Shown piece after piece: positions 1-64,000 of a stretch of DNA of 64,000 bases (positions are counted from its first letter, which is position 1; every line of letters begins with the position of its first letter). Source of the stretch: an uncultured Alphaproteobacteria bacterium. GTDB taxonomy: Bacteria; Pseudomonadota; Alphaproteobacteria; RF32; CAG-239. A program made the translations under genes and the position numbers. Location of the stretch: assembly GCA_944392835.1 (NCBI GenBank), contig CALXYB010000008.1, positions 4,821 to 68,820 on the forward strand, in the 5' to 3' direction. The notes beneath the pieces were generated by a model. That model saw nothing but the letters and a program-made list of their open reading frames with translations, was not told the DNA's origin and made no database searches.

Positions 1-33
1 AAAATACATTTTATCTTTTGGTCCTTAAAATTA

Positions 34-573
34 TCAAACAGCGGCCGCCGTTTTTTTGCGATAGGTGCGCTTGGGCTTGGGTTGTTCTTCTGCAGCACTC
101 TCGTTCTGAGCTGAAACAGCTGCATTCTCTTCCGTTGCCGAAATCTCTATAACCTTAAACTCTCTGCGCGGTGTGCTTTGCGCCTCAGCAATAGGCATTT
201 CAACAACATTGTTGTTTTCTTGCTCCGTTGTGTCCGGATTTTCTCCTATATTATCATTGCTGACCGGCGTATCAGAATCGGCCATTTGCTCCTGATTGTC
301 AAAATGTTTGTCCTGAGAACGATTTTGGTTTAAATTTCTTTTTTCGTTAATCTCGGTTACAATCTTGCGATAATGCTCGGCATATTGGCGAAAAACCTCC
401 ATATCAACAAAGTTACAGTTGCTATGAGCTTCTTTGGCCAACTCATTATATTTCTTAATTAAATCCAACGCTGTGCCGCTGATTTTACCGGCGATACTTG
501 TTGAGTCAAATTTATAATTCAGAGAATATATTTGATTGTTATTGTTACGATATTTGTTATTCATTTTTTTCAT
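34..573 (-). CDS. DUF4167-like low-complexity protein (N/Q/E-rich, conserved N-terminal ~60 aa)
   Basis: ORF 34..585 trimmed to ATG at 573 (MKKMNNKY...). The N-terminal block resembles the alphaproteobacterial DUF4167 family. C-terminal half is low complexity. Confidence 0.45.
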   Translation of the reverse strand: MKKMNNKYRNNNNQIYSLNYKFDSTSIAGKISGTALDLIKKYNELAKEAHSNCNFVDMEVFRQYAEHYRKIVTEINEKRNLNQNRSQDKHFDNQEQMADSDTPVSNDNIGENPDTTEQENNNVVEMPIAEAQSTPRREFKVIEISATEENAAVSAQNESAAEEQPKPKRTYRKKTAAAV

Positions 574-727
574 ATTTAATACCACAATCCATTACACCGA
601 AACACCTCGTTTTGAGGCTACGGAAAATACATTAAAAAAAGGTTTATTTCGGAAAAAAGTGCAAAACCAAATCCATTAAAAGGCACTTATCGGTAGTCAT
701 CATACATAAAAAAATGTTAATTGCAAT

Positions 728-1552
728 TTATTTTTTCAAAATAACACATCTTTCTATGCCCGATAAATCCGGTCTAATCTCAATCAGGTGCAGACCTTCA
801 TGCTCAAAAATATCTGCTATTTGTTTGGCTTGTCCTTGGCCCGCTTCCAATAAAATATATCCCTCTTGTTTTAACAAATGGGGCGTGAGCTCTGCTATGC
901 GACGATAATGTTCAAAGCCATCCTTGCCGCCGTCTAAGGCCAAAAGAGGATCATATTGCCTAACTTCCGGCTCCAGAGTTAGAATATCTGCCGTCGGGAT
1001 GTAAGGTGGATTAGAAACAATCATATCAAAACCACTGCCGATGTGTTCCACAAAATCCGGCTCAAACCAATCAGCTTGCATAAAGGTTACTCGTTTATCT
1101 AAGCCTAAGAGCTCTGCATTGTGTTTGGCTATAACCAAGGCCGGCTCTGATTTGTCTGCAGCCATTCCGCAAGCTTTTGAGCAATCTCCTAAAATGGATA
1201 GCAGTATACAGCCGGAGCCGGTTCCTAAATCCAATATCTTTTGCGGTATTTTTTTTGGTAGAAGTTCTATGGCTGCCTCAACCAAAATCTCCGTATCCGG
1301 ACGCGGGGTTAAAACATCTTTGCTCACCGCAAAGGTATTTTTGTAAAAGTCTCTTTTTCCCAAGATTTTATCCAGCGGAGCATGAGCCAAACGCCTATCC
1401 AGCAAACCACGCAAACGCATTTCTGCCTCTCCATCTACCGGAGCGAACTGGTTGAGCCCTAAATATTCAAATAATATTCTGGCTTCTAAACGCGGTGAAG
1501 GAATCTTTCCTTCGGACAAAATGCGTACGACATCATCAAAACCTAAGCTCAT
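728..1552 (-). CDS. prmC: release factor glutamine N5-methyltransferase PrmC/HemK
   Basis: GTGSGCI SAM-binding motif and VSNPPY catalytic motif. Full-length 274 aa. Confidence 0.9.
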   Translation of the reverse strand: MSLGFDDVVRILSEGKIPSPRLEARILFEYLGLNQFAPVDGEAEMRLRGLLDRRLAHAPLDKILGKRDFYKNTFAVSKDVLTPRPDTEILVEAAIELLPKKIPQKILDLGTGSGCILLSILGDCSKACGMAADKSEPALVIAKHNAELLGLDKRVTFMQADWFEPDFVEHIGSGFDMIVSNPPYIPTADILTLEPEVRQYDPLLALDGGKDGFEHYRRIAELTPHLLKQEGYILLEAGQGQAKQIADIFEHEGLHLIEIRPDLSGIERCVILKK

Positions 1553-1615
1553 TTTTTCCTCTTTTCTTAAACCCTTGCGAGTTTAGATAAATTATAACTC
1601 TTTTGCAAGCAATAA

Positions 1616-1652
1616 AAAAAACCTCGGATAAAGCCACCGAGGTTTTTTTATT
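1616..1652 (-). terminator. rho-independent terminator after Cys-rich repeat protein gene
   Basis: cctcgg...ccgagg stem flanked by A-run and T-run immediately 3' of the 1665 stop. Confidence 0.5.
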
Positions 1653-1664
1653 ATGTGGAATGTT

Positions 1665-3518
1665 TTAGTTTACTGTTAAAGCTGGTTTATCTAATGTAGC
1701 CTCACACCAACATTTATAGTTCGTGGTGCAACTTACTCCCGGAGGACAACAACATTTCATACCATTACAATATGTTGTCCTATTAGGAGATGTACAAATG
1801 GATCCTGAACCGCCTCCACTAGGTTTAAGTTTACATTTATACTTGGTTGTTCCACAAGCTGTACAACTATCTAATATACCATAAGTACATCTTACGAGAT
1901 TGTAGCCAGGACATTCGGTTGAGTAAGAACAACTTTTACATGCCGTACATTTACCGCATGAGTTTGTAGTAGCACAACCGTACGGACATACCTTAGGTGT
2001 TACACTACAATCCGGGTTATCCTTACAAGCCGTACACTTATTGCAAGAGTTTGTCGTCTTACATCCATATTGACAGGTTAATGATGTCGCACTGCAATCC
2101 GGATTAGACTTACAAGCCGTACATTTACCACAAGAGTTGGTAGACGCACAACCATAATCACAGGATTTTGAGCTTACATTACAATCAGGGTTACCTTTAC
2201 AACCAGTACATTTACCGCAGGAATTGTATGTTGCACAACCATAATCGCAGGATTTTGAGCTTACACTACAATCTGGATTAGACTTACAAGATGTACATTT
2301 GCTACAGCTATTGTAGGAGGCACAACCATATTCGCAGCTTAATGATGTTGCATCACAATCTGGGTTGCCTGTTGCTGTTTGGCATTTGCTCGGACAGTCA
2401 GACCACCATTTTGAGCAACCATACGGGTGTGATACATCAGTACGTTTGTGGCAGTTATCCGTATAGGCAATTTCACATTTACTTGAGCAATCGCTGTAGT
2501 ATTTTTTACAACCATACGGTGCGCTTACAGATGTGCGGTTACGACAGTTATCACTGTAGCAAGTTTGGCACTTGAATTCGCAGTCTGAATAAGTTGACTG
2601 GCAACCATAAGTACATTCTTTATGTGTACGGTTATCGCAATTGTTGGTTTTTGCAATTTGGCACTTACTAGCGCAGTCGGGCCAATAGGTATGGCAACCA
2701 TAGTTTGCCTGAACAGATTCACGGTTGCGGCAGTTGTCCGTGTAAGCCGTTTGACATTTGCTTGAACAGTCTGCAAAATAAGCGACACAACCATAAGGCG
2801 TGCTTACGGCCGTACGATTACGACAGTTATCCGTATAAGCTTTTTTACAAACGGAGTTACATGGTGCCGGATAATATTCCTCACATCCATAAGCTCCGGC
2901 TGAAACACCTTTCGGACATGTACATTGTGAATATTTACCGCCACAGCTTGCACCGCTCGGTGAACGAGGTGATGTACAGTTTGATGTTGTGTACATATAT
3001 TCGCTCTTACAAGCGCAAGATTGATATTTGCCACCGCAACTAGCACCTTGTCCAACTTGGTTTGATGCACAAGACACAAGGTTAGGGTCGCATTTACAAG
3101 AAGCATATTGACCGCCGCAACTTTCACCAACGCCAACTTGTCCGGCCGGACAGGTTATGAGGTTTGTGGCACACTTGCAACGAGAGATGTAAGATTTGTT
3201 GTAAGGACAGTAACCTTCAGGAACTTGAACAGAGTTACAGTTATTAGCAATAAAGCCCTCATTTTTACATTGAGCGGCTGTATCCATGGTATAATCTTCA
3301 TCACCCTGACCATAGCCTGCGCTGTCATTACAATCGCCAACGCCCAAAAAGCAAACACCTGCAACTTTGTAGGCGTTTTCTATCTTAGCGAGTTCAAATG
3401 CGGGGGCTAAATTTGTCTTATCGGCCGTGATTTCTGAAATGGCTGAGGCCATTCCCTTGGGAGGAAATAAACACATTCCCACCAATAACGAGATTAAAAA
3501 CGCAGATTTCTTCTTCAT
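1665..3518 (-). CDS. secreted cysteine-rich tandem-repeat protein
   Basis: Signal peptide MKKKSAFLISLLVGMCLF follows RBS GAGGTG; the ORF as given is extended upstream. At least 5 copies of a 29-aa repeat NPDCxxxSxSCxYGCAxxNSCxKCTxCK. About 6 copies of a ~33-aa repeat AYTDNCRNRTxVSxPYGCxxYxxDCSSKC. Confidence 0.6.
   Translation of the reverse strand: MKKKSAFLISLLVGMCLFPPKGMASAISEITADKTNLAPAFELAKIENAYKVAGVCFLGVGDCNDSAGYGQGDEDYTMDTAAQCKNEGFIANNCNSVQVPEGYCPYNKSYISRCKCATNLITCPAGQVGVGESCGGQYASCKCDPNLVSCASNQVGQGASCGGKYQSCACKSEYMYTTSNCTSPRSPSGASCGGKYSQCTCPKGVSAGAYGCEEYYPAPCNSVCKKAYTDNCRNRTAVSTPYGCVAYFADCSSKCQTAYTDNCRNRESVQANYGCHTYWPDCASKCQIAKTNNCDNRTHKECTYGCQSTYSDCEFKCQTCYSDNCRNRTSVSAPYGCKKYYSDCSSKCEIAYTDNCHKRTDVSHPYGCSKWWSDCPSKCQTATGNPDCDATSLSCEYGCASYNSCSKCTSCKSNPDCSVSSKSCDYGCATYNSCGKCTGCKGNPDCNVSSKSCDYGCASTNSCGKCTACKSNPDCSATSLTCQYGCKTTNSCNKCTACKDNPDCSVTPKVCPYGCATTNSCGKCTACKSCSYSTECPGYNLVRCTYGILDSCTACGTTKYKCKLKPSGGGSGSICTSPNRTTYCNGMKCCCPPGVSCTTNYKCWCEATLDKPALTVN
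1800..2900. repeat. in-frame tandem nucleotide repeats (87-99 bp units) encoding the Cys-rich modules
   Basis: Recurring ggattagacttacaag... and ccgtacatttaccgca... blocks visible in sequence. Confidence 0.55.
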
Positions 3519-3799
3519 AATACACCTCACAACAGTTAAAACCACAGCCCTTTTATAGGTGAGGATATATATGAATATATGCAAAAATAGAAAGGGATTT
3601 CCGGGCACACTACCCCTATACCTTTAACACACACTCCGACTACGGCACCCCGTATCGGATAACACCCACACCTTAATATAGAATAGAACGATTTTGAGAC
3701 TTAGTCAACTATCAATGATACCGATAGATAAAAAAATTCATTATTTTAGGCATAAAAAAAGCCCCTCTTCTTGGGGCGTGTTTTTTGAGGGACAATCTG

Positions 3800-3982
3800 T
3801 CAGTTTTGTCGTTCTGTCTCTCTGGAAAAACTTATTTTATTTAGCGGACTATCCTGCTCTGATTTGAGACTTCTAACAAACTCCAAACGGCGAGCCATAC
3901 GCTCATTCAGCGCACCAAAGTCGGCACTCTTTGAGAACTTTCCTTTATATGTAAAACCTTTTTCTTCTGCTGCTTTGGACAT
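3800..3982 (-). CDS. small basic hypothetical protein downstream of rpoH
   Basis: ATG at 3982 preceded by GGAGA RBS. 60 aa. Terminator hairpin follows at about 3758-3790. Confidence 0.4.
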   Translation of the reverse strand: MSKAAEEKGFTYKGKFSKSADFGALNERMARRLEFVRSLKSEQDSPLNKISFSRETERQN

Positions 3983-4011
3983 CAATCTTTCTCCGTTTAT
4001 ATTGGTTTAGT

Positions 4012-4914
4012 TTAGCATATCTTTTGTGCTAATTCAAGTTTTACCAACGAAGCCAATTTTTCAAAGGACTTCTTCTCTATCTGGCGAACACGCTCGCGGC
4101 TAATGCCAAACTTTTCACCAATTTCTTCCAAAGTGGACGGTGTATCTGTCAACATGCGATTTTTGATGATATATTGCTCACGCTCATCCATTTGTGCTAA
4201 GCAATCGTGCAAAACCTTAGCCTTAATCGCACTTTCTTGACGGCGACCGAGACTTTCCTCAATGTTTTGTCTGCTATCTACAATAAAATCAACTTTTTCT
4301 TCATCGCTGTCATCGCAAGCGGCAACATTTAAGGACTTGTCGCCACCCATACGGCGGTTCATCTCAATAACGTCTTTTTCATCAACCACCAGCTCTTTGG
4401 CTATGCTCTTTACAACAGAGGGTTCAAGCTCGCGGTTTTCATAAATACCTAAACGCGCCTTAATGCGATTAAGATTGTAAAAAAGCTTCTTTTGCGCTGC
4501 AACCGTACCAATCTTGACCAAGGACCAAGAACGCAAAATATAGTCATTGATTGCGGCTTTAATCCACCAAATGGCGTAGGTTGCCAAACGAACTTTCTTG
4601 TCTAAGTCAAACTTTTTGACTGCCTGCATTAAACCAATATTGGCCTCAGAAACAATATCTGCTAAAGGTAAGCCATAGCGGCGATAAGTTAAAGCTATTT
4701 TGGCCGCCAAACGCAAATGCGAAGTTATTAGCTTCTGAGCGGCTGTCAAATCACCTTTTTCTTTAAACTCACGAATCAGGTTTGTTTCTTCACTCTCACT
4801 CAGAACCGGAAATTTTTTAATCTTTTCAAAATATGAAAATAAACTGTTTTCTTCAACAACCTGCGGTAAATTGCTTGTGTTTCTGATAACCATTACTTCA
4901 TTATTTTGACTCAT
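4012..4914 (-). CDS. rpoH: RNA polymerase sigma-32 factor RpoH
   Basis: Sigma-70 regions 2 and 4. Diagnostic RpoH box QKKLFYNLN. Strong alignment to E. coli RpoH. Start trimmed to ATG at 4914 with RBS. Confidence 0.85.
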   Translation of the reverse strand: MSQNNEVMVIRNTSNLPQVVEENSLFSYFEKIKKFPVLSESEETNLIREFKEKGDLTAAQKLITSHLRLAAKIALTYRRYGLPLADIVSEANIGLMQAVKKFDLDKKVRLATYAIWWIKAAINDYILRSWSLVKIGTVAAQKKLFYNLNRIKARLGIYENRELEPSVVKSIAKELVVDEKDVIEMNRRMGGDKSLNVAACDDSDEEKVDFIVDSRQNIEESLGRRQESAIKAKVLHDCLAQMDEREQYIIKNRMLTDTPSTLEEIGEKFGISRERVRQIEKKSFEKLASLVKLELAQKIC

Positions 4915-5049
4915 ATATTTCCAACCTTCTTTCAAATGATGCTGTTATATGATGTAGGGATAAAACAAAATGTTTGCAATACCCCGAGTGAGAATATTAC
5001 GACTTTCAAATCTGAGAATCAATATTATATTTTAGTTTTTTGAATTTTT

Positions 5050-5601
5050 TTAATCAAAAATAAAAGACAAATTCTGAATATCTTCTCCGGCAGACTTCAG
5101 ATTGATGATTTCGCCGACATTTCCTTCACCTACGGGATAAAGCAAGATATATACATTTGAAGCCCCTGCTATCCCTTTGCCTTTGCATAGTCTTAAATCT
5201 TTGTCTTCCAAACCTTTGTTGATTTTGTTCATTATGATGGCATTGGCCACATTGAAATCTTGCTTAGAGGTAAAGCCTTCTACCGCTACCTCCTCAAAAC
5301 TTGCCAGATTGCGGCGAAGCAAAATATCTCGGCGGCGGTCTATCTGCGTGGTTGAGGGATGTTCTTTTTGGTACAAGACAAGCGTTTCCACTACTTTTTT
5401 TGCTAATTTTTCATCAGAGCATTCCGGACGAGGTGCCGTTTTAACTCTTATGCTTTCAGTCCCAATGGGAGCAACAGCAACCTCTTCAACAACGGCAACA
5501 GAAGTTTCTTCTTGAGTTTTGGGCTCCTGCTCATTTGCTTTGACATTGGTTGACAAAGCCAAAACCAAGCTTAAACTCAGAAAAAACTTCAGGTTGCTCA
5601 T
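5050..5601 (-). CDS. secreted hypothetical protein (signal peptide)
   Basis: N-terminal MSNLKFFLSLSLVLALSTNVKA signal peptide. No recognisable domain. Confidence 0.45.
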   Translation of the reverse strand: MSNLKFFLSLSLVLALSTNVKANEQEPKTQEETSVAVVEEVAVAPIGTESIRVKTAPRPECSDEKLAKKVVETLVLYQKEHPSTTQIDRRRDILLRRNLASFEEVAVEGFTSKQDFNVANAIIMNKINKGLEDKDLRLCKGKGIAGASNVYILLYPVGEGNVGEIINLKSAGEDIQNLSFIFD

Positions 5602-5618
5602 TGTCTTATTTCCTTTGT

Positions 5619-7007
5619 TTAGAAGTTGATGGAGTTCGGAGTTCTCGGGAAAGGAATAACATCGCGGATGTTGCCGATACCCGTTACCAACATCATCATA
5701 CGCTCAAATCCCAAACCAAATCCTGAGTGCGGAACTGAGCCGTATTTGCGCGAATCGAGATACCACGAATAATCATCCTCATGCATGCCCATTTCGTGAA
5801 TTTTTTGAACCAAAACATCATAGCGTTCCTCACGTTGAGAACCGCCAATCAGCTCGCCGATGCCCGGAACCAAAACATCCATCGCGGCAACGGTGCGGCC
5901 ATCATCATTTAGGCGCATATAGAAAGCCTTAATCTCTTTGGGGTAGTCGCGCACAATAACCGGACGTTTGAAGTGAACTTCCGCCAGATAACGCTCATGC
6001 TCGGTTTGCATATCAATGCCGAACTCTGGCTTATATTCAAACTTATGACCAGAGTTTTTCATTATCTCAATGGCTTCGGCATAAGTGATGCGGGCAAAGC
6101 CGTTTTTAACAATATTATTCAGCTTATCCAACAAACCCGGTTCAACAAACTTATTAAACAGTTCCAAGTCTTCGGCGCAATGCTCCATAACATGTTTGAC
6201 GCAATAACGTACCATATCTTCCGCCAAATCCATATCATCATAAATATCAGCGAAAGCCATCTCGGGTTCAATCATCCAGAACTCGGCGGCATGGCGCGTG
6301 GTGTTGGAGTTTTCGGCACGGAAGGTCGGGCCAAAGGTATAAATATCTCCCAAAGCCATTGCATACATTTCGCCGTTGAGTTGGCCGGAAACGGTTAAAT
6401 GTGCTTCTTTGCCGAAAAAGTCCTTGCTGTAGTCTACTTTGCCATCCTTGGTACGCGGCGGATTGTTCAAATCCAAGGTCGTAACCTGAAACATCTCGCC
6501 TGCACCTTCGCAGTCAGAACCGGTTATCAGCGGTGTGTGAACATAGCGGAAGCCACGGTCATGGAAAAACTTGTGAATGGCATAAGATAACTCGGAACGA
6601 ACTCTGAAAGCCGCGCCATATTTGTTGGTGCGCGGACGCAAATGCGCAATGGTGCGCAGATACTCGTCCGAGTGTTTTTTCTTTTGCAGCGGAAAATCCT
6701 CGTCCGCAACATCATAAATTTCAATCTTGTCGGCAACAATTTCATATTTTTGGTTACCACCCTTGGACTCAACCAAAGCTCCTGTAACGGCCAAAGACGA
6801 ACCTGTGGTCAATTTTTTGACCTCGTCATAATTGCTTAAATTATTATTGGCAATAATCTGAATATTTTTAAGACAAGAGCCGTCGCCCAATTCAATAAAC
6901 GAAAAATCTTTGGCATCACGGCGGGTTTTGACCCAACCTTTGACCAGAACTTGTTGTTCCGGCTTGTCTGCAGCCAGCAGACTAACAACTTTTGTTCTTT
7001 TTAACAT
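5619..7007 (-). CDS. asnS: asparagine--tRNA ligase
   Basis: Near-collinear match to E. coli AsnRS, including class II motifs and the C-terminal GFGLGFERL...PFPRTP. ORF trimmed from 7286 to ATG 7007 with AAGGAAAT RBS. Confidence 0.9.
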
Positions 7008-7158
7008 CTTACATATTTCCTTAATATATTCCTTATTTTGATTATTGCCTTTGAAAAGCGAAAGACAATATATAACACTTATGTTTAATTGTCCAGCATT
7101 GACAAATATTAATCTATGTATAATTATAATTTTAACATTAATTTTGCGGAGAAAAGGA

Positions 7159-7620
7159 ATGAGAAAATCTGCCTTGATATTGATTTTGCCCATGTTACTT
7201 ATGGCCGGAGCCTGCACATCCAGAATCGGCGCCGACCAATATTCTACCGACTCAATCGGTGAAGTCAGCCGTGTGTTGAAGGGCACGGTTGTTTCCGTTC
7301 GTCCGATTTCGGTAGCGAGCGACAGCAGTGCCGGAACGCTTATCGGCGGTGCCGCAGGCGGTGTTGCCGGTTCTATGATTGGCGGGTCTGACGCTGCTCA
7401 TATTTTGGGCGCTATCGGCGGTGCGGTTGTCGGCGGAATTGCCGGTAATGCCGCGCAGGAGGGTTTGTCTTCTCAAGAAGGATATGAATATGTCGTTCAG
7501 TTAGACAATGGTAATATGGTTACGGTTTCGCAAGGAAATGACGTTTTGCTCAGCCCTGGGCAAAAATGTATGGTTCTGTATGGTAACCGCGCCCGCGTTG
7601 TTCCTTATTACGGAAACTAA
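7159..7620 (+). CDS. glycine-zipper outer-membrane lipoprotein (SlyB / 17-kDa-antigen-like)
   Basis: Signal peptide with lipobox-like MAGAC. Gly-rich GxxxG zipper region. RBS GAGAAAAGG before ATG 7159. Confidence 0.6.
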
Positions 7621-7627
7621 ATTTTTC

Positions 7628-7660
7628 AAAAGCCCTCTTTTCGGAGGGCTTTATTTTTAG
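7628..7660 (+). terminator. rho-independent terminator
   Basis: agccctcttttcggagggct hairpin followed by a T-run. Confidence 0.55.
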
Positions 7661-7896
7661 GTTGTTAACTTAAACTCAAAATGAGCGTCATAAAAATCCG
7701 TTAAGGATAATAATTCGCCCCAAGAAGCGTTACCGCAACCATTTTCCAACCTTCGCAAAATTCTTAACGGTAGTCCCGTTGCTGCCGCAACTTGTTGCTC
7801 CGTCAACTTGCGGCTCATACGAAGCCCGACCAAAACCGCGCCAAATTTTTTTCGTAACAAACGCTGTTTGCGTGCAAAACTAGGGTCATAAGTCAT
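7657..7896 (-). CDS. XRE-family helix-turn-helix transcriptional regulator
   Basis: LTEQQVAAATGLPLRILRRLENG is typical of HTH_XRE. Confidence 0.5.
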   Translation of the reverse strand: MTYDPSFARKQRLLRKKFGAVLVGLRMSRKLTEQQVAAATGLPLRILRRLENGCGNASWGELLSLTDFYDAHFEFKLTT

Positions 7897-8169
7897 TTGT
7901 TCAACTCCTCTTTGTTTTTGGATAAAACAAAAACCGCTCTCAATGGAGAGCGGAGGAGTTGCAAACTGTACAAGAACAGCACGCTTATTCGTCCGCTAAA
8001 GCGGCTTATTTCGCGTCATCCTCCACAAGTGGAGGTCATAAATTTTCTTGTAAGGAGTTTGCATACTCCGCCTGCGGGCTAACCTTTCCCGCAGGCAAAA
8101 GTTATTATAAAAGCTATTTGCTAATTTTCAATGAAGATTTTAGTGCTTGGTTTATTTCTTGTTCGGAAA

Positions 8170-8598
8170 CTATTTTTTTCTAAAACTTTTATATGTCGCC
8201 CAAATGACAGACAAACATAAAAAGACAATGTAGAGGTAATAAACGTAAGTTAAATACGCCATCGGTGCCGGAGGAATTTCTGCACCATTATATTGGGCAT
8301 TAGCTGCTTTATACCCATAAATCATTCCGGGGATTAGCATAAATATAATGCTGAAATATTCGCAGAAACCCAATGCCGCTAAATAATTGCTTGTTTTGGC
8401 AAATTTGTTTTGGAAACGACTGATAAAATCATATTTTTTCTTAAAACACAAAACAACAAACATTATAAAAAAGATGCTTGATATCGTAATGCTTGCAACA
8501 TCTGCCCCAGCACCTTGAGGAAAGAAAGACAATAAGGAGATGATAAAGTAAAATCCACCTAAAATTAAAACATGCCAAGCAAAAGTTTTCATAAACAT
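8170..8598 (-). CDS. integral membrane protein, hypothetical
   Basis: Four predicted TM helices. No known domain. Confidence 0.4.
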   Translation of the reverse strand: MFMKTFAWHVLILGGFYFIISLLSFFPQGAGADVASITISSIFFIMFVVLCFKKKYDFISRFQNKFAKTSNYLAALGFCEYFSIIFMLIPGMIYGYKAANAQYNGAEIPPAPMAYLTYVYYLYIVFLCLSVIWATYKSFRKK

Positions 8599-8742
8599 AT
8601 CTCCTGTTAACTTGTTTTTTATTAAATCATTTATTTTTTATGTTTGCAAGTATCGTTATATGTCTGTTTTTTATATCCTTTCATTGTTTGAAACAAAAAA
8701 GCTCTACACTTGGTGTAGAGCTGAAATTAGTAAAAAATTTGC

Positions 8743-9000
8743 TTAGAAGATGAATATAAAATACAAAAAACATAAAATAAAATATAGTAATGTAAAATAA
8801 ATAAAACTATATTTCTTGTTTATGTTACAGCGTTTTCTTATTTGCGGATAAATAATGTATGTTACTATATAAATAAAGGAAGGCCAGCCATAAACATAAA
8901 CTTTAGCACCTGAAATACCATTAAAAATAAGTAATGCCAAAGAGCTTAGTACAATATACCCACACAAAAAACGCAGAAATTTTACAATTTGTTCTTTCAT
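8743..9000 (-). CDS. small membrane protein, hypothetical
   Basis: Hydrophobic 85-aa ORF. Terminator hairpin at about 8703-8727. Confidence 0.3.
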   Translation of the reverse strand: MKEQIVKFLRFLCGYIVLSSLALLIFNGISGAKVYVYGWPSFIYIVTYIIYPQIRKRCNINKKYSFIYFTLLYFILCFLYFIFIF

Positions 9001-9067
9001 ATTCTATCTCCGGCAAAATAATAAATGTAACTTACCATATCGTATCTTAATATTTTGTATATTTAGA

Positions 9068-9119
9068 TACACTTATAGCAAGTGATGTTTGTTTTTATAA
9101 AACATCTCAACAACTTTTA
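9068..9119 (+). promoter_or_regulatory. duplicated promoter/operator block, copy 1 (palindrome CACTT-N5-AAGTG plus AAAACATCTCAACAACTTTTA)
   Basis: 19-bp tacacttatagcaagtgat is identical to 10653..10671. Second block resembles 10715..10735. Lies upstream of 9194..9673. Confidence 0.45.
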
Positions 9120-9193
9120 GTGCCTATTATCACACTTAATCTTTTTTTCAACTTTGTGCTTTATACTAAAAGGCAAAGTTAGGAGTTTGTGCG

Positions 9194-9673
9194 ATGAAAA
9201 AAGTTTGGCTCGTTTGTGTTTTGCTTATTTTTGTTATATCTATCAGCGGTGGTATTTATTGGTTTTATCAAAGCCAAGAAGCAGAAGATAAGGAGCAGAT
9301 ACTGATAGAACAAGAAACGGAAAAATATAAAAAAGACTGCTTTAGACAATCATATCCCGAAGATTTGAGCACAATTAATATGTACACGGATGAGTTAAAA
9401 TGTATGGATAAGCAATATCATCAATGCTTGAAAAATGTGATTATTGCTCAAATAAACGCGTTAGCAAATAAAGAAGATGCTCAAAAAATGGTAGATGCTC
9501 TTAATAAGTTTGAAGATAGTGTTCTTTCTTTGTATTGGGATTTATATAATAGAGAAGATTACGGCGTTATGGGAAGAGGAGTTAATGATGCCGCACTTGG
9601 ACGTTATTACGAATATCTGTTGTCCGACATCATTAACTTTAAATATATCTCAACTTATCCTCAACCTTTATAA
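9194..9673 (+). CDS. membrane-anchored hypothetical protein
   Basis: N-terminal TM/signal anchor. Two Cys pairs. No known domain. Confidence 0.45.
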   Translation: MKKVWLVCVLLIFVISISGGIYWFYQSQEAEDKEQILIEQETEKYKKDCFRQSYPEDLSTINMYTDELKCMDKQYHQCLKNVIIAQINALANKEDAQKMVDALNKFEDSVLSLYWDLYNREDYGVMGRGVNDAALGRYYEYLLSDIINFKYISTYPQPL

Positions 9674-9676
9674 GGT

Positions 9677-10588
9677 TTAATTAGGATATTTTAGTAATAA
9701 TTCCAAAGCGCGTTGTCGTTCGTCTACGGAGCGGTTTTTCTTTATGCTTTTTTGTATATCTTCCGAACTGCTTTTGAAATATTTTTTATAACCTCGCTCA
9801 TCATAGATTTTATTGATAATATCCTCGTCTCTGAGTTTGGAAACATCATTACCCAATGCTTTATAAATAAGATTAGCAGCTCCATTTCCACCAAATTGTA
9901 CTGCTGTTGAAAAAACACTATCACCAACTACCGGTGAACGTTTGTCAAGATTTAGTCCTTTAATATACTTTATTTTTTCTATTGCAGGATTATAATTATT
10001 CTTAAGCATAAAATTATGTTGTGAATCCAAAAATTTAGAATCTTGCGAAAGTTTTTTCCAAGTTGATTTAAATGCATCTGTACCCGATTTTGCCGCATCA
10101 AAACCGCCTGCTTGTTGAAGTGCATTATAGAAGTCTCGATATTCTTCTTTGTTTTTCATATAATTGAGATAATCTTTCATTGTTCCTGGACCTGTAGCTA
10201 TTTGATAAGTTCCATAGCTGCATCCTCCTGTTCTATCTGCTTTACAATCATTAAAAAGTTTTTTACCGTTCTCAGATTCAGCCGCACCACTTAAAGTTCC
10301 AAGTTTATAAGAGCTTACATCATTTGTTGTATTCGCCTTAGTATTTTGAGCAATTTTATATGAAGCGGCAGTGTTTCCGATTGGTTTGGGTGTTAAATCG
10401 GCTTTTATGTTTGATGGTTCTGCTATTTGAGCTTTGTTTGAGCTTAGCCTCATCCAACCTTTTTCTATCAGGTTTCTTGGATTATACTTATAACCTTCTT
10501 GTTGTTCTCTGAAAGTAGAGTTTTTGTTTTGCTTTTTAAGTTCTTCTTCTGGATCTTCTTGAGCAATATATTGAATTAAATTTGTCAT
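9677..10588 (-). CDS. putative peptidoglycan hydrolase-like protein (GH108-like motif, PG_binding_3-like C-terminus) with conserved N-terminal MTNLIQYIAQEDP tag
   Basis: DRTGGCSYGTYQI resembles the GH108 DPGGxTxYGIT motif. C-terminal SVFSTAVQFGGNGAANLIYKALG resembles PG_binding_3. Start trimmed to ATG 10588 (ORF started at TTG 10618). N-terminus is shared with 34926..35438. Confidence 0.4.
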   Translation of the reverse strand: MTNLIQYIAQEDPEEELKKQNKNSTFREQQEGYKYNPRNLIEKGWMRLSSNKAQIAEPSNIKADLTPKPIGNTAASYKIAQNTKANTTNDVSSYKLGTLSGAAESENGKKLFNDCKADRTGGCSYGTYQIATGPGTMKDYLNYMKNKEEYRDFYNALQQAGGFDAAKSGTDAFKSTWKKLSQDSKFLDSQHNFMLKNNYNPAIEKIKYIKGLNLDKRSPVVGDSVFSTAVQFGGNGAANLIYKALGNDVSKLRDEDIINKIYDERGYKKYFKSSSEDIQKSIKKNRSVDERQRALELLLKYPN

Positions 10589-10622
10589 TTTGTGCCCTTT
10601 CGTTAACAATTTAAACAAAAAA

Positions 10623-10646
10623 ATCCGAAGAACTTAATCTTCGGAT
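10623..10646 (-). other. stem-loop + T-run in the 5' leader of 9677..10588 (attenuator-like or insulating terminator)
   Basis: atccgaagaacttaatcttcggat followed by T-run in minus orientation. Lies 35 nt upstream of the start codon. Confidence 0.4.
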
Positions 10647-10652
10647 TTTGGG

Positions 10653-10735
10653 TACACTTATAGCAAGTGATAATTTTCATATAACAAAAATATATACAAT
10701 TTTCAAGACGCAATAAAACATATCAACAACTTTTA
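10653..10735 (+). promoter_or_regulatory. duplicated promoter/operator block, copy 2
   Basis: Identical 19-bp palindrome-containing motif plus second conserved block. Lies upstream of 10842..11246. Confidence 0.45.
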
Positions 10736-10841
10736 AGAAAGCAAAATATTATTTTGTCAAATTTTGTCTTGACTGAAACATTATTTAGAGGCATAGTAAA
10801 TGAACAAATAACTCTATTATTAATATTAACACTTTGAAAAA

Positions 10842-11246
10842 ATGGAAACAAAAGAATTTCGTTTTCAAGGCACTCTGCTTGTGCCGGTTAAGAATGTGAA
10901 AACTAATATGAATTTTTTCTGGGTTGGTACGCTCCGCTCAGAAAATAATGAAGTCTTTGTGATTGCCTTTAAGGCGGAAAACAAAGACGAATTTGTCCCC
11001 CTCTTGGAAAAAGATTTGAAAGATCTCCAAGACATGGAACAAACAGACGGGGTGAAACAGCAAGTAGCGTTTATTGAAAAAACGCTCTCTGAAGTAAAAA
11101 ATCCGGTGTTTGTAAAAGATGCCGACCATAAGCTTTTAGATGCCGCTTATAGTGTTGTTTCTCAATATTTAAGAAACAACTGTTCTCCGGCTAAGTTCAC
11201 CAGAGAAAATGTCATCTATACATCGGGGATTGTGGCAGTCTATTAA
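10842..11246 (+). CDS. hypothetical protein
   Basis: 134-aa ORF. Terminator hairpin at about 11258-11296. Confidence 0.45.
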   Translation: METKEFRFQGTLLVPVKNVKTNMNFFWVGTLRSENNEVFVIAFKAENKDEFVPLLEKDLKDLQDMEQTDGVKQQVAFIEKTLSEVKNPVFVKDADHKLLDAAYSVVSQYLRNNCSPAKFTRENVIYTSGIVAVY

Positions 11247-11321
11247 TCCTCCGGTGGTACCTTAAAGAAAACTCCTTTGTGTTGTTAAACGCAAGGGAGT
11301 TTTTTGTGGTACATCCTTTTG

Positions 11322-12701
11322 TTACATATCATAAAAAACAGCGTTTTTGTCGGCGGTATAAATTCCGCCCTTATCCGCAACATCATAGTAAACATATATG
11401 ACATTGGCGCGCTGGTGTCCCCAAGCGTTAAAATTGCCAATAACTTGTCTGGATAAGCTATGCGTAAAGACGGAACGTATGGTATTATCCAAATTTATGG
11501 CAAAGACGTTGCTAAAATTCGGGCTGGTTAAAATATTCATAACCACAATGCCGCCTTTTTTCAGGTTATTTTTGACACGGATAAAATATTCCTTGGTAAT
11601 TAGATCCATCGGAATAATGCCCATAGATGAATAAGTATCCAGCACAATCAGGTCATATTTTTGTTCGCTGTCTTTTAAAAACTGGTTGGCGTCTTCCACC
11701 ACAAATTTTTTGTTGGCATCTAATTTGTGCTCTAAAAACTTTTCTTCCGAGATTTTCAAAAGCGACTTATCAATGTCTAAAAAGGTATAATTATGAAAAG
11801 TATCACCCTCGCCCATGGTAAAACCGCCCGCGCCCAAAATCAGAATATCTTTCTTTGCATCTTTGGGCAGGGTTTCAATAAAATTGTCCTGAACATAGCG
11901 CACGTAGCCAAACCACAGGTCTTTGTCCTCTGATATTTTGGAGGAATTGCCGCCATTGATGACCATTGCACGCGCTTTGCCATCATCCGTATCCAAAATG
12001 GAGATGGTGGAGACAGCGTTGTTCTCCACAATGTCATAAACTTCGCTCAATAAACTACTGCGGTTGAGCATATAAGCCAAAATTATTGTCAGCCCCAACC
12101 AATACCATGCGGCTCTTTTGGCTAAAATTACCGAAGCGACGACCGCCGCCACAACAACGACAATGATTGTATGATTAACCCCGATAAAAGGCATAATAAC
12201 CAAAGTGGTTAAAATTGACCCTAGTACCGAACCGATGGTATCAATGGCCATTATTTTTCCGGTGCAGTTGCGATTATAGCGGTTCAAGCAACGGCTGATT
12301 AAGGCTGTTATTTTGCCAAACAAATATGGTCCGCCGGACAAAAACGCCAAAGAATAAATAAAGGTTTTGAGCACATTTGACTTTATGCCCAAGGCACTCA
12401 TCAAGCCAAAATACATATCCAGCAAAATGTAGCTTGATGCCAAGACCACCAAGAAGGCAACCCAAGCGAAGTCTTTGGCTGTCGTCTGACGAATGGAATT
12501 TTGGCTTAAGGAAAGTTCGGATCCCCGCCAATAGCCCCAAGACATAAAAGCCAGAAAGATGCCGATGATGATTGAGGTGGTGATGGCTGTTGAACCAACA
12601 AAACCGCTTAATTGGCGCAAGACAATAAGCTCTAACGACAAAGAGGCATAGCCGCCGATGAATATCGCCAGCAACAAGATAAAACGGATACGGCGGGTCA
12701 T
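11322..12701 (-). CDS. membrane-anchored spermidine synthase-like (polyamine aminopropyltransferase fold) protein
   Basis: N-terminal multi-TM region. C-terminal ILILGAGGFTMGEG...LIVLD is typical of the SpeE family. Confidence 0.6.
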   Translation of the reverse strand: MTRRIRFILLLAIFIGGYASLSLELIVLRQLSGFVGSTAITTSIIIGIFLAFMSWGYWRGSELSLSQNSIRQTTAKDFAWVAFLVVLASSYILLDMYFGLMSALGIKSNVLKTFIYSLAFLSGGPYLFGKITALISRCLNRYNRNCTGKIMAIDTIGSVLGSILTTLVIMPFIGVNHTIIVVVVAAVVASVILAKRAAWYWLGLTIILAYMLNRSSLLSEVYDIVENNAVSTISILDTDDGKARAMVINGGNSSKISEDKDLWFGYVRYVQDNFIETLPKDAKKDILILGAGGFTMGEGDTFHNYTFLDIDKSLLKISEEKFLEHKLDANKKFVVEDANQFLKDSEQKYDLIVLDTYSSMGIIPMDLITKEYFIRVKNNLKKGGIVVMNILTSPNFSNVFAINLDNTIRSVFTHSLSRQVIGNFNAWGHQRANVIYVYYDVADKGGIYTADKNAVFYDM

Positions 12702-12711
12702 TATTTATTCC

Positions 12712-13998
12712 TTACAGCAAAAAATTTTCAACCGAAAAAAGGCACTCTCCGCCAACATCATAAACAACCGCGGAAACGGGCGGAAGCACCAATTTGCCAA
12801 AGGGTGCGTCCAGCTCAACAGCAGAGTTACCGATGTTAACGGCGATGTATAAATTATTGCGGAAAAAGCTTAAAAACTCATTACCAAGAGCTGATTTTTG
12901 ATAGGGGGCATCGGCCAGATGCGGATATTTTTCCCTTAATGCGGAGAGTTTTTTGATAACCTCCGTCAGCTTGTTATCTTTCCTTAACTCCAAGCAACGG
13001 CGCAAGGCCTTGTCGCCATCGGTTTTGCGGCCGCCAACACCCCATTCGCCGCCATAATAAAGCGACGGGATTCCGGGGATTGTATATAACATAGTATATA
13101 GTATAGGCAAATGGCGGCTGTCTTTTAAGGTTGAAACAAGACGGCTGACATCGTGGTTTTCGGCAAAATTATAAAGCAGATAACCTTTATATATGCCGGC
13201 AGCGTCTTCACCAAACTGCCTGTCCAGTGAATGGGCGATTTCAAACATATTATGCGTATTGCACGAAGACCAAAGGCCTTTCCAACATTCATAATTGGTT
13301 ACACTGTCAACCAGCTTTGGTCTGAGCCAGCGGCGATAATTGCCCTTAATCACCTCACCCATTAGCCAAAAATCTGGCTTGAGTCTTAAAGTGAAGTCCC
13401 GCAGTTCTTGCATAAAGTCCATATTCAGGCAATAAGCAACATCCAAGCGCAAGCCATCTATATCAAACTCTTTAATCCAAAATTCAACGGCTTTGAGCAG
13501 ATATGCCCGAACCTCCGGATTGTTGAGGTTTAAGGTTACCAAATCATCACAGCCTTCCCAAGCATGGTAACTGAAACCATCGTTATGAGCATTATTTGTG
13601 CCAAAATCTATGCTGAACCAATCCTTATAAGCCGAATTTTGCTTATTCTCTTTCACATCGCGGAAAGCAAAGAAATCTCGCCCGACATGGTTAAACACGC
13701 CGTCCAAAACCAACAACATTCCGGCTTGGTGAACAGAATCGGCAACAGCCTTAAAATCAGCATTATTTCCCAAACGCCTATCCAACGTTAAATAATCCGC
13801 CGTGTCATAGCCATGGGCGGAAGACTCCCATATCGGCCCTAAGAGCAATGTATTACACCCCAAGGATTTGATATGCGGCAACCAATTTGTGATTTTGTTG
13901 ATGCGTGTAATCGGCTTTGCCTGAAAGTCGTTGTGTTCTTCTACAGCGCAAAAGCCCAGCGGATAAATATGATAAATAATCTTTTGGTCGGTCTGCAT
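12712..13998 (-). CDS. glycoside hydrolase family 13 (alpha-amylase family) enzyme
   Basis: GH13 motifs GHDTADY, DGLRLDVA, GEVI and NHD. Start trimmed to ATG 13998 with GGAGGT RBS. Confidence 0.8.
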   Translation of the reverse strand: MQTDQKIIYHIYPLGFCAVEEHNDFQAKPITRINKITNWLPHIKSLGCNTLLLGPIWESSAHGYDTADYLTLDRRLGNNADFKAVADSVHQAGMLLVLDGVFNHVGRDFFAFRDVKENKQNSAYKDWFSIDFGTNNAHNDGFSYHAWEGCDDLVTLNLNNPEVRAYLLKAVEFWIKEFDIDGLRLDVAYCLNMDFMQELRDFTLRLKPDFWLMGEVIKGNYRRWLRPKLVDSVTNYECWKGLWSSCNTHNMFEIAHSLDRQFGEDAAGIYKGYLLYNFAENHDVSRLVSTLKDSRHLPILYTMLYTIPGIPSLYYGGEWGVGGRKTDGDKALRRCLELRKDNKLTEVIKKLSALREKYPHLADAPYQKSALGNEFLSFFRNNLYIAVNIGNSAVELDAPFGKLVLPPVSAVVYDVGGECLFSVENFLL

Positions 13999-14130
13999 GG
14001 CACCTCCGGCGTTATAAGATATAACATTAAAGTTTTTAGGCAAGCATTTTTTATTTGACAATATACCCTCATAGGGTATAATGAAAGCACCTTTTAAGAG
14101 GTTTTAATTTTAATTTTTGGAGAATAAACA

Positions 14131-14292
14131 ATGGCTTGTAATAATCCTAAATGTAAGAATCCGAACTGCACCTGCGGCGATAACTGCAAGTGTGATGAAA
14201 ACCACCAATGCGGTGAAGGCAAAGAATGCTGCAAAGATAATAAAAAAGAGAAAAAGTGCGGCGAAAAGAAATGCTGCTGCCACAAAAAGTGA
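14131..14292 (+). CDS. small Cys-rich metallothionein-like metal-binding protein (53 aa, not in ORF track)
   Basis: ATG 14131 preceded by GGAGA RBS. MACNNPKCKNPNCTCGDNCKCDENHQCGEGKECCKDNKKEKKCGEKKCCCHKK has 15 Cys in CxC/CC/CxxC patterns. Lies immediately upstream of a CsoR-family gene. Confidence 0.6.
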   Translation: MACNNPKCKNPNCTCGDNCKCDENHQCGEGKECCKDNKKEKKCGEKKCCCHKK

Positions 14293-14301
14293 GTTAAATT
14301 T

Positions 14302-14583
14302 ATGAGCGATACAGCCCATCATCCTTGCCATAAGCAAGAGCTTCCACGACTAAACCGGATTATTGGGCAGCTTGAGGGAATCAAAAAAATGATTGAGGAG
14401 CAGCGCTATTGCCCCGATATTTTGATTCAGCTTCGGGCAACGCGTTCGGCAATCCGCGCGGTGGAAAGTAATATATTAAAAACTCATTTGCAATCTTGCG
14501 TGGCGCAGTCTTTTGCTTCGCCCGAGGACCGAGACCAAAAACTCAGTGAGCTCAAAGAGCTTTTTGACCGCTTTGAAAGTTAA
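14302..14583 (+). CDS. CsoR/RcnR-family metal-sensing transcriptional repressor
   Basis: Four-helix-bundle family signature with C37...H62-x3-C66 (CsoR-type Cu(I) ligands). N-terminal AHHPCH. Confidence 0.75.
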   Translation: MSDTAHHPCHKQELPRLNRIIGQLEGIKKMIEEQRYCPDILIQLRATRSAIRAVESNILKTHLQSCVAQSFASPEDRDQKLSELKELFDRFES

Positions 14584-14587
14584 CAAA

Positions 14588-14618
14588 AAAAGAACCTCCG
14601 TTAAGAGGTTCTTTTTTT
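14588..14618. terminator. bidirectional rho-independent terminator
   Basis: aagaacctccgttaagaggttctt hairpin flanked by A-run and T-run. Confidence 0.6.
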
Positions 14619-14623
14619 TATCT

Positions 14624-14851
14624 TTATCTTACGGCATTGGCGTTGGTATCAAAATTTTTAACATTAGCATCGGTAGCAAAGTTGACCGTGTTGGTGATAG
14701 TGTGGTCAACAGAGTCTTTCAAATAGTTTTCATAAACATACATTCCACCATAACCCAAAGCTGCCAAAAGAATGATGTAAAAAATCGCTTTCATTTTTCT
14801 CTCCTTTGCTATGTTTTTTGTCAGCTTAGAATATTTATGAAAGGAATGCAA
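14624..14851 (-). CDS. small membrane-anchored hypothetical protein
   Basis: Internal MKAIFYIILLAALGYGG hydrophobic segment. True start uncertain. Confidence 0.3.
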   Translation of the reverse strand: MHSFHKYSKLTKNIAKERKMKAIFYIILLAALGYGGMYVYENYLKDSVDHTITNTVNFATDANVKNFDTNANAVR

Positions 14852-14916
14852 GCAAAAGAAAACGCCCGATGGAGATTGTCCGTGGGGCGTTTTGTTTTTT
14901 TTAGTTTCCGGCTTTC

Positions 14917-15600
14917 TTATTGCGCTTTGCGTGAATAGCGCGCATATTCCGCTTCACGCTCGGGCGAAACATCTCGGCCTTTGCCGCTCAGCTCCTTGGT
15001 CAGTTCTGCATTAGTTGACCAGGTCTGATAGAACATCGGCGTTGCTAACGGCAAAATAGAGCGAACAGCTTTGCTCATGTAATTCTGCCAAGCCAAGGAC
15101 GGATTTCCTTCGCAGCTCAAAGGCGATGTCCCATGAACCTCACATCCGTGATCTGTCCAAACTTGAACCAGTGATGTCATAAGACCACAATGCGAACGGA
15201 AGGTTTTTAAGATTTCGGCAACCTGCTCAACCAAGATATTGCCTTCTACCAGCAAAGACTTAGTTACAAGCCCCGTACCAGCAGAAGCAACATTATTCAA
15301 AGGCACGGTATAAATCGCATTACTTAACGATATATTGCCGGTTAGATGACAGATATCATCAAGAGCGGATTTATAAGACATCTGGTTTGGTTGGTGTGGC
15401 TGGTAAAACAGCCCGAAGACCATCTTGTTATCCTCACTGCCTTGTTCGCAGGCATAATACAAATCACCACGTTGCAAAAAATAACTCTGCAAAATGTTTT
15501 TGGTTTTGCCCAACAGATGTTTAATTTCACTCTCGGCATCTCTTATAAAATCAGCCGAAAAATAAGGAATAAAGATTCCCGGGATTAATTTTCTTTCCAT
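14917..15600 (-). CDS. hypothetical protein
   Basis: 227-aa ORF with coding-like composition, flanked by terminators. No recognisable domain. Confidence 0.45.
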   Translation of the reverse strand: MERKLIPGIFIPYFSADFIRDAESEIKHLLGKTKNILQSYFLQRGDLYYACEQGSEDNKMVFGLFYQPHQPNQMSYKSALDDICHLTGNISLSNAIYTVPLNNVASAGTGLVTKSLLVEGNILVEQVAEILKTFRSHCGLMTSLVQVWTDHGCEVHGTSPLSCEGNPSLAWQNYMSKAVRSILPLATPMFYQTWSTNAELTKELSGKGRDVSPEREAEYARYSRKAQ

Positions 15601-15728
15601 ATACTTAGAGATTTAATTATAAAAAAACTTGTGTTTCAAGTTAATGCGTTTTTGTCTATCTGTCAAACATTAAATGCTTGCCAAGCGCATTTTCTTTGCA
15701 TATCTTGCTAAAAAACAATGGAGATGAG

Positions 15729-16181
15729 ATGGAAGAGTTTGTTAACTATGGTTATTTGGGCTTGTTTGCCGCGGCTTTTTTGGCGGCGACCATTTTGCCC
15801 GTGGGCTCGGAGCCGTTGTTTGCAATGATGATTGCCATGGATTTTGACGTTTGGCTTTGTTTGCTGTTTGCCTCAATCGGAAACTGGCTCGGCGGAATGA
15901 CAAATTATTGGCTCGGACGGTTAGGCAAAATTGAATGGGCCAAGAAATATCTTAAAATGAGCCCCGAGAAATTTGATAAGCTTCAACATAATTTAGCGCA
16001 ATATGGTGCGGGGATGGCTTTTTTCAGCTTTTTACCGCTTATCGGAGACTTAATTGCTTTTGGCTTGGGATATGTGCGCGCCAAGCAAAGCATTGTCGCT
16101 TTCTCTATGCTTTTGGGCAAGGTCTTTCGCTATGCGCTCATCGTTTATGCCGTTTTCTTTGGTAAAGATATCTTGTTATAA
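15729..16181 (+). CDS. YqaA/DedA-family membrane protein
   Basis: N-terminus NYGYLGLFAAAFLAATILPVGSE matches the YqaA family. GGAG RBS before ATG 15729. Confidence 0.6.
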   Translation: MEEFVNYGYLGLFAAAFLAATILPVGSEPLFAMMIAMDFDVWLCLLFASIGNWLGGMTNYWLGRLGKIEWAKKYLKMSPEKFDKLQHNLAQYGAGMAFFSFLPLIGDLIAFGLGYVRAKQSIVAFSMLLGKVFRYALIVYAVFFGKDILL

Positions 16182-16225
16182 AATTTTAAACTTTTGCGAC
16201 TATATTAAAAACCGAATCATTAATT

Positions 16226-17401
16226 ATGCAGGAGGTTGTTATGGCTAATCGCTTTATCCTGAATGAAACAAGTTATCACGGACACGGCGCGGTCAACGAG
16301 CTTGTGCCGGAGGTTAAGAGCAGAGGTTTTAAGAAAGCCTTGATTGTTACCGATGCCGACTTGGTTAAGTTTAAGGTGGTTAAGAAAGTTACGGATATTT
16401 TGGACAAGAACAAAATGTCTTATGAGATTTTTGACAAGGTTAAGGCCAACCCGAGTGTGGAGATTGTGCAAGAGGGCGTTAAGGCCTTCAAAAAAGCCAA
16501 AGCCGACTATATGATTGCCATTGGCGGTGGCTCGCCGCAAGATACGGCCAAAGGTATCGGTATTATCATTAACAACCCCGAATTTGCCGATGTGGTTTCT
16601 TTGGAAGGTGTGGCTCCGACCAAAAATAAAAGCGTGCCGGTTATCGCAATTGCAACAACAGCCGGAACAGCTGCCGAAACCACCATCAATTATGTGATTA
16701 CGGACGAAAAGAAACGCCGCAAGTTTGTTTGCGTTGACCCACATGATATTCCGGTTGTGGCTATTGTTGACCCGGATATGATGTCCAGTATGCCTAAAGG
16801 GTTGACTGCGGCAACGGGTATGGATGCCCTGACACACGCGATTGAGGGTTATACGACACTCGGCGCCTGGGAGCTGGCGGATACACTCAACCTAAAAGCG
16901 ATTGAGCTGATTGCAAAAAACTTGCGCAAAGCCGTTGACAACGACCCCGACGGGCGCGAAGGTATGGCTCTGGGACAATATGTTACCGGTATGGCTTTTT
17001 CTAATGTGGGTTTGGGTGTGGTTCATGGAATGGCGCATCCGCTCTCGGCTTTTTATGATACACCACATGGTGTGGCAAACGCTGTTTTGCTGCCTTATGT
17101 GATGGAATTTAACGCTCCCTACACGGGCACAAAATTCCGCGATATTGCCAAGGCAATGGGTGTGAAAAAAGTTGATGAAATGAAGCAAGCCGAATATCGG
17201 GAAGCAGCAATTAAGGCGGTTAAGAAACTTTCCAAAGATGTGGGGATTCCGAAGACGCTTAAGGAAATCGGCGTGAAGAAAGAAGACTTGGAAGCTTTGG
17301 CCGAGGCGGCAATGGCTGATGTCTGCACCGGAGGCAATCCCCGTCCCTGCAGCAAAGAGCTGGTCTTAGAAGTTTATAAAAAAGCCTTTAACGGCAAATA
17401 A
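16226..17401 (+). CDS. iron-containing alcohol dehydrogenase (lactaldehyde/propanediol oxidoreductase-like)
   Basis: GGGSPQDTAKG NAD-binding motif. Conserved metal-ligand His residues. 391 aa. Confidence 0.85.
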   Translation: MQEVVMANRFILNETSYHGHGAVNELVPEVKSRGFKKALIVTDADLVKFKVVKKVTDILDKNKMSYEIFDKVKANPSVEIVQEGVKAFKKAKADYMIAIGGGSPQDTAKGIGIIINNPEFADVVSLEGVAPTKNKSVPVIAIATTAGTAAETTINYVITDEKKRRKFVCVDPHDIPVVAIVDPDMMSSMPKGLTAATGMDALTHAIEGYTTLGAWELADTLNLKAIELIAKNLRKAVDNDPDGREGMALGQYVTGMAFSNVGLGVVHGMAHPLSAFYDTPHGVANAVLLPYVMEFNAPYTGTKFRDIAKAMGVKKVDEMKQAEYREAAIKAVKKLSKDVGIPKTLKEIGVKKEDLEALAEAAMADVCTGGNPRPCSKELVLEVYKKAFNGK

Positions 17402-17554
17402 AGCATAAGACAAGAGAGGCTCTGACATGGGGTCTCTCTTCTTATTTGGACAAAAATTTGACTTAAAGTGTAAAATATTCTTGCCATAAGGGTGATAATG
17501 AGCTATATTAGGCGTTACAAATAACCCTATTATTCATTAAAAAAAATTACAATT

Positions 17555-18283
17555 ATGGCTTTAATTTTTTGGGAGAATGCCCTGATTAAGAAAAGTGAAA
17601 AGCCCGTTGTTGCCTTACTTCTTGGCACAGAGAATGGGCTGTATGAAACAAATGATAGCTATAACAAAGCAATAGAAGATGCCGGAGGTATCCCCGTGCA
17701 GTTCGGCTTTGATGATGTATATCATAAGCTGTCGGTATTGAAACCGGATGCAGTATTGCTCCCCGGCGGTGCTTTCAAAACTCCAGACTGTTGGTACGGA
17801 CAGTTTGAGGGCGATGACACTATTAACTCTCGTACGCAGGCATATATTGATATGCTTAAGTACGCAGAGGAGAACAAATTGCCGCTCCTCGGAATTTGCG
17901 CCGGAATGCAGCTTTTGGCGGTGAAATATTGTTCCCTGCTGCTTGCCAAAATAAACGGACACAAGCTTCCGGGGAATGATGAGGCTCACTCCATCCGCAT
18001 TCAAGCAGGTTCTCTGCTCGCGGATATTGTGGGGCCGAAAGAATTAACCGTTAACTCGCGCCACAATGAAGCGGTCAACCCGAACATTCTTGGCGATGAG
18101 CTGAGAATTACGGCAATGGCCGAGGACGGCACGGTGGAAGCCATTGAGCTGAAAATGCCTTGGTGCGATTTTGTTCTAGGGCTTCAATTTCACCCCGAAA
18201 ATCTGGCGAATAAGGGAAATGCCAGATGTAAACGGATTTTTGAAGCATTTGTCGCGGCTGCTGCCAGACATATGCAGAAATAA
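17555..18283 (+). CDS. class I glutamine amidotransferase-like / gamma-glutamyl hydrolase (peptidase C26, PuuD-like)
   Basis: LLGICAGMQLL nucleophile elbow. His/Glu in C-terminal FHPE. Confidence 0.65.
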   Translation: MALIFWENALIKKSEKPVVALLLGTENGLYETNDSYNKAIEDAGGIPVQFGFDDVYHKLSVLKPDAVLLPGGAFKTPDCWYGQFEGDDTINSRTQAYIDMLKYAEENKLPLLGICAGMQLLAVKYCSLLLAKINGHKLPGNDEAHSIRIQAGSLLADIVGPKELTVNSRHNEAVNPNILGDELRITAMAEDGTVEAIELKMPWCDFVLGLQFHPENLANKGNARCKRIFEAFVAAAARHMQK

Positions 18284-18301
18284 AAACTTTTCCCCTAAAC
18301 A

Positions 18302-18340
18302 AAAACAGCGCCCTTTCAGAGCGCTGTTTTTTTGTGCCGC
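18302..18340. terminator. bidirectional terminator
   Basis: cagcgccctttcagagcgctg hairpin followed by a T-run. Confidence 0.55.
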
Positions 18341-18346
18341 AAAGGC

Positions 18347-18838
18347 TTATTTGCGGTTGATGGTAATTTTTTTCTTGCGGCCTTTTTCTTCCTGAGATTT
18401 CGGAATAAAGACTTTCAAAACACCGTTTTCAAAGTCAGCTTTGGCATCATCAAACTTCAAATCCCAAGGCAGAGGAATGGTTCTTTTGAATGAGCCGTAA
18501 GAAATCTCTGAAAAATAGCTGCCTTTTGAATGTTCTTTCTTCTCTTGGTGTTTTTCACCGGACAAGGTCAAGTAGCCATCAGAAGAGATTTCCAAGTCAA
18601 CATCTTTTTCCGAGATGCCCGGAAGCTCAGCGCAGACGGTTACGTCATTTTCGTTTTCTGAGACCTCAATTTTGGGTTCCATATTCTTAAATGCGGCGTT
18701 TTCGGTCGGAAGTTCAAGCCAGCCGTTGAAAAAGCTGTTGACCAAATCATTCAAATCTTTGCGATAACCATAATGCATCGGAGTATTGTGGCTGTGTTCT
18801 TTGCGTGTAATCAGTGAATCAGACATTTTTTCCTCCAT
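18347..18838 (-). CDS. Hsp20/alpha-crystallin family small heat-shock protein
   Basis: Alpha-crystallin-domain pattern across ENDVTVCAELPGISEKDVDLEISSDGYLTLSGEK. Confidence 0.8.
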   Translation of the reverse strand: MEEKMSDSLITRKEHSHNTPMHYGYRKDLNDLVNSFFNGWLELPTENAAFKNMEPKIEVSENENDVTVCAELPGISEKDVDLEISSDGYLTLSGEKHQEKKEHSKGSYFSEISYGSFKRTIPLPWDLKFDDAKADFENGVLKVFIPKSQEEKGRKKKITINRK

Positions 18839-19099
18839 TAAAAATTTATCACTTTCTAAGTTTTAGGTAAGAAACAAAAATGACGAAATCAAGAGGATAT
18901 GAAAAAATTTTTATTGTCGGCTAGATTAGACAAAATTTTTTAAAACGCCCTTATTTATTGTTGTCTTCTGTCTAAAAATGTGATAGTATAAACTTCGGTA
19001 TTATAAGCTGTTGTTTATTATTTAGAGATTTGTTTTCATGGTTTTTGTTGTTATACCACTGAATTCCGCTCAGATAATAAACTTTTTTATGCTTATAAT

Positions 19100-20188
19100 T
19101 TGGGTAAGAATTTAATTATTAACATAATAAATCAAAAAAAAATTATGAAAACATTTCAAATTAAGCCGTTTGACGGCAAGTGGTATCAGGGAGAAATTAG
19201 AATTCAGTACAATCTTTTGACTGTACTGAAAGTGTTGGTTTTGGCAGCTGCGCTTGCGTTGGTTGCCGCCATCATCTATCTGCTCTTCCAGGGAGCTTGC
19301 TGGCTTTGGGATGCTATCCTGATGCCAATGTTCTCTTGGATAGGAGATAATTGGCTGTGGCTGTTGCTCAGCTTGCTGGGTATTGCAGCTGTGGTTTGGG
19401 CTTGGCTCAAGGGTTTGTTCCGCAATCTCTTTAGACGCAGATCCCCAAACCAACAGAGCAAGAAGCACAGCTGGTGGTGGATGCTTTGGGCTCTTTTGGC
19501 ATTGCTGCTCGGCCTCCTTTGCTGGAGAAGCTGTAGCGGTGATGAGAGAGAGAAAGAAGCTGAAGAAACCGTGTACACCGTATATGACTTGTCATTTGAC
19601 AAAGTTATCATCGCCAGAGCTTATTTGGACGGTGTACAAGAAAAAGTAAATGAAAACTGCCCACGCGCATTGGTGGGTTTCAAATTTATTAACGACAAGT
19701 CCGTCAAGGATTACAATTTTGCAGGCCTCACTTATGAGGAATCTGTAAAAATTGTATCCAACGACTGGAAACCTTTGGTCGTTGAGAATTTGAATCCTGA
19801 ATTGCAGCTTTCTGAACAGCAGATGGCTGTGATTACCCTTGCAGCGATGCGTATGGGTAAGTACGGATTTGCCCGCTCAACCTTCTTACAGAAGGTCAAC
19901 GAAGGAAACTTCGCTGAAGTCACAAATTGGCTCCTTCTGCAGAAGGCAAACGGAGAGATTAGAGAGACCCGTGACGAGCCGAAGCAGTATTTCTTTATGC
20001 TGCGCGCTCTGTGGGAGAACAAAATCTCCATTGAGGAGCTTTTGGATATGCCAATGTTCTCATACAAGGCTATCCCTGTACAGACAATGTACAACAAGGA
20101 TGGCTCGTTTGTGTGGAACGAGGCTATCAAGGAAGCGCTAAAGAGCGGCAACTTTGCCACTCCGCGGACGGCGTTGGGACTTGAATAA
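19100..20188 (+). CDS. membrane-anchored lysozyme-like (GH24 phage-lysozyme fold) protein
   Basis: N-terminal TM helices. C-terminal QQMAVITLAAMRMGKYGFARSTFLQKVNEGNFAEVTNWLL matches the T4-lysozyme-family conserved core. Alternative start at ATG 19145. Confidence 0.45.
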   Translation: MGKNLIINIINQKKIMKTFQIKPFDGKWYQGEIRIQYNLLTVLKVLVLAAALALVAAIIYLLFQGACWLWDAILMPMFSWIGDNWLWLLLSLLGIAAVVWAWLKGLFRNLFRRRSPNQQSKKHSWWWMLWALLALLLGLLCWRSCSGDEREKEAEETVYTVYDLSFDKVIIARAYLDGVQEKVNENCPRALVGFKFINDKSVKDYNFAGLTYEESVKIVSNDWKPLVVENLNPELQLSEQQMAVITLAAMRMGKYGFARSTFLQKVNEGNFAEVTNWLLLQKANGEIRETRDEPKQYFFMLRALWENKISIEELLDMPMFSYKAIPVQTMYNKDGSFVWNEAIKEALKSGNFATPRTALGLE

Positions 20189-20244
20189 AGTCCCCTAAAA
20201 TAAAAGGAAACCTCTTTGCTTGTGAAAAGCAGAGAGGTTTTCTT

Positions 20245-21186
20245 TTATGCGCAAAGTCCGCAGTTTGAACAGCCGTTGCAAATCAGGCGGCTGCCGCAAG
20301 TTTGGCAGCGTTCGCGAAAGAATTTTTTATAGGTGTTTTCTTCCTCAAAAAATGATGGCTGTGCTTGCCTTAATTTGAAGCTTTGCGCCCTTCCCTCATA
20401 CTGCATTCCCGATTTGAAAGCCATCTCGCTTTGCAGGCGTTTGTCCGGCATATGATAAGTTTTGCCGTCTTTGATAAAATAGCTGCCCGTTTCTATAAAA
20501 CAAAAAGTTACATTCGCGGCAACGCATTCGGCATATAGCTTTTTTACCCAAGCATAATCGCAGGGGCGCGAGCCGTCATAGTTTTCGCCTCCGGCTATTA
20601 CCTGCTCTATCTGCCCCGAAGAAAGATATTCGGCAAGACTTACTTCCCCTATAAAAGGCGCAACCATAATCCCCTTATGCTTAAACGGAAGCTCCAGCAA
20701 AAGCGGTATCCGCTCATCTGCCATAGTTTGGTTCTCACAAGTAACATTAAAAAAGACATTTTCCCAGCCATCCTGCCAATCCGGCGGGAGGCAATTTTTT
20801 ACCCGCTCAGGTCGCTTGGTCAACAAAAAGAAGATGACATCAGGTCTTTGTTTCATTATCTGCCATGCCTCTTGCCGCCAGACATCCGCCTCTGCCAGAA
20901 AAAAGTCAGAGGTCATACAAACACGCAGTTGCTCCCCGCTTTTGACCTTGTAATGTCCGTCCTTGTCTTTTTGCAAAGGATAGTCAAAATTGTTCTTTAC
21001 CTTATAAATTTTACCGCCATCGCCACCGCGTTGCTTGTCTAAAAAGTACATATAACAATTTCGGCAGCCTTCGCTCTTTTTGATGCAACCATGCCACGGA
21101 TTCCATATATCATGCATAAATTTTTCTTCCTTTTTATGCTCAAACATAATATTATCCGTTACAAACATCAACCAAAAAACTTTCAA
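20245..21186 (-). CDS. phage Gp37/Gp68 family protein (DUF5131)
   Basis: HDIWNPWHGCIKKSEGCRNCY matches the family N-terminal signature. C-terminal Cys cluster. Confidence 0.55.
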   Translation of the reverse strand: MKVFWLMFVTDNIMFEHKKEEKFMHDIWNPWHGCIKKSEGCRNCYMYFLDKQRGGDGGKIYKVKNNFDYPLQKDKDGHYKVKSGEQLRVCMTSDFFLAEADVWRQEAWQIMKQRPDVIFFLLTKRPERVKNCLPPDWQDGWENVFFNVTCENQTMADERIPLLLELPFKHKGIMVAPFIGEVSLAEYLSSGQIEQVIAGGENYDGSRPCDYAWVKKLYAECVAANVTFCFIETGSYFIKDGKTYHMPDKRLQSEMAFKSGMQYEGRAQSFKLRQAQPSFFEEENTYKKFFRERCQTCGSRLICNGCSNCGLCA

Positions 21187-21276
21187 CCTTAAGGGGATAT
21201 GTTGTAAGTCATAGTTGATTTTGGTGCAATCATATTAATAATAGTAGTGTAAGAGTTTATTTTAAGGAGTGGGTGT

Positions 21277-22947
21277 ATGTTATCTGATATTGAAATTTCG
21301 CAACAAAATCAACCTGAGCCGATTTTGAATATTGCGCAAAAAGTCGGTTTATATGAAAATGATGTGGAGCTTTACGGCAAATATAAGGCAAAAATAAGCT
21401 TTGAAAAACTTAAAGAACTTTCTAAGGCTCCGCTTAACGGAAAGCTCATTTTAGTTACGGCTATTACTCCTACTCCCGCCGGAGAAGGAAAATCCACCAT
21501 CTCCATCGGTTTGGCTGATGCTTTGCAACGCAGTCGCAAAAATGTTATGCTTGCTTTGCGTGAGCCTTCGCTCGGCCCATGTTTTGGTCTTAAAGGCGGC
21601 GCAACCGGCGGCGGTTATGCCCAAATTGTGCCGATGGAAGAAATCAATTTGCATTTCACGGGCGATATTCACGCCATTACGGCCGCAAACAACCTTTTGG
21701 CGGCGATGATTGATAACCATATCAAGCAAGGCAATGAACTCAACATCAATCCGCAAAGTATTTGTTGGCGGCGTTGTCTGGACCTTAATGACCGTGCGTT
21801 GCGCGCTGTGGAAATCGCTATGGGCGGCGCGGCTGACGGAATGCCTCGCCGAGACGGCTTTGACATCAGCGTAGCCTCCGAGATTATGGCTATTTTGTGC
21901 TTGGCTGAAGACATAACAGACCTCAAAAAACGTCTGTCCAACATCGTTATCGGCAAAACCTATGACGGGCGCTATGTTACCGCCAAAGAGATTAAGGCTG
22001 TCGGGGCTATGGCGGCTTTGCTCAAAGATGCTATTCGCCCGAACATCGTGCAGACTTTGGAAAAAACTCCGGCTCTGGTCCATGGCGGACCTTTTGCAAA
22101 TATTGCACATGGTTGCAACAGCATTGTTGCAACCAAAACAGCCTTACGCTTGGCTGACTATGTGGTTACGGAAGCAGGCTTCGGCGCAGACTTAGGTGCG
22201 GAAAAGTTTTTTGACATCAAATGCCAAATCGGTAATCTTAAACCCGATGCCGTAGTTGTGGTCGCGACCATCCGCGCGCTCAAAATGCACGGCGGTGTTG
22301 AAAAAGACAAACTCGGCGAAGAAAACTTGGAGGCTTTGCGCAAAGGATTTGCTAACCTTCGCGTTCATTTGGAAAATGTGGCAAAATTCGGGGTGCCTGC
22401 TATCGTTGCCGTTAACCGCTTTGTTACCGACAGCGTATCCGAGCTTAATTTGCTCCAAGAATTATGCTCCGAAATCAGCGTTTCCGCTATTGTTACAAAC
22501 TGTTGGGAATTGGGCGGTAAAGGCGCTTTGGCACTGGCCTTTGAAGTTATCCGTGCAGCTGATGAGCCCGAAAACTTTGGCCCATTATATGACATTAATT
22601 TGCCGCTGAAAGAAAAAATCTGCCGCATTGCTAAAGAAATTTATCGTGCAGGAGAAATTACCTTCTCCGAAAAAGCTTTGGCAAAACTTGCAGAATATGA
22701 AAACAACGGTTATGCCAAACTTCCGGTTTGTATTGCAAAGACGCAAAACTCTATCTCTGATGACCCAAAGCTCAAAGGTGCGCCTCATGGCTTTAACTTT
22801 ACGGTTAATGATGTGCGTCTCTCCGCCGGCGCGGGTTTTGTTGTTGCTCTAGCCGGAAATATCTTAACTATGCCGGGGTTGCCCAAGCACCCTGCCGCCG
22901 AACAGATTGATGTTGACGAGGACGGCAAAATCTCCGGTCTTTTCTGA
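21277..22947 (+). CDS. fhs: formate--tetrahydrofolate ligase
   Basis: Full-length 556 aa. TPAGEGKST P-loop. Strong family-wide similarity. RBS AAGGAG. Confidence 0.9.
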   Translation: MLSDIEISQQNQPEPILNIAQKVGLYENDVELYGKYKAKISFEKLKELSKAPLNGKLILVTAITPTPAGEGKSTISIGLADALQRSRKNVMLALREPSLGPCFGLKGGATGGGYAQIVPMEEINLHFTGDIHAITAANNLLAAMIDNHIKQGNELNINPQSICWRRCLDLNDRALRAVEIAMGGAADGMPRRDGFDISVASEIMAILCLAEDITDLKKRLSNIVIGKTYDGRYVTAKEIKAVGAMAALLKDAIRPNIVQTLEKTPALVHGGPFANIAHGCNSIVATKTALRLADYVVTEAGFGADLGAEKFFDIKCQIGNLKPDAVVVVATIRALKMHGGVEKDKLGEENLEALRKGFANLRVHLENVAKFGVPAIVAVNRFVTDSVSELNLLQELCSEISVSAIVTNCWELGGKGALALAFEVIRAADEPENFGPLYDINLPLKEKICRIAKEIYRAGEITFSEKALAKLAEYENNGYAKLPVCIAKTQNSISDDPKLKGAPHGFNFTVNDVRLSAGAGFVVALAGNILTMPGLPKHPAAEQIDVDEDGKISGLF

Positions 22948-23006
22948 CAGCAAAATTAAAAGGCGCACCCAAGTTTTTGAGTACGCCTTTTTTTCTTTCT
23001 TATCTT

Positions 23007-23630
23007 CTACCCTAATCTAATCAGCGGATATTTTTCGCTTCGGGCATCGGGAAGTTCATAATGCCACCATTCATGCAATCTTGGAACCGGAACCAAGCCA
23101 ATGTCTTCCATCAGTTTTCGCAACTCGTTGCGGTTGTTAATGGCTTCCGGCATATCAGGATTGGTATAATTATGCGAGGCTTGTTTTAAGTAAGCAAAAA
23201 AGCCTTGCAAATTGCCCGATTGCACTTCCTTCGCAAAATGCTCGTCATAAGCATCTACCAAAGTTGGATAGACAAGCTCCTTGCCGTCTTTTTCTACCAG
23301 AGCAACATCTACGGCCGTAGCACGGCAATGCGGTGAACGTGAAGCATCGGCAATAAAAAAGCCATCTTGCGGAATGAGTGCAAATAATTTTTCATGAGCC
23401 TCTACCGGACGGCAAGCATCATAAATTTTGAGCTTGCGCCCCGTCTTGTCCAGATAAGGTATCAGTCTTTGCAGAGCTTGCCACAAATTCGGATGAACAT
23501 AGGCTTGATTTCCCCAACCTAAATCCGCATAAACAGCAACACCTGTCATATTATGCTCTGTTCCAGCATACATTAAATCTATGATAAAATGCGGGTCGGT
23601 GATTTTTACCAAGCCATCCAAATTATTCAT
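23007..23630 (-). CDS. D-alanyl-D-alanine dipeptidase (peptidase M15D, VanX/DdpX-like)
   Basis: SRSPHCRATAVD and EWWHYE Zn-ligand motifs. Confidence 0.7.
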   Translation of the reverse strand: MNNLDGLVKITDPHFIIDLMYAGTEHNMTGVAVYADLGWGNQAYVHPNLWQALQRLIPYLDKTGRKLKIYDACRPVEAHEKLFALIPQDGFFIADASRSPHCRATAVDVALVEKDGKELVYPTLVDAYDEHFAKEVQSGNLQGFFAYLKQASHNYTNPDMPEAINNRNELRKLMEDIGLVPVPRLHEWWHYELPDARSEKYPLIRLG

Positions 23631-23635
23631 TATTC

Positions 23636-24274
23636 TTATCTCTCCGGCTTGTAGATTTTGTTGCCTTCTTTAACATAGTCTTCCAAAACCTGACAACCTT
23701 TGGCCGATTCAATATTGCCATAAACCTTAATCCCGCGTTTTTTGAACTCATTAACCCAGTCCGGTTTATAGCCTTCATCAAAACCCGTAATCTGTTCAAC
23801 ATCTTTGGACGGCACGCTGTAAAAAACCGTCTTGACCCCTGACCACATTATCGCGCCGGTACACATAACGCAAGGTTCGGCATTGACATAGATGGTCAGA
23901 TTATGTTTGGACAAGTCATATTCGCCAAACTTTTGGTGTGCCAAACGAAGCGTGTTGACCTCGGCATGGTACAAAGCGCAATTATCCTCCACCACGCTGT
24001 TTGAGGCGGCAACAACCAAATTGCCTTCCGCATCATAAATTTCGGCATAGAAAGGACCTTTACCTTTTTTTATGCCCTCGGCCGTCTTGTCATGAATGTT
24101 GCGCAAAATCTGTTCAGCCTTGTGCAAGTCTGCTTCAGACAAAGGACTGTTTGCGATGATGTTTTTTTGTTCAAGCTCGGTAACGCTTAGCATTTTATCT
24201 TCTTTTGACATATCTCTTCTTCCTTCTTTATAATTCTTTCTTACAAATATTTCCCAATTTATAAAAAAAATCAA
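23636..24274 (-). CDS. nucleoside/nucleotide deaminase (CMP/dCMP-type zinc deaminase)
   Basis: HAEVN and PCVMCTGAI zinc-binding motifs. Confidence 0.7.
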   Translation of the reverse strand: MIFFINWEIFVRKNYKEGRRDMSKEDKMLSVTELEQKNIIANSPLSEADLHKAEQILRNIHDKTAEGIKKGKGPFYAEIYDAEGNLVVAASNSVVEDNCALYHAEVNTLRLAHQKFGEYDLSKHNLTIYVNAEPCVMCTGAIMWSGVKTVFYSVPSKDVEQITGFDEGYKPDWVNEFKKRGIKVYGNIESAKGCQVLEDYVKEGNKIYKPER

Positions 24275-24346
24275 ATTAAATATTGACTTAGAGTATACTC
24301 TAGCAATTACGATATATGCGTTATTAGAATATTTGTTCTTAATATT

Positions 24347-25375
24347 TTGGAGAAAAATATGAAAATTTTATTGTCTTTATTGGTGATTGCGGCTTGTGCA
24401 GGTGTTTGGAAATATTATTCCTGCCATAGTTGGGATAAAACCTTTCCCAAAAGCGACAAAGTTGATGTTAAAAAAGTTTCTTTTGTTAATCGTTACGGAA
24501 TAGAGTTGGTCGGCGACCTTTATACACCGAAAAATATAGGTAAAGAAAAATTACCTGCCATTGCCGTCTCCGGACCTTTCGGTGCGGTCAAAGAGCAATC
24601 TTCCGGCTTATATGCACAGACAATGGCTGAAAAAGGTTTTGTTACCTTGGCTTTTGACCCATCTTATACGGGCGAAAGCGGCGGCAAACCGCGTTTGGTT
24701 GCCTCGCCGGATATTAATACGGAAGACATGAGTGCCGCCGTTGACTTTTTGAGCAACTTGCCTTTTGTAAATGCGGATAAAATCGGTGTTATCGGAATAT
24801 GCGGTTTTGGCGGATTTGCGCTTAATGCTGCCGCTATGGATACGAGAATCAAGGCAACGGTTACGGCAACCATGTATGATATGAGCCGCGTGAATGCCAA
24901 CGGATATTTTGATGCCATGGATGAAAATGCACGCTACGCTCTCAAAGAAAAACTTAATGCACAGAGAACCTCTGACTTTAAGAATGGAACTTATGCCCCC
25001 GAAGCCGGACTGCCCGATAAGTTGACTGGTGATGAACCGCAGTTTGTTAAGGACTATTATGATTATTATAAAACGCCGCGCGGTTATCATAAACGCTCCA
25101 AAAACTCTAATACGGGCTGGAATATGACTTATGCGCTGTCTTTTATTAATATGCCGATTTTGTCTTACAGCAACGAAATCAGAACACCGGTTTTGATGAT
25201 TCACGGCGAAAAAGCGCATAGTCGTTATTTTAGTGAAGATGCGTTCAAAAAACTTAAAGGCAAAAATAAGGAACTGATGATTATTCCGGATGCAAACCAT
25301 GTGGATTTGTACGATAATCTTGAAAAAATTCCTTTTGATAAAATCACACAATTCTTTATGGAAAATCTGAAATAA
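24347..25375 (+). CDS. secreted alpha/beta hydrolase (dienelactone-hydrolase-like)
   Basis: Signal peptide. Nucleophile elbow GICGFGG. C-terminal His region. Confidence 0.55.
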   Translation: MEKNMKILLSLLVIAACAGVWKYYSCHSWDKTFPKSDKVDVKKVSFVNRYGIELVGDLYTPKNIGKEKLPAIAVSGPFGAVKEQSSGLYAQTMAEKGFVTLAFDPSYTGESGGKPRLVASPDINTEDMSAAVDFLSNLPFVNADKIGVIGICGFGGFALNAAAMDTRIKATVTATMYDMSRVNANGYFDAMDENARYALKEKLNAQRTSDFKNGTYAPEAGLPDKLTGDEPQFVKDYYDYYKTPRGYHKRSKNSNTGWNMTYALSFINMPILSYSNEIRTPVLMIHGEKAHSRYFSEDAFKKLKGKNKELMIIPDANHVDLYDNLEKIPFDKITQFFMENLK

Positions 25376-25645
25376 GAAAAACTAGATAAAGCCGAGAGAG
25401 AAAAATCTCGGCTTTATTTTTTTAGAAAAAAAAATTCTTTACAAAGACGAAGAAATCTGCAATATTGCTTTTCAGTGTTAATTTATGTTGGTTTAAGATG
25501 AACAATTTGAGACAAACATCTCTGCGTTTGCGCAGACTGATAATGCGACGATGACTTTACCTTTTTAGGTTTTGTCTGTCGCAAGGTTTGAGTTTTGCTC
25601 AAATCTTTTTTTTGTGAAAAATTTATCAGTTATTCAGAGGTCTCA

Positions 25646-26419
25646 ATGAACAAAAAACATTTAACGGTTAAAAAATTAGATATCAGCAACTTAGCAGATG
25701 TTATGAAGCTGCAAGAAAAAATCATCAGCGGATTGCACCCTGACGAACAACATTTTATTCTGCACAGAACCGCCGAAGATTATATGAAATCACTTGATGG
25801 CAAAAGCTCCAATATGCTCGGTGTTTTTGACGGTGATGTCTTAATTGCGCAAACGGTTTTCAATATGCCGCAAAACGGTGAAGAAAGAGATATGCCCGAG
25901 TTTAAGCCCGACTTGGAAAACAAAGATTTGGTTTTGTATGAAGCAATTTTGGTTGATCCGGCTTATCGGGGATCCAGCCTGATGAAAAAGATGTTGGAAT
26001 ATATTGAGGGGCACGCTCTTGATAACGGTCGGACACACGCCATTATCCAAATTGCCGTAGATAATCCGGCAAGCTGGATTAATGCCTTACACCACGGAAT
26101 GTCCATTACCAAGGTAGACCTTGACCCTGTTGACGCCGCAAAAGTTATTTATTTGGAAAAGGAAATTGCTCATTCCAATACCCCCAATCTGCGGGCTGCC
26201 AACAACAATCACCAGACTTACAGTTTGTTTTTGGGTGAAAATATACATGCCAGAATTCCGTCTTTATTTAACAAAATGCAATATCTGATTCAAAACGGCT
26301 ACAAAGGCGTTAGTCTTAACAAAGAAACCCAAAGTTTGATTTTTGAAAAACAAACAACAAGCCGGACAAAATCTCTTAACTTTGCTTATTTTTCAAATGA
26401 CAAGGTCAGCTCTTTGTAA
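25646..26419 (+). CDS. GNAT-family N-acetyltransferase-like protein
   Basis: Acetyl-CoA-binding-like YRGSSLMKKMLEYIEGHA. Start trimmed to ATG 25646. Confidence 0.45.
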   Translation: MNKKHLTVKKLDISNLADVMKLQEKIISGLHPDEQHFILHRTAEDYMKSLDGKSSNMLGVFDGDVLIAQTVFNMPQNGEERDMPEFKPDLENKDLVLYEAILVDPAYRGSSLMKKMLEYIEGHALDNGRTHAIIQIAVDNPASWINALHHGMSITKVDLDPVDAAKVIYLEKEIAHSNTPNLRAANNNHQTYSLFLGENIHARIPSLFNKMQYLIQNGYKGVSLNKETQSLIFEKQTTSRTKSLNFAYFSNDKVSSL

Positions 26420-26482
26420 AAATCCATCTTGCATCTTTCGGAAAAAAAATATAATATAAAAAAGTCTTTTGTATTATATTGA

Positions 26483-26517
26483 GATTTTATTATTAACCTA
26501 AAATATATTGCCTTATG
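26483..26517 (+). promoter_or_regulatory. 35-bp duplicated 5' leader / start region (copy 1)
   Basis: gattttattattaacctaaaatatattgccttatg. Differs at one position from 27268..27302. Includes the start codon of 26515..27045. Confidence 0.5.
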
Positions 26518-27045
26518 GAAGAAAAAGTACAAGCTATTTTAAGATTGATGGAAGTTATGGGGGTTACCATAAATGATTTGCAGGTTTTTAATCGCAGTAT
26601 TGAATCAACTAAAAAATTTCCATTAGAAGTTTACTATGATGATAAGACAATGTCTGACGACCTTGAGTATTATAAAAAAGGATTGGAGCGTTGTCCTATC
26701 GGAATAGTTATTGGTGATACGGTGTTTGCTCTGCCTTCTCGTATTGATAGCCCTAAATGTGGTGAAGCTTTCAAGTATTGTAAAGAAGCCTTTGGTAGAG
26801 GTATAATAGGTTCTTTGCCAATACAAAATCAGTTTGAAATGCTTAAAGAACATCTTACTGATTATGATAAGATATCTTTTTATCTTGAGAAGAAAAGATT
26901 GGGTGATGATGACCAGTTATATCTCGCTATTGAACACCCTGGTAATAGAGAGCATTTACAATACTATTATGATTTTAAAAGGGAGATAATTGCTTCAAAT
27001 AATAGTTGGGTTCCAACACTTCCCGTTATTAATTTGAAAAATTAA
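26515..27045 (+). CDS. hypothetical protein
   Basis: 176-aa ORF behind the duplicated leader. Confidence 0.4.
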   Translation: MEEKVQAILRLMEVMGVTINDLQVFNRSIESTKKFPLEVYYDDKTMSDDLEYYKKGLERCPIGIVIGDTVFALPSRIDSPKCGEAFKYCKEAFGRGIIGSLPIQNQFEMLKEHLTDYDKISFYLEKKRLGDDDQLYLAIEHPGNREHLQYYYDFKREIIASNNSWVPTLPVINLKN

Positions 27046-27267
27046 ATTCTAAAAAACAGACACTCTTAGCTTTTTAAGTTAAGGGTGTTTTTTTATAAAT
27101 TAAATCACAAAAAAATCTCGCTTTTATTATAAAATATTATATAATTCCTTAACAAATTAAAAATTATGTCAAACTTTTATTATGAAAGATTAAATCTTTA
27201 TTGTTATGTTGCTTGCGCTGCATACCTTTAATAAAATGCCTTCGGTCTTGTTGGGCTGAAAGCTATG

Positions 27268-27302
27268 GATTTTATTATTAACCTAAAATATATTGGCTTA
27301 TG
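27268..27302 (+). promoter_or_regulatory. 35-bp duplicated 5' leader / start region (copy 2)
   Basis: Near-identical to 26483..26517. Includes the start codon of 27300..27743. Confidence 0.5.
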
Positions 27303-27743
27303 AAAAAAACAATATTCTTACGTTCGCTGGACTATTTATGCAAAGTTCTCGAAAGAATTGGAGACTGGATAGACTTTGATTGGCAGTTTAGGTTTCTTCG
27401 CTGCATAAATATCAGTCTTTTTATTGTTGTGCTTTTATCCGATATCTTTAATCTAAACTTTGAGATAACAAGAATACTTTTTGGAATTTTTGGCGCAACA
27501 TGGACTGCTTCAAGAAGCTATATGTATAAGAAAGCTTTGCTTGTTTCGGAACCGGAACTGAGAAAACTCCTGATTGTTTGTGATATCGGATGTATCTGTT
27601 TCGGATGTTGTATTGTCCTCAATGTAATAGCGTTTTATTTGCCACTTATTCCTGTGCTAGCCTGCATTTTTCTGATGTTTATATGTCTGGTTATAAGTGC
27701 TGTAATGGCGGTGTATATGGCTATTTTGATTCTTAAGCCCTAA
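27300..27743 (+). CDS. integral membrane protein, hypothetical
   Basis: Four TM helices. Terminator hairpin at about 27756-27786. Confidence 0.4.
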   Translation: MKKTIFLRSLDYLCKVLERIGDWIDFDWQFRFLRCINISLFIVVLLSDIFNLNFEITRILFGIFGATWTASRSYMYKKALLVSEPELRKLLIVCDIGCICFGCCIVLNVIAFYLPLIPVLACIFLMFICLVISAVMAVYMAILILKP

Positions 27744-27790
27744 TTTTATAAAAGTCGGAAGATGTTTTTTATCTTCCGGCTTTTGCTTTT

Positions 27791-28666
27791 TTAATGCCCG
27801 AGATAATACCATTCGGTATTGATATCTGCTTGGCTGTTGGGAAGCAGAATAAAACCATCATTCGGCGCATATAGTTCTTCTCCGTCTGCATAAACGGCGA
27901 TTTTTTCTCCACGGCTTATCGGGTCCAGATGTTTGTAATTTTTGCAAAGTTTGCCTTCTTTGGTCTTGAGTACGTAGCTATCCATCTGAATATGCTTCTT
28001 GGGGTGGGTTTTGATCTGATTATGCTCTATCAACCCAAATACAGCTAAAGTGCTTTTAATCGCCTTATAAGCTAAATCCACCGCCGCGGGGGACTTGTGG
28101 TAACCGCATTCAACCGTTGTGCCCGTATTGCCCAAAATATGTGCGCATTGCTCGGTGGAGAAATCCTGAATGGCACTTTCCCCACTATAGATTTTCGGCC
28201 AACCTTCCAAAACAAAATCCACCTCCAGCGCGGAGATGAGCTTTTGATTATCTTCATTCGGATAATCGCAAAAAGCAAAAGGAACATCACCCTCACAATG
28301 GGTGGAATGCAGGTCTAACATAATCTGATGATTTTGAATCAGGGGGTAAATCTCGTTGGCTAATTTTTGCTCATAAGTTTTTGGATTGGCGTGATAAGTT
28401 ATTACCCTGTTCAAGTTCTCTTCCACGCAGCGCTCATCTTTTTTATAAGCCTCGGGGTTGCATATCGGGACCAAGGTTAAGCGTCCGCCTTTAAGCTTCA
28501 ACTCGCCGCTGTTTAGCTCCTTTATAACCTTAAATGCGGCATTGGTTCCCGCGGTTTCGTTGCCATGGATGGCGGCTAAGACCAAAAGGCTTATGCCCTC
28601 CTCTCCTCCATTAAACTCATATTTTTCAATCATCAAAATTCTCCTTGGGCAAAATAATAACCTCAT
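27791..28666 (-). CDS. succinylglutamate desuccinylase/aspartoacylase family zinc hydrolase
   Basis: LAAIHGNETAG zinc-binding motif. Family-typical length. Confidence 0.65.
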   Translation of the reverse strand: MRLLFCPRRILMIEKYEFNGGEEGISLLVLAAIHGNETAGTNAAFKVIKELNSGELKLKGGRLTLVPICNPEAYKKDERCVEENLNRVITYHANPKTYEQKLANEIYPLIQNHQIMLDLHSTHCEGDVPFAFCDYPNEDNQKLISALEVDFVLEGWPKIYSGESAIQDFSTEQCAHILGNTGTTVECGYHKSPAAVDLAYKAIKSTLAVFGLIEHNQIKTHPKKHIQMDSYVLKTKEGKLCKNYKHLDPISRGEKIAVYADGEELYAPNDGFILLPNSQADINTEWYYLGH

Positions 28667-28731
28667 CTTGCAAGTTTACAAGCAAAAAACAAAATCCCCG
28701 CCTTGACGGACGAGGTTTTATTAATCTGCCC

Positions 28732-30027
28732 TTATTTTTCTTTTTGCTTCATCAGCCACTGAAGACGGGCGGCATTATTTTCATTCTGCGGGCGGGTCTG
28801 AAATTTTCCGCTTACGAGATTTACGCGCATATAATCACCTTCCTTAATATGCTCAAATTCTTTGCCGCGTCCAAAGGTTTCCAAAACCGTAAAGTCCAGA
28901 TTCTCACGCGACATATTGCCCAGGTGATTATATTGCGCCGAAAAAGGCGAGTGTTCACGAAAAAAACCCTCAAAAGCAAGATAGACGCCAACCGAATCCT
29001 TGGTAAAAACATGCACTGAGTCTCCGTCCCTTGACTTCCAAATATTTATATCAAAGTCTTTTTGGGCGTACCACGGTTGCGGGTAGCGTACGAAACCAAC
29101 TCTGCCTTCAATAATCGGTTTTTGCTGCGAAAAAACTGAAGTTGTTTTTAGGTCTATATTTTTTATAAAAAACTCAGGCAAACAATATGGACGTTGCTGC
29201 AAGAGATTAATCTGCCCCGTTTGCGAAACAGCAAACTCCATATCCACCGGATAATCCAAGTCTTTTTCCAATGAAGTTATTAGTGCGGCCAAGCTAAACT
29301 GTGCCTTATATTTTTGTCTGTCTTCCGGTGTAGCCAATCTGATATCACGGAACTTTGGGGACCAATAGGTTAGTTTTTTATCATTGTCATTAATTGAATT
29401 AAAACTTATGCGCTGAATATTGTTTTCTTCATCCGAATAAAATTTGCCGACCGCAAATAAATATCCTTCATCCCCGCCTTCGGCAACCAGTTTATCCGCA
29501 AATTTGTTTTTGGTATAATTTAAGACTACAAAAGGGTCGCCGTACCAACTTTCAGAATAAGCCACACCGGCGATTTTTGGCGTATCAACCATCTTTTGCA
29601 AGATGACGGCCATTTTGCTGCCTTCAACATTCTTTGCCGAGGCGTAAACCTCTCTCAGAGCCTGATACATCTGGCTTTTGTTTTTTACGGACAAGACAGA
29701 GGCAAATTGGCCTGAATAAGTTTTGCCCATTCCGTCCTCAACATCGGCCGAAGACCGAACCGCCACATTGCCGCCCAGCTTAACGACATATTCCATCGCC
29801 TTATTAACCAACTCCTCCGGAACGCCTTTATGCAGAATATCATACCGGTCAAAAACCTCGGATGATATGGCATAAGTTTTAGGAATGGCAATATCTAAGC
29901 CAAATTTTTGGTTATATTTATCAACCAGCTTTTTAAGTTTTACCAAACCTTTGAATTTGCCGCCGCTAAAAGGTGCGTAACTATTCTCGGCATTTTCTAA
30001 AGAAAGTATGTCGTATTCTCTTATCAT
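28732..30027 (-). CDS. PEP-utilising-enzyme ATP-grasp-domain protein (PEP synthase / rifampin-phosphotransferase-like N-domain only)
   Basis: FSGGKFKGL...AIPKTYAISSEVF resembles PPDK_N nucleotide-binding domain. No swivel-His domain. Confidence 0.45.
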   Translation of the reverse strand: MIREYDILSLENAENSYAPFSGGKFKGLVKLKKLVDKYNQKFGLDIAIPKTYAISSEVFDRYDILHKGVPEELVNKAMEYVVKLGGNVAVRSSADVEDGMGKTYSGQFASVLSVKNKSQMYQALREVYASAKNVEGSKMAVILQKMVDTPKIAGVAYSESWYGDPFVVLNYTKNKFADKLVAEGGDEGYLFAVGKFYSDEENNIQRISFNSINDNDKKLTYWSPKFRDIRLATPEDRQKYKAQFSLAALITSLEKDLDYPVDMEFAVSQTGQINLLQQRPYCLPEFFIKNIDLKTTSVFSQQKPIIEGRVGFVRYPQPWYAQKDFDINIWKSRDGDSVHVFTKDSVGVYLAFEGFFREHSPFSAQYNHLGNMSRENLDFTVLETFGRGKEFEHIKEGDYMRVNLVSGKFQTRPQNENNAARLQWLMKQKEK

Positions 30028-30097
30028 CTTCTTTACTTAATATTTTAGTGAATGGCTTGGTTTTATTCCATTTTCAGCCTTTTGTCAATTTTTTATA

Positions 30098-30427
30098 TCA
30101 AAGTCTTTTCCAGGTGCGTTGCTTGTTTTTCTCTTCCTTGTCCCGAAAGGCTTGCTCCAAATCAATGTTATGCATATTGGCCAAAGAGCAGAGATAAATA
30201 AAAACATCGGCTAATTCTTCCGCCACATTGCCGACGGTTGAGCCGGAGCCGATACTACCTGTTTTTGAATTTTTACGCACGGCAGAAATTACCTCACCGC
30301 ATTCTTCCGCAAATAAGCAACATTCATAAAACTTATCTGTCGTATTAAAGCCCCTTTCCTGCTTCATCTTTAGGACATATTCCTGAAAATCTTTAAGGGT
30401 CGGCTCTTTCTTTAGCTCCAAGGTCAT
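30098..30427 (-). CDS. MazG-like nucleotide pyrophosphohydrolase domain protein
   Basis: ECGEVISAVRK...EELADVFIYL EExxE/D motifs. Confidence 0.6.
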   Translation of the reverse strand: MTLELKKEPTLKDFQEYVLKMKQERGFNTTDKFYECCLFAEECGEVISAVRKNSKTGSIGSGSTVGNVAEELADVFIYLCSLANMHNIDLEQAFRDKEEKNKQRTWKRL

Positions 30428-30560
30428 CTCTTACTCCTTTGCTTGTTTTCTTTTTATTGAATTAGAAAACGGCGACAAAGGCAAGAAAATATTTTACCTT
30501 TCTATCTTTCTCTTTCTTCGCAATAAAAAAACCCTCCACTGCGGGAGGGAATTTTTTTAT

Positions 30561-31346
30561 TTAATATTGCAAGATCTCATTATCATCAGGAACTACAACA
30601 TTTTTTAACTTTAGTTTTTTGATGTCATCTCTTGTAACTGTCAAATGGCTGACTGTGTCCATATGGCTGGCAACAATAATCGCTGAAGGCGCATAGGCGG
30701 CTATGGTCTTGACATCCTCATCATTCATAATGATTCTTTCCCCATTAAGCAAAGTTGCACCACAAGCATTAACAATAATCACATCCGGCGTGAACTTATT
30801 GATTGCTGCAATCACTTCATCGCACCAAATTGTGTCTCCGGCAAGATATAGCGTTTTTTCTGTCTTCGCTTTAAAAACTACGCCCATAGCATCATAGGGC
30901 ATATTGATTTGTTCACATAGGGGTTTAATGATTTCTCTTTTTCCGTGTTGTCCGCCGGTTTTATAAAGCATGCTACCTTCAAAACTCGTTCCATCTTCAG
31001 ACATGATGTTTACATTCTTAAAGCCTAAGGATTTAATTTTATCTAAATCTTCCTCACTTTGCACAAAGAAAGGCAAGTTTTTATCAATAGCCTCAACGGC
31101 GAATTCATCCCAATGATCCGGATGAAAATGGGTTAAAATCACGGCATCAACATCAACAATATCTGAAATAGGTAAAGGTAAATCTACCCTGGGTTGGCGC
31201 ACGTTGGCATTTACGGCCACGTCAAAGCCCGCCATATAGCCTTTGGGCATAAGCCATGGATCAATCAAAAATCTCGTTTTGTTATAGGTGATTATGAGAG
31301 TGGCATTGCGTATTTGATGTATTTGCATATTATTTACTCCAATCAA
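30561..31346 (-). CDS. MBL-fold metallo-hydrolase
   Basis: HFHPDHW motif. Confidence 0.7.
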   Translation of the reverse strand: MIGVNNMQIHQIRNATLIITYNKTRFLIDPWLMPKGYMAGFDVAVNANVRQPRVDLPLPISDIVDVDAVILTHFHPDHWDEFAVEAIDKNLPFFVQSEEDLDKIKSLGFKNVNIMSEDGTSFEGSMLYKTGGQHGKREIIKPLCEQINMPYDAMGVVFKAKTEKTLYLAGDTIWCDEVIAAINKFTPDVIIVNACGATLLNGERIIMNDEDVKTIAAYAPSAIIVASHMDTVSHLTVTRDDIKKLKLKNVVVPDDNEILQY

Positions 31347-31896
31347 AATCAGTTAATGTTTTTTTCAGATGTTGGGTATAATCACGAATAAAATTGACGG
31401 CAAAAACAACTTCTTTTTCATTATAACGGCTTAAAAATTTTAAGTCTTTTTTATGCCATTTTTGGTGAATATTCTCGTGCGCTTGAAAAACCTTTTTACC
31501 GTGTTCCGTCAGTTTGTAATAAATCTCTTTTTTATTGTTTGGCGTTTGATAAGGTATAATTGTATTTTTGGAAATAAGTTTTTTTATCAATTTGCTAATT
31601 CCGCCGCGGGTGATATTCAAATCCTGCGAGATTTTTGTTACATTTGAATCTTCTATTTTGCCTATGTGTTCTATACAATGCAGTTCTGTAATTGTATAAT
31701 TTTGCAAAATTGCCTCAGCCTTGTCCTTGAACGAGTTTTGCATAAGCTCAAAGGTATTAAGCAGCACTGAAAGAAACGTATTTAAATCTTTTTCCATAAT
31801 TGGCCTCTGGAAATATTCTGACATTACAATAAATTTATATAAGATATTTTGTTTCCTTGTCAACAAAATATGGACTAAAGATTTAGTATTCTGCAT
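31330..31896 (-). CDS. MarR-family transcriptional regulator
   Basis: Winged-helix region ITRGGISKLIKKLISKNTIIPYQTPNNKKEIYYKLTEHG. Confidence 0.55.
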   Translation of the reverse strand: MQNTKSLVHILLTRKQNILYKFIVMSEYFQRPIMEKDLNTFLSVLLNTFELMQNSFKDKAEAILQNYTITELHCIEHIGKIEDSNVTKISQDLNITRGGISKLIKKLISKNTIIPYQTPNNKKEIYYKLTEHGKKVFQAHENIHQKWHKKDLKFLSRYNEKEVVFAVNFIRDYTQHLKKTLTDFDWSK

Positions 31897-31911
31897 AAAT
31901 AGTAGAAACAG

Positions 31912-32439
31912 TCAGGCAAGATGAGTGAGAATAAAGCTCTTCCATTCATCAAGCTTTTCTTTCGGGCTTTTGCGCGCGTTGGCAGAACTTGTGGACGGCA
32001 AGACATTATTTCCGTTATTGGTTCGTGTTAACAGCCAATTTTTTAAATCTTCGTTTTTTTCTTGCCGGATATATTTATCAAACAGCTTTTTGGCATTGCG
32101 ACTATTAAAAACAATATATTTAATTTTCGGGCAATTTTGCTTTATGATAGAAAAATCGTTATATTCCTGCTTGGTGATGGTGTTATCACTGCTCCCTTGA
32201 ATATGACAAGTTTTTATAACATCCCACAAACCGACACCATTTTTCAATAAGCAAGCGTAACGCTCCGCGCTGTTACCGTTTATGACTTCCTCCGCGTTAA
32301 AAATATCAGCAATGATTTTCCAAAACTGGTTTTGCGGATTGTTATAATAACACTTGTTTCTTGATTTTTTACTTGGAAAAGTCCCTAAGATGATTAACTT
32401 TGTTTCCTTATCAAAAACATAATCCAGACCTTTTTCCAT
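31912..32439 (-). CDS. uracil-DNA glycosylase superfamily protein (family-6 hypoxanthine-DNA-glycosylase-like)
   Basis: Motif A-like LIILGTFPS and motif B-like LPSTSSAN. Size about 175 aa. Confidence 0.45.
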   Translation of the reverse strand: MEKGLDYVFDKETKLIILGTFPSKKSRNKCYYNNPQNQFWKIIADIFNAEEVINGNSAERYACLLKNGVGLWDVIKTCHIQGSSDNTITKQEYNDFSIIKQNCPKIKYIVFNSRNAKKLFDKYIRQEKNEDLKNWLLTRTNNGNNVLPSTSSANARKSPKEKLDEWKSFILTHLA

Positions 32440-32490
32440 TTTATACCTCTATGTTTAGCCCTATCTTTTCGCCCTTTGAGATGTTTTAAA

Positions 32491-33036
32491 TTAGAGCTTA
32501 ATCCAATATCTTTTGTATTTTTGACCGCTATTATCCCATGGCAAAGTAATAATATTTTCTAAAACACCATTATTTTTTTCAATGGCTTTCCATGAGCCTA
32601 TATTTTTCTCTTTGGCGGCTAAAAGTAATTTATCCATTTCAAGCTCTCGCGCTTTAGATATGAGCAACGCCAAGCCTTTGGTCGCATATCCCATTCTTCT
32701 GTATTTTGGTGTAATTCCATAACCAACATTTCCGCCGACATACATCAAAAAATCATTCAATTTAGTTCGCAAATTAAAAGCACCTATAAACCTGCCGTTA
32801 TCAATGAGCCAATATGTGATTTGCGGCGCATTGGGATAATATTTGCCGTCATCTCTTAACCTTGGTGTCGGGTCATAAGGTTTTAATAATTTATTCCTCA
32901 GAAAAGCCTCAAAATCTTTTTCAATCTCGGCTATTTCCTCAACACTCTTTGGAGATTGTGAACCTAAATAAAAACCTTCTCTTAAAGCTTCTATAAAACT
33001 ATCTTTATATTTTATGTCCGGCTTAACTAATTCCAT
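32491..33036 (-). CDS. GNAT-family N-acetyltransferase
   Basis: RRMGYATKGLALLISKAREL acetyl-CoA-binding motif. Confidence 0.6.
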   Translation of the reverse strand: MELVKPDIKYKDSFIEALREGFYLGSQSPKSVEEIAEIEKDFEAFLRNKLLKPYDPTPRLRDDGKYYPNAPQITYWLIDNGRFIGAFNLRTKLNDFLMYVGGNVGYGITPKYRRMGYATKGLALLISKARELEMDKLLLAAKEKNIGSWKAIEKNNGVLENIITLPWDNSGQKYKRYWIKL

Positions 33037-33160
33037 AAATTTACCCCTTCTAAAAATATTAATGTTTTATAGCATAGCCAAAAGAAATAAAATAGCCTAA
33101 AAATTATTCGGATAAAAAAATGAAACATCAAAACTTGATAAAAGTCCTACAAATAAAAAA

Positions 33161-33196
33161 GGCAGCCGTTTCATTGACTGCCATTTTAATTGGTTA
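33161..33196 (+). repeat. terminator hairpin + degenerate island-boundary core (attttaattggtta)
   Basis: ggcagccgtttcattgactgcc hairpin, then a core related to the TTGGTGAT repeats further right. Coincides with the GC-content drop. Confidence 0.35.
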
Positions 33197-33478
33197 TTTT
33201 CTTTTTAAAAGATGAAGTAATATTATAATCAACACTGGTGAAAGTAATAATAATGCATAGAACTCAAGCTCAGAAAGCTCCACTAGATAATTAAGTCCAA
33301 AAACAATTAAAATTGGAGAAAGTCCAAAGACAATCCTTAAAAAATGCCAATCTTCGGTCACTGTATCATGATCACAATCTGTCCAACGATATATCTTAGG
33401 ATAAATATAACATCCATAAATGAAAAGCATTAATCCCAAAACAACCAATAAACTTCCGATTATCTTTACTGTTTCCAT
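33194..33478 (-). CDS. small membrane protein, hypothetical
   Basis: Three TM helices. Confidence 0.35.
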   Translation of the reverse strand: METVKIIGSLLVVLGLMLFIYGCYIYPKIYRWTDCDHDTVTEDWHFLRIVFGLSPILIVFGLNYLVELSELEFYALLLLSPVLIIILLHLLKRK

Positions 33479-33690
33479 AATAATATTATTAAATAGTTAA
33501 ACATTATGATTAAATTTTGTTAAATTATAATATGTTAAAAAAATAAGTAAAGATTTTAATATAAAAAATTTGGACGAAATAAAAAAACAACATCAAACTA
33601 AAAAACTGTTTGTATTAGTGATGCGGTTAGCCTAAGATTGCGGAAATATTTCCTAATCACAAGTTATTTATAATCATTAAAATGCGAGAT

Positions 33691-34011
33691 TTATATATTA
33701 TAAAAGTTGGTAAAATAGACATATCTCGCCAAATAAACAAGAGCCGGTATGGATAGAATGATATAGGCTTTTTTGAGATTTGTTTTACGCTTTTTCCAAG
33801 CATAAACCGTAGGTGCAATTATTATCAACAATATTGTTAATGTCATTATGGTATAGTTAAACCTATTTTCATATGCCCAACCTAATGCCTCTGCATTCCA
33901 TGGCATTTGGTTGCTACTCATTTCTTTTGGATATGTTATGGCATATATAAAAACTAAAAATCCATTTAAGGACAATAAGAGATAAAACAGTATGAGTTTG
34001 ATTTTTTTCAT
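33691..34011 (-). CDS. small membrane protein, tandem paralog 1
   Basis: About 90% nucleotide identity to 34146..34466 over about 320 bp. Confidence 0.4.
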   Translation of the reverse strand: MKKIKLILFYLLLSLNGFLVFIYAITYPKEMSSNQMPWNAEALGWAYENRFNYTIMTLTILLIIIAPTVYAWKKRKTNLKKAYIILSIPALVYLARYVYFTNFYNI

Positions 34012-34145
34012 AATTGCACCTTCGATTAAATTTATTCAAAGTATATTCAGCATTTACCTTAAATACAATAAAAATCACCAACAATCTTTATCATATTTTA
34101 CATTAAGAATCATATCATGCCCATATTTCTTAAATTTAAATGAGG

Positions 34146-34466
34146 CTATATATTAAAAAAGTTGATAAAATAAATATATTGTATCAGATATAAAAGAGCC
34201 GGGATGGATAGAATTATATAGGCTTTTTTGAGATTTGTTTTACGCTTTTTCCAAGCATAAATCGTAGGTGCAATTATTATCAACAATATTGTTAATGTCA
34301 TTATGGTATAGTTAAACCTATTTTCATATGCCCAACCTAATGCCTCTGCATTCCATGGCATGCTGTCACTTGTCATATCATCTGGATATGTTACTGCAAT
34401 GATAAAAACCGCAAAGGCATATAATCCTGACAATAGATAAAACGGTATGAGTTTGATTTTTTTCAT
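34146..34466 (-). CDS. small membrane protein, tandem paralog 2
   Basis: Start trimmed to MKKIKLIPFYLL. Near-identical C-terminal two-thirds to paralog 1. Confidence 0.4.
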   Translation of the reverse strand: MKKIKLIPFYLLSGLYAFAVFIIAVTYPDDMTSDSMPWNAEALGWAYENRFNYTIMTLTILLIIIAPTIYAWKKRKTNLKKAYIILSIPALLYLIQYIYFINFFNI

Positions 34467-34480
34467 AATTGCACCTTCGG

Positions 34481-34876
34481 TTAAAGCGGAATACATTTTT
34501 GAACTTTATTCCAACTCAAGCAATCATTTCTGCATATGTGTTGGTCATAGTCCCATACCAAGCCATTATCAAGACAAGAATCCAATTGATGTGCTCGCTT
34601 GATATTCGCATTAAATAAAAACATTTGAAGAAAAGCTAAAAAAATGAGCATTACAAAAATATAATGTTTTTGTTTATATCTATTAAACACCCAAAAAATT
34701 AGTCCCCAACACAATGTTGTGATGATTGCCACGTAAGGAATATGCGCCATTGATGCTTCTTCATTTTCCGTAATATAAGCTTCATAAATCAGAAACAAAA
34801 CTATTGGCGTAATCAAAATTCCTTTAACAATTATATGCATTGCTTTAAGAAATAACTCTTTGGTTTGTTTTTTCAT
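34481..34876 (-). CDS. membrane protein, hypothetical
   Basis: TM helices plus C-terminal Cys-containing tail. Overlaps start of paralog 2 (coupled). Confidence 0.4.
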   Translation of the reverse strand: MKKQTKELFLKAMHIIVKGILITPIVLFLIYEAYITENEEASMAHIPYVAIITTLCWGLIFWVFNRYKQKHYIFVMLIFLAFLQMFLFNANIKRAHQLDSCLDNGLVWDYDQHICRNDCLSWNKVQKCIPL

Positions 34877-34925
34877 ATATGTTTCTCCTTAAAGTTATTC
34901 TATGAGCAATATTTATATTTGCAAG

Positions 34926-35438
34926 TTATTTGTAGTAATCGCGTGGATTACGAGAGCAACTTTCTAAAAGATTTTTTCCCGATTTTGCTCCCTGCCAACC
35001 TCTACGATTTGCTTCCCAATCATCTGATGATGCTTGAATTCCATCTTTCATTACTCCATACGGAAATTCTCGTGCTGTACTTAAAGTTTTTGCAACAAAT
35101 TCTCCCCATTTTCCCCTTTTAGCGGCTTCATAATTTGCTTTACAATGAAAAAATTTATCATTTCCTATAGTGGCATCTTCTTCCATCTCTTTTTTATTTT
35201 GCACAAAGTCATAAAATGGAGCTAATAACCCCGTTCTTGTTTTTCCTGGATAATTAGATTTATTTTTCTGCATATATTCATTGAGATGAGCCTCTGTCTT
35301 TTTTCCCCAATTTTCAGAAATATTTGATTTTTTTGTTCTATATGTTTCTAAATAATCCTTTTTACTATTTTCAATATTATCAATAGAAAATTTTTTAGAA
35401 GGATCTTCTTGTATAATATATCTTATTAAATTACTCAT
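34926..35438 (-). CDS. serum amyloid A (SAA) domain protein with N-terminal MSNLIRYIIQEDP tag
   Basis: IGNDKFFHCKANYEAAKRGKWGEFVAKTLSTARE and DDWEANRRGWQGAKSG align closely with the vertebrate SAA core ([34 protein letters not shown] ... ADQAANEWGRSG). Start trimmed to ATG 35438 with AAGGA RBS. Confidence 0.65.
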   Translation of the reverse strand: MSNLIRYIIQEDPSKKFSIDNIENSKKDYLETYRTKKSNISENWGKKTEAHLNEYMQKNKSNYPGKTRTGLLAPFYDFVQNKKEMEEDATIGNDKFFHCKANYEAAKRGKWGEFVAKTLSTAREFPYGVMKDGIQASSDDWEANRRGWQGAKSGKNLLESCSRNPRDYYK

Positions 35439-35477
35439 TTCTTTTTCCTTATTCTTTGTTAATTTTAGATACAAAAA

Positions 35478-35524
35478 AACCGTTGATTTTCATCAACGGT
35501 TTTTAGACGCACTTTTCCCAAGTG
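35478..35524 (-). promoter_or_regulatory. leader stem-loop + CACTT-N5-AAGTG palindrome upstream of the SAA-like gene
   Basis: aaccgttgattttcatcaacggtt hairpin with T-run, then cacttttcccaagtg palindrome. Same architecture as upstream of 9677..10588. Confidence 0.4.
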
Positions 35525-36014
35525 ACATTTTATCTTTTATAATATTTTCTATTTAAAGTAAAGGAAAAAATTCCTATCTTGTGGGTAATTATGTTTTATG
35601 TTATTTAAGATGTTCCAAAGAGCTTGCATTTTTGCTTAGCGCTCCCTTCCGGGTTCGAACTTCTATTGTAATTATGATACTTTTTTATAATTTTTACTCT
35701 TTCTTGCTCATAAGCTCAAGCTTTTAGCTTTCGCCAACTCGCTTCGGTCACTCCATTTGTAACGTTTTTCGCCTACACTTCCGTTTGGCTCAAAACCAAC
35801 AAATGTTCGCCTGTCGTTAAAAATTCCTCCACGGGAGAAATTTTTTTCCTCCAGCCCCATACTTTGACGATGAGCCCTTAAATTTCAAAAATAAAAAAAT
35901 TGTTGATTAAAAATAAAAGGAATAAAATAAAAAAGTTCGGACAAATTGAAAAAATGATGATTTTTGAAAAAGAAACATCCGAACTTGATGAAAGCCTTGG
36001 AAATAAAAGAAAAA

Positions 36015-36050
36015 GCAGCCATTCTCATGACTGCCGTTTGAATTGATGAT
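36015..36050 (+). repeat. terminator hairpin + degenerate boundary core (gtttgaattgatgat)
   Basis: Terminates the radical SAM gene in minus orientation. Core is related to the TTGGTGAT repeats. Confidence 0.35.
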
Positions 36051-36091
36051 ATTGTTAGTCTAAAGTTGCGAAAATATCTATTAGTTTTTTA

Positions 36092-37348
36092 TTAACGTTC
36101 TTTTATTTTATTTTTCATAAAAGTATTAGAAAATTGACAAAATCCACCACATTTTATCCCTTCTGGTGAATTATTGACATCACAATCCTTGCATGCCTCT
36201 TGTGTTTTTAATCGTGAGCGCAATGTATAGTCTAGCTCTTGTAGCAATGCTTCAGGTGTATACTTTTCAATTGGCCCTTTCTTATGCTTACGATCCATAT
36301 GACAAACTAACAGACGACCATTTACATCAATGTTTATTAGTTGACGAATATCACAACCATAATACCTTGATTCTTGTATTTTATCTGCTAAATGGACGGT
36401 GTTGTGAAAAACATGCGGATTATTTTTGTGTTTTTCATAAATGCTCCTCATATCAACATTCTGCAATTCATTATTAGCAGCGGCTCCTGCAATTATTGTT
36501 GGACGGATAAATAAATTTATTTCAAATGGTTTTAAATATTCAACTAATCTATCAATACCAGGTTCATTATCTTGATTGACTGTACATAACAAAGAACAAT
36601 TTATGCCATTTTCTTTTAATATCTTAATTCCTTCTATATCTTTTGCAAAAAGTCCTGGTCTTTTTCTACTTTTGTCATGTAATTCCCCGTATGAGTCAAT
36701 ACTTATAATTATATCACTTGAACTTTTTAATGAATTAATAGTTTTTTTATCTAATGAAGACAAATACTCTCCGTTAGTTACAATTGTATATAAAAAATTT
36801 TCTTTATTAACAAAATCACAAAGTTCAGATAGATCTTTTCTAAGCAAAGGCTCACCACCTAAAATTTCGAGTCTAGTTATTCCTAATTTTTTTAAGTGCT
36901 TGATTCTTTTTTTCAAAGTATCCAGAGAAGGCGGAGGTGTTGGAATTTCTGCTTTATAACAAATATCGCAATTACACTGGCAAGCATCTGTAATTTCAAT
37001 TCTGCCATAATAAGGCAAGTCATTATTCAAACAGTGAACTTTCTTAAAAGAATTGGGATGATTAGTTTGTTCTATTAGTTCATGACTGAGTAACTTCTGA
37101 ACTATAGATTTAGGCATTCCATTCAGATTAAAAATCGGTTGTTGAAGAATTTCTACCATTTCATTATCCAGAAACAAAACACTATTTATTGTTTTTCCTG
37201 ATATAGCCAACGTTCCATTAGGAGATATTCTGAGTAAGCTATTCTTCATAATAGAGTACGTTTCTGTGCCTATATAAACAGAGGTATCTTCTTTAATAAA
37301 CTCTTTTTTACATGGAACAGCTCGACTGTATAAATTTGTTACTTGCAT
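36092..37348 (-). CDS. radical SAM enzyme with C-terminal SPASM/twitch domain (peptide- or protein-modifying maturase-like)
   Basis: CQCNCDIC (CxxxCxxC). C-terminal Cys cluster CHMD...CKDCD...CGGFC. About 130-aa N-terminal extension, possibly substrate recognition. Start trimmed to ATG 37348 with AGGGG RBS. Confidence 0.75.
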   Translation of the reverse strand: MQVTNLYSRAVPCKKEFIKEDTSVYIGTETYSIMKNSLLRISPNGTLAISGKTINSVLFLDNEMVEILQQPIFNLNGMPKSIVQKLLSHELIEQTNHPNSFKKVHCLNNDLPYYGRIEITDACQCNCDICYKAEIPTPPPSLDTLKKRIKHLKKLGITRLEILGGEPLLRKDLSELCDFVNKENFLYTIVTNGEYLSSLDKKTINSLKSSSDIIISIDSYGELHDKSRKRPGLFAKDIEGIKILKENGINCSLLCTVNQDNEPGIDRLVEYLKPFEINLFIRPTIIAGAAANNELQNVDMRSIYEKHKNNPHVFHNTVHLADKIQESRYYGCDIRQLINIDVNGRLLVCHMDRKHKKGPIEKYTPEALLQELDYTLRSRLKTQEACKDCDVNNSPEGIKCGGFCQFSNTFMKNKIKER

Positions 37349-37413
37349 TTCATGGCCCCTAAGCGAGTTATTTTTACATAAAAACAATTAACAGTAATAT
37401 TTTTATCAAAAAA

Positions 37414-37444
37414 TGTCAATATTTTGTCAAAAAAAATATTGACA
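37414..37444. promoter_or_regulatory. perfect 12-bp inverted repeat (TGTCAATATTTT-N7-AAAATATTGACA) in divergent promoter region
   Basis: Read directly from the sequence between the rSAM gene and the kinase-HIT-AlaRS-like operon. Candidate operator. Confidence 0.45.
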
Positions 37445-37591
37445 CAGCAAATTATTAACGATATATTAACACAAAAAAAATGCAGTAAATTAAATAATTA
37501 ATTACACAAAATTGTAAATTTTATATAACTTCTAGCAAAATTAATCTTATTTCTTATTAATTTTTTCTAAATTAATATTGTAAAGGTAAAA

Positions 37592-38197
37592 ATGAAGAAC
37601 ACAATAATCTATTTAATTGGAGGCCCCGGAGTTGGCAAACAAACTATTGCTAAAGAAATTCAAAAAAAGCAATCTTTTACTTTAGTGGATAATCATTCGT
37701 ATACAAATGCCATTTTTTCGATATCAAAAAATTATTCTCATCCTAAACACGAAGAATACAGACTAAAAGTACGCAATATTGTTCTTGAAGCTATGGGCGA
37801 AATTTGTCCCAAAGGCGAATCTTTTATATTTACAAATGTAATATCTTTGGGCGAAGAAACTTCATATTATAAGCCAGTTGAAAATCTTGCTAATACACGA
37901 CGCTCCTTATTTATTCCTGTAATGTTATTATGCGAAATGAAAGAGAATCAAAAAAGAATAGCTAATCCTTTTCGCAAAAAATTTTTGAAAACAATAAATC
38001 CCGAAGCAGTCCAACAAATTGCGAACTTAGGACTGCCGGAGATAGAACACCCTAATCTTTTACGTTTAGATGTTACTAAGCTATCTGCAGCAGAAGCTGC
38101 TCTACAAATTATAACGCATGTTAACCATATTAGAAAAAAACAAAATGGTTATTATTCTAAATTCTCAACAAAAGCCAATGGAGGGGCAAATTTATGA
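37592..38197 (+). CDS. P-loop NTPase / small-molecule (nucleotide) kinase-like protein
   Basis: Walker A GGPGVGKQT at N-terminus. About 200-aa size, typical of AAA_33/CPT-like kinases. Stop overlaps next start (ATGA). Confidence 0.55.
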   Translation: MKNTIIYLIGGPGVGKQTIAKEIQKKQSFTLVDNHSYTNAIFSISKNYSHPKHEEYRLKVRNIVLEAMGEICPKGESFIFTNVISLGEETSYYKPVENLANTRRSLFIPVMLLCEMKENQKRIANPFRKKFLKTINPEAVQQIANLGLPEIEHPNLLRLDVTKLSAAEAALQIITHVNHIRKKQNGYYSKFSTKANGGANL

Positions 38198-39006
38198 TAA
38201 AAAATTGCGTTTTGTGCGATGGTTTAAAAGACGAGTTTCAAAATATTAAGGAACAATACCCTGAACTACAGAGCAATGTAACTTTGTTTGAAACTAAAAA
38301 CTTTAAAGTTATTCCAGATAAATTTCCGATTGCACCTAATCACATTATTATTCTGCCGAAAGAACATATTAATACATTTGCTGAATTTAATGAAGCCCAA
38401 GGGCGAGAAGTTGGTTATATATTAGATCGTTTAGAGAACACAACAAAATCTGATAATTTTATTATGTTTGAACACGGAACAAGTAAATCTGAAGAGTTAA
38501 ATACTCCACCACATATTAAGTCAATATTTCATGCACATTTACACTTTATTCCAAATGTTAAATGCAATACAGAGGATATGGATGTTTTTTTTCAACAGAA
38601 AAACGTTCAATTACTTGATTATGATGGTTCTCAAAGAAATATATCTGAGTTTCAAACACAATATTCTGGAAATGCAAATTTAGTCAATTTTATTAAAGAC
38701 AATGTTATATATGAAGATTCTGCTCGTACTTCAGTTGAATCCTATTTTTATATAAAAAGCTCAGATAATACACAATTATTCTTTCCAGAAAGACTTGTAA
38801 CGCCAAGAATTCCATCTCAATTTTTACGAGAGGCTTTAAGTGTGCAATGTGAAACACCTGAATGGAACTGGAAAGTCGGCATGACTGCTGAGGGGCGTCA
38901 AAAATATGGAACGAGAATTGTACAAATGGCCAAATTATTTAAGCAAAATGATTATAATAATATTTTAGTTATGACCAAATTTAAATCTGGTTATGGTAAA
39001 GAATAG
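38194..39006 (+). CDS. HIT (histidine triad) superfamily nucleotide hydrolase/transferase-like protein
   Basis: N-terminal CVLCDG. Histidine triad HAHLHFIP (HxHxHxx). Translationally coupled to the upstream kinase. Confidence 0.55.
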   Translation: MIKNCVLCDGLKDEFQNIKEQYPELQSNVTLFETKNFKVIPDKFPIAPNHIIILPKEHINTFAEFNEAQGREVGYILDRLENTTKSDNFIMFEHGTSKSEELNTPPHIKSIFHAHLHFIPNVKCNTEDMDVFFQQKNVQLLDYDGSQRNISEFQTQYSGNANLVNFIKDNVIYEDSARTSVESYFYIKSSDNTQLFFPERLVTPRIPSQFLREALSVQCETPEWNWKVGMTAEGRQKYGTRIVQMAKLFKQNDYNNILVMTKFKSGYGKE

Positions 39007-39015
39007 GATAAAAAA

Positions 39016-40119
39016 ATGAAAATAAAAGATATGCCAAGATTTAATAGAAAAGAAAGTCATTTTCATATGCAAAATATGATTGATGGTTTTCTTAATTACT
39101 TTCAGGAACATTCTTGTATAAAACATGAACCGGTTAAAATCTCATCAGGGATTGATCCATCTGTTCGCTTTATTGGCTCTCACATCAGTGTTTTAAAGCC
39201 TTATTTTTTAAATGACAACATTCCTACAGGAGGATATGTTATGTCACAGCCATGTATTCGTACACGAAATTTAAAAAATTATGAAAATGATGATTTTTAT
39301 CCCAATTGGGGATCATATTTCCCAAGTCTTGGAATACTGACTAAACCTGAAAGATTGGAGGATATTACAAAACAAACTTATAGCTTTATTCAAGAGCAGT
39401 GGAATATTGATCCTCACGATATAAGAATTCGTATTAGTGCTAATGATACAGATTTGATGGATCTAGCTCATAGTATATTCAAGTCCGAAATGTTTGAAAT
39501 AGACACCATGCAACCAAAATATTATCGCCACAAACTTGGTATAGATGGTGTTTGGGGGCGTAATTTCAATCTTGCTTTACGTGATTATGGAAAAGATACT
39601 TTTTCAGACATTGGAAATGTTATTATTTTGGAAAATCAGGATAAACAGCTTGGAATAGAAATTGCATTAGGAAGCTCTACTGTATTAAAACAAATTTATG
39701 GATTAAGTCATGTCATGGATTGTCACCCTGTATTAGGATTGGATAAGTATATTCAAAATCCTAATATCCGTGTAAAGATGGAAGATACAATTGTTACAAG
39801 TATGGCCTTATATAATGATGGACTAGAACCATCTAATAAGGATAACACTAACCGCTTGATGAAAAAATATCTTGAGATAATGAAAGCTTGCGTTGACAAG
39901 ACAAATCTCCCCAAAGAGGTTCTTAGAAAAACACTATACCAGTATGAATTATTGGAATATGGTTCAAATAATGGAATATATACTCAAAAAATTATGGATT
40001 TTATTTGTTCATCTTCTCAAGCTCAGAAATCAAAAGCTTTAGAAAATAAACAACAATTGGAAGCTTCTCCCTCAAATTCCATAATTTTTACATTATCGCA
40101 AAATAAATTATCTAGATGA
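39016..40119 (+). CDS. alanyl-tRNA synthetase catalytic-domain paralog (truncated, stand-alone class II aaRS-like)
   Basis: FLNYFQEH..DPSVRFIGSHISVLKPYFL..SQPCIRT..NDDFYPNWGSYF aligns with the AlaRS N-terminus FLDFFHSKGH..DPTLLFTNAGMNQFKDVFL..SQRCVRAGGKHNDLENVG..FFEMLGNFSF. 367 aa, versus about 875 aa for AlaRS. Confidence 0.55.
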   Translation: MKIKDMPRFNRKESHFHMQNMIDGFLNYFQEHSCIKHEPVKISSGIDPSVRFIGSHISVLKPYFLNDNIPTGGYVMSQPCIRTRNLKNYENDDFYPNWGSYFPSLGILTKPERLEDITKQTYSFIQEQWNIDPHDIRIRISANDTDLMDLAHSIFKSEMFEIDTMQPKYYRHKLGIDGVWGRNFNLALRDYGKDTFSDIGNVIILENQDKQLGIEIALGSSTVLKQIYGLSHVMDCHPVLGLDKYIQNPNIRVKMEDTIVTSMALYNDGLEPSNKDNTNRLMKKYLEIMKACVDKTNLPKEVLRKTLYQYELLEYGSNNGIYTQKIMDFICSSSQAQKSKALENKQQLEASPSNSIIFTLSQNKLSR

Positions 40120-40269
40120 CATTCCTCCGTAAAATTTTGGGAGCTATGAATATGCTTAAAGGATAGGATTGTGTTGAGTAGCACCTAAGCATTTTACCGA
40201 GAATAACCTCTGAACTTACATCAAGACAACTACTTAAAGAAAAGCGGGAAGTAACATTCCCGCCTTTCT

Positions 40270-41268
40270 TTAATGCTCCAATATTTCAATAATAGGTAAT
40301 TTATCTCCCTGCATTTTCAGTGAAATCTGTCCTCCGATGGGATAGGTAATAATTGGAGTTGTATGACCGATATCAAAATTAGCAATTACTGGTAAATCAT
40401 TTAATGCTTCTTTAGTATGAATAATCTGTTCAAGCAAATTTCTATCAATTTTAGATTCTGGTCTAAAACGACCAATAATCAGTGCCTTAACATATTTAAA
40501 GTCGGCTTGTTGAATTAAAGACTGCAACAAACGGTCAAATAAGACGGCATTCGTTTCTTCATCTTCTTCTAAAAATAGAATAGAGTTTTTCAAAGATGGC
40601 CAGAATTCAGTGCCTTGTAAAGAACTTAAGCAACGGACATGGCCCCCAATCAATTTCCCCTCGAATATATTTCCTTTTCCTTTATTTATAATCCAAAACC
40701 CATTATTGGGTGTAAAATTACGTTTTTCCTGATCCATAAACCATTCATCATTGCTATATTCTTTAGCCGGTGTAACTTGATAGGGTGTATTCTCAATTAG
40801 ACATTTTTTAAAATAATCCAAGGTATAATCAAAACCGTGAAGCATTCCAAAACTTGAAAAATGCGGTCCAGAGTAAGTTACAACATCTGTCTTTGTTGTT
40901 ATTGCATGACAAAGACATGTAATATCAGAAAAGCCACATAAAATCTTAGGATTATTTTTTATAAGTTTATAATCAATTCTATCAATCAATTGATTTGTAT
41001 TAAAACCACCAATAGCTGTTAAAATACCATCAACATTTTTATCCGCAAAAGCCTCATGTAAATCTTCAAGCCTTGAAGCAATTGATGAAGAGACAAAATC
41101 ATCAATCTCATCGCAATGTTTAGAATAGCTTACTGATATCCCCATATCTGCAAAACGTTTCTTTGCGATTTCACGCGTTTCTTCAGAAATGATTTTAAAA
41201 CTTCTTGATGGGGCAATTATACGAATATGCGCCCCTGGTTTTAATTTTTTTGGACAAATCATCAGCAT
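40270..41268 (-). CDS. LD-carboxypeptidase (peptidase S66, MccF-like)
   Basis: Ser nucleophile motif GFSDITCL. His in IGHT. 332 aa. Confidence 0.75.
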   Translation of the reverse strand: MLMICPKKLKPGAHIRIIAPSRSFKIISEETREIAKKRFADMGISVSYSKHCDEIDDFVSSSIASRLEDLHEAFADKNVDGILTAIGGFNTNQLIDRIDYKLIKNNPKILCGFSDITCLCHAITTKTDVVTYSGPHFSSFGMLHGFDYTLDYFKKCLIENTPYQVTPAKEYSNDEWFMDQEKRNFTPNNGFWIINKGKGNIFEGKLIGGHVRCLSSLQGTEFWPSLKNSILFLEEDEETNAVLFDRLLQSLIQQADFKYVKALIIGRFRPESKIDRNLLEQIIHTKEALNDLPVIANFDIGHTTPIITYPIGGQISLKMQGDKLPIIEILEH

Positions 41269-41402
41269 CTCCTAATTTTAATAAACTTTTATTTAACCAT
41301 CAATATCATAAAGCAACTTAAAGATGATATTAAAATTCGTCTTGCAATAAAATCTAAGCCTATTTTTTTATGTAAGTCAATTAAAATATAAAATCTACAA
41401 TA

Positions 41403-42074
41403 TCATCCATATATCTCATCAAGCTTTTGTTCTAGATTTCCGGATTGAACGGCTGGTAACGTGTCAAATTGTCTCAGATTATGCTTTTCTATCTTAATTT
41501 CGTCACTGAAGCCTAAGATATAGGCGATAGCTATGCGATATATAATTTCTGTCGGAGCCAAACCGTAAACCTGATTGGCAAAAATATGTTGTAACCGTTC
41601 TTTATCATTCGGAAAGGCTTGTTTCATCTTCTCGTTTCTGTATAATCTTTTAACAATTTCGGTAATATAAAGACCAGATTTCATATATAAGTCGATAAAG
41701 GTTTTATTAGGATCATCAAAGCATTCAGGATTTTCCGCCAATAAGCTATCTACCATTTCCACAACCACTTTCTTGGGGGTGTATATTTGGTTGGTCTTTT
41801 GGGGTGGAATATAATCGAAAATGTCTTCTTTGCTTGCTTCATCAAAGTAATTTCCTAATTTTCGTTTCAGATTAAGAAACTCTTTAACCTCTGACAAATC
41901 GACATTTCCGGAAACTTCTCCTCCTAAAACTACAGTATTATCTTTAAGCAAAACCTCCACCGAATAGCGGATATTCTTATCTTGAGCCAGCAGGCGATCC
42001 AAAATGTATGATGAAATATAATCTGCTGTTTTATCAGGATGCCCGAGAGAAACAAACTCTGCCGTCTTTTTCAT
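41403..42074 (-). CDS. protein with S-adenosylmethionine synthetase (MetK) N-terminal-domain homology, otherwise divergent
   Basis: SLGHPDKTADYISSYILDRLL...VVLGGEVSG aligns with MetK [21 protein letters not shown]...MVLVGGEIT. Start trimmed to ATG 42074 with AAGGA RBS. The listed upstream extension covers leader hairpins. Confidence 0.5.
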   Translation of the reverse strand: MKKTAEFVSLGHPDKTADYISSYILDRLLAQDKNIRYSVEVLLKDNTVVLGGEVSGNVDLSEVKEFLNLKRKLGNYFDEASKEDIFDYIPPQKTNQIYTPKKVVVEMVDSLLAENPECFDDPNKTFIDLYMKSGLYITEIVKRLYRNEKMKQAFPNDKERLQHIFANQVYGLAPTEIIYRIAIAYILGFSDEIKIEKHNLRQFDTLPAVQSGNLEQKLDEIYG

Positions 42075-42323
42075 AGTTTTTCCTTCATAAAAAAAGCCCG
42101 CAGAATTTAATCTGCAGGCACAAACAAAAAAGGGAACAAGCCTTAAACACAACTCGTTCCCGATTATAGCTATTTTTATAAACTATTTTTCAGTTTTTGT
42201 CTTGTCTGTTTTTGTCGCAACCATAAACATTCATACGTATGTAATCGATAAAAATATCATTGCATACGTACAGAATTTAATTTACTATACGTTTTAGTTT
42301 ATAAAAAATATAAAGGTAAAAAA

Positions 42324-43331
42324 ATGTACGACGGATCAATTTCAAACTATAATAAAATAGAAGAGGATGCCTCCTACCATGAAATTATATCTTTTGAAGA
42401 TGAAAAGGACATTCGCAAACGATATTTAGACGAGCTTGCAAAAAATAAAGATAATTCACAGAAAATATCCGTTCTAAATGTAGCATTGATTAACTATTTT
42501 ATTAAAAAAGATAGATTTGATTTAGCTAAAGATGTGTTAAAAAAACAAACCTCCTTTTGCACAGAAGAACTTATAACATTGTTCGCATCTAAAATTGATG
42601 TAGAAATTCTGAGCAAAACAGACGTAGATTTTATCAATGAAGTTTTAAAATATTTATCGCACATTAAAACGAATAATAACGGACATCATGTAATTCACGA
42701 TTTAAAAGAAAAGATCAAAAAAATTAAAGAGAAAATCAAACAAGAATCAAAGAAAAAAAATGATAAGTATAAAAACAAAGAAACAAAATTATCTACCTCA
42801 TCTCAAAAAAAAGAAAATTTAACAGTAAGTCAGAATAAAGCCGAATCTCCTGAAGAGGCAATATCTTTCTTATCAAAATATATCAGCGAACAGAAACAAA
42901 ATATAAAAACCTTGAATGAAGAAAAACAGCTCATATTATCCCAAGTTAATACTTCTCAGAGAAAATTAGATGATTTAACAAAACAGTTACATACGGTAAT
43001 TCAAGAGAAAAAAGCAAAATCTTTTGAATTAGAAGATATTGAACAAAAATATAATAAGTTGAAAAAAGAAAATGATACTTACAAAATAAAAACACAAAGA
43101 AATGAAGAAGAGTTAGGCAAGAAAATTGAAAGCCTATCAAATAGTATCGATATTCTTAAAGAGAGTCATAAAATTGAAATACAATCTCTAAAAATCAATA
43201 TAAGAAATAAATTGAAAATAAGATATGATGATTTTTTAGATAAAAAAGATGAATTATCAAATAATCAATTGAAAATTTTAATTGCCAATATTTTTGCAGA
43301 CTTAGAATATCTTGGCATTAAATTCAAATAG
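42324..43331 (+). CDS. coiled-coil protein, hypothetical
   Basis: K/E-rich heptad-like C-terminal half. Stop overlaps next gene. Confidence 0.45.
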   Translation: MYDGSISNYNKIEEDASYHEIISFEDEKDIRKRYLDELAKNKDNSQKISVLNVALINYFIKKDRFDLAKDVLKKQTSFCTEELITLFASKIDVEILSKTDVDFINEVLKYLSHIKTNNNGHHVIHDLKEKIKKIKEKIKQESKKKNDKYKNKETKLSTSSQKKENLTVSQNKAESPEEAISFLSKYISEQKQNIKTLNEEKQLILSQVNTSQRKLDDLTKQLHTVIQEKKAKSFELEDIEQKYNKLKKENDTYKIKTQRNEEELGKKIESLSNSIDILKESHKIEIQSLKINIRNKLKIRYDDFLDKKDELSNNQLKILIANIFADLEYLGIKFK

Positions 43332-44748
43332 GAGATTAATTATGGGCTTCTGTGGTATTGATTTTGGAACAACAAATACAGCTATGGTCTATTTTTCAGA
43401 ACACACAGGAATGATATTTGTAGGGGATGAAGAAGAAAATTTACCTTTACCATCTATAGTTGCGTTAAACAAACATACTGGCGAAATCATTGTTGGAAGT
43501 GATGTAAAAAGAAATATACAGAAATATACTAGAGATTATGAAATAGTTTTATCAATTAAGACTGTTTTGGATGATCCTAAACAGGAATGGAATGTTGCTG
43601 GTCGAACATTAAAGCCTGTAGATATAGCCGCAGAAATTTTTAAAACTCTTAAAAACAATGCAACTAAAAGAAAAATAGATATATCAAAAATTGTAATTTC
43701 GGTCCCTATTAATTTTTCATCTGGAAAAAAAATATGCCTTCGAGAAGCTGCCAAAAAAGCCGGATTGGACATCAAAAAATTTGTAAATGAACCTACCGCA
43801 GCATTTTTAGCTCATTATGAGGAGTTAAAATCATTTTCTAAAACAGTTATTTTTGATTGGGGAGGCGGAACTTTAGATATATCTGCATTAGATATTAAAA
43901 ATGGTACTATTAGAGAAATATACACAGATAACATGTATAAAGCGGGAGATAATATAGATAAAGACCTGGCCCGTAGTATTTATGAAAAATCCATAAAAAA
44001 ATATGGTTTGTCGCTTATTCCTTTTGATAAAATAGAAGCCGACGAATATGATGAATTAATCGCAAAAGCAGAATTAGCAAAAATTTACTTATCAAAAGAT
44101 AACCAGAATCGATATGATGATTTTTGCAAAATACAAGGTAAAATACGAGATATTACCGTAACATACGAAGATTTATGTAATATTTCTGAAAATATAGTCA
44201 ATGAAGCTATAAGCAAATTAAATCATGTAATAAGTAAAGCATATAATGAACGAGTGCATTGCATTTTATGTGTAGGAGGCTCCTCAAATCTAAGAAACCT
44301 TAAAGAAAAATTGAGAAAAATTTATGGTGATATCCTGTATTTTCCTGATTTTCCACAATGGGATATAGCAAATGGTGCTTGTATTATAGATGCCTCAAAT
44401 AGAAATAATGTCTATAAACTGGCTTACGATATTAATCTAATTTTATCAAATGGAGATAAATATCCTCTTTTAAAAGAAGGTCAACTCATTCCTTGCAAAG
44501 AATCAAAAATACATTTATCGACTGTTGATTGCTCAGAAAATGCAAATTTTGTATTTCAATTTGGTCAAGATGAATATCATGAAATAACAATTCCTCTTCT
44601 AGGTGGAGTTGATGAGACTTTTGATTTATTCACATATATTGATAACTATTCTGTCTTGCATATAGATATGAAGAATAACAAAATTCAAGAAGATGAAAGA
44701 TACAATATATTTCGATATGAAAAACTAGATTTATGTTACAACGTGTAA
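43312..44748 (+). CDS. Hsp70 (DnaK)-family actin-fold ATPase, stand-alone
   Basis: GIDFGTTNTAMV phosphate-1. DWGGGTLDIS phosphate-2. NEPTAAF connect motif. 478 aa with no DnaK substrate-binding-domain signature. Confidence 0.7.
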   Translation: MALNSNRRLIMGFCGIDFGTTNTAMVYFSEHTGMIFVGDEEENLPLPSIVALNKHTGEIIVGSDVKRNIQKYTRDYEIVLSIKTVLDDPKQEWNVAGRTLKPVDIAAEIFKTLKNNATKRKIDISKIVISVPINFSSGKKICLREAAKKAGLDIKKFVNEPTAAFLAHYEELKSFSKTVIFDWGGGTLDISALDIKNGTIREIYTDNMYKAGDNIDKDLARSIYEKSIKKYGLSLIPFDKIEADEYDELIAKAELAKIYLSKDNQNRYDDFCKIQGKIRDITVTYEDLCNISENIVNEAISKLNHVISKAYNERVHCILCVGGSSNLRNLKEKLRKIYGDILYFPDFPQWDIANGACIIDASNRNNVYKLAYDINLILSNGDKYPLLKEGQLIPCKESKIHLSTVDCSENANFVFQFGQDEYHEITIPLLGGVDETFDLFTYIDNYSVLHIDMKNNKIQEDERYNIFRYEKLDLCYNV

Positions 44749-44757
44749 GGATAAAAA

Positions 44758-45486
44758 ATGTTATCTATAAATTCCAATATCCAGTACAAAAGTAATGTTT
44801 ATATTGTTTCTAGCTCATATAGTCCTTATGATGATTCATCTTTCATTCATCAAGTATATGATGCAAAGAAGTTGAACGAAATAATAAAAAAATCTCGTTT
44901 TGGAGATGTATTGTTGACAAAAGTACAAAGATATATTTTAGAGAAAGATGTAGTTTGTGTTTATGCAAAAAAATTTCTAAAAAGTGAAACAGCGCAATAT
45001 TTCGTTCTGACAAAACACAATGAAGAGAAATGTAAATGCCAAATTGTTGATTGTCCTTTATTTGAGCAATGCCGTCCAAATGAAAAGATTAAAGCTAAAA
45101 CAGAGCAAGAGAGATTTAATAACTTAAGTATTGCTGAGAAAATTGATAATACCCATTATTATCCTATTATGCTAAATTTTGACAGAGTAATTGAGAGATG
45201 TAGCGATAATGCTTTTGACATTATATCTGATATAGATATGACGCAATATCAATATAATGATAATGTGACCTTTTCATATGTTGGAGATGGAAATGGTGCA
45301 AATTGGGACAACTGGGTCGGAGGAAGTGAAGAAAGGTATTTTAGCTCAGAAAAAAAGACAAAAAACATCCCTGTAGTAGATTTAACTTCTGATGTTCAAG
45401 CCTCTAATAACCCTATGTTAGAATACCAAAAAAGACACTTAAATCTAGATAATGAGTTTTTTAAGAAAATAAATAAAACCCCATAA
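44758..45486 (+). CDS. hypothetical protein (third gene of Hsp70-like operon)
   Basis: 10-nt gap from upstream gene. Hairpin terminator overlaps stop (45478-45500). Confidence 0.4.
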   Translation: MLSINSNIQYKSNVYIVSSSYSPYDDSSFIHQVYDAKKLNEIIKKSRFGDVLLTKVQRYILEKDVVCVYAKKFLKSETAQYFVLTKHNEEKCKCQIVDCPLFEQCRPNEKIKAKTEQERFNNLSIAEKIDNTHYYPIMLNFDRVIERCSDNAFDIISDIDMTQYQYNDNVTFSYVGDGNGANWDNWVGGSEERYFSSEKKTKNIPVVDLTSDVQASNNPMLEYQKRHLNLDNEFFKKINKTP

Positions 45487-45512
45487 ACATATATGGGGTT
45501 AATAGCATTACT

Positions 45513-45926
45513 TTATAATATTTTTTCAACCAAAATCTTCACCAGCGCTTTTTCGTAGTGGCGGCTGAGGTTGCTGCGGTGAAGACCAAACTCATAGCTC
45601 AAGACTTTCCATGGGATTCTGGCGCCGCGTTTCCATACCAGCTTTCTTTCCCAAGGTTCCAACACTTCTAGCCACTCCAAAACCTCGTCCATTTGGGTAA
45701 TTTGTTCCGTTGTCGGTCTTATCTTGATTGGTTTTCTATCCATAAAGGCGATTTCTTGCGGTGTATAGATAATATCCGGCATAGTGGAGTGGTAGCCTTG
45801 AACTTTTACCGGCGGCAGGAGTTTCATTACATAAACCGCGGATTCAATTCGCATTTTGATATCATCAAGGGTTAAGTTTGTCATTGAACACCTCCTTGCC
45901 GAGCTAATTTCGGCAGACGGAAACAA
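45513..45926 (-). CDS. phage/plasmid-associated putative DNA-binding regulator
   Basis: Small basic C-terminal helix region. Overlaps start of upstream gene (coupled). Confidence 0.3.
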   Translation of the reverse strand: MFPSAEISSARRCSMTNLTLDDIKMRIESAVYVMKLLPPVKVQGYHSTMPDIIYTPQEIAFMDRKPIKIRPTTEQITQMDEVLEWLEVLEPWERKLVWKRGARIPWKVLSYEFGLHRSNLSRHYEKALVKILVEKIL

Positions 45927-46540
45927 TCGCCAATGGGTGAAAATGAGTTCAATCCTGCATCACCCTTAGCCCATTTAATGACTTTGGCTTGCCAGTCGGT
46001 TATGGGTTTGTTACCGGTTTTCCACTGCTTTGCTGTGTAATAATCGTAAAATTCTTGCGGATTGATGTTTTTTAAGCCACGAACGGCACAATAAATCTTC
46101 ACATCTTCCAAACTCGGAACATCGGCAAGATATGAACTTTCTTTTTTGTTAGTTTTTTCTTTTATTTCCTTCTTTATTTTTTGGTTTAAATCATCTTCAT
46201 TTTTATTTTCATTATCATCTTCATCCTCATTAAGCTTGGCATTTGCCGATTTTTCAGCTTGCTTTTGCTCGGCATTTGCTCTGCGTTTGCTGGCGGCTTT
46301 GGTTGCTATTGCTCGCCGTTTTTCACAAACCGCATCATATTTTGAGAAATTGTCTTTAATGCTCTCGGCCATAAAATCATAGGCTTTGCTGATTTCTTGA
46401 GATACGGGTTTCATGGGTTCACCATACAAAACCATTTCACACAGAGCAGTCATTAACTCTCCACGCTGTTTTAAGTTAAGATGATTGGACAAGGCCAAAA
46501 ACTCCGGTGCGAACACGATAAAACTTTTCTTTTTATCCAT
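45881..46540 (-). CDS. putative replication/replisome-organiser-like protein (phage or plasmid type)
   Basis: N-terminal HTH-like region. Acidic and basic low-complexity middle. AGGAGG RBS. Confidence 0.35.
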   Translation of the reverse strand: MDKKKSFIVFAPEFLALSNHLNLKQRGELMTALCEMVLYGEPMKPVSQEISKAYDFMAESIKDNFSKYDAVCEKRRAIATKAASKRRANAEQKQAEKSANAKLNEDEDDNENKNEDDLNQKIKKEIKEKTNKKESSYLADVPSLEDVKIYCAVRGLKNINPQEFYDYYTAKQWKTGNKPITDWQAKVIKWAKGDAGLNSFSPIGDCFRLPKLARQGGVQ

Positions 46541-47073
46541 TTTGACCTCCTAAACTTTTCTTGATACGCTGTATGCCTTGAACCCATTTCAATGCCAACT
46601 TTGCCCTTTGAACCTCGCGGTTGATTTCTTTTTCCAAACAGTTGAGTTGTTTTTCTTCCAACTCTAAAAGGGCTAAAACCGGCACTCATCGGATTGTCTC
46701 AAAGATAGGTTTGTTCTTTGTGTATTGCATAAAAACCTCCGTTAAAATTGTCTTACGCAAAGAACAAGTCAAAATTGAAAAAAATCGTTCTCACTTTTTT
46801 TATTTTTTTGTAAACCGCAGTTTGGGCGAGATAATCGGTAAGGTAATTGAGTTGCGAAACAGGACATGCAGAGAAATCAAGAAAACTTTTGTTTTACAAT
46901 AAGCTGGCAAATGGTAACTAAAAATAGAGAGGTTTTCAACAAAAGTATAGATTTGGGCGTTTTTTCTGCAAAAGAACTGAAAAACACTTTCGATGATTTC
47001 CAACGCAGTTACCAGCGCACTTGGCAAATCGGCGCGGAATAAAGGGCTTGTTGATAAGGATTTAAAACGAAAA

Positions 47074-47097
47074 AAGAGGAAGTATAAACTTCCTCTT
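47074..47097 (-). terminator. terminator of catP
   Basis: gaggaagtataaacttcctc hairpin with T-run in minus orientation, immediately after the catP stop. Confidence 0.6.
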
Positions 47098-47101
47098 TTC
47101 A

Positions 47102-47135
47102 AATTGGTGATGCTTAACTCACGCTTTACGAGCTA
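47102..47135 (+). repeat. direct repeat, left copy (22-bp perfect aattggtgatgcttaactcacg + 12-bp imperfect)
   Basis: Identical 22-mer at 60421..60442. Extension ctttacgagcta versus gtttccgagcta. Confidence 0.8.
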
Positions 47136-47137
47136 TT

Positions 47138-47764
47138 TTATAAATTATCTATATTTTGTTGCAATTCATTTATAAATTTTGAAACATGCCTCCCATCACA
47201 AACAGCATGATGTGCCAAAACAGAAAAAGGAAGTATTGTTTTGCCGTTTTCTTCAATATATTTGCCCATAGTAAAAATAGGCATCAAGTAGTCATAACCT
47301 TGCTTCAAGTTTAAATTGAATGAAGAAAAATGAAGCCATGGTAGCATAGATACATAAAAAATATTAGGAGGACAATTCGGTTTGGCTTCATATTTCATTA
47401 TATTGCCATATTTATTAACATCAGAATTATAATTCCGGCAAAAAGTCTCAAAATCAGGATCATATTCACTCCAAATTCCTGAAAAAGTTTCCGTTTCTTT
47501 GTGAAAAATCGTATATGCCGGATGAACAATATCAAAAAAACCTAAAATTCCATCATCATCAAACATTGTTCGAAATTCTTCATGTTTATTAACAAGTCTA
47601 GCCAATAAATACAGCATTGCTGGGTAAAGTTTTAAACTTTTATTCCTGAGATTGGAAATATCTAAATTAACCGTTATACTAAACGTTGTGGGTACATTGC
47701 TATAAAATTGTTCAAAATATTCTTTACGTTCTCGCTGTTCCATATTGATTGGAGTAAATACCAT
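47138..47764 (-). CDS. catP: chloramphenicol O-acetyltransferase (type A, CatP-like)
   Basis: Collinear high similarity to clostridial CatP (KLYPAMLY, TETFSS, IFTMGKY, HHAVCDG catalytic His motif). 208 aa. Confidence 0.9.
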   Translation of the reverse strand: MVFTPINMEQRERKEYFEQFYSNVPTTFSITVNLDISNLRNKSLKLYPAMLYLLARLVNKHEEFRTMFDDDGILGFFDIVHPAYTIFHKETETFSGIWSEYDPDFETFCRNYNSDVNKYGNIMKYEAKPNCPPNIFYVSMLPWLHFSSFNLNLKQGYDYLMPIFTMGKYIEENGKTILPFSVLAHHAVCDGRHVSKFINELQQNIDNL

Positions 47765-47984
47765 ACTTATTTCCTTAATTTATATCTTTTAATTTAATGA
47801 ATATTATATTTACAGAAAACAATCTAAGCAATATTTTTTTGATTTATCAAAAAAAATTTTTATTCAATAGTCCTTTGAAAAATAAAGGATTATCATCAAA
47901 CGAGTTCGGAAAATTCTCCCAAAATGACATTTTCAAATTTACAACATTCGAACTCGATTAAGTGCTTGATTTATAAAAGAAAAA

Positions 47985-48020
47985 CGGCAGTTTTTGTACC
48001 TGCCGTTTGAAATGGTGATC
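47985..48020 (+). repeat. terminator hairpin + boundary core (tttgaaatggtgatc)
   Basis: cggcagtttttgtacctgccg hairpin followed by core related to the 47102 and 60421 repeats. Confidence 0.5.
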
Positions 48021-48169
48021 CCAACGAGATTGTCCGCGACATTGCTTCGCAATGCTTGTTCCTCTGCGCTCATTCGCAATTGCTCACCGGCGTTCTCCCA
48101 CCCGCCTTTCGCTTGTAGTCAAACTCGTCTCTACGAGTTCGTATCTCGGGGATGACTATAATACAAAAA

Positions 48170-48208
48170 CACCCTCCACAAGGGAGGGTGTTTTTGTATT
48201 GGTGATAG
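48170..48208 (+). repeat. terminator hairpin + boundary core (tttttgtattggtgatag)
   Basis: caccctccacaagggagggtg hairpin followed by core. Terminator of 48311..49036 in minus orientation. Confidence 0.5.
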
Positions 48209-48310
48209 TTCCGCAATGAATTTCGAACTTTTGCTTACCCCTGAATATCATGAAGCAACAATGCAGACATATCAGTTAGCCAAAGTATTCATGCAAAGCA
48301 ATCAAGAATA

Positions 48311-49036
48311 TCAACATTTGTGCCAACCGAGGAATTTACCGTTATTATCAAATTTGCATTCATAATGAAATCTGTCTTCACGCTCTGCAAAAAAGACGAA
48401 ATCTTTAATCGCTTTTGCTTTTAGTAGGTCAGGATAAACCACTGGTGTGAATCTCGCCTCATATCCACCCGTTTTGAACTCAATCAGAAATGGCTTTAGC
48501 TCTTTACAAAAACGTTTAAAGAATGCATCAATTGACCCAAAGGGTTTGCGAAAATTACATTCACACCATTTATTTGCGTTATTTTGAGCGTTTTCCCAAA
48601 ATTTCATAATTTCAGTTACCACACCATTCTTAGCGGATTTGAAATTTACTATTATCTTCTCATCAATGCCATTTAGTTCAATAATAAAGTTCCGCTTTTT
48701 AGTGTCAATAGATGCTTTTATTGCCCAACCACTATTTTCAATTTTGGATGTTGCAAAATATTCTGGTTTTAATACATCAATATTGTAGCGAGTAAATTGG
48801 TCACATAATTCAATCCAACGAGAACGGTCGCTATACGTTTGTCCTTGCCTTGCGATTGTTTTAATTTTAATAATCCCCATATTTTCTAAGGCCTGCATTT
48901 CCTCATATATATCAAAGTTGCTAAAATTAGTATCTGAGGTTAGTAATTGAATTTTATCAGCCCGTATTAGCAAATTTTGATAAATCATATTATCTTCAAT
49001 TACTTGTTGAATAAATGTCCTAATCGTATTTCTCAT
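48311..49036 (-). CDS. hypothetical protein
   Basis: 241-aa ORF. No recognisable domain. Confidence 0.4.
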   Translation of the reverse strand: MRNTIRTFIQQVIEDNMIYQNLLIRADKIQLLTSDTNFSNFDIYEEMQALENMGIIKIKTIARQGQTYSDRSRWIELCDQFTRYNIDVLKPEYFATSKIENSGWAIKASIDTKKRNFIIELNGIDEKIIVNFKSAKNGVVTEIMKFWENAQNNANKWCECNFRKPFGSIDAFFKRFCKELKPFLIEFKTGGYEARFTPVVYPDLLKAKAIKDFVFFAEREDRFHYECKFDNNGKFLGWHKC

Positions 49037-49319
49037 GGCAGTTCCTTTCAGTTGCCACTGGCATTATCGCTTGTATACTTTTAGGATATCAAAAACACAA
49101 CTTGAAACATTAAATAAAAGCATAGAACTAGAGCTAAGAAAAACATAATATCTTAATAACATGTATTAAAATATTTAATAAGAGTTAAATATAAAATATG
49201 AGTTTTTCAATTAGATAAATGCAAATTTTATAAAGTTTATAAGGGAAATTTTATTATTAATAAATTTATATACACATTAAACATGTATTATATTTTGTAT
49301 TAAGGGTTATCGTTTGCGA

Positions 49320-50273
49320 TTACTCAGCCCAATTATGCTCTTTTTTATGTCGTCTGACCGTATTTGTATTAGACTTCCGACTAAGTAATTCTTTCTCTTT
49401 ATCTGTAAATTCTTTCAAAATAGGCTCGATTTCCTTAAATCCAAATTTTTTTATTGCTTTGGAAGGAATTGATATAAATTGAATTGGGGATTCAGCATGT
49501 TTGCCTTTCTCTTTTCCAAGGATATTTTCTACATATAAAGCGTAGCCAATAATTTCAGAGGTTAAACTATAGCATTTTTCTTCGGTAAAAGAGGCTAAGA
49601 CGTTTTTAACTGTGTTTGAAATTAAATCATTTGCCGACGATAAATTTTCAATGTTTATTATGTTATGGGTTATTAGAGTGTGGATATATCCAAAAATAAT
49701 ATGACTTCTAGAGAGGTAATGGCTCAAAGCTTCATTAATATTAGTCATTCCCCAACCGGATATTGAAAATAAACTTTCAGAACCTTGTATAGTCAAACTT
49801 AGTCTATGTACCATTTCTTTCGCTTTATTACGAGAGAATTTATTTCGGCAGTAAGTATATAATCGTAATAAATTTAGCACAAAAAAATACGTTATTAAAA
49901 GTGGTGAAGTTTCTTCTTTTATAATATTTTTTATATTCTCGTACGTGTACCCATATATTAGTGATTGGGCACCTCCATTTGTAATATAAGATTCGTACTC
50001 GCATTTATAAATATCAAATAGCTCTTTAGAACATTTCTGCTTTTTTGCAACTTTAGAACGGTACATAAGAGAGTTAAGAGAATCTTCTTTGTCATCGGCG
50101 ATACTGTTCATTAAGTCAAAAGAAACCATCGCCTTATATTTTTTTAACTTTTCTTCATCCTCAATAGCAAATATATATGGAATAAGGTGAAACAATATGT
50201 TTTCTATTGCACATTCTTTTGATTTTTCAGATATTCTATGATTCAAATAGGGAAATGTAATTTCGCGTACCAT
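49320..50273 (-). CDS. hypothetical protein (possibly abortive-infection-like)
   Basis: 317-aa AT-rich ORF. Weak overall resemblance to Abi-type proteins only. Confidence 0.35.
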   Translation of the reverse strand: MVREITFPYLNHRISEKSKECAIENILFHLIPYIFAIEDEEKLKKYKAMVSFDLMNSIADDKEDSLNSLMYRSKVAKKQKCSKELFDIYKCEYESYITNGGAQSLIYGYTYENIKNIIKEETSPLLITYFFVLNLLRLYTYCRNKFSRNKAKEMVHRLSLTIQGSESLFSISGWGMTNINEALSHYLSRSHIIFGYIHTLITHNIINIENLSSANDLISNTVKNVLASFTEEKCYSLTSEIIGYALYVENILGKEKGKHAESPIQFISIPSKAIKKFGFKEIEPILKEFTDKEKELLSRKSNTNTVRRHKKEHNWAE

Positions 50274-50583
50274 ATTTACCTCTTCTGCTATTTGCTACAT
50301 ATTGAAGTTTAGAAATAAATGTAGTAGTTAAAACTTTAAATATAGTTTACGAAGATGTGTTAATCTTGAAAATTGTCAATATGCTGAAAACGTCACTCGT
50401 ACGCACATAGGTTGTTTAAAATCGCATAATTTATCAATTTTAATACAAACTGCCGCATATGGTCAAAAAATGCAGTTTATTTCTAATATGTTATTAAAAG
50501 AAATCAACTAAGGTATTATTTGTTCAAAGGAGATACAAGCGAGGCGGATAAAAGCAGAAAAATTAATAAGCATACTGTTCTTT

Positions 50584-51339
50584 TCAATTTTCATTCCAGA
50601 CTTTATTATAAATTTTCCCCCAACCTTCATTATGGCTTGCTCCGTCCACTTCAATAATTAAATCATCATTATCGACAAATTCACGAATCAAAATCGGTGG
50701 CATAACCTTGTCATGATTGCCGACATAATGAATTTGCGGAAGTTCGGCAAACTGTTTGTGATAGCTTTCCAAATTCATCGCCTCATTAAGCGGCGGCAGG
50801 TTGTGATATTGCGTCCATGCCAAGTGGTCGAGATTTCCGGCAATGGTTATAATTTTTTTGACATTCAACCCCCTTTTTGCGGTTGCAACCAATCCTGCAA
50901 CTTGTGCCCCTCCCGAAAAACCAACCAAAACAACTGGATTATTACCGGCAATTTGTCTTATCGTTTCATATTCGGCATTAATAATTTCAGGAGCAAATCG
51001 TGCGGTTGTCCAATGTCGTTTTGAACAAATAGGACTTTTAATATATTGACAGGGACGTGCGATATAAACAACATTCGGACTTTTATCACCGAAAGCCAAT
51101 TCACGAACTAATGTTCCGCGAGGTGTCGGGTCTTGTGTTGCTTTACCATGACTATTAAAAGCATAACCATCACCCTCAATATAAATCTTGTACACACCTT
51201 GCGGATTGGTTATCTTCTGCCATGTTACAATCGTAAAGTTCCGTGTTTCAACTTCTTTATAAACATAGTCGGAGGGGACTGTTATTGAGGAACAGTTTGT
51301 CAAAAGCAACAGCGCCGCAAATATTTTCATTAAAGTCTT
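50584..51339 (-). CDS. secreted alpha/beta-hydrolase (serine esterase/lipase-like)
   Basis: Signal peptide MKTLMKIFAALLLLTNCSS. GFSGG nucleophile elbow. Start trimmed from 51378. Confidence 0.55.
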   Translation of the reverse strand, partial: KTLMKIFAALLLLTNCSSITVPSDYVYKEVETRNFTIVTWQKITNPQGVYKIYIEGDGYAFNSHGKATQDPTPRGTLVRELAFGDKSPNVVYIARPCQYIKSPICSKRHWTTARFAPEIINAEYETIRQIAGNNPVVLVGFSGGAQVAGLVATAKRGLNVKKIITIAGNLDHLAWTQYHNLPPLNEAMNLESYHKQFAELPQIHYVGNHDKVMPPILIREFVDNDDLIIEVDGASHNEGWGKIYNKVWNEN

Positions 51340-51885
51340 CATAACGTTAACCATACCCCCTAATATTTTAAACCACAATAATATTTTAACTCTATATCTG
51401 TTTTTACGGTATTTTTCGCACGCATACGCATAAATCGCTTAAACCGCATAATTTATCATTTTTAATCAAAACTGCCGCGTATCATCAAAAAATGTGGTTT
51501 TATATGGTGAAATATTTTATTTTTTAATTGCAAATCAACCACACTCCCGATAACATACAGTCAGGCACGAAGTTTGCTTTGTGTTTAGTACCTTGAGTGG
51601 TACGGAGCTTTCATCGGCTTTTATTAGCTACGGTGTTAGGATATAGCATCGTCATATTGTCAGCTATTCATCATAGCTGGCAGTAAATATATCCCCGATT
51701 CATAGTTATCTATGGTCGGGGAGCTTTTGACGTATGTTCAGGAACCATATAACTATCTCTGAAAAAATATGGCTCTAAAGGTTAAAGGAATCATTTTAGC
51801 TAATATGATTGATGAACTCTCCGACCACCTTATAAAACAGGTGGTTTTCTTTTAATTGCAATTAAAGAAAAGGAAGTTTAATCAT

Positions 51886-54744
51886 ATGAAAAAAAATTTA
51901 CTCATAACAACCGCATTAGTTGCCGTTCTAAGTACAACTAGCGCTTATGCGGAATCACTCCCGAGTGATGCGTCAAATTTAACAACAGGTAAATATGTTG
52001 TTGAAGATACTGGTCAGGAAAATATCCATAACGGAAATATCAAACTCTCGGAAGAGGCTTCTTTAGAAGTAAATACCTATGTCGATATCGATGCCGAGCA
52101 GGATAAGGTCACCGATACAAGCCATATTTTTAACGTACAAGGAAATTTGGAAGTCGGCGATGCTACTAATGGCGGCGGTAGTTTATCGGTAAAACGCGAT
52201 GATGACAAAAAGCCGTTTATGAGCGTCAACGGGAATCTGACTGTCAATAACGGCGCCTCTGTTGATATGTCCAGCAACAGTGACTATTTCTCAACTATAA
52301 CTGTTAGCGAAAATGCCGATATTAAAGGCGGCAATGTTAAGATGAATAATGCTGAAATCTTTGTCAGAAAGGGTTTGAGCATTACCGGAGGCAACCTTGA
52401 ATTACAGAACAACGGTGGTTTGTATTTGCCGGAAGAGACTTCCAGTAATGTGACTATCAGCGGCGGCAAAATCACGATGAACGGCAACACGGAAATAGAC
52501 ACTTCCAAAGGCGATATTACCATCAGTGGCGGTGAAATTAATTTGAAAGATGCCAGTTCTATTAAAACCCGTGGCGGCAATATTAATATTTCAGATGGGA
52601 CGATTACCACTTCATATACCGGTAACGGAGACGGAGAAGTTATGTCTCTTATTGCCAACGGAAACGTTGAAATCAGTGGTGGAACGGTTAATTTGAATTC
52701 AACAACCATGGCTGCATTTGGCGGAAAAATGAATATTACCGGCGGAAATATTACATTAAAAGGAACTTCAACCAATGAGGCGTCTTTATGGTCTGCGGCC
52801 GGTGATTTAGATATTTCCGGAGCTGATACCGTTATCAATATGCAAGGCCATGCGGATATGGATAGCATTGATGACCGCCTTAATGTTGGAACACATACGA
52901 AAAATAATATTAATATTACAGATGCAACTATTAATATTTCCGGTACGGAAAACGAAATCGGCGCCGAAGGCTCTATTAATTTGAATAATGCAACATTGAA
53001 TGTTGCCGATGCCGGGGAGGTTTTGGTTTCAAATTCGGCTGATAAGAAACAAGGAACATTAAACCTTAATGGCGGTCTGATTAACTTAGGCGGTACAATT
53101 AATGGTAACGTTAATGGAAATGGCAATCTCTGTTTCAGAAACGCTGCCGCTACTGTCAGCGGTAACGTCTCCGGTTCTAATCTGGCTTTTGAGACTGACC
53201 ATTCTTTAAGTAAGGCGGTTTCAGGTACAATCGGCGATTTGGCTTCTCTGAGTGTTAATAAAGGCACATTGACCTATGATAAGCAAACCGGTACAATCGG
53301 TAATTTGAATGTTGCCGGCGGTTTGGATATTGGTACAAATACCGTCAATGCAACAGCCGTTGATTTTAAAGATAATTCAAAACTAGCCCTGCGTGTAGCT
53401 GCGGCTGATAATTACGGTAAAATCAATGCTGACAATATTACCATCGGCGATAAAACAACAATGAATGTCACTTTGGATAATGGTGTCGTTGGTAACGGTA
53501 AAACTTCTGAATTTAAATTCTTAAACGGTACGGTTAATGGTGATTTTACAAATAAAATTGCTGAAAATAACCGTTATGCGATTGAATGGACAGAGGATGG
53601 TTCTTTGAATATTACCGGAACAGCGACGGCATCTGATGTTGTTAATGAAGCCGGTGGTTCTACGAATAATGCCAAAACAGCGGAGGCCTGGGACAGTTTG
53701 ACATCTTCATCAACGGCAAGTGCCGGAGCTAAAGCAGTTGCTTCGGTTCTGAATGATTTATCGCAGAATAATGAACAGGCTTATGTTGAGGCTTTGACCG
53801 CGGTGGCTCCTGAAGTTGCACCGATGGTTCAAAAAACACAGACTGAAACGGCTAATCAGGTATTCGGGGCTGTATCAACTCGTTTAACCGGTGGTTCGGT
53901 TTCAACCGGCGGCGAGGGTATGTCTTCCGGCGATAACATTTTTGAACGCGCAGCGATGTGGGTTCAGGGCTTGTTTAATCATTCCAAACTTGATGATACG
54001 TCCAAAGCCAAAGGTTTTGATGCCGATACCAACGGTATTGCTTTCGGTTTTGAGAAGTTTGTGACCGATGATGTTAAAGCCGGTATCGGTTATGCTTACA
54101 GTAATACTGATATTGACGGCTTTAAGCGTGATACAGATGTTGATACTCATACCGCTATTTTGTATGGTGAATACAAACCGTCAAATTGGTATGTAAATGG
54201 TATTGCGACTTATGGTTGGTCTGATTATGACGAAAGCAAGAACGTTGCCGGTATCAAAGTTAATGCTGACTATGATGTTGAAACGTTTGGTTTGCAGGCG
54301 ATGACCGGTTATGATATGAACATTAAAGGTATCAATGTTACGCCGGAAACCGGTTTGCGCTATGTCCATATTAAGCAGGATGCTTATAAAGACTCTGCTG
54401 ACCAGCGCGTATCTGCCAATGACAGCGATATTTTGACCGGTGTTATCGGTGCCAAAGTCAGCAAGTCTTGGGAATTGTCTAATGGTATGACTGTCAAACC
54501 GGAAGCCCGCATTGCCGCGACTTATGACCTGTTTAACGATGATGTTAATTCGGTTGTTACGTTGGCGAATGGTTCGGCTTATACCGTTGATGGTGAAGCT
54601 CTTGACCGTTTCGGAATGGAATTTGGGGCTGGTGTAACTGCGGAAGTCAACGATAATGTCGAACTCTCGCTTGGTTATGAAGGCAAATTCCGTGAGGACT
54701 ACCAAGACCATACCGGATTGATTAATGCTAAATATAAGTTTTAA
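51886..54744 (+). CDS. autotransporter (type Va) with repetitive Gly/Asn-rich passenger and C-terminal beta-barrel
   Basis: Signal peptide. Passenger with repeated GGNI/ISGG beta-helix-like motifs. C-terminal domain ending ...NAKYKF, typical of autotransporter barrels. Confidence 0.75.
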   Translation: MKKNLLITTALVAVLSTTSAYAESLPSDASNLTTGKYVVEDTGQENIHNGNIKLSEEASLEVNTYVDIDAEQDKVTDTSHIFNVQGNLEVGDATNGGGSLSVKRDDDKKPFMSVNGNLTVNNGASVDMSSNSDYFSTITVSENADIKGGNVKMNNAEIFVRKGLSITGGNLELQNNGGLYLPEETSSNVTISGGKITMNGNTEIDTSKGDITISGGEINLKDASSIKTRGGNINISDGTITTSYTGNGDGEVMSLIANGNVEISGGTVNLNSTTMAAFGGKMNITGGNITLKGTSTNEASLWSAAGDLDISGADTVINMQGHADMDSIDDRLNVGTHTKNNINITDATINISGTENEIGAEGSINLNNATLNVADAGEVLVSNSADKKQGTLNLNGGLINLGGTINGNVNGNGNLCFRNAAATVSGNVSGSNLAFETDHSLSKAVSGTIGDLASLSVNKGTLTYDKQTGTIGNLNVAGGLDIGTNTVNATAVDFKDNSKLALRVAAADNYGKINADNITIGDKTTMNVTLDNGVVGNGKTSEFKFLNGTVNGDFTNKIAENNRYAIEWTEDGSLNITGTATASDVVNEAGGSTNNAKTAEAWDSLTSSSTASAGAKAVASVLNDLSQNNEQAYVEALTAVAPEVAPMVQKTQTETANQVFGAVSTRLTGGSVSTGGEGMSSGDNIFERAAMWVQGLFNHSKLDDTSKAKGFDADTNGIAFGFEKFVTDDVKAGIGYAYSNTDIDGFKRDTDVDTHTAILYGEYKPSNWYVNGIATYGWSDYDESKNVAGIKVNADYDVETFGLQAMTGYDMNIKGINVTPETGLRYVHIKQDAYKDSADQRVSANDSDILTGVIGAKVSKSWELSNGMTVKPEARIAATYDLFNDDVNSVVTLANGSAYTVDGEALDRFGMEFGAGVTAEVNDNVELSLGYEGKFREDYQDHTGLINAKYKF

Positions 54745-54773
54745 TAATTAGCTAACCGGTATAAAATGCTCTG

Positions 54774-54980
54774 TTACTTATTGGTTGCAGAGCATTTTTT
54801 ATTGTCAATACTGGCTTTGATGAATTGATGTTTGTGGTTGGGGCTATTAGGGCAAGTACCACCCTTTGGAGCTAGTTCCTTATGACCGCACCACTGACAA
54901 ATAAAGCCTTGACGATGGATTAAGTCCTTTTTTAGCCTTTCTAAAATTTCACGAATAGCTTTGACATCGTCTTTTTTCAT
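54774..54980 (-). CDS. small zinc-ribbon-like protein
   Basis: CQWCGH...CPNSPNHKH Cys/His cluster. Hairpin terminator at 54752-54790. Confidence 0.3.
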   Translation of the reverse strand: MKKDDVKAIREILERLKKDLIHRQGFICQWCGHKELAPKGGTCPNSPNHKHQFIKASIDNKKCSATNK

Positions 54981-55344
54981 TTTTTTGAGCTCCTAAAATT
55001 GATTATTGTTTATATAATAAAATTATTTAAGCATTTGATTTTTCAGTATTTTACTTGATTTTACTGTTGCAATTTGCGGTAGAGTATGTTATAATATATT
55101 ATATTTGAAATTGATTCGATTCGTTTTCATTTCAAATATAAATCACCGACATATTAGCCTGTATGGTCTGCTTTTTTCATCAGAGCGGATAAGGTTTTAT
55201 ATGTTTGAAAGTGAGGGGTGATATGCTGTACATTACAAACATCAAAAATAAGTTTTGTAGGGCATATCACTTACCCAAATCCGCAACTATTCAGAGCCTT
55301 TGTTAATTACCTTGGCTCTTTTTTTATTTTAAAGGAGTAAAAAT

Positions 55345-55668
55345 ATGAATGTTGAAAAAATAAAACAGCTGAACGACACATTCCGCAAAACATTCTGTGG
55401 CGGACGCGTTGTTTTAACCGTAGGTATTCAATCAATGCCTACTGATGACCGAAGTGAGCTTTTGAAACAAGTTCAGGAGTTCGATAAATTTACCGAAGAC
55501 AACGACCCCTACGGGGAACATGATTTTGGGGCAATAAGTTTCAAAAACGATACATACTTCTGGAAAATCGACTATTACGATACCGATTATAATTATTTAA
55601 GCCCCGACGCAAGCGACTCCAATGTCACAAACCGTGTCTTAACAATTATGCGGGGAGACGAATATTGA
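55345..55668 (+). CDS. conserved hypothetical (plasmid-associated DUF-like) protein
   Basis: 107-aa ORF with RBS AAGGAG. Stop overlaps next start. Confidence 0.4.
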   Translation: MNVEKIKQLNDTFRKTFCGGRVVLTVGIQSMPTDDRSELLKQVQEFDKFTEDNDPYGEHDFGAISFKNDTYFWKIDYYDTDYNYLSPDASDSNVTNRVLTIMRGDEY

Positions 55669-56195
55669 GTAACCCGAATTACAAATGTCAGGGAGATACC
55701 GACAACTTATGCGGCATTTATGCCAGCCTAAATAGTATTATCAAAGCAACCGATGGTGTGATGACAATTAGTCAGACCAGAGCGAGAACCCTTTTCGGGG
55801 AAATTATCAGCCATTTACACCGTCGGAGGCTATTATATAAAATTCACCAACATGGGACGAATGTGCAACAGCTTAACGAATATTTGACCTTACTTGAAGA
55901 CAAACTCGCCGAAAAAATAAATATACATCATTATTTCCCTTTTTCAGAAAGAACCAGAACTAAAACAGTTATCAAACGACTTACTGATATGTCTTCTGAA
56001 AAACACATCGCGGTAATTTTGCCTTTAGAGGGAAAATACTATCACTGGAGCCTGCTCGATAAAGTAGTCGGTAATCGCATTTATTTAATTGATTCTAATC
56101 ATCTTAAATATATTAATATTGATAAAATTCCCGATATTCACCAGATGTGTCCCGAAGAAGTATGCATCGTTGTTGCCGATACGGAGGCTGTATAA
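55665..56195 (+). CDS. hypothetical protein (possible Cys-peptidase-like N-terminus)
   Basis: CQGDTDNLCGIYASLNS weakly resembles Q...C papain-like active-site spacing. Speculative. Confidence 0.3.
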   Translation: MSNPNYKCQGDTDNLCGIYASLNSIIKATDGVMTISQTRARTLFGEIISHLHRRRLLYKIHQHGTNVQQLNEYLTLLEDKLAEKINIHHYFPFSERTRTKTVIKRLTDMSSEKHIAVILPLEGKYYHWSLLDKVVGNRIYLIDSNHLKYINIDKIPDIHQMCPEEVCIVVADTEAV

Positions 56196-56314
56196 ATGAA
56201 GTATACCGTGCTTTCACAGATGATTTTGTGTGTAAACAAAGTCAAAAACCGCATTTATTGCACACCTGTAAACGCAAGTTATAAATTTCAATTTCACATA
56301 AAGGAGCAAAAAAT

Positions 56315-56860
56315 ATGATTTTTAACTATATCCGTGTTTCAACTACCGACCAAAACACCGAACGACAACTTTTAGATATTCCGTGCGACCGAGCTTATAT
56401 TGAAAAAATCAGCGGCAAAAATACCGACCGCCCTGAATTACAGGCTATGTTATTAAATATTCGTTCCGGCGACATTTTAAATATTCACGAAATGAGTCGT
56501 TTGGCTCGTAATACTCGGGATTTGCTGAACCTTGTAGAGGAAATTACAGCCAAAGGAGCGACTATAGTCTTTTATAAAGAAAATTTGACCTTCAAAGGCG
56601 ATGGAAAGCAAGACCCTTATCAGAAAATGATGATGACGATGTTAGGAGCCGTTGCGGAGCTTGAACGTAATTTAATCCTTGAACGCCAACGAGAGGGTAT
56701 AGCTCTTGCCAAACTTCACGGCAAATATAAAGGCGGTCAGCCTAAACTAACCGCCCAACAAGTCGAAGAAATAAAAGCCCTTGTTAATAATCGCACACCA
56801 ATAACGCAAATTGCCAGACAATATAACATCAGCCGTCGTACTGTATATAACTACCTATGA
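56315..56860 (+). CDS. small serine recombinase (resolvase/invertase family)
   Basis: IRVSTTDQ catalytic Ser motif. C-terminal HTH. 181 aa. Confidence 0.8.
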   Translation: MIFNYIRVSTTDQNTERQLLDIPCDRAYIEKISGKNTDRPELQAMLLNIRSGDILNIHEMSRLARNTRDLLNLVEEITAKGATIVFYKENLTFKGDGKQDPYQKMMMTMLGAVAELERNLILERQREGIALAKLHGKYKGGQPKLTAQQVEEIKALVNNRTPITQIARQYNISRRTVYNYL

Positions 56861-56897
56861 AAAAAGGCGGTCAACCCATAAGCCAACCACCCAACAA

Positions 56898-57650
56898 TTA
56901 ATTCCCATTTTTAATGTCGCTAATAATATTGCGTAAAATTTCTTTTCCTTTTCCCCCTGCAAAAGCTAAATCATATATTCTAAAACGTTTGAGATGAATA
57001 AAGTTAGCATAAACAGCCTTGTACGTCATATTGGTGTTTTTGAGGCCAATCGTTAAATTTCTCCTCATAAATGTTCTTTTTCCGCCAAATAATGCTTTGA
57101 AACTGTACTGTATTGCAGATTCTAAATCATATTGAGGTCTGACGACAAAGGGCCTAATTCTACTTTGAGGGAAGTATTTTTTTATACGTTTCGATAGTTT
57201 CCCTTTTTCCCATCTAGTTAAAGTTCTGAAAAAAATTCCGTGAATATGTGGTGTCATCAGAGTACCATCTTGCTGGAATGATATCCGAGGAAATTCATCT
57301 AAAGCAACATTAGCGATATAATCATATCCTTTAAAAATCTTTTTTATTTTCTTTTGAAATGACTTGTGTTGGAAATTCCAATTATCCTGCCCAAAATTAT
57401 ATTTATCGACAACAACAGTAAACATAGAGATATTGTTATTACCGATAACTGGTTCCAAGTATGAATAAGCAACATCTGAAAAGTTTTTGAGAGCTAGAGG
57501 TTGCATCATTCCAAATCCAGTTCGACTATTAACATACCTTATTAATCGGCTCTTTACATAAACATCTTTAACATACAAATCAATTGCTCTTGTCACTTTT
57601 CTGAGTTGCAAATTTGCATTTTGTTCAAATCTTTCTGAAAAAGTTTTCAT
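56898..57650 (-). CDS. HUH-type replication-initiator / relaxase-like protein
   Basis: PHIHGIFF (HUH motif). Downstream Tyr-containing YKAVYANF. Confidence 0.4.
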   Translation of the reverse strand: MKTFSERFEQNANLQLRKVTRAIDLYVKDVYVKSRLIRYVNSRTGFGMMQPLALKNFSDVAYSYLEPVIGNNNISMFTVVVDKYNFGQDNWNFQHKSFQKKIKKIFKGYDYIANVALDEFPRISFQQDGTLMTPHIHGIFFRTLTRWEKGKLSKRIKKYFPQSRIRPFVVRPQYDLESAIQYSFKALFGGKRTFMRRNLTIGLKNTNMTYKAVYANFIHLKRFRIYDLAFAGGKGKEILRNIISDIKNGN

Positions 57651-57792
57651 TTTAATTTATTCCTTAATTGACTGATTTAACTGCATTATGTTTAAAATAT
57701 GGTTGTATACATACATTTGCAGTTTTCGCAAAAACGTTGTAATACAACGTTTTTCAAAAAAAGGGGAACAGTTTAAATTGTCCCCCTTTCTA

Positions 57793-58512
57793 TTATTGTA
57801 ATTTAAAAAACTCGAAATCATCCAGCTTTTTAATTAAAGCAACATCTGTGCTTTTGAATGCTTCACCCTCTGTAACCCAGATGACGTAACTTTCATCTTC
57901 AATTTTATTATTTTTCAAAAAGTTAACGATTTTAGTGCTCAAATAAGGTTTGGCTGAATTAGATGAAGAGGCTTTATGATTTTCTTCTGTATCATCATCA
58001 CTTTCATCGTCATCATCTTCGTCAAGGTCATCATTCTCTTCAGATGTTTCATTGCTAAAGTCAAATTCCAATTGGTTTTCATTATTCTCTTCTTCCTCTT
58101 CTTCAGATTGCTCTTTTGAACGAGGATTGGCAAAATAATCAATCCCAAATTTTTTCAACTCTTCGTTAGCTCTTTTAACATCATATTGAAGCTCATCAAA
58201 GTGTTTCAAGACTCTAACATAAGTTCTGATTCTTGCTTTTATGTGTTCATCATCACAGTCACTTGAAACGTTCATGGCTAACATTAATACCATTTTCATT
58301 GGTTTTGAAGCTGAGTATTTAATATTTGCCTTTTTACATCGCTTTTTAATGACTTTCTCGTTGTAATGAAGACAAACGTCATAACACCCAATGATGGCCT
58401 GGCGTATGTGTTTACGTCCTTTTAACTCAAATTTTCCAAAAGATGCGAAATCTTTTTTTGCTATGTTGAGTTTTTCAACGATTTCGTCTTTATTATAAGA
58501 TTCAAGAAACAT
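57793..58512 (-). CDS. acidic (D/E-rich) hypothetical protein
   Basis: Long Asp/Glu run in centre. Overlaps next ORF start. Confidence 0.35.
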   Translation of the reverse strand: MFLESYNKDEIVEKLNIAKKDFASFGKFELKGRKHIRQAIIGCYDVCLHYNEKVIKKRCKKANIKYSASKPMKMVLMLAMNVSSDCDDEHIKARIRTYVRVLKHFDELQYDVKRANEELKKFGIDYFANPRSKEQSEEEEEENNENQLEFDFSNETSEENDDLDEDDDDESDDDTEENHKASSSNSAKPYLSTKIVNFLKNNKIEDESYVIWVTEGEAFKSTDVALIKKLDDFEFFKLQ

Positions 58513-58816
58513 TTTGTATTTCCTTTATTTCTTTGTCTGCATAATAAAGAGTGAGAAAAAGTTTCAATAACTGCTCATAAATAGCCAAAGCCTCATCATC
58601 AGATAAAACTTCATTTGGATACCATGATTTAATTACATCTTCTTTTCTCATAGCTTCACAATTTAGACAAAATTGATACACAGCCAATTGGCTGGAAAGA
58701 CAATTCATTTGCCTTACAATATGAACAATAGCGTAAACATCGTTAGTTTGGAAATTGTTAGTTTCTAAGGGTTTTGTGTGATTGATAGAAACATCCAACG
58801 ATATTGTAACAATCAT
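58502..58816 (-). CDS. hypothetical protein
   Basis: 104-aa ORF coupled to downstream gene. Confidence 0.3.
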   Translation of the reverse strand: MIVTISLDVSINHTKPLETNNFQTNDVYAIVHIVRQMNCLSSQLAVYQFCLNCEAMRKEDVIKSWYPNEVLSDDEALAIYEQLLKLFLTLYYADKEIKEIQNVS

Positions 58817-58906
58817 TAGAAAAAGCTAACAATCGTTATTGGAAACAAATAAATTGCTTGTTTTGTCTAAAATCACATAATATTATTATTTTTAACAATT
58901 GGAGAT

Positions 58907-60436
58907 TTGAAAATGATAAAAAATGCAGTTTTATTAAGGCGAGTATCGACCGTTATGCAGGAGCGTGATGGTAATTCACTTCAAAATCAATCAGAAATGC
59001 TAACTCAATACTGTGAACGAAAAGAGATGACTATCATTAAAGACGCAGAAATAGTCGAGAGCAGTACCAGAGGCGAACGTAAAAAATTTATGGAAGTCAT
59101 AAAGTTCTGCCAACAACAACGCGGTGGTGTTGCTTTAGTATGTTTGAAGACTGACAGACTGTTTCGAAACTTCAAGAATTATACATTGATTGATGAAATG
59201 CGAAAAAGCGGACAGCTTGAGCTTCACCTGATTCAAGAAAACTTAGTGTTAAATAAAGATTCCAAAGCCGGTGACTTAACCATACTCGGTTTAAATGTCG
59301 TTATGGCTCAAAACTATGCTCTTAGCTTACGAGATAATGTGGTTTACGGTATGGATTATTCTGTCAATCAAGGACGGTGTATGTCGAAAGCTCCAGCAGG
59401 CTATTTAAATATAAGAACACCGGACGGAAAAGCCGCTGTAATTATTGACAATGAACGAGCTCCAATTATTCAGAAACTTTTTGAAGAATACGCAACAGGG
59501 CTTTATTCGGTTAAGGACATGATGAAAAAATGCAAAGAATGGGGGCTTGTCAGTCGGTTTTCCGGTAAACCGTTTGATACAAGCACAATTCACCGCATAT
59601 TAAATAACAAATTCTACATTGGGGAAATGCTGTATAAAGACCAATGGCACAAGCACAATTACGAAACATTGATTGCACCTGCTTTGTTCAAAACTTGTCA
59701 GGATATTATGCACGGTCGCAAACCAGAAGAACCTAAACATTTCAAAACCACCGAAAAGCCCTTTATCTTTCGAGGACTGATAACTTGTGGAGAATGCGGT
59801 TGTATGGTTAGTAGCTACCGCAAAACGAAACCTAGCGGTAGAGAATATGTTTATCTGAAATGTTCGCATTTCAAGGGAAACTGTAACAATCCGCAAGTTA
59901 ATGAAAACGTTGTTTTACAACAAATTGAAGACGAATTGAAAAACTTGTCCGTACCGCAAGAGATAATGGGCTATCTTAAAGCTGATATGGAGAAAATCAT
60001 AAATCGACAGAATGAAGCCCATAACCGTGAAGTCAAAGCCATTCGCAAGAAATACGATGACTGTCAGGATAAAATTAAACGTCTGCGGTCATTACTGCTT
60101 GAGGGATATATTACACCGGAAGAATACCGTGACATGAATGAAGACCTTAAAAATGAGCAGTACGAACTAGAGGGGAAATCAGAATTGTTGACAGAAGCTG
60201 ATGAAAAGTTTTCAATCGCAGTCGCGACAATACTTTCCTTGGGCAATAATGCGTATAAAATCTTTCAGAGTTCGAAAGTAGAAACAAAAAGAGAGATTTT
60301 GCACATCTTACTTTCGAACTTGAAATTGCAAGACCGTAAAATCTCTTATACCTTTAGAAAACCTTACGATTACATCAAGTCTTTAAATAAAAAAATACCC
60401 TCAAAAACTGAGGGTATCGCAATTGGTGATGCTTAA
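58907..60436 (+). CDS. large serine recombinase
   Basis: N-terminal resolvase domain (RRVSTVMQ), recombinase domain, Cys zinc ribbon (CGECGC...C...C) and coiled-coil. Last five codons lie inside the 22-bp direct repeat. Confidence 0.85.
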   Translation: MKMIKNAVLLRRVSTVMQERDGNSLQNQSEMLTQYCERKEMTIIKDAEIVESSTRGERKKFMEVIKFCQQQRGGVALVCLKTDRLFRNFKNYTLIDEMRKSGQLELHLIQENLVLNKDSKAGDLTILGLNVVMAQNYALSLRDNVVYGMDYSVNQGRCMSKAPAGYLNIRTPDGKAAVIIDNERAPIIQKLFEEYATGLYSVKDMMKKCKEWGLVSRFSGKPFDTSTIHRILNNKFYIGEMLYKDQWHKHNYETLIAPALFKTCQDIMHGRKPEEPKHFKTTEKPFIFRGLITCGECGCMVSSYRKTKPSGREYVYLKCSHFKGNCNNPQVNENVVLQQIEDELKNLSVPQEIMGYLKADMEKIINRQNEAHNREVKAIRKKYDDCQDKIKRLRSLLLEGYITPEEYRDMNEDLKNEQYELEGKSELLTEADEKFSIAVATILSLGNNAYKIFQSSKVETKREILHILLSNLKLQDRKISYTFRKPYDYIKSLNKKIPSKTEGIAIGDA

Positions 60437-60454
60437 CTCACGGTTTCCGAGCTA
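60421..60454 (+). repeat. direct repeat, right copy
   Basis: Identical 22-mer to 47102..47123. Overlaps the large serine recombinase stop codon. Confidence 0.8.
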
Positions 60455-60530
60455 AAAGTAATAAATCAAATAATATATTTGTTGCTAAACAATTTTATTA
60501 ACAATAGTATGATAATAAATTAAATACTGA

Positions 60531-61811
60531 TTGAGGTTGTTTATGTGTAATGAATGTTTAGTTTATCCGGCATTACAAAAATTTTATAATGCTCTGGACA
60601 TCATTGATAAAATTGATTGCAAAAAATATATATTTGAAACAATTCCTCAGCTTGATGCTTTTTTCTCAGAAATGAGAAATATTACATTTGTCTTACAAAA
60701 AAGCTTTAATACTCCTGAACTAAAAATAGATTATGAACAAATTAGAGATAAATTCTTTAACAATAGTACTATGAATTGGTTCAAAAATACTAGAAATGAA
60801 ATATCAAAACAACATCCATTCAAACTGGAAAAGGCCTTAGAAATAGAATATTATCTACCAAATTTTTCTATAAAAGCAACAAACTCTAGGCTAACGATAG
60901 ACAACGATTATAACTTTCTCGATCTATACCAAAGTTTAAAAAACTTTTTAGATACTCATTATTCGAATAGCGTTGAAGTTTTTTTAAGTACAAACATAAC
61001 ATTTTTAGAAAATGGAGAAGAAGTTAATGTTTATTCCATAATTCGAGATGGAATAGATATAATGAATTCCTTTATACAGGAGCTCATCTCTAAATATCCC
61101 TGTAATTGTGTCAAATGTATGAGATTACAAAATTCAATTAAATCTCTCATTGAGAATATAAACATTAAACAATTAACATTTTCCTCAGATTTATATTATG
61201 CCGATAAAGAATTATCTATTGGAAGTGAAATTTATACTTTCTTAGATCCGAAACATTCTCTATTGACTCCTGCAATGCCATTAAAAAACAGCATTTGGGA
61301 TATGAACAACTCACTAAATTGCGACTTGAATTTGTTAAGAGTTTTTTCTTATCACCATATAGTTCTTGCACGAATACAGAGAACCCAATCTTCAGATAGT
61401 GAGCTAATGCCCGTATTTTTAATAATCTATAAAAATAATACATACTCATTTTATGGTCCAATTACTGGTACAAATAAATCCACATTTTACAGAGCTATTA
61501 GCAATATTTGTAAGATTATTACAAATAATCAAGTTAAAGCTGTTTTAATGCTTTCAGAAGCGTACTTCTATAAAGATAAAGATTTAACTAAATTACAAAA
61601 TATGAAATATAAAGATAGAATAAAAGAAGCTTCTGGGGTTAATATATTATTTTCACTGGTTTCAAAACAAATGAAAAAAATATGTAATATAACAATAGAT
61701 TATGAAAATCTGTTTAATGATGAGTACATATATAAAAACATTAAAGACATTGAAATGTGTAATCCTGAAGACCATACAGCATATCCTATTTTTCAAGCCC
61801 TACATTCATAA
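60531..61811 (+). CDS. hypothetical protein (very AT-rich cargo between two large serine recombinase genes)
   Basis: 426-aa ORF. No recognisable domain. N/I/K-rich composition distinct from backbone. Confidence 0.4.
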   Translation: MRLFMCNECLVYPALQKFYNALDIIDKIDCKKYIFETIPQLDAFFSEMRNITFVLQKSFNTPELKIDYEQIRDKFFNNSTMNWFKNTRNEISKQHPFKLEKALEIEYYLPNFSIKATNSRLTIDNDYNFLDLYQSLKNFLDTHYSNSVEVFLSTNITFLENGEEVNVYSIIRDGIDIMNSFIQELISKYPCNCVKCMRLQNSIKSLIENINIKQLTFSSDLYYADKELSIGSEIYTFLDPKHSLLTPAMPLKNSIWDMNNSLNCDLNLLRVFSYHHIVLARIQRTQSSDSELMPVFLIIYKNNTYSFYGPITGTNKSTFYRAISNICKIITNNQVKAVLMLSEAYFYKDKDLTKLQNMKYKDRIKEASGVNILFSLVSKQMKKICNITIDYENLFNDEYIYKNIKDIEMCNPEDHTAYPIFQALHS

Positions 61812-63404
61812 CCTATTCCTCTCGACTTTATACATCTGTACCTTCTCGGCCATGGTTTCATATTCCTTGATGTCGGATTTATCAAAATCAAACCAGGTAC
61901 TGGCATTTTTGAGGTTAACCAGCTTGTCAAAAGGCTTTTGCAGTTCATAAATCAGTTTCTGCCCGTCAAGATAACATTCTGAGAGCATAAGACTTAACAA
62001 TTTATTTTGCTGAGTAGGATTTGCCTTTTTCATAACATCGGAAACAGTTGCCGCAATATCTAAAATTTCATTAACAGTTACTTGAATATCTTTGCTTATA
62101 TCGGCATATTTTTCAGCTGTTCGTTGTAGTTCTTCTCTCTTGGTGGCGATAATGGCTTTTTCTTCCTGCCATTCCTCTCTGGTTATATCGCCCTCAAAAA
62201 ATGAATCCTTAACCCGTCTTTCTTTAGCTTCAAGATTGTTTAGTTCTACGGTAATTTTGCGTTTTACAATGGTATTGGCGTCGGATTCTTCAAGCAATTT
62301 TTTTTGAACACATTTTTTCAGAGGTTCTAAAATATTCTTGCTCAGCCTTATTTTGCTAAAAACTTCATCATCTAATTGTTGTAATAAAAGGTTTTCGCTA
62401 ACCAGCCCTTGATGACAATTCCCTTTTGTATGAGCACAGCGTAAATATGTATAAGTTCTGCCGCTTTTCTTCTTATGTGTTTCAGAACTAATGGTGTTGC
62501 CGCATTCCGCACATTTTACCAACCCGCGAAACACAAACGGAATCTTGGCATATTCTTGCGTTATTGTATGTATTTTACCACCGGAACGGATTTCTTGAAC
62601 TTTGTCATATAATGATTTTGAAATAAGAGGTTCATAAGCGTGTGGCATTTTTTCACCCCGAATAACCATTTCACCATAATAAAACGGATTTTTTAACATT
62701 GCATATATGGTTTCTCGTCCTAATGGTTTATTTGTCTTAGAGTGAGAAGAGCATAAATTCATTTCTTCAGCAAAATTTTGTAAGCTTTTGATAGAGTATA
62801 ATCCGGTAGCATACATCTCAAACATCTTTTTAACCAAAGGTGCACGTTCTGAATCAACAATAATGTCTTTGTTAACATTCAAATAGCCGACAGGAGCCTT
62901 TGTCTGATATTTTCCAATCGACCAGTTGTAATTCATACCTCTGTTAACATTATCACGCAGATTTGCCACATACATTTTACCTGATAAAATACCCATATCC
63001 CAACGCATAATATCAGAAGACGGACTATTTTTAGTGAGAATTAACCCTTCTTTGCAAAAATGCAGATCGGTTTTATCATCCAACAAAATCTCTTCAACTT
63101 CCACACATTCATTAAAACGTCTTTGAAAACGGTCAATACAATGAACAACGATAGCGGTTTTCTTCTTCTGTTTCCTGACAAAATCTAACATTTCATTGAA
63201 TTTTGTGCGGTTGCCGTTAGTAGAACTTTCAATTGCTCTGTATTTTTGAACAATGGGTAAACCTATTTTATTACAATAATCTTCCATTGCTTCTTTTTGA
63301 GCCTTTAGAGAAGCACCTGGTTCTTGTTCCTTAGTAGATACTCGCGCAAATATGACAGCTTGAACGCATGGTGCCGCTTTTGCATATCTGTATTTCTTTG
63401 CCAT
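61806..63404 (-). CDS. large serine recombinase
   Basis: ARVSTKEQ catalytic motif, recombinase domain, zinc ribbon (CAECGN...C...C) and C-terminal coiled-coil. Confidence 0.85.
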   Translation of the reverse strand: MAKKYRYAKAAPCVQAVIFARVSTKEQEPGASLKAQKEAMEDYCNKIGLPIVQKYRAIESSTNGNRTKFNEMLDFVRKQKKKTAIVVHCIDRFQRRFNECVEVEEILLDDKTDLHFCKEGLILTKNSPSSDIMRWDMGILSGKMYVANLRDNVNRGMNYNWSIGKYQTKAPVGYLNVNKDIIVDSERAPLVKKMFEMYATGLYSIKSLQNFAEEMNLCSSHSKTNKPLGRETIYAMLKNPFYYGEMVIRGEKMPHAYEPLISKSLYDKVQEIRSGGKIHTITQEYAKIPFVFRGLVKCAECGNTISSETHKKKSGRTYTYLRCAHTKGNCHQGLVSENLLLQQLDDEVFSKIRLSKNILEPLKKCVQKKLLEESDANTIVKRKITVELNNLEAKERRVKDSFFEGDITREEWQEEKAIIATKREELQRTAEKYADISKDIQVTVNEILDIAATVSDVMKKANPTQQNKLLSLMLSECYLDGQKLIYELQKPFDKLVNLKNASTWFDFDKSDIKEYETMAEKVQMYKVERNRL

Positions 63405-63504
63405 TTTTAACTACTCCATTGATTTAACACAATATTATTATGTCGCGTTAATTTGGGAATGTACGCAAAAAAATGCACTTTTAGGCAACTTTTTTACTAA
63501 TATT

Positions 63505-63993
63505 TTACTGATTTTTCAGAAGGTTAGCTTTTATGTTTTCTTGCATCTGAGATATATAAATCTTATCTGCTATATATTGTAATTTATCCTTAGGTATATC
63601 TTGGATATTATGGTATTGATAAGCTAAGATTACCATATTAAGTCTGGCGATTTCAGAAGTTGGTGTTTGAGAGTTATATATCAAATGTTCTCTACAAAAA
63701 TGCAAACTAACTTTTCTTGTTTTAACCAAATTACCAAACAATTCTAACATTTTTGTATCTGGCAGTAAGTCATTAACACTATAAGCTACTATATTTATAT
63801 GTTTGTTTGGGAGGGCCTTAACATCTTCATATAGATTTTTGATATAACGGGTATCTTTACGTTTTGCACAAATAGAATATTCTTTAATTATAGATAGCTT
63901 ATGGTTACTACAATAGTTTACTAAGTTATCAATTTTAGTATCAAGATTAGAATGTTGGGATGCTACTCTTGCATAAATAATTGCTTGAGTCAT
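63505..63993 (-). CDS. serine-recombinase N-terminal-domain protein (short, possibly degenerate)
   Basis: IYARVASQHS resembles the resolvase catalytic motif with Ser displaced. Only 162 aa. Confidence 0.45.
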   Translation of the reverse strand: MTQAIIYARVASQHSNLDTKIDNLVNYCSNHKLSIIKEYSICAKRKDTRYIKNLYEDVKALPNKHINIVAYSVNDLLPDTKMLELFGNLVKTRKVSLHFCREHLIYNSQTPTSEIARLNMVILAYQYHNIQDIPKDKLQYIADKIYISQMQENIKANLLKNQ

Positions 63994-64000
63994 TTTATAT

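Follow-up and report, generated by a model that had tools for sequence, protein, structure and literature searches.

The gene at positions 39016 to 40119 of the 64,000-nucleotide stretch of DNA analysed here (the window) encodes AlaL, a real, horizontally acquired and strongly diverged copy of the catalytic core of alanyl-tRNA synthetase (AlaRS). Because the AlaL family sits almost always beside a peptidase of the microcin-C-immunity type, we suggest from sequence context that AlaL most probably serves to make, or to act on, an aminoacyl-nucleotide antimetabolite and does not supply translation with charged tRNA. We establish here the homology, fold and landmark conservation of AlaL, its horizontal acquisition, the mobility and operon structure of its five-gene cassette, and the statistical linkage and fusion of the family to its partners. 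The features of the cassette, in window coordinates, are:

36037 to 41889, no strand: cassette block, more than 99% identical to contigs L002, L003 and L005, whose flanks differ.
36092 to 37387, minus strand: radical-SAM enzyme with a CX3CX2C motif, a Cys-rich SPASM/twitch-like C-terminus and an N-terminal extension of ~125 aa.
37415 to 37467, plus strand: promoter/operator conserved in L007 and L008.
37592 to 38197, plus strand: P-loop kinase-like protein, 201 aa, Walker A GGPGVGKQT.
38194 to 39006, plus strand: HIT-like protein, 270 aa, HIT domain at residues 26-121, triad HAHLHFIP.
39016 to 40119, plus strand: AlaL, AlaRS-like protein, 367 aa, ATG start, class II core and ~100 helical residues.
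40244 to 40263, plus strand: GC hairpin resembling a terminator, in the gap where the AlaL and S66 genes converge.
40270 to 41268, minus strand: S66 serine peptidase of the MccF clade, 332 aa, Ser/Glu/His triad conserved.
41403 to 42152, minus strand: chimeric remnant ORF, a MetK N-domain fragment with a ResIII C-terminus, at the right cassette junction.

The similarity between AlaL and AlaRS is real, weak at the level of the single sequence and significant once a family profile is used. The Pfam model tRNA-synt_2c (PF01411) scores 24.0 bits (E 1.8e-5) over residues 22-84 only, under its gathering cut-off of 30.3 bits; TIGR00344 (alaS) reaches 22 bits against a threshold of 457, and a single-sequence phmmer search of the PDB returned no AlaRS, only spurious Hsp90 matches. 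A profile of 39 family members finds the AlaRS fragment 1riq in the PDB (E 6.9e-8), and hhalign sets it against E. coli AlaRS 1-461 with a probability of 93% (E 3e-7), AlaL 20-287 pairing with AlaRS 7-315, that is, with the whole core. The AlaRS assignment of a preliminary description of this DNA is below the tRNA-synt_2c cut-off and significant in the family-profile comparison, and the AlaRS-like strings quoted there reappear in the hhalign alignment, DPSVRFIGSHISVLKPYFL opposite DPTLLFTNAGMNQFKDVFL and SQPCIR opposite SQRCVR. The AF2 model of AlaL (pLDDT 90.5, pTM 0.85) has the AlaRS-specific aminoacylation-domain fold: Foldseek retrieves AlaRS catalytic fragments (E ~1e-14, TM 0.67-0.74), and the closest fold is AlaRS, not SerRS. 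Identity to AlaRS is 14%, which makes a translational role very unlikely. The editing domain and C-Ala are absent, as had been claimed, together with the region of AlaRS Asp400. The tRNA-recognition part, claimed to be missing too, is present in its beginning, with which residues 249-349 align; after these ~100 helical residues the protein ends. The full domain has Asn303 and Asp400 as its reference points for reading G3:U70, and the residue opposite N303, Asn274, is confined to the window protein and lacks conservation across the family.

Public gene calls place the start of AlaL either at that of the ORF (P0274, 367 aa, on 56 contigs) or inside it (P0001, 362 aa). The gene has a GC3 of 0.22 and its cassette neighbours 0.20-0.23, whereas asnS (5619-7007) has 0.50 and further backbone genes lie at 0.47-0.51. 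The window has no canonical alaS. The earlier proposals of a composition unlike that of the housekeeping asnS, and of an acquired, stand-alone, truncated paralogue of the AlaRS catalytic core that is not the housekeeping synthetase, are borne out. The family is patchy in its distribution and has spread by horizontal transfer; its members, annotated as hypothetical throughout, fall into hundreds of clusters at 50% identity. Starting from high-GC members, homologue searches returned 6 and 14 proteins of the family, AcmF (see below) not among them, and viral, phage and plasmid collections contained no AlaL homologues.

The active-site landmarks of AlaL, scored for conservation over 39 family sequences with E. 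coli AlaRS as numbering partner, are R82, W98, F102, D198, N201, I203, E215, A217, G219 and K225. R82 occupies the place of the motif-2 Arg (E. coli R69), and D198 and N201 those of AlaRS E209 and N212; all three are invariant in the 39 sequences. The alanine pocket is altered, Asp235, Gly237 and Val214 being replaced by Glu215, Ala217 and Ile203, each larger by one carbon; the residue at D235 is invariant in the close family and Glu or Gln in distant members. The motif-2 loop is rewritten as C-x-R-T-R/Q-N. In motif 3 the Arg (E. coli R242) is displaced: Thr222 takes its position, one helical turn before Lys225, which is invariant (Arg226 in distant members). The roles of the alanine-pocket residues in AlaRS were reportedly worked out by Guo et al. 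in 2009. They are also given in PMC12945691. On conservation of the alanine and ATP sites, which the preliminary description had put up for checking, R82, D198, N201 and E215 are retained or conservative replacements, and the motif-3 Arg is changed.

Missing from the preliminary description are the points that tell us most: the MccF-type peptidase partner, the neighbouring HIT gene, the mobile cassette of five genes and the precedent of the ascamycin enzyme AcmF. Two of the functions first proposed find no support in this comparison. A plain resistance decoy is unsupported because the active site has been remodelled by these four replacements, not copied. An amino acid:carrier-protein ligase is likewise unsupported, because neither the cassette nor the conserved neighbourhood clusters hold a carrier-protein ORF and because the AlaL model is nearest AlaRS and not SerRS; the known ligases of this kind are SerRS-like. 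One review puts them under AlaRS (PMC9437257). AlaL might also be catalytically inactive, a paralogue with a bound amino acid or adenylate whose task is to regulate or target a partner, as HisZ does HisG, or it might be one subunit of a split housekeeping AlaRS. This pair of ideas strikes us as far-fetched: the motif-3 Arg position is indeed not Arg, but the catalytic-site landmarks are invariant across very divergent members, and a fusion of a receiver domain to AlaL suggests that AlaL is the output enzyme. We rejected a split AlaRS on the divergence, the foreign composition and the lack of an adjacent gene for the missing AlaRS parts.

The kinase, HIT and AlaL genes are translationally coupled behind one conserved promoter, the HIT start overlapping the kinase stop (ATGA) and the HIT gene ending 9 nt ahead of AlaL. 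The operator contains an 11-nt inverted repeat, GTCAATATTTT (37415-37425) and AAAATATTGAC (37433-37443), that overlaps the -35 TTGACA (37439); the -10 TATATT lies at 37462-37467. Between the radical-SAM and kinase genes there is a single small ORF (37424-37501, 25 aa, ending Asn-Asn). We considered it as a RiPP or microcin-C-type precursor and rejected it, since it and the promoter overlap and it lacks conservation in L007 and L008. Matches of the kinase-like protein are weak (AAA_18, 26 bits; adenylate, APS and dephospho-CoA kinase models, E 1e-3 to 1e-2), and the C-terminal ~150 aa of the HIT-like protein have no match and a single-sequence AF2 pLDDT of 36. HIT and AlaL co-occur in L005-L008 and L010; L006 carries only HIT-AlaL-S66, without kinase or radical-SAM, in an unrelated chromosomal context, and the AlaL-S66 spacer varies in length (33 bp in L007). 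The window cassette has no exporter, dedicated AlaRS, sulfamate-pathway gene or ThiF-like ORF (ThiF/MccB adenylyltransferase). Rfam riboswitches and T-boxes were absent from the window and seven related loci, and dedicated tRNA genes show no consistent linkage to the AlaL operon. The island around the cassette is variable, and CAT, GNAT and restriction-modification remnants are found in it too; in other contigs, restriction-modification and AAA_15 genes flank the cassette.

The radical-SAM gene (418 aa in the public call) bears on the idea of anti-phage defence, in which a viperin-like radical-SAM enzyme and the kinase would supply a nucleotide on infection, AlaL would cap it, and S66 and HIT would uncap it or protect the host. 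The gene matches the PADLOC pVip models, partially (63 bits, 6e-18), the cassette is mobile and elsewhere lies beside restriction-modification and AAA_15 genes, and DCD, NUDIX and kinase genes, typical of nucleotide-based defence, are among the family's neighbours. However, the enzyme is of the SPASM type, with SkfB (2e-10) and BlsE as its best PDB matches and viperin only at E 1e-3, and its identity as viperin was rejected at 53.8 bits against the 180-bit NCBIfam cut-off. PADLOC is, moreover, silent on AlaL, HIT, the kinase and S66, L006 dispenses with both radical-SAM and kinase, and phage and viral collections lack AlaL homologues, so we consider a defence role decidedly improbable.

Of 49 non-redundant loci, 37 have an S66 gene within 4 kb of AlaL, in most cases immediately downstream and in the same orientation; in the window the two converge, and in L029 they are fused. 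The window S66 appears to be of the MccF type and is much closer to the MccF clade than to LdcA. Its strongest PDB matches are BA_5613 and Lmo1638 (E ~1e-102 to 1e-97), followed by MccF of B. anthracis (8e-39) and E. coli (6e-30) and by LdcA (~1e-17). The triad S118, E243 and H311 is invariant in the family alignment. Compared with the adenine-stacking Trp186 loop of MccF, the corresponding loop of S66 is shorter by 5 residues, and its conserved Trp is offset from W186 by two alignment columns. We found no published substrate in the literature for the BA_5613/Lmo1638 clade, the nearest to the window S66. The Pfam family is named LD-carboxypeptidase and NCBIfam LdcA scores 99 bits, which leaves some room for peptide or cell-wall metabolism: S66 would act on murein peptides, and AlaL, in Patescibacteria with an AsnA-like paralogue, would re-activate or ligate the released amino acids, for instance in remodelling stem peptides or cross-bridges. 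The module is indeed common in small Patescibacteria genomes, often near synthetase genes, and the AsnA-like partner could simply make asparagine. We nevertheless judge this role distinctly unlikely, given the far closer kinship of S66 to MccF-clade proteins, partners that are nucleotide-directed (HD, SAM-methyltransferase, HIT, kinase, DCD, NUDIX), the absence of linked mur, mpl or ddl genes, and a patchy, horizontally transferred distribution.

Across the family, AlaL is linked by adjacency and by fusion to S66, HD, methyltransferase and GNAT enzymes, and the S66, HIT and GNAT classes all recur beside it or fused to it. Besides AlaL-S66, we found AlaL-HD, AlaL-methyltransferase, GNAT-AlaL and receiver-domain-AlaL proteins, and also methyltransferase-S66; co-occurrence counts for methyltransferase and HD are from phmmer only, and the HMM-iterated counts include fusion proteins. 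DCD, NUDIX and kinase genes are further neighbours. The AlaL-S66 module is widespread in small Patescibacteria genomes, where it often lies near synthetase genes and has an AsnA-like paralogue as partner. Basal clades look, from their gene content, as if they sit in natural-product or antimetabolite clusters, in keeping with what had been foreseen for relatives of AlaL: one context, in Serratia, has two dCTP-deaminase-like genes, a methyltransferase, two ATP-grasp L-amino-acid ligases and an MFS gene, another has two DCD genes with a sulfotransferase, MatE and a FemAB-like gene, and some clades adjoin NRPS genes.

These basal contexts also weigh on the proposal that the island confers resistance only, with HIT, S66 and AlaL neutralising exogenous aminoacyl-adenylate-mimic antibiotics of the microcin-C, ascamycin or agrocin kind. 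AlaL would then be a high-affinity trap, or would run the reaction of the ascamycin enzyme AcmF in reverse, with tRNA or water as the acceptor of the aminoacyl group. S66 and HIT are known types of microcin C immunity enzyme, the cassette lacks an exporter and lies in a variable island with CAT, GNAT and restriction-modification remnants, and its source is a gut alphaproteobacterial MAG; microcin-C producers inhabit the gut. Yet deeper family members keep company with ATP-grasp ligases, a FemAB-like transferase, a sulfotransferase, a methyltransferase and exporters, which indicates synthesis; the remodelled pocket does not mimic AlaRS, and a stoichiometric decoy leaves the invariant catalytic-type residues and the HD and methyltransferase fusions unexplained. 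On balance, resistance alone seems unlikely.

The antimetabolite reading can be drawn out as a model, to which, reasoning largely by analogy, we give somewhat less than an even chance as a whole: a non-translational descendant of the AlaRS core would make an aminoacyl-adenylate-like compound, S66 and HIT would cleave it, and the kinase and radical-SAM enzyme would be accessory. (i) AlaL would join a small amino acid, of Ala or Gly size, to a nucleotide-type acceptor, by analogy with AcmF and its transfer of Ala onto a sulfamoyl adenosine in the old adenylate site. (ii) The MccF-clade S66 would cleave the aminoacyl-N bond of such a compound, for self-protection or turnover. (iii) The HIT-like protein would, to the same ends, cleave a P-N or phosphoanhydride bond. 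(iv) The kinase and radical-SAM protein may be accessory tailoring or precursor enzymes. We infer the chemistry of AlaL, the nature of the acceptor, the donor (an ATP-activated amino acid or an aminoacyl-tRNA) and the action of S66 and HIT on the AlaL product. Several observations count against the model. Fusing a synthetic enzyme to a hydrolase of its own product looks futile, although MccE sets a precedent for a biosynthesis-immunity fusion; the cassette is without exporter, dedicated AlaRS and sulfamate-pathway genes; AlaL retains the N212 Asn that is Gln in AcmF, and the AcmF landmark spacing matches only in part; the C-terminal half of HIT is uninterpretable; and the nearest S66 clade is without a published substrate that we could find.

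More speculatively, and with more doubt than belief, AlaL-S66 modules may be a widespread, unrecognised route to aminoacyl-adenylate-mimic poisons like microcin C or ascamycin, free of ribosomal peptide and MccB. The aminoacyl-N (or O) bond to a nucleotide would be made in a recycled AlaRS site, S66, HIT and GNAT would provide self-protection as they do against microcin C, and the route would be especially common in Patescibacteria, with a compact, mobile cassette of 3-5 genes in gut Alphaproteobacteria. To the sole characterised AlaRS catalytic-core paralogue, AcmF (2024), AlaL adds a whole family with a sharply defined set of partners. Were the proposed chemistry true, it would amount to new enzymology for the warheads of synthetase inhibitors. 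It would also help in mining uncultured lineages (Patescibacteria, gut Alphaproteobacteria) for nucleoside and nucleotide antimetabolites, and would supply a physiological substrate for the MccF-like S66 clade of BA_5613 and Lmo1638, a large orphan group with solved structures. The minimal HIT-AlaL-S66 trio is small enough for direct testing in E. coli.

Among known class II paralogues reduced to the core are AsnA/archaeal asparagine synthetase A, EpmA (GenX/PoxA), HisZ and the amino acid:carrier-protein ligases; the 2022 review that treats them names no AlaRS catalytic-core paralogue (PMC9437257). Like AlaL, they keep the core without anticodon or tRNA domains and reuse it for tRNA-independent acyl transfer or regulation, but they stem from other synthetase lineages, and AlaL has no EF-P, carrier-protein or HisG partner. 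In agrocin 84, the synthetase-like AgnA and AgnC1 are proposed to acylate a nucleotide through a phosphoramide bond, yielding a synthetase inhibitor (PMC8323819). The transfer of an acyl group onto a nucleotide, a proposal in both cases, is what we envisage for AlaL, whereas the agrocin lineages are different (AgnC1 is ProRS-like) and immunity rests on a resistant LeuRS copy.

Aminoacyl-nucleotides of the microcin-C type are detoxified by MccF (S66), MccH (HIT) and MccE2 (GNAT) (PMC8323819, PMC7157772), and the same three classes accompany the AlaL family. The partner S66 keeps the MccF triad, a SAM-dependent enzyme of methyltransferase fold, as in the role of MccD, is a frequent partner, and both systems have biosynthesis-immunity fusions (MccE; AlaL-S66 and GNAT-AlaL). 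Unlike microcin C, the AlaL cassette has neither a ThiF/MccB adenylyltransferase nor a conserved MccA-like peptide gene, its bond-forming enzyme would be the synthetase-like protein, and the window S66 falls in the uncharacterised BA_5613/Lmo1638 subclade.

A close parallel is AcmF of ascamycin biosynthesis (Streptomyces sp. JCM9888/80H647), an AlaRS-like, aminoacyl-tRNA-dependent transferase (PMC12945691, PMC4257720) that moves Ala from Ala-tRNA to the sulfamate nitrogen of 5'-O-sulfamoyl adenosine in the old adenylate site (PMC12945691). It is annotated with 370 aa (PMC4257720), and the reported E374A mutant implies a somewhat longer protein (PMC12945691). We compared AcmF through published residue descriptions, and a kinship closer than both being AlaRS-like is unproven. 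AcmF has Gln where AlaL has N201, and AcmF-type transferases are also marked by a loss of ATP-binding residues; on that side AlaL shows the rewritten motif-2 loop and the displaced motif-3 Arg. The Arg-to-Phe spacing of AcmF is 11 against 20, and its partner hydrolase AcmE is an alpha/beta hydrolase and not an S66. A complete AlaRS (AcmD) is encoded in the acm cluster, along with genes for sulfate activation, sulfotransferase and sulfatase; the window has none of these. AcmF and AlaL are nonetheless alike in being truncated, at ~370 aa, to an aminoacylation domain followed by a portion of the tRNA-recognition domain. Both have Glu in place of the Asp to which the amino group of alanine binds (AcmF E232, which is essential (PMC12945691); AlaL E215), keep the motif-2 Arg (R93; R82) and the Trp-x3-Phe pair of the adenine-binding strand (W100/F104; W98/F102), and share a spacing from N/Q to Glu, 13 and 14 residues, that is shorter than the 23 of E. 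coli. The acm cluster contains an APS kinase and radical-SAM proteins, as the window cassette contains kinase-like and radical-SAM genes, and an aminoacyl-removing hydrolase, AcmE, accompanies AcmF, as the S66 peptidase, putatively of like action, accompanies AlaL.

The open reading frame at 39016-40119 on the plus strand does encode the proposed protein of 367 aa (AlaL), whose AlaRS ancestry is marginal on single-sequence evidence: the match to Pfam tRNA-synt_2c (24 bits, E 1.8e-5) covers residues 22-84 only and falls below the 30.3-bit gathering score, TIGR00344 alaS scores 22 bits, and phmmer of the single sequence against the PDB gave no AlaRS among its matches. With relatives included, the relation is solid. 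In all, 180 homologues of ~330-390 aa were retrieved, every one unnamed or 'hypothetical', and an alignment of 39 family sequences, used as a profile, matched AlaRS catalytic fragments in the PDB (E 6.9e-8). By hhalign against E. coli AlaRS 1-461 (probability 93%, E 3e-7), that alignment pairs AlaL 20-287 with AlaRS 7-315, and the confident AF2 model (pLDDT 90.5, pTM 0.85) retrieves AlaRS fragments with Foldseek (E ~1e-14, TM 0.67-0.74). The block-by-block alignment in the preliminary description is therefore borne out; of the domains it listed as missing, editing and C-Ala are indeed absent, but of the tRNA-recognition domain ~100 helical residues (249-349) remain.

Residues were mapped onto E. 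coli AlaRS via hhalign, with conservation read within the AlaL family; the roles of the mapped residues follow AlaRS structures and PMC12945691. AlaRS R69, E209, N212, V214, D235 and G239 correspond to R82, D198, N201, I203, E215 and G219, all invariant, and G237 to the nearly invariant A217, while motif-3 R242 falls on T222, where the family does not have Arg. One helical turn past T222 lies the invariant K225; distant members carry R226 as their basic residue. Where AlaRS has its specific strings IFYDHG and IWGGPPG, the family has YYRHK and VWGRNFN, both invariant, and the GPCGPC loop is deleted. Together, these landmarks make the site look functional but re-tuned, rather than a decayed copy. 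A non-catalytic or split-AlaRS role seems to us highly improbable. The 64-kb window holds no canonical alaS.

AlaL sits in a cassette (36037-41889) with the following elements:

36092-37387, minus strand, SPASM-type radical-SAM gene, first in cassette order
37415-37467, conserved promoter and operator-like element with an 11-nt inverted repeat inside
37592-38197, P-loop kinase gene, between promoter and HIT-like gene
38194-39006, plus strand, HIT-like gene, its start overlapping the kinase stop
39016-40119, plus strand, AlaL gene, starting 9 nt past the HIT-like gene
40244-40263, hairpin between AlaL and S66 genes
40270-41268, minus strand, S66 peptidase gene, convergent with AlaL

The inverted repeat is perfect (GTCAATATTTT / AAAATATTGAC, 37415-37443), overlaps the -35 box in the promoter of the kinase, HIT and AlaL genes and is probably an operator for some regulator, because it is kept in two related cassettes (L007 and L008) that are 84-90% identical. 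The HIT-AlaL-S66 trio is the minimal unit, since one related locus (L006), in a chromosomal setting unrelated to the window's, carries that trio only. We rejected a viperin identity for the radical-SAM enzyme: PADLOC pVip matches partially (63 bits), NCBIfam viperin reaches 54 bits against a 180-bit cut-off, and the top PDB matches, SkfB and BlsE, are closer.

Among solved structures in the PDB, the S66 peptidase matches BA_5613 'MccF-like' and Lmo1638 (E ~1e-102 to 1e-97), B. anthracis MccF (8e-39), E. coli MccF (6e-30) and LdcA (~1e-17). In an alignment that includes E. coli MccF from an mcc plasmid, the S118/E243/H311 triad is invariant, and a conserved Trp lies two columns off the adenine-stacking W186 of MccF, in a shorter loop. 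Metabolism of murein or peptides is a doubtful explanation of this partnership, and an island serving resistance only is unlikely, if a little less so.

The five cassette genes have a GC3 of 0.20-0.23, whereas asnS and the other backbone genes measured lie at 0.47-0.51, and the block recurs at >99% identity on contigs with other flanks, namely ResIII/Eco57I restriction genes or an AAA_15 ATPase. An anti-phage system based on nucleotides is an improbable explanation. The exact AlaL protein is present on 56 contigs, and the window itself comes from a MAG of an uncultured gut alphaproteobacterium. A 1104-aa ResIII gene flanks the cassette in related loci (L002-L005). The minus-strand ORF 41403-42152 is chimeric, with an S-adenosylmethionine synthetase N-domain fragment (residues 29-87) and a C-terminal ~162 aa 99% identical to the C-terminus of that ResIII gene; it looks like a scar left by deletion or recombination rather than a working gene.

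Elsewhere in the window, three co-directional genes (42324-45486, plus strand) encode a coiled-coil protein of 335 aa, an ATPase of 478 aa with the Hsp70/actin fold (Pfam HSP70 1e-33) and an unmatched protein of 242 aa; PADLOC matched none of the three, which may form an uncharacterised island module, and L001, a related locus, has a single 328-aa minus-strand gene in their place. A gene for chloramphenicol acetyltransferase (Pfam CAT 2e-73) stands beside DUF6362/DUF6291 genes (47138-47764 and 45513-46540, both minus) in the same low-GC island as the cassette, so an antibiotic-resistance gene rides on the variable region. Upstream in the island (30098-33036, minus), MazG-like pyrophosphohydrolase, metallo-beta-lactamase-fold, MarR-type regulator, UDG-superfamily and GNAT genes form another set directed at nucleotides and xenobiotics. 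A bacterial protein with a serum-amyloid-A-like domain (PF00277, 4.6e-16) shares its N-terminal ~20 residues in likeness with a second ORF 25 kb off (34926-35474 and 9677-10618, both minus), and 1665-3608 (minus) encodes a secreted-looking, extremely Cys-rich protein of 647 aa with many C..YGC..Y..DC..KCQ.A.TDNCRNRT-type repeats.

Searched exhaustively, the AlaL-family profile retrieved 859 clusters (50% identity) at E<=1e-3, a number that falls to 299 at E<=1e-30; nearly all of the best 150 matches listed are 320-400 aa. The 47 loci taken from species genomes lie in Patescibacteria, alpha- and gammaproteobacterial MAGs, a Calothrix plasmid, Serratia, Dysgonomonas, Firmicutes and archaea. Within 4 kb of AlaL at 49 non-redundant loci, counted by phmmer only, we find an S66 peptidase (37 loci), an AsnRS-core-only paralogue resembling archaeal asparagine synthetase A (31), a SAM methyltransferase (30) and a YedJ-like HD phosphohydrolase (12), the first three together in 27. 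In most cases the S66 gene follows immediately downstream in the same orientation, and its products are 50-58% identical to the window's. Fusions tie these parts, GNAT and receiver domains together: AlaL-S66 (L029), AlaL-HD and methyltransferase-S66 (L042), AlaL-methyltransferase, GNAT-AlaL and receiver-AlaL. In three Gracilibacteria-, Peribacteria- and Patescibacteria-type loci (L040, L046, L049), full-length AlaL (L046, L049) and S66 (L040) ORFs appear only when UGA is sense (code 25); the L040 AlaL is found already under code 11.

A rough NJ tree places the window clade inside the S66 crown group, beside L009 and L010; in this clade HIT, alone or along with kinase and radical SAM, has replaced the AsnA-like, methyltransferase and HD genes. 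Basal clades are without S66, and their loci look like biosynthetic clusters: one (L053) has two DCD genes, AlaL, sulfotransferase, MatE and FemAB-like genes, another (L054) adjoins NRPS genes, and two (L044, L037) carry radical SAM, DCD, NUDIX and GNAT. Cultured Serratia plymuthica and S. nevei, likewise basal, share a conserved 8-gene cluster (L045 8012-15480; L050 7968-15460) of methyltransferase, two dCTP-deaminase-like proteins, AlaL, metallophosphoesterase, two L-amino-acid-ligase ATP-grasps and MFS exporter, which looks like an uncharacterised, putative peptidyl-nucleoside cluster, and in which the product of the family would be easiest to find.

The best-supported reading, which we hold tentatively and at somewhat under even odds, is that AlaL makes an aminoacyl-nucleotide of the aminoacyl-adenylate-mimic type. 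The donor would be an ATP-activated amino acid or aminoacyl-tRNA, acceptor and product being likewise presumed, and S66 and HIT would act as a safeguard, deacylating or as a phosphoramidase. Of the preliminary description, the truncated, acquired paralogue and its natural-product-like setting stand; the amino acid:carrier ligase and the simple decoy do not. What is new is the gene partnership of AlaL, conserved and experimentally tractable.

AlaL has affinities with AcmF-like aaRS-derived transferases and with MccF/MccH-type immunity; a 2022 review of aaRS paralogues gives no catalytic-core paralogue of AlaRS (PMC9437257). The ascamycin cluster encodes AcmF, an AlaRS-like protein that is likewise truncated and was annotated at 370 aa in 2014 (PMC4257720), although a reported E374A mutant implies a somewhat longer one. 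With Ala-tRNA as donor, AcmF alanylates dealanylascamycin at its sulfamate nitrogen, with an essential Glu232 in place of AlaRS Asp235, and AcmE takes the alanine off again (PMC12945691). Compared by its published description, AcmF resembles AlaL in size and architecture, the Asp-to-Glu change, the W-x3-F pair and a shortened N/Q-to-Glu spacing, but has Gln where AlaL keeps Asn and differs in motif-2 loop length. For agrocin 84, aaRS-like enzymes have been proposed to make its phosphoramide bond (PMC8323819). In microcin C, MccE is itself a biosynthesis-immunity fusion, and immunity comprises exactly three enzyme types, S66 MccF, GNAT MccE2 and HIT MccH (PMC8323819, PMC7157772), each of which recurs with AlaL.

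What the first reader, a model, noticed from the sequence alone, without database searches (positions are those of the whole stretch)
40270..41268. MccF-like S66 serine peptidase convergent on the AlaRS-like operon
S66 LD-carboxypeptidases include MccF, the self-immunity enzyme that cleaves the aminoacyl-nucleotide amide bond of microcin C and related compounds. Its placement next to an aaRS-like/HIT/kinase operon supports an immunity or processing role rather than murein recycling. The GC-backbone half of the window shows no peptidoglycan-recycling neighbours.
Basis: partly seen in the sequence, partly recalled or inferred. Interest (0 to 1): 0.55.

Follow-up and report, generated by a model that had tools for sequence, protein, structure and literature searches.

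The report
MccF-clade peptidase paired with AlaRS-like enzyme
This gene encodes a serine peptidase related to the microcin C immunity enzyme MccF, and it is one half of a previously undescribed gene pair with a shortened alanyl-tRNA-synthetase look-alike, kept together across several bacterial phyla, which gives a testable lead to the natural substrate of these peptidases.

Summary
The ORF is real: 40270-41268 on the minus strand, probably starting at 41262 (330 aa). It is an intact S66 serine peptidase. It belongs to the MccF clade, on the BA_5613/Lmo1638 branch (E 1e-102, TM 0.96). True MccF is more distant (TM 0.87) and LdcA more distant still (TM 0.72-0.77; it fails the LdcA equivalog cutoff). 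The catalytic triad is S114/E234/H302. It keeps the MccF-type loop with a Trp that LdcA lacks. Its side-chain pocket residues differ from MccF (R212/E237/E238 against N220/R246/K247).

The main result is comparative. Of 34 informative loci found with the AlaRS-like protein, 32 have this S66 type next to it. These loci come from Patescibacteria, Alpha- and Gammaproteobacteria MAGs and a Calothrix plasmid. One genome fuses the two genes in frame. In a separate S66-seeded sample, all 23 informative S66 genes with the H-x-R-C pocket motif have an AlaRS-like gene nearby, against 5 of 27 without the motif.

No murein-recycling genes are linked. The best reading is that S66 is the dedicated amidase of an aminoacyl-nucleotide pathway built around an AcmF-like AlaRS paralogue. 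Self-immunity is favoured over processing. The substrate is inferred, not shown.

The parts
40270..41262 (-). S66 serine peptidase, MccF clade, 'H-x-R-C' subtype. It is 330 aa from ATG 41262; the mechanical ORF starts at 41268 (332 aa).
   Evidence: Pfam S66 N and C domains. PDB 4e5s at 2.7e-102. AF2 model pLDDT 93, TM 0.96 to 4e5s. Triad S114/E234/H302, loop Trp W176, pocket H210/R212/C213. RBS and start.
40234..40273 (.). Two-way terminator-like hairpin shared by the convergent S66 and AlaRS-like genes.
   Evidence: Terminator scan. Folding energy -20.9 and -24.9 kcal/mol, z -7.5 and -6.5, 0 of 200 shuffles as good. Sequence.
39016..40119 (+). Truncated AlaRS-like protein (367 aa): aminoacylation fold plus helical domain, with no editing or C-terminal domains. 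It is the conserved partner of the S66 gene.
   Evidence: Weak Pfam tRNA-synt_2c hit (24 bits). AF2 pLDDT 90; Foldseek top hits are AlaRS catalytic fragments, E 3e-15, TM 0.70. hhalign to E. coli AlaRS 1-461 gives probability 93%: R69, F90 and N212 equivalents kept, D235 becomes E215, motif-3 Arg lost. Adjacency statistics.
38194..39006 (+). HIT-superfamily protein (270 aa) with an H-x-H-x-H motif (FHAHLHFIP) and a roughly 150-aa C-terminal extension. It is an accessory specific to the alphaproteobacterial lineage.
   Evidence: Pfam DcpS_C and HIT. PDB HIT hydrolases down to 1.7e-06. Only 47 homologues, three of them kinase-HIT fusions.
37592..38197 (+). P-loop kinase-like protein (201 aa). 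Its stop overlaps the HIT start by 4 nt.
   Evidence: AAA_18/AAA_17 below the Pfam cutoff. Weak nucleotide-kinase hits in NCBIfam. Fused to HIT in P0256 and P0258.
36092..37348 (-). Radical SAM enzyme (418 aa from the ATG used in database orthologues; the mechanical ORF runs to 37387). It is divergent from the kinase-HIT-AlaRS-like operon.
   Evidence: Pfam Radical_SAM 7.7e-15. Only generic radical SAM/SPASM and pVip similarity, below cutoffs. Co-occurs with the operon in L001-6, L013-15, L018, L020-21 and L057.
37439..37467 (+). Best sigma-70-like consensus match (11 of 12) in the divergent intergenic region upstream of the kinase gene.
   Evidence: This is a consensus match only; the number of such sites in the region equals chance.

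Best explanation
The gene encodes a cytoplasmic Ser-His-Glu peptidase of the MccF clade of family S66. It works as the dedicated amidase of a small pathway built around the neighbouring truncated AlaRS-like enzyme.

Proposed mechanism. The AlaRS-like protein transfers an alanyl (or similar small aminoacyl) group onto the nitrogen of a 5'-substituted nucleoside or nucleotide. It would do this either from its own aminoacyl-adenylate or, like AcmF in ascamycin biosynthesis, from aminoacyl-tRNA. In this alphaproteobacterial version the fused-type kinase/HIT pair and the radical SAM enzyme supply or decorate the nucleotide acceptor. An adenosine 5'-phosphoramidate-type acceptor is my specific guess. 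The product would be an aminoacyl-adenylate mimic, a potential aaRS inhibitor. S66 binds the nucleotide against its Trp loop, attacks the aminoacyl carbonyl with S114 and splits the aminoacyl-N bond. This protects the producer's own synthetase (self-immunity, favoured) or trims or recycles the compound (processing).

Shown: clade membership, intact triad, MccF-type loop, a pocket motif specific to partnered S66 genes, deep conservation of the gene pair, domain fusions, and absence of murein-recycling linkage.

Inferred: the chemical nature of the substrate, the acceptor, and the choice of immunity over processing.
For: 1. Clade. PDB sequence ranking is BA_5613/Lmo1638 (1e-102 and 1e-97), then MccF (1e-39 and 1e-30), then LdcA (1e-17). 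Fold ranking is TM 0.96, then 0.87, then 0.72-0.77. The LdcA equivalog cutoff is failed.

2. Active site. S114/E234/H302 align with E. coli MccF S118/E243/H311. The MccF-type loop with W176 is present and is deleted in E. coli LdcA.

3. Linkage. In 35 loci seeded with the AlaRS-like protein, S66 lies within 1 kb in 32. Two lack it and one is cut off by a contig end. In 80 loci seeded with S66, all 23 informative H-x-R-C S66 genes have an AlaRS-like gene within 2 kb, against 5 of 27 N-type ones.

4. Fusions. There is an in-frame AlaRS-like-S66 fusion in a Parcubacteria MAG (L042). The AlaRS-like domain is also fused to the other operon partners, a methyltransferase and an HD domain, and to GNAT, the other known class of aminoacyl-nucleotide immunity domain.

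5. Co-inheritance. The Mantel correlation between the S66 and AlaRS-like distance matrices is r 0.82, or 0.70 without the four close alphaproteobacterial loci, p<=0.0005.

6. Orphan retention, as expected of an immunity gene. S66 stays intact beside a deletion scar (HIT aa 1-32 joined to AlaRS-like aa 228-346) in L007-10. It also stays when the cassette is swapped in L011/12.

7. Precedent. AcmF is a truncated AlaRS-like enzyme with D232E that alanylates the sulfamate N of a nucleoside, and a hydrolase (AcmE) reverses it (PMC12945691). The window protein has the same D-to-E change and lacks the motif-3 Arg. MccF cleaves exactly such acyl-N bonds in aminoacyl phosphoramidate and sulfamoyl adenylates (PMC3817062; PMC8323819). 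B. anthracis MccF was crystallised with a ligand whose truncated PDB title reads 'alanyl sul...' (4jvo).

8. Gene layout. E. coli mccF is likewise convergent on its biosynthetic operon.
Against: - No substrate is known for the BA_5613/Lmo1638 branch. I found no paper reporting one.
- The residues that give MccF its Asp/Glu specificity are replaced (N220 to R212, R246/K247 to E237/E238). The loop Trp sits two alignment columns from MccF W186 in MAFFT, although HMMER aligns it with B. anthracis MccF W180.
- No exporter, uptake peptide or MccB-type adenylyltransferase lies nearby.
- A covalent fusion of a ligase-type enzyme with the hydrolase that undoes its product looks like a futile cycle. That favours a sequential biosynthetic role over pure immunity.
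- The accessory genes differ completely between lineages: HIT, kinase and radical SAM here, but HD, methyltransferase and AsnA-like in Patescibacteria. The small molecule therefore cannot be deduced.
- The loci are not phylogenetically independent, so the counts overstate the number of independent events.
Confidence: 0.5

Rival explanations
1. The cluster is a resistance island, not a producer. S66 (MccF-like) and the HIT protein (MccH-like) both detoxify imported aminoacyl-nucleotide antibiotics made by other bacteria. The AlaRS-like protein acts as a decoy, a sensor or a modifying enzyme. Nothing toxic is made by the cluster itself.
For: Stand-alone MccF and MccH homologues confer McC resistance when expressed (PMC8323819; PMC9239234). 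The window island also carries CAT, MBL-fold, GNAT and PPDK_N-type genes. There is no exporter near the cluster. S66 persists alone in L007 and L011.
Against: The AlaRS-like partner is the conserved element (32 of 34 loci), while HIT is confined to one lineage. Fusions of the AlaRS-like domain with S66, methyltransferase and HD domains point to a multi-step pathway rather than independent detoxifiers. The pocket lacks the MccF Asp/Glu-binding residues.
Confidence: 0.15
2. S66 is a biosynthetic partner rather than a protector. One option is that it trims an aminoacyl or peptidyl precursor (for example an Asp/Asn-linked phosphoramidate made by the AsnA-like enzyme in the Patescibacteria operon) to free the amine that the AlaRS-like enzyme then acylates. 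Another is that its acyl-enzyme passes the amino acid on as a transferase.
For: The in-frame AlaRS-like-S66 fusion. Strict same-strand order of AlaRS-like then S66 then AsnA-like, with 20-60-nt gaps, outside the Alphaproteobacteria. An Arg (R212) at the position where MccF reads the acidic side chain.
Against: In the window lineage S66 is transcribed separately and convergently. It survives loss of the AlaRS-like gene. No AsnA-like gene is in the window.
Confidence: 0.2
3. S66 is an ordinary murein LD-carboxypeptidase (LdcA-like) that happens to lie next to the AlaRS-like operon.
For: It belongs to family S66. JGI auto-annotation of some relatives reads 'muramoyltetrapeptide carboxypeptidase LdcA'. 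One orthologue (L007) lies near the PBP1A, M23, S41 and polysaccharide deacetylase genes.
Against: It scores 99.5 bits against the LdcA equivalog cutoff of 378. TM to LdcA is 0.72-0.77, against 0.96 to MccF-like proteins. It has the nucleotide-binding loop that LdcA lacks. Adjacency to the AlaRS-like gene is conserved across phyla and includes a fusion. In L007 the gene still sits beside an AlaRS-like/HIT deletion scar. No ampG, nagZ, ampD, mpl or anmK-type neighbours were seen.
Confidence: 0.05
4. The pair acts on a macromolecule. The AlaRS-like enzyme adds an amino acid to a tRNA end or to a protein C-terminus, and S66 removes it. This would be an aminoacylation/deacylation cycle, possibly tied to RNA repair, given the kinase/HIT pair here and the HD/methyltransferase pair elsewhere.
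For: The AlaRS-like model keeps the helical domain that follows the catalytic core in AlaRS. Kinase-HIT and HD-methyltransferase pairings loosely recall RNA-end-healing enzymes (my own knowledge). One family member carries a receiver domain.
Against: There are no ligase, Hen1-type or nuclease genes. The methyltransferase is a generic class I BioC/UbiE-like enzyme. All characterised S66 enzymes act on small substrates (PMC8323819).
Confidence: 0.08

Closest known systems
MccF, microcin C self-immunity peptidase (E. coli pMccC7-type plasmids; B. anthracis MccF)
   Same: S66 fold and Ser-His-Glu triad. Extra loop carrying a Trp near the active site. Cytoplasmic. The gene is convergent on the operon it serves. 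The proposed chemistry is also the same: cleavage of the aminoacyl-N bond of an adenylate mimic.
   Different: Only 26-30% identical, and it falls in a sister clade. The active-site residues N220 and K247, together with the adjacent R246, are R212, E238 and E237 here. The active-site status of N220/K247 comes from the title of PDB 3tly and from my memory of Agarwal 2012. There are no MccA, MccB, MccC, MccD or MccE genes. The partner is an aaRS paralogue rather than a ThiF-type adenylyltransferase.
BA_5613 (PDB 4e5s/5fd8), 5usd and Lmo1638 (4h1h/4inj): structural-genomics 'MccF-like / member of MccF clade' proteins
   Same: Closest solved relatives: 48% identity in the Foldseek structural alignment, about 50-58% identity between this S66 branch's members in tblastn, TM 0.95-0.96 and the same loop 'SDDxW(Y/F)xDQE'.
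   Different: They carry the 'GGN-x-(S/C)-T' pocket motif, not 'GGH-x-R-C'. In the NJ tree they group with stand-alone genes that lack an AlaRS-like neighbour. I found no published physiological substrate.
LdcA, murein tetrapeptide LD-carboxypeptidase (E. coli b1192; P. aeruginosa 1zrs)
   Same: Family S66, with the same triad (S106/E200/H270 in E. coli LdcA).
   Different: LdcA lacks the roughly 25-30-residue loop. TM is 0.72-0.77. The NCBIfam equivalog cutoff is failed. There is no murein-recycling synteny.
AcmF/AcmE/AcmD of ascamycin biosynthesis (Streptomyces sp. 80H647)
   Same: A truncated AlaRS-like enzyme with the catalytic Asp changed to Glu. It is paired with a hydrolase that removes the alanyl group from an N-alanyl nucleoside (PMC12945691).
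   Different: The hydrolase there is a secreted alpha/beta-hydrolase, not an S66 enzyme. AcmF did not appear among the listed homologues of the window protein, so no sequence-level kinship is shown. The sulfamate-forming genes are absent here.
MccH, HIT-family phosphoramidase immunity protein of mcc-like clusters
   Same: A HIT-superfamily gene sits in the same cluster as an MccF-type gene. HIT enzymes cleave or transfer at the nucleotide P-N/P-O bond (PMC8323819).
   Different: The window HIT protein is 270 aa with a large C-terminal extension. It is translationally coupled to, and elsewhere fused with, a P-loop kinase. It belongs to a tiny family of 47 proteins. It was not compared directly with MccH.

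Membership tests
Peptidase family S66 (LD-carboxypeptidase/MccF superfamily) | Two-domain S66 fold (PF02016 plus PF17676) | tested here: met
   111.8 and 98.5 bits against cutoffs of 25 and 23.7. AF2 model pLDDT 93, TM 0.96 to 4e5s.
Peptidase family S66 (LD-carboxypeptidase/MccF superfamily) | Ser-His-Glu catalytic triad | tested here: met
   S114, H302 and E234 align with E. coli MccF S118/H311/E243 and E. coli LdcA S106/H270/E200.
MccF clade (nucleotide-recognising S66 peptidases) | Closer in sequence and fold to MccF-clade structures than to LdcA | tested here: met
   Sequence E-values: 1e-102 (BA_5613), 8e-39 (B. anthracis MccF), 6e-30 (E. coli MccF), 2e-17 (LdcA). TM-scores 0.96, 0.87 and 0.72-0.77. 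NJ tree.
MccF clade (nucleotide-recognising S66 peptidases) | Inserted 'catalytic' loop with a Trp that stacks on the adenine (E. coli MccF W186, B. anthracis MccF W180) | tested here: inconclusive
   The loop is present and W176 was found in every S66 hit examined (loci L001-L135, seeded with the window protein or its partner). HMMER aligns it with B. anthracis MccF W180. MAFFT puts it two columns before W186/W180. Geometry relative to the triad could not be inspected, because no model coordinates are available.
MccF sensu stricto (microcin C immunity) | Acidic side-chain pocket N220/K247 (with R246), giving Asp/Glu specificity | tested here: not met
   The window protein has R212, E238 and E237 at these positions. 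Active-site status of N220/K247 comes from the PDB 3tly title. Asp/Glu specificity comes from PMC3817062.
MccF sensu stricto (microcin C immunity) | Linkage to an mcc operon (MccA peptide, MccB ThiF-type adenylyltransferase, MccC pump) | tested here: not met
   tblastn of E. coli MccB, MccC, MccD and MccE against the whole window gave no hit at E<=0.01.
MccF sensu stricto (microcin C immunity) | Hydrolysis of processed McC or aminoacyl-sulfamoyl adenosines | not testable with these tools
   This needs an enzyme assay.
LdcA (muramoyltetrapeptide carboxypeptidase) | Passes the NCBIfam equivalog NF008424 | tested here: not met
   99.5 bits against a cutoff of 378.
LdcA (muramoyltetrapeptide carboxypeptidase) | Compact active site without the MccF loop | tested here: not met
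   E. coli LdcA has a gap opposite window residues ~173-196.
LdcA (muramoyltetrapeptide carboxypeptidase) | Synteny or co-occurrence with murein-recycling genes | tested here: not met
   None in the window and none in about 130 related loci, where the recurrent neighbour is the AlaRS-like gene.
AlaRS-like-associated S66 subtype (defined here) | G-G-H-x-R-C motif at window residues 208-213, plus an adjacent AlaRS-like gene | tested here: met
   The window has GGHVRC. In the S66-seeded set, 23 of 23 informative H-x-R-C loci have an AlaRS-like gene within 2 kb, against 5 of 27 N-type loci.
AcmF-like aminoacyl transferases (partner gene) | Truncated AlaRS fold with the catalytic Asp changed to Glu and degraded ATP-binding motifs | tested here: inconclusive
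   The fold is confirmed (TM 0.70). D235 becomes E215 and the motif-3 Arg becomes T222, but the R69, F90 and N212 equivalents are kept. Dependence on tRNA cannot be tested here.

The most novel reading that the evidence does not exclude
The AlaRS-like/S66 pair is the core of an unrecognised, widely spread class of small-molecule toxin-immunity modules. It is found in Patescibacteria, gut Alphaproteobacteria, some Gammaproteobacteria MAGs and a Calothrix plasmid. The aaRS paralogue, without any ribosomal peptide or ThiF enzyme, would build a non-hydrolysable aminoacyl-adenylate mimic, for example an alanyl-phosphoramidate analogue of ascamycin. The H-x-R-C S66 peptidase would be its dedicated antidote. 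In the window lineage the module rides in mobile islands and P2-like prophage cargo slots, so it could serve in inter-bacterial or anti-phage conflict. If so, the natural substrates of the long-orphaned stand-alone MccF-clade peptidases would be products of aaRS paralogues.
Probability: 0.25. Interest if true: 0.8.

Novelty: new variant of a known kind. Interest (0 to 1): 0.62.

Why it matters
Since about 2010-2012 it has been known that most mccF-like genes are not linked to microcin C clusters, and their natural substrates are unknown. This locus shows that one well-defined subtype, with the H-x-R-C pocket, is almost always partnered with an uncharacterised truncated AlaRS paralogue and is sometimes fused to it. 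The AlaRS-like family has about 840 representative clusters at 50% identity with E<=1e-3.

That turns an open question into an experiment: find the product of the AlaRS-like enzyme and test it on the peptidase.

If the product is an aaRS-inhibiting aminoacyl-nucleotide, two things follow. It would be a new route to Trojan-horse-type antibiotics that needs neither a ribosomal peptide nor a ThiF enzyme. It would also be a rare predicted secondary-metabolite function for Patescibacteria. A cultured carrier exists for testing: Calothrix parasitica NIES-267, plasmid2.

Tried and rejected
- **Primary MccF papers.** I tried to read Nocek 2012 (PMC3690760), Agarwal 2012 (PMC3311384) and Tikhonov 2010 (PMC2992228). 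None is held. The roles of N220, K247 and W186 therefore rest on PDB entry titles, one review and my memory.
- **Literature on close relatives and the pairing.** Searches for BA_5613, Lmo1638 or YocD function, or for any described AlaRS-like/S66 pairing, found nothing relevant.
- **Defence-system models.** PADLOC has no model for S66, HIT, kinase or the AlaRS-like protein. The radical SAM protein gave only a generic pVip-level hit (63 bits; NCBIfam viperin 54 bits against a cutoff of 180). I therefore rejected 'viperin system'.
- **Phage carriage.** A scan of viral contigs with the AlaRS-like profile found no relative. The prophage link rests only on the metagenomic loci L011-L015.
- **Calothrix plasmid annotation.** Accession AP018229 is not in the plasmid collection.
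- **'S66 occurs alone near PBP1A' (L007).** I first read this as evidence against linkage. tblastn then showed a HIT/AlaRS-like deletion scar beside it, so I withdrew that reading.
- **Second structure job.** I rebuilt the alignment.
- **Promoter scan.** The number of sites equals chance, so no promoter claim is made.
Full report
**Observation**

The ORF at 40270-41268 (minus strand, 332 aa) is present. It matches both halves of the S66 fold: PF02016 at 111.8 bits and PF17676 at 98.5 bits. An AGGAG lies 6 nt before the second ATG (41262), and all close database orthologues are 330 aa. The real start is therefore probably 41262.

The gene converges on a compact plus-strand operon. The P-loop kinase-like gene (37592-38197) overlaps the HIT-like gene (38194-39006) by 4 nt, and the AlaRS-like gene (39016-40119) follows after 9 nt. 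A radical SAM gene (36092-37348/37387) is divergent from the operon.

Between the two convergent stop codons lies a hairpin at 40234-40273. It folds well on both strands (-20.9 and -24.9 kcal/mol; z -7.5 and -6.5) and has T-rich tails on both sides. This looks like a shared two-way terminator.

**What kind of S66 enzyme it is**

- **Sequence.** Against solved structures the ranking is BA_5613 'MccF-like' and 5usd (2.7e-102), Lmo1638 'MccF homolog / member of MccF clade' (2.9e-97), B. anthracis MccF (8e-39), E. coli MccF (6e-30) and E. coli LdcA (2e-17).
- **Fold.** An AlphaFold model (pLDDT 93, pTM 0.91) gives TM 0.96 to BA_5613, 0.95 to Lmo1638, 0.87 to both MccFs and 0.72-0.77 to LdcA structures.
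- **LdcA test.** The NCBIfam LdcA equivalog is failed by a wide margin: 99.5 bits against a cutoff of 378.
- **Reference alignment.** I fetched E. coli LdcA from MG1655 and a bona fide E. coli mccF from an mcc operon on an ATCC 25922 plasmid, and aligned them with the window protein.
  - The triad is S114/E234/H302, matching E. coli MccF S118/E243/H311 and E. coli LdcA S106/E200/H270.
  - E. coli LdcA has a gap opposite window residues ~173-196.
  - The window protein, like MccF, fills that gap with a loop carrying a Trp (W176, 'SNDEWFMDQE').
  - HMMER aligns W176 with B. anthracis MccF W180. MAFFT places it two columns earlier. The equivalence is likely but not proven.
- **Pocket residues.** N220 and K247 are marked as E. 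coli MccF active-site residues by the title of PDB 3tly. From my memory of Agarwal et al. 2012, not re-read, they and the adjacent R246 read the acidic side chain. Here N220 is R212, R246 is E237 and K247 is E238. MccF proper cleaves only aspartyl and glutamyl adenylates efficiently (PMC3817062).

The enzyme is therefore in the MccF clade by descent and architecture. It is not an MccF by specificity residues and it is not an LdcA.

**The partner gene**

The 367-aa 'AlaRS-like' protein gets only a sub-threshold Pfam hit (24 bits) and no PDB sequence hit. Its model (pLDDT 90) has AlaRS catalytic fragments as top structural matches (E 3e-15, TM 0.70, 13-15% identity).

A profile-to-sequence alignment with E. 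coli AlaRS 1-461 (probability 93%) gives these correspondences:

| E. coli AlaRS residue | Window AlaRS-like protein |
|---|---|
| R69 | kept (R82) |
| F90 | kept (F102) |
| N212 | kept (N201) |
| D235 | changed to E215 |
| motif-3 Arg | replaced (T222) |

This resembles AcmF, the truncated AlaRS-like enzyme of ascamycin biosynthesis. AcmF carries D232E and has lost the activation residues. It uses Ala-tRNA to alanylate the sulfamate nitrogen of a 5'-O-sulfamoyl adenosine, and a separate hydrolase (AcmE) removes the alanine (PMC12945691). AcmF itself was not among the listed homologues, so only an analogy is claimed.

The family has no curated model. It comprises about 840 representative clusters at 50% identity with E<=1e-3, mostly 320-400 aa.

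**Comparative genomics: the main result**

- **Same contigs.** Several contig lengths are shared between the S66 and AlaRS-like hit lists, and the source names of one pair (ACD_9C00301G0005 and G0004) are consecutive, which indicates that the two genes share contigs.
- **AlaRS-like-seeded scan.** Scanning one genome per species with the AlaRS-like profile returned 35 loci. They come from Alphaproteobacteria MAGs (one 100% identical to the window), many Patescibacteria classes, three Gammaproteobacteria MAGs, a Calothrix parasitica plasmid and a Calothrix MAG, and one Methanosarcinales MAG.
  - An S66 gene 50-66% identical to the window's (90-99% in the near-identical alphaproteobacterial loci) lies within 1 kb in 32 loci.
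  - Two loci lack it (L037 and the archaeal L047). One is cut off by a contig end.
- **Orientation.** Outside the Alphaproteobacteria the order is AlaRS-like then S66 on the same strand, usually 20-60 nt apart. In L024, L030 and L076 another ORF separates them by about 0.8-0.9 kb. In the Alphaproteobacteria the two genes are convergent.
- **Fusion.** In Parcubacteria bacterium OLB19 the two are one 692-aa in-frame protein (L042:5245-7323).
- **Patescibacteria-type operon.** It reads HD phosphohydrolase (YedJ-like), class I methyltransferase, AlaRS-like, S66, then an AsnA/AsnRS-core-like class II enzyme.
- **Bridge locus.** One Alphaproteobacteria MAG (L022) has this operon with a convergent S66. 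It links the two layouts.
- **Lineage-specific accessories.** HIT, kinase and radical SAM occur only in the window's lineage. Kinase and HIT are fused in some genomes.
- **Other fusions.** Other members of the AlaRS-like family are fused to a methyltransferase, an HD domain, a GNAT domain and a receiver domain. GNAT is the fold of MccE, the other known immunity enzyme against aminoacyl-nucleotides (PMC4010828). This is suggestive only.

**The converse test**

I scanned metagenomes with an S66 profile (80 loci) and read the residues aligned to window positions 210-213.

| S66 pocket type | Informative loci | AlaRS-like gene within 2 kb |
|---|---|---|
| H-x-R-C | 23 | 23 (22 adjacent; L091 rearranged, 1.9 kb away) |
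| N-type (N-L-C-T and similar, the BA_5613/Lmo1638 type) | 27 | 5 (all 'NLGL', with a divergent 33%-identical AlaRS-like gene) |

- The S66 and AlaRS-like distance matrices correlate. Mantel r is 0.82 over 26 loci, or 0.70 without the four close alphaproteobacterial loci, with p<=0.0005.
- In an unbootstrapped NJ tree, true MccFs are sister to the BA_5613-like group. Within that group the partnered S66 genes form their own clades, apart from the stand-alone clade that holds BA_5613 and Lmo1638.
- These loci are related by descent, so the counts are not independent events. The pairing nevertheless survives phylum-level transfer, a change of orientation, a plasmid, mobile islands and a fusion.

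**Losses are informative**

- An 84%-identical orthologue that looked solitary, near the PBP1A, M23 and S41 genes, sits beside a 148-aa ORF. That ORF joins HIT residues 1-32 to AlaRS-like residues 228-346. It is a deletion scar next to an intact S66.
- In P2-like prophage cargo slots with identical flanks, the kinase-HIT-AlaRS-like-radical SAM cassette (L013-15) is replaced by an HSP70-like / thymidylate kinase / adenosine deaminase / two radical SAM / NUDIX cassette (L011/12). S66 is retained there too.

Keeping the hydrolase after losing the partner is what one expects of an immunity or resistance gene. It also shows that the enzyme has value on its own.

**Context in the window**

The low-GC stretch from about 24 to 64 kb is a mosaic island. 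It holds PPDK_N, MBL-fold, MarR, UDG, GNAT, an SAA-like protein, the cluster itself, a MetK-N/methyltransferase chimera, a coiled-coil/HSP70-like/unknown trio, DUF6362/DUF6291, CAT, an autotransporter and two large serine recombinases.

The higher-GC part carries housekeeping genes such as LysRS, a sigma factor, FTHFS and Fe-ADH.

No ampG, nagZ, ampD, mpl or anmK-type gene was seen. Only an M15 D-Ala-D-Ala dipeptidase-like ORF at 23007-23630 is cell-wall related. There are no mccB, mccC, mccD or mccE homologues in the window. PADLOC has no model for the cluster proteins, and no phage contig carries the AlaRS-like gene.

**Interpretation**

- **Shown.** The gene is an intact MccF-clade S66 peptidase of a distinct pocket subtype. 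That subtype is evolutionarily bound to a truncated AlaRS paralogue and is unlinked to murein recycling.
- **Inferred (confidence about 0.5).** It hydrolyses the aminoacyl-N bond of an aminoacyl-nucleotide-type compound made by the AlaRS-like pathway. Self-protection is favoured, because of the convergent separate transcription (as for E. coli mccF) and the orphan retention.
- **Live alternative.** The in-frame fusion and the strict operon order in Patescibacteria keep a sequential biosynthetic ('processing') role in play.
- **Other rivals.** A pure resistance island (0.15), a macromolecular aminoacylation cycle (0.08) and plain LdcA (0.05).
- **My specific guess.** HIT and kinase generate an adenosine phosphoramidate-type acceptor that the AlaRS-like enzyme alanylates. 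This is speculation. It rests on known HIT chemistry (my own knowledge) and on the ascamycin precedent.

**Verdict**

The enzyme is a new variant of a known kind. The AlaRS-like/S66 module appears undescribed in the literature I could search, and it offers a direct experimental route to the natural substrate of stand-alone MccF-clade peptidases.

Noticed in passing
window 41403-42152 (-): A chimeric ORF. Residues 29-87 match the N-terminal domain of SAM synthetase (MetK, 57 bits). Residues ~109-199 weakly match type II DNA methyltransferases. Two terminator-like hairpins lie at 42096-42161. The same gene (223 aa) accompanies S66 in L001 and L005. It could be a remnant or a phage-type SAM-related accessory gene.
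   Followed up: partly
window 42324-45486 (+): A three-gene cassette: a coiled-coil protein (335 aa), an HSP70/actin-fold ATPase without a substrate-binding domain (478 aa) and an unknown 242-aa protein. There is no PADLOC hit. A distantly related HSP70-like gene also sits directly next to S66 in the swapped cassette of L011/L012. This is a candidate conflict or defence system.
   Followed up: partly
L011:11029-17315 and L012 (metagenomic P2-like prophage): This locus occupies the same flanks as the kinase-HIT-AlaRS-like-rSAM cassette of L013. It carries an alternative nucleotide-centred cassette: HSP70-like, thymidylate kinase, adenosine deaminase, rSAM-SPASM, B12-binding rSAM and NUDIX. That marks a cargo hotspot next to the tail genes gpU, gpX and gpD.
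   Followed up: no
L042:5245-7323 (+), Parcubacteria bacterium OLB19, JZEL01000023: An in-frame 692-aa fusion of the AlaRS-like and S66 domains. A second, distant S66 paralogue (25% identity, no loop Trp) lies 2 kb downstream. L032 has a similar second copy.
   Followed up: yes
L007:11018-11464 (-) (also L008-L010): A 148-aa ORF that joins the first 32 residues of the HIT protein to residues 228-346 of the AlaRS-like protein. It is a deletion scar beside an intact S66 gene.
   Followed up: yes
proteins P0321, P0337, P0359, P0396 (AlaRS-like family) and P0256, P0258 (HIT family): Domain fusions: GNAT-AlaRS-like, AlaRS-like-methyltransferase, receiver domain-AlaRS-like, AlaRS-like-HD, and P-loop kinase-HIT.
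   Followed up: partly
window 34926-35474 (-): A bacterial ORF with a clear Serum amyloid A domain hit (PF00277, 59.5 bits against a cutoff of 30.8). This domain is best known from vertebrates.
   Followed up: no
window 47138-47764 (-): A full-length chloramphenicol acetyltransferase (PF00302, E 2e-73) within the same low-GC island.
   Followed up: no
window 58907-60436 (+) and 61806-63404 (-): Two large serine recombinases (Resolvase, Recombinase and zinc-ribbon domains) in opposite orientation at the right end of the low-GC region. They probably mark the mobile-element boundary.
   Followed up: no
window 23007-23630 (-) and 9677-10618 (-): An M15 (VanX/DdpX-like) D-Ala-D-Ala dipeptidase-like ORF and a VgrG3-like C-terminal domain protein. 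These are the only cell-wall-related hits among the ORFs annotated, and both are far from the S66 gene.
   Followed up: no
window 36092-37387 (-): The mechanical radical SAM ORF starts at a TTG 13 codons upstream of the ATG used in database orthologues (418 aa). The protein has a ~120-aa N-terminal extension and a Cys-rich C-terminus (CKDCDVNNSPEGIKCGGFC) resembling a SPASM-type auxiliary cluster site.
   Followed up: partly

Follow-up and report, generated by a model that had tools for sequence, protein, structure and literature searches.

The window, as we call the whole 64,000-nucleotide stretch analysed here, comes from an uncultured gut alphaproteobacterium, and from about 33 to 64 kb (and on beyond its right edge) it is low in GC and rich in junctions. 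In this region the initial annotation had described a discrete, resistance-bearing mobile unit of 13.3 kb, bounded by direct repeats perfect over 22 bp and imperfect over 34 bp, the right one overlapping the stop codon of a large serine recombinase (LSR1). The repeats are as described: AATTGGTGATGCTTAACTCACG occurs exactly twice in the window, both times on the + strand (47102-47123 and 60421-60442), with similarity extending to 47135 and 60454 (34 bp, two mismatches, C/G and A/C), and 100 dinucleotide-preserving shuffles gave no chance match, even at three or fewer mismatches. The overlap also stands, with the TAA at 60434-60436 lying within the right repeat. What, then, do the repeats enclose? 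The + strand of the window holds five junctions made of a hairpin and a short core (at 36042, 47103, 48011, 48198 and 60422), and because two of these, complete and of the same kind, lie inside the interval, it splits into three units: a chloramphenicol acetyltransferase (CAT) cassette at 47103-48019, a short c-family unit at 48020-48206 and the LSR1 element at 48198-60430 (see the table). For the same reason, we rejected the idea that the 34-bp repeats are the two ends of one unit.

Features of the interval and its immediate flanks (window coordinates)
Feature	Position	Strand	Remark
Intrinsic terminator-like hairpin directly downstream of cat	47075-47096	-	terminator-like site 47100-47071
Core ATTGGTGAT, crossover region	47103-47111	+	left end of CAT cassette
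M1 arm GCTTAACTCACGCTTTACGAGCTA, left arm of CAT cassette	47112-47135	+	with the core, the left repeat of the initial annotation
Type A chloramphenicol O-acetyltransferase, 208 aa	47138-47764	-	only cargo gene; PF00302, E 2e-73
A-fam right-end module, ~135 bp, with terminator hairpin 47985-48005	47875-48009	+	similar to other cassette ends
Core AATGGTGAT	48011-48019	+	closes CAT cassette
tRNA-Glu 3'-end remnant (reverse complement), 12 nt, CCCAACGAGATT	48020-48031	+	matches the L001 gene
c-family short unit, closing hairpin 48169-48191	48032-48197	+	
Core ATTGGTGAT, left junction (attL) of LSR1 element	48198-48206	+	L030 homology begins exactly here
P2 left arm	48207-48362	+	also holds the detached last 52 LSR1 codons
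LSR1-element cargo/backbone genes	48311-56195	both	
241-aa ORF and 317-aa ORF	within 48311-56195	both -	
Alpha/beta hydrolase	50584-51378	-	weak match
Autotransporter	51856-54744	+	beta-domain, E 2e-54
DUF3768 gene	55345-55668	+	
176-aa ORF	within 48311-56195	+	
Small serine recombinase (resolvase/invertase type), 181 aa	56315-56860	+	PF00239 and HTH_7
Conserved backbone protein, 250 aa	56898-57650	-	
LSR1 large serine recombinase	58907-60436	+	Resolvase, Recombinase and Zn_ribbon_recom domains (Pfam)
Hairpin in LSR1 coding end, minus-strand terminator	60395-60417	-	identical in L001, where tRNA-Glu follows
Core ATTGGTGAT, right junction of LSR1 element	60422-60430	+	L001, L030, L102 homology ends 60429-60430
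M1 arm of LSR2 element	60431-60454	+	with the core, the right repeat of the initial annotation
LSR2 unit start: 426-aa ORF	from 60531	+	
LSR2	61806-63404	-	
Serine-recombinase-like ORF, 162 aa	63505-63993	-	

The core, ATTGGTGAT, is the reverse complement of the 3' end of tRNA-Glu, ATCACCA plus AT; that is, it comprises the final seven bases of the tRNA (CCA included) and two more, and the same nine bases are used at the tRNA-Glu junctions of two other loci, L001 and L102 (L numbers denote the loci compared with the window). That the LSR elements cross over in this core is demonstrated by the C-terminal tails of LSR1 homologues, which vary with the DNA beyond it. No tRNA gene was called within the 64-kb window, and the tRNA-Glu that should anchor this array is absent both from it and from the 9.4 kb to its right. 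The 22/34-bp repeat is simply this core followed by a conserved 24-bp left arm, M1, that heads both the CAT cassette and the LSR2 element, which are distinct units.

The CAT cassette is 917 bp long and holds no recombinase, only the M1 arm, one gene (with its own promoter-like region) and a right-end module with a terminator hairpin. The gene had been taken for catP, a clostridial-type CAT, and here the annotation has to be revised: the product is type A by the NCBIfam CatA model (279.5 bits against a cut-off of 270), though a divergent member, with no more than 59% identity to anything beyond its own small clade and no more than 54% to any plasmid-borne cat. Homologues at 74% have the coding sequence in common with it, but not the flanks. 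The right-end module is 72-94% identical to cassette right ends in 11 loci (at least 81% in seven of them, L007, L008, L011, L012, L013, L014 and L016) and lies invariably directly left of a core. The hairpin just downstream of cat is the right end of the preceding unit (about 36051-47102); in L049 and L019, the same right-end module precedes other right arms. The c-family unit, about 0.19 kb in all, opens with a tRNA-Glu remnant that, together with the final seven core bases, matches the L001 tRNA-Glu at 19 of 19 positions, and its arrangement (core, 12-nt tRNA remnant, about 150-200 nt, hairpin, core) appears again in L017, L021, L025, L029, L065 and L066; the unit has no match in Rfam.

The LSR1 element, 12.2 kb long, has LSR1 at its extreme right and the P2 left arm at its extreme left. 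L030, whose LSR is 92% identical, matches the window exactly from 48198 to 60429, and its own element is bounded by AATTGGTGA on both sides. L001 and L102 are 94% identical in nucleotides to 57702-60430, and at 60430 their homology gives way to tRNA-Glu; all three loci diverge there, into tRNA-Glu or other DNA. At the other end, L019, L054 and 34 metagenome loci show P2 after a core, the metagenome loci with at least seven different left partners. In all, relatives of the element in over 30 metagenome loci have their ends precisely at the equivalents of 48198 and 60430. L098, in which an LSR 3' end is joined to a P2 arm, was considered as a circle and rejected, since its junction is a tandem one in which the LSR survives as a truncated remnant. 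The domains of the autotransporter, the resolvase and the large serine recombinase (507 aa from ATG 58913, as called in public assemblies) bear out their earlier names, and the proposed esterase keeps an alpha/beta-hydrolase match, albeit a weak one. The protein called HUH Rep-like has an H135xH137 and a Y182xxK185 motif invariant in 19 homologues, but no match in Pfam, PHROG or PDB sequences, and a fold search with its AF2 model (pLDDT 80) gave weak, non-significant matches to RepB and AAV Rep; an HUH-type Rep is possible. L001, L030 and L051-L057 all keep the DUF3768 gene together with the one that follows it, and in L030 a small tyrosine recombinase (Phage_integrase) occupies the slot of the small serine recombinase.

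To the right, the LSR2 unit, which carries a TnpV homologue, begins at 60422 and extends past the window, with no further junction to at least window-equivalent 73404. Its M1 arm and the 3.58 kb to the right of it are 99.2-100% identical in L016, L045, L047, L048 and L049, where this left junction has four other left partners; L018, a short stretch only, adds a fifth, so that the partners number at least five; the one in L049 is of the same type as the left flank of the window itself. An empty site with a single copy of the repeat had been proposed as a check, and L049 offers such a junction: a homologue of the left flank (89% identical over 340 bp, its last 60 nt with 1 nt difference) runs through a single core and M1 into the right flank (99.97% identical over 3.58 kb), without the 13.3 kb. 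That is compatible with the whole 13.3 kb having been gained or lost as one piece, but L049 is not a strict empty site, because its DNA farther left is unrelated to the window.

The 21-mer of M1 occurs in 28 DNA stretches from metagenome-assembled genomes, nearly all from gut Alphaproteobacteria (26 of the 28 are labelled alphaproteobacterial or proteobacterial), and the core with about 21-24 nt after it is kept in 54 unique junctions (57 sources), the sequence to either side being variable. In 15 of the 28 stretches, an intact tRNA-Glu lies 0.7-1.6 kb to the right of M1 (in one case 1.9 kb), on the opposite strand. M1 heads arrays of single-ORF cassettes, 0.55-2.75 kb each, bounded by core plus M1 and a right-end module, with cargo that includes GNAT acetyltransferases, a methyltransferase, an esterase, a kinase, a hexapeptide transferase and a nitroreductase; a given cassette can recur with different left neighbours. 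The architecture of the CAT cassette is exactly theirs. An LSR2-type gene lies within 8 kb of only four M1 loci.

We conclude that 47102-60454 very probably belongs to a tandem array that grew as one integrative unit after another entered, site-specifically, at the same 9-bp core. The DNA is indeed mobile, driven by a large serine recombinase, and the repeats do sit at recombination junctions; in essence, however, they belong to independent insertions rather than to one resistance-bearing unit, with M1 heading unrelated cassettes elsewhere. The sequences show the junctions, the limits of the units, the reshuffled neighbours, the tRNA-Glu target and that the tail of LSR1 is coding, whereas the order of events, the pairing of enzymes with units and any role of that tail are inferred. 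By analogy with known large serine integrases, LSR1, whose element is autonomous, would join the attP of its excised circle (LSR gene end, core, P2) to the 3' end of tRNA-Glu, supplying a replacement tRNA end and a terminator; with the element at a tRNA, the hairpin in the LSR1 coding end would terminate tRNA-Glu. The tRNA would therefore stay intact and the site reusable, and so units would pile up, the newest beside the tRNA. Lacking a recombinase, the CAT cassette would have to be moved in trans, and the leading candidate for its mover is an LSR2-type enzyme. A difficulty for this reading is that the canonical serine-integrase scheme makes the internal junctions resemble attP, which leaves the excision of single internal units hard to account for.

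Might the 13.3 kb nonetheless have arrived by a single integration, with the 34-bp repeats as attL and attR and LSR1 acting on both? The L049 junction would suit this, and every sample with this exact CAT has the CAT cassette and the LSR1 element together. We think it improbable all the same: complete junctions stand at 48011 and 48198, the left end of LSR1-type elements is P2 and never M1 (in the window, L019, L030, L054 and the 34 metagenome loci), M1 heads unrelated cassettes in the 28 stretches, L049 is another site than the window's and the samples with the common arrangement may be the same strain. It is less far-fetched, if still unlikely, that the units came separately and that 47103-60421 can also be excised as one circle, either by a recombinase of relaxed specificity (compare CcrAB and composite SCC islands) or by homologous recombination between the 34-bp copies. 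Tandem SCC units have been mobilised together in published work (PMC11470126). Here, the two sites have 22 identical bp and the same arm type, and an L049-type junction is the product one would expect, but 34 bp is short for RecA-dependent exchange. Moreover, to a canonical serine integrase both sites would be attP-like, a pair that such enzymes normally do not recombine.

Two further readings concern M1 and its movers. That M1 is a dispersed intergenic repeat (REP-like or a terminator-associated RNA motif), near junctions by chance, we regard as barely plausible; it does always sit beside a terminator hairpin and can fold into a small imperfect hairpin of its own, but it always abuts the same 9-bp core that delimits the LSR elements, the sequences flanking it recombine combinatorially, it has no Rfam match and it bears a CGA at +18-20, in the register of the P2 and P4 arms. 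Nor is it a 3'-UTR element, because cassette cargo faces both ways (19 minus, 10 plus). We are doubtful, too, that a tyrosine recombinase (integron-like or tRNA-targeting) moves the small M1 cassettes, with the 9-bp core as its overlap region and serine recombinases moving only the larger elements. An identical 9-bp core at a tRNA 3' end is typical of tyrosine integrase sites, L030 has its small Phage_integrase gene and, for most cassette arrays, the 8 kb around them contain no serine recombinase; against this, a non-systematic look saw no integron-type integrase beside any array, the core is the crossover region of LSR elements, the distal CGA of M1 keeps the LSR-arm register and one cassette (in L098) ends on its right in a plain LSR-gene remnant.

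A tandem array of this kind has relatives. Among the closest known are the SCC/SCCmec composite islands of staphylococci, where large serine recombinases (CcrAB/CcrC) enter the 3' end of a conserved gene, rlmH (orfX), and leave it intact, where repeated integration yields tandem units with short direct repeats between them and where some units lack a recombinase (pseudo-SCC) and the cargo includes resistance and defence genes (PMC11470126). The target here is the end of tRNA-Glu instead, the host is an uncultured gut alphaproteobacterium, LSR1 scores 77 bits on the CcrB model (cut-off 900), many units are single-gene cassettes of ~1 kb and attP falls within the recombinase gene. Tycheposons of Prochlorococcus, according to the part of the preprint drawn on here, are likewise tRNA-anchored islands in which successive integrations push older units inwards and partial tRNA remnants lie between cargo-carrying units; they mostly have tyrosine recombinases (910/937, a minority having large serine recombinases), their repeats are partial tRNAs rather than 9 bp plus element-specific arms, and arrays of miniature single-gene cassettes that share one 24-bp arm do not figure in that part (bioRxiv 10.1101/2020.12.28.424599).

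Integrons come to mind as well, with their arrays of units, 0.5-1.5 kb long and mostly promoter-poor to single-gene, whose boundaries all bear a conserved recombination signature, the newest unit probably beside the fixed site and cargo of the same kinds (acetyltransferases, CAT, esterases, nitroreductase). In the arrays described here, however, no IntI-type tyrosine integrase, attI or attC hairpin site was seen, the boundaries are a fixed 33-bp sequence and the ~135-bp module, the anchor is a tRNA gene, cargo lies in both orientations and the CAT gene seems to bring its own promoter. CIMEs, which accrete beside ICEs such as ICESt1/ICESt3 through tyrosine integrases at the 3' end of fda, are also att-flanked units without recombination genes that share a site with an autonomous element and lie in tandem with it; ours are far smaller and are associated with serine recombinases. 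In Tn4451/Tn4453 of clostridia, catP accompanies the large serine recombinase TnpX, a likeness extended by the TnpV homologue and by the adjoining of a CAT gene and a large serine recombinase here, but our CAT is not catP (its identity with clostridial type A CATs reaches 59% at best) and sits in its own cassette, outside the recombinase element.

The overlap of the right repeat with the LSR1 stop codon is meaningful, since the crossover takes place within the recombinase gene. Integration therefore severs a conserved 52-residue C-terminal tail, which would land at the element's opposite end while neighbouring DNA supplied a substitute (here "A", then stop); the last two codons and the stop of LSR1 in the window come from the neighbouring unit's M1 arm. 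Among 39 LSR1 homologues, the tails diverge after EGIAIG(D/E), depending on the DNA past the core, and most are antisense tRNA-Glu. Mx8 IntP and SSV1 Int also have attP inside coding sequence. So do the repressors of mycobacteriophages of the BPs type, in which integration removes a regulatory tag (PMC3694055). In all of these, integration alters the C terminus of a protein in whose gene the crossover falls, but here the cut gene is that of the large serine recombinase itself, and the end of the detached tail is not an ssrA-like tag. The tail is coding and conserved. Its 52 codons in P2, translated across the reconstituted attP, are in frame with LSR1; none of 23 unique P2 sequences has a stop in that frame, whereas 15-23 of the 23 do in the other five. 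Of the codons that differ, 42-43% do so synonymously in the LSR frame; for the remaining two frames of the plus strand the figure is about 10%, and the excess persists past the first 30 bp.

What is the 13.3-kb interval between the two repeats, and what do the repeats mark? The 22-mer AATTGGTGATGCTTAACTCACG occurs exactly twice, on the + strand at 47102 and 60421, and extends to a 34-bp direct repeat with two mismatches between the copies (the sequences were read directly), just as the initial annotation had it; it was absent from 100 shuffles, with up to 3 mismatches tolerated. The right copy does hold the stop codon (TAA, 60434-60436) of a large serine recombinase, LSR1, whose ORF spans 58907-60436. 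The repeat is real and functional in kind, yet the units it marks are two neighbours; it does not delimit a single one. Stacked in a tRNA-Glu-type array, the interval comprises a chloramphenicol acetyltransferase (CAT) mini-cassette, a 12.2-kb large serine recombinase (LSR) element and, between them, a short tRNA-remnant unit. That is, the proposal of a discrete mobile unit holds insofar as a large serine recombinase element is present, but the interval, with cores inside it at 48011 and 48198, is three stacked units.

Each repeat copy is preceded on the + strand by a GC-rich hairpin, which differs between the copies and, on the minus strand, reads as an intrinsic terminator. The 9-bp core, ATTGGTGAT, is the reverse complement of the last seven bases of tRNA-Glu (ATCACCA) plus two more, and the rest of the repeat is a 24-bp arm that we call M1 (GCTTAACTCACGsTTTmCGAGCTA), which is not tRNA sequence. 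A scan of the window gave five + strand sites with a hairpin and core. ARAGORN called no tRNA gene anywhere in the window, and Rfam gave no family for M1, the hairpins or the short tRNA-remnant unit over 44-64 kb. We considered whether M1 might be a tRNA or tmRNA 3' end; its geometry is acceptor-like (…GCATCACCA), but it has no proper T-loop, and ARAGORN returned no match, so we rejected the idea.

Junctions found in the window and the parts of the CAT cassette
Feature	Position	Strand	Remarks
Two degenerate junctions	near 33189 and 33614		ATTAGTGAT then GCGGTTAGCCTAAG...
Hairpin+core site	36042	+	window scan
Hairpin+core site, then M1	47103	+	window scan
Hairpin+core site, then CCCAACGAGATT	48011	+	window scan; CCCAACGAGATT is the next 12 nt of tRNA-Glu, and similarity ends there
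Hairpin+core site, then AGTTCCGCAATGAATTTCGAAC (P2)	48198	+	window scan
Hairpin+core site, then M1	60422	+	window scan
Core	47103-47111		CAT cassette, left end
M1	47112-47135		CAT cassette
cat	47138-47764	minus	followed by promoter-like region
A-fam module	47875-48009		81-94% identity with the cassette ends of seven among the matching loci
Core	48011-48019		CAT cassette, right end

The large element of the three carries the recombinase. LSR1 has PF00239 (Resolvase), PF07508 (Recombinase) and PF13408 (zinc ribbon), every one above cut-off, and matches PHROG as an integrase (E 7e-71), and the element ends at 48198 and 60430, with a core at each. L030, a related locus whose recombinase is 92% identical to LSR1, aligns to the window exactly from 48198 to 60429, and its element is flanked on both sides by AATTGGTGA. 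The left junction, core followed by the arm P2, is also present in two other loci (L019 and L054), and a metagenome scan with the P2 pattern gave 34 loci, with core and P2 standing behind at least seven unrelated left partners. On the right, homology with L001 (MT836653, a 9.2-kb record with about 80% identity to 53122-60430) is lost after ...GCAATTGGTGAT, where L001 passes directly into an opposite-strand tRNA-Glu(ttc) gene. L102, the nearest of the LSR1 relatives that were found in context (nucleotide identity of 94% to 57702-60430), ends likewise, running into tRNA-Glu(ctc). LSR1-type right junctions lie at tRNA-Glu(ttc), at tRNA-Glu(ctc), at a tRNA-Lys-like site and at several other arms. 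With recombinase domains, defined ends that have a common core, and varied contexts with a recognisable attB, this matches an LSR element; its recombinase would catalyse excision as a circle and re-integration. One locus, L098, has the only P/core/P' junction found and was considered as a possible circle junction; it is a tandem junction, where a cassette bearing a 320-nt LSR remnant stands in front of an LSR1-type element.

At the right end, the C-termini of 39 LSR1 homologues are identical through ...EGIAIG(D/E) and then diverge: most tails are antisense tRNA-Glu (DPNEIRTR..., DPNGIRTRVAALRG...), some are antisense tRNA-Lys-like sequence, others are various arms known from arrays, and the tail in the window is a single 'A' and then a stop, encoded by M1. 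Because the tails change with the adjoining DNA, the crossover lies within the LSR1 reading frame, with the 3' end of tRNA-Glu as the primary target. If attP is reconstituted on paper, the LSR1 frame would run on from ...IGD into P2 for 52 further codons (SSAMNFELLLTPEYHEATMQTYQLAKVFMQSNQEYQHL...). This frame is open in all 23 unique P2 sequences and gives tails 38-71 residues long, in most cases 52 or 41; each of the other five is interrupted by stops in 15-23 of the 23. Among differing codons, 42-43% are synonymous in the LSR frame versus about 10% in the two other plus-strand frames, and the excess persists past the first 30 bp; one antisense frame has a similar synonymous fraction, but it is stopped in every sequence. 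The 23 sequences are related to one another, but the control frames were drawn from the same sequences. We conclude from this pattern of frames and codons that the P2 tail is coding and that integration splits the recombinase gene.

What might such an arrangement do? Full-length LSR1, with its conserved tail of 38-71 residues, would be made only from the excised circle, and an integrated LSR1-type copy would give a tail-less or junk-tailed protein; the form of the enzyme would therefore report whether the element is in or out, and it could set the direction or level of recombination. The attP form would have 560 aa, the truncated form 508 aa and the form encoded in the window 509 aa. The zinc-ribbon domain of LSR1 (287-345) is followed by a long helical stretch and then a final strand region, and since the canonical recombinase fold appears to end upstream of the crossover, the truncated enzyme may still be active. 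We regard the joint reading, in which LSR1-type enzymes are split by their own site and miniature cassette arrays beside tRNA-Glu are shuffled by serine recombinases, as a serious possibility that falls a little short of an even chance.

The arms bear on how such arrays might grow. Reading the sequences, we find CGA(A/G)C at positions +18 to +22, counted from the core, in M1, in P2 and in the arm beside elements of the P0024 type (P0024 is an 82% LSR1 homologue), and CGAAC at +13 to +17 in tRNA-Glu. A structural model of serine integrases places the distal motif 5 bp further out in attP than in attB half-sites. If that 5-bp shift holds here, the tRNA junction alone would be attB-like and all of the internal junctions attP-like. 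An attB-like site only at the tRNA would fit growth of the array at the tRNA end.

Some tyrosine integrases have an attP that cuts coding sequence. Phage repressors can likewise be cut by attP (PMC3694055). For a large serine integrase gene cut by its own attP, a literature search found no case, which argues only weakly that none exists. Serine integrases are in wide use for genome engineering, and the control of their directionality is an active question; the locus offers a natural case of a large serine integrase gene severed by its own attachment site, with a tail that would be exclusive to the attP state. This split gene, together with the serine-recombinase cassette arrays, is the chief interest of the locus.

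The arrays are seen through the 21-mer of core and M1, which occurs in 28 stretches of a one-genome-per-species collection, almost all of them from uncultured human-gut alphaproteobacterial metagenome-assembled genomes (MAGs). Flanks of M1 junctions vary on either side and recombine combinatorially. In 54 unique junctions the conserved stretch takes in TTTG, the core and about 21-24 nt of M1, beyond which conservation collapses. Fifteen of the 28 loci have an intact opposite-strand tRNA-Glu on the right, 0.7-1.6 kb off in 14 and 1.9 kb in one. Units between consecutive junctions measure 0.55-2.75 kb, hold one ORF each in either orientation (19 minus, 10 plus), and close with a conserved module of about 135 bp (A-fam), a hairpin and the core. 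Eight of ten scanned cargo proteins had family matches (four GNAT acetyltransferases, a methyltransferase, a carboxylesterase, a shikimate-kinase-like protein, a hexapeptide transferase and a nitroreductase among the families), and the same cassette, identical, is found behind differing neighbours. Such cassettes, with a fixed 33-bp left signature of core and M1 and a right module of about 135 bp, would be captured and shuffled by large serine recombinases, not by an integron integrase, and the CAT gene here would be one of them.

By full-length family match the CAT gene encodes a type A chloramphenicol acetyltransferase (PF00302, 247 bits; NCBIfam chloram_CatA, 279.5 bits against a cut-off of 270), and its translation has the catalytic HHAVCDG motif ('AHHAVCDGRH'). 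It is not catP, and its identity to plasmid cat genes is 54% or less. Its relatives in a large protein collection are one at 99%, a few at 73-76%, and all others at 59% or below. The exact CAT was seen only in the window's arrangement, with no other context for the cassette. Because the 74% relatives have the coding sequence in common with it and not the cassette (none is in an M1 cassette), cat seems, on these comparisons, to have been captured into a cassette within this lineage. For resistance surveillance, what carries the acetyltransferase is a cassette of 0.9 kb and not an element of 13 kb; this cassette could in principle reshuffle among arrays present in many human-gut alphaproteobacterial MAGs, and its neighbourhood includes an element with a putative tet-like ribosomal-protection gene.

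Could a known system account for all of this? Tn4451 and Tn4453 carry catP within an element that has tnpX and tnpV, whereas the CAT of the interval reaches no more than 54-59% identity with known type A CATs and sits in its own cassette outside the LSR1 element, with a TnpV homologue in the neighbouring LSR2 unit (named for its own recombinase). Integron arrays are similar in cassette size and cargo, but attC sites are imperfect inverted repeats conserved in structure and variable in sequence, and the cassettes here have a sequence-conserved 33-bp core and M1 and a module of about 135 bp; nor does an IntI tyrosine integrase with attI and Pc appear in the gene tables of the loci examined. The interval is not Tn4451, nor, by the features examined, an integron. 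The array works like SCC composite islands and tycheposons, where units insert repeatedly at a conserved gene's end, stand in tandem and include passengers that lack a recombinase. The array does not belong to the SCC family itself, because the recombinase models score far under their cut-offs (CcrB gives LSR1 77 bits against 900, CcrA gives LSR2 70 against 700) and SCC integrates at the 3' end of rlmH (orfX), whereas the target here is that of tRNA-Glu. Megablast of the whole interval against plasmids gave no match. The sole match in a phage collection, L001, is an unverified virome contig that includes a chromosomal tRNA-Glu and so gives no evidence of a phage; viral contigs scanned with the 21-mer, the LSR1 protein or the P2 pattern yielded no match. 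For mobile-element biology, the locus would be a tRNA-anchored serine-recombinase counterpart of integron cassette arrays.

The second repeat copy is part of the right neighbour. DNA from 60421 onward (M1, a 426-aa ORF, LSR2 on the minus strand and a 162-aa recombinase-like ORF) recurs at 99.2-100% identity in other assemblies, behind other left partners: A-fam cassette ends of two kinds (L045/L048 and L047/L016) and, in L018, another module. The LSR2 unit runs for more than 13 kb without another junction. The single-copy junction that the initial annotation asked for exists in L049, where a homologue of the window's left flank (1-nt difference in the last 60 nt, 89% identity over a 340-bp homologous stretch) is joined to the LSR2 unit, but the DNA further left is unrelated to the window. 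L049 shows that the two modules can adjoin; it is not proof that 13.3 kb left or entered at once.

The remaining genes that the initial annotation had named, apart from those it labelled catP and HUH Rep-like, were found in the interval by profile matches. The 250-aa protein at 56898-57650 is conserved across all LSR1-type backbones, with HxH and YxxK invariant in 19 homologues, and had no profile or PDB sequence match. Its structure model (pLDDT 80) gave weak Foldseek matches, several of them to RepB and AAV Rep origin-binding domains (best E about 0.2, probability at most 0.57), which leaves a HUH Rep-like identity plausible but unproven. L030 has a tyrosine recombinase in the slot of the window's small resolvase, an arrangement that would fit a role in resolving multimers of a replicating circle.

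An imperfect direct repeat of about 60-80 bp (85%), at 50419-50478 and 51441-51500, lies upstream of two consecutive minus-strand genes, a 317-aa ORF and an alpha/beta hydrolase, and resembles a duplicated promoter or leader region. P0024 contexts (L050-L059) have an identical recombinase protein and a conserved arm, GCGGTTTCCAGTCATCGCGAACTGGTC, and then defence islands that differ per sample (DarT/Macro, type I R-M, GmrSD, OLD-like nucleases, HATPase_c_3 with a methylase).

The A-fam module was tried as a recognisable remnant of a recombinase gene, with no protein-level match to 120 LSR homologues and a loose nucleotide alignment only; RNAalifold gave it a single 5-bp helix. The copies at 47875-48009 and 35906-36040 have a conserved inverted pair, GAGTTCGGAAA ... 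TTCGAACTCG, with about 35 nt between, and the 36-kb copy has apparent compensatory changes (AAGTTCGG / CCGAACTT); the motifs are also present in the 3' coding end of LSR1 (AGTTCGAAA ... TTCGAACTT). The unit of about 190 bp at 48020-48197, which opens with 12 nt from the 3' end of tRNA-Glu and has a T-arm-like CGAGTTCGTATCTCG on the + strand, recurs in six loci (L017, L021, L025, L029, L065, L066), always between two cores; neither Rfam nor ARAGORN matched it. Some tRNA-Glu junctions (L024, L025, L017, L065) are preceded on the + strand by ...GCATCACCA(T/C)T and a hairpin. There the core is present in inverted orientation, facing the tRNA over a common terminator, a hint that arrays or RNA genes converge from the other side.

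Right of the window, the LSR2 unit (L044 1-9900, contig BRZ_B NODE_242) encodes a TnpV homologue, a Fic protein, a Rep_ORF2-G2P-like protein and an EF-G-like protein of 639 aa in which all five EF-G domains are present, as in tetracycline ribosomal-protection proteins. About 3 kb past the window end there may thus be a second gene of resistance type. To the left, the low-GC stretch 30500-47102 holds further junctions of the same kind (33189, 33614, 36042), so the array probably begins near 30.5-33 kb. Junction 36042 reads A-fam, ATTGATGAT and then ATTGTTAGTCTAAAG..., and the unit that follows it (36051-47102) has radical-SAM, LdcA-like, Hsp70-like, DUF6362 and DUF6291 genes, with no recombinase found. 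A 340-bp direct repeat (33692-34030 and 34147-34485; 87% identical, 455-bp period) has several copies in L019 and L021. Far to the left, a 647-aa ORF (1665-3608), with no match in NCBIfam, has tandem-like repeats at 1932-2370 with a period of about 87 bp and 70-74% identity.
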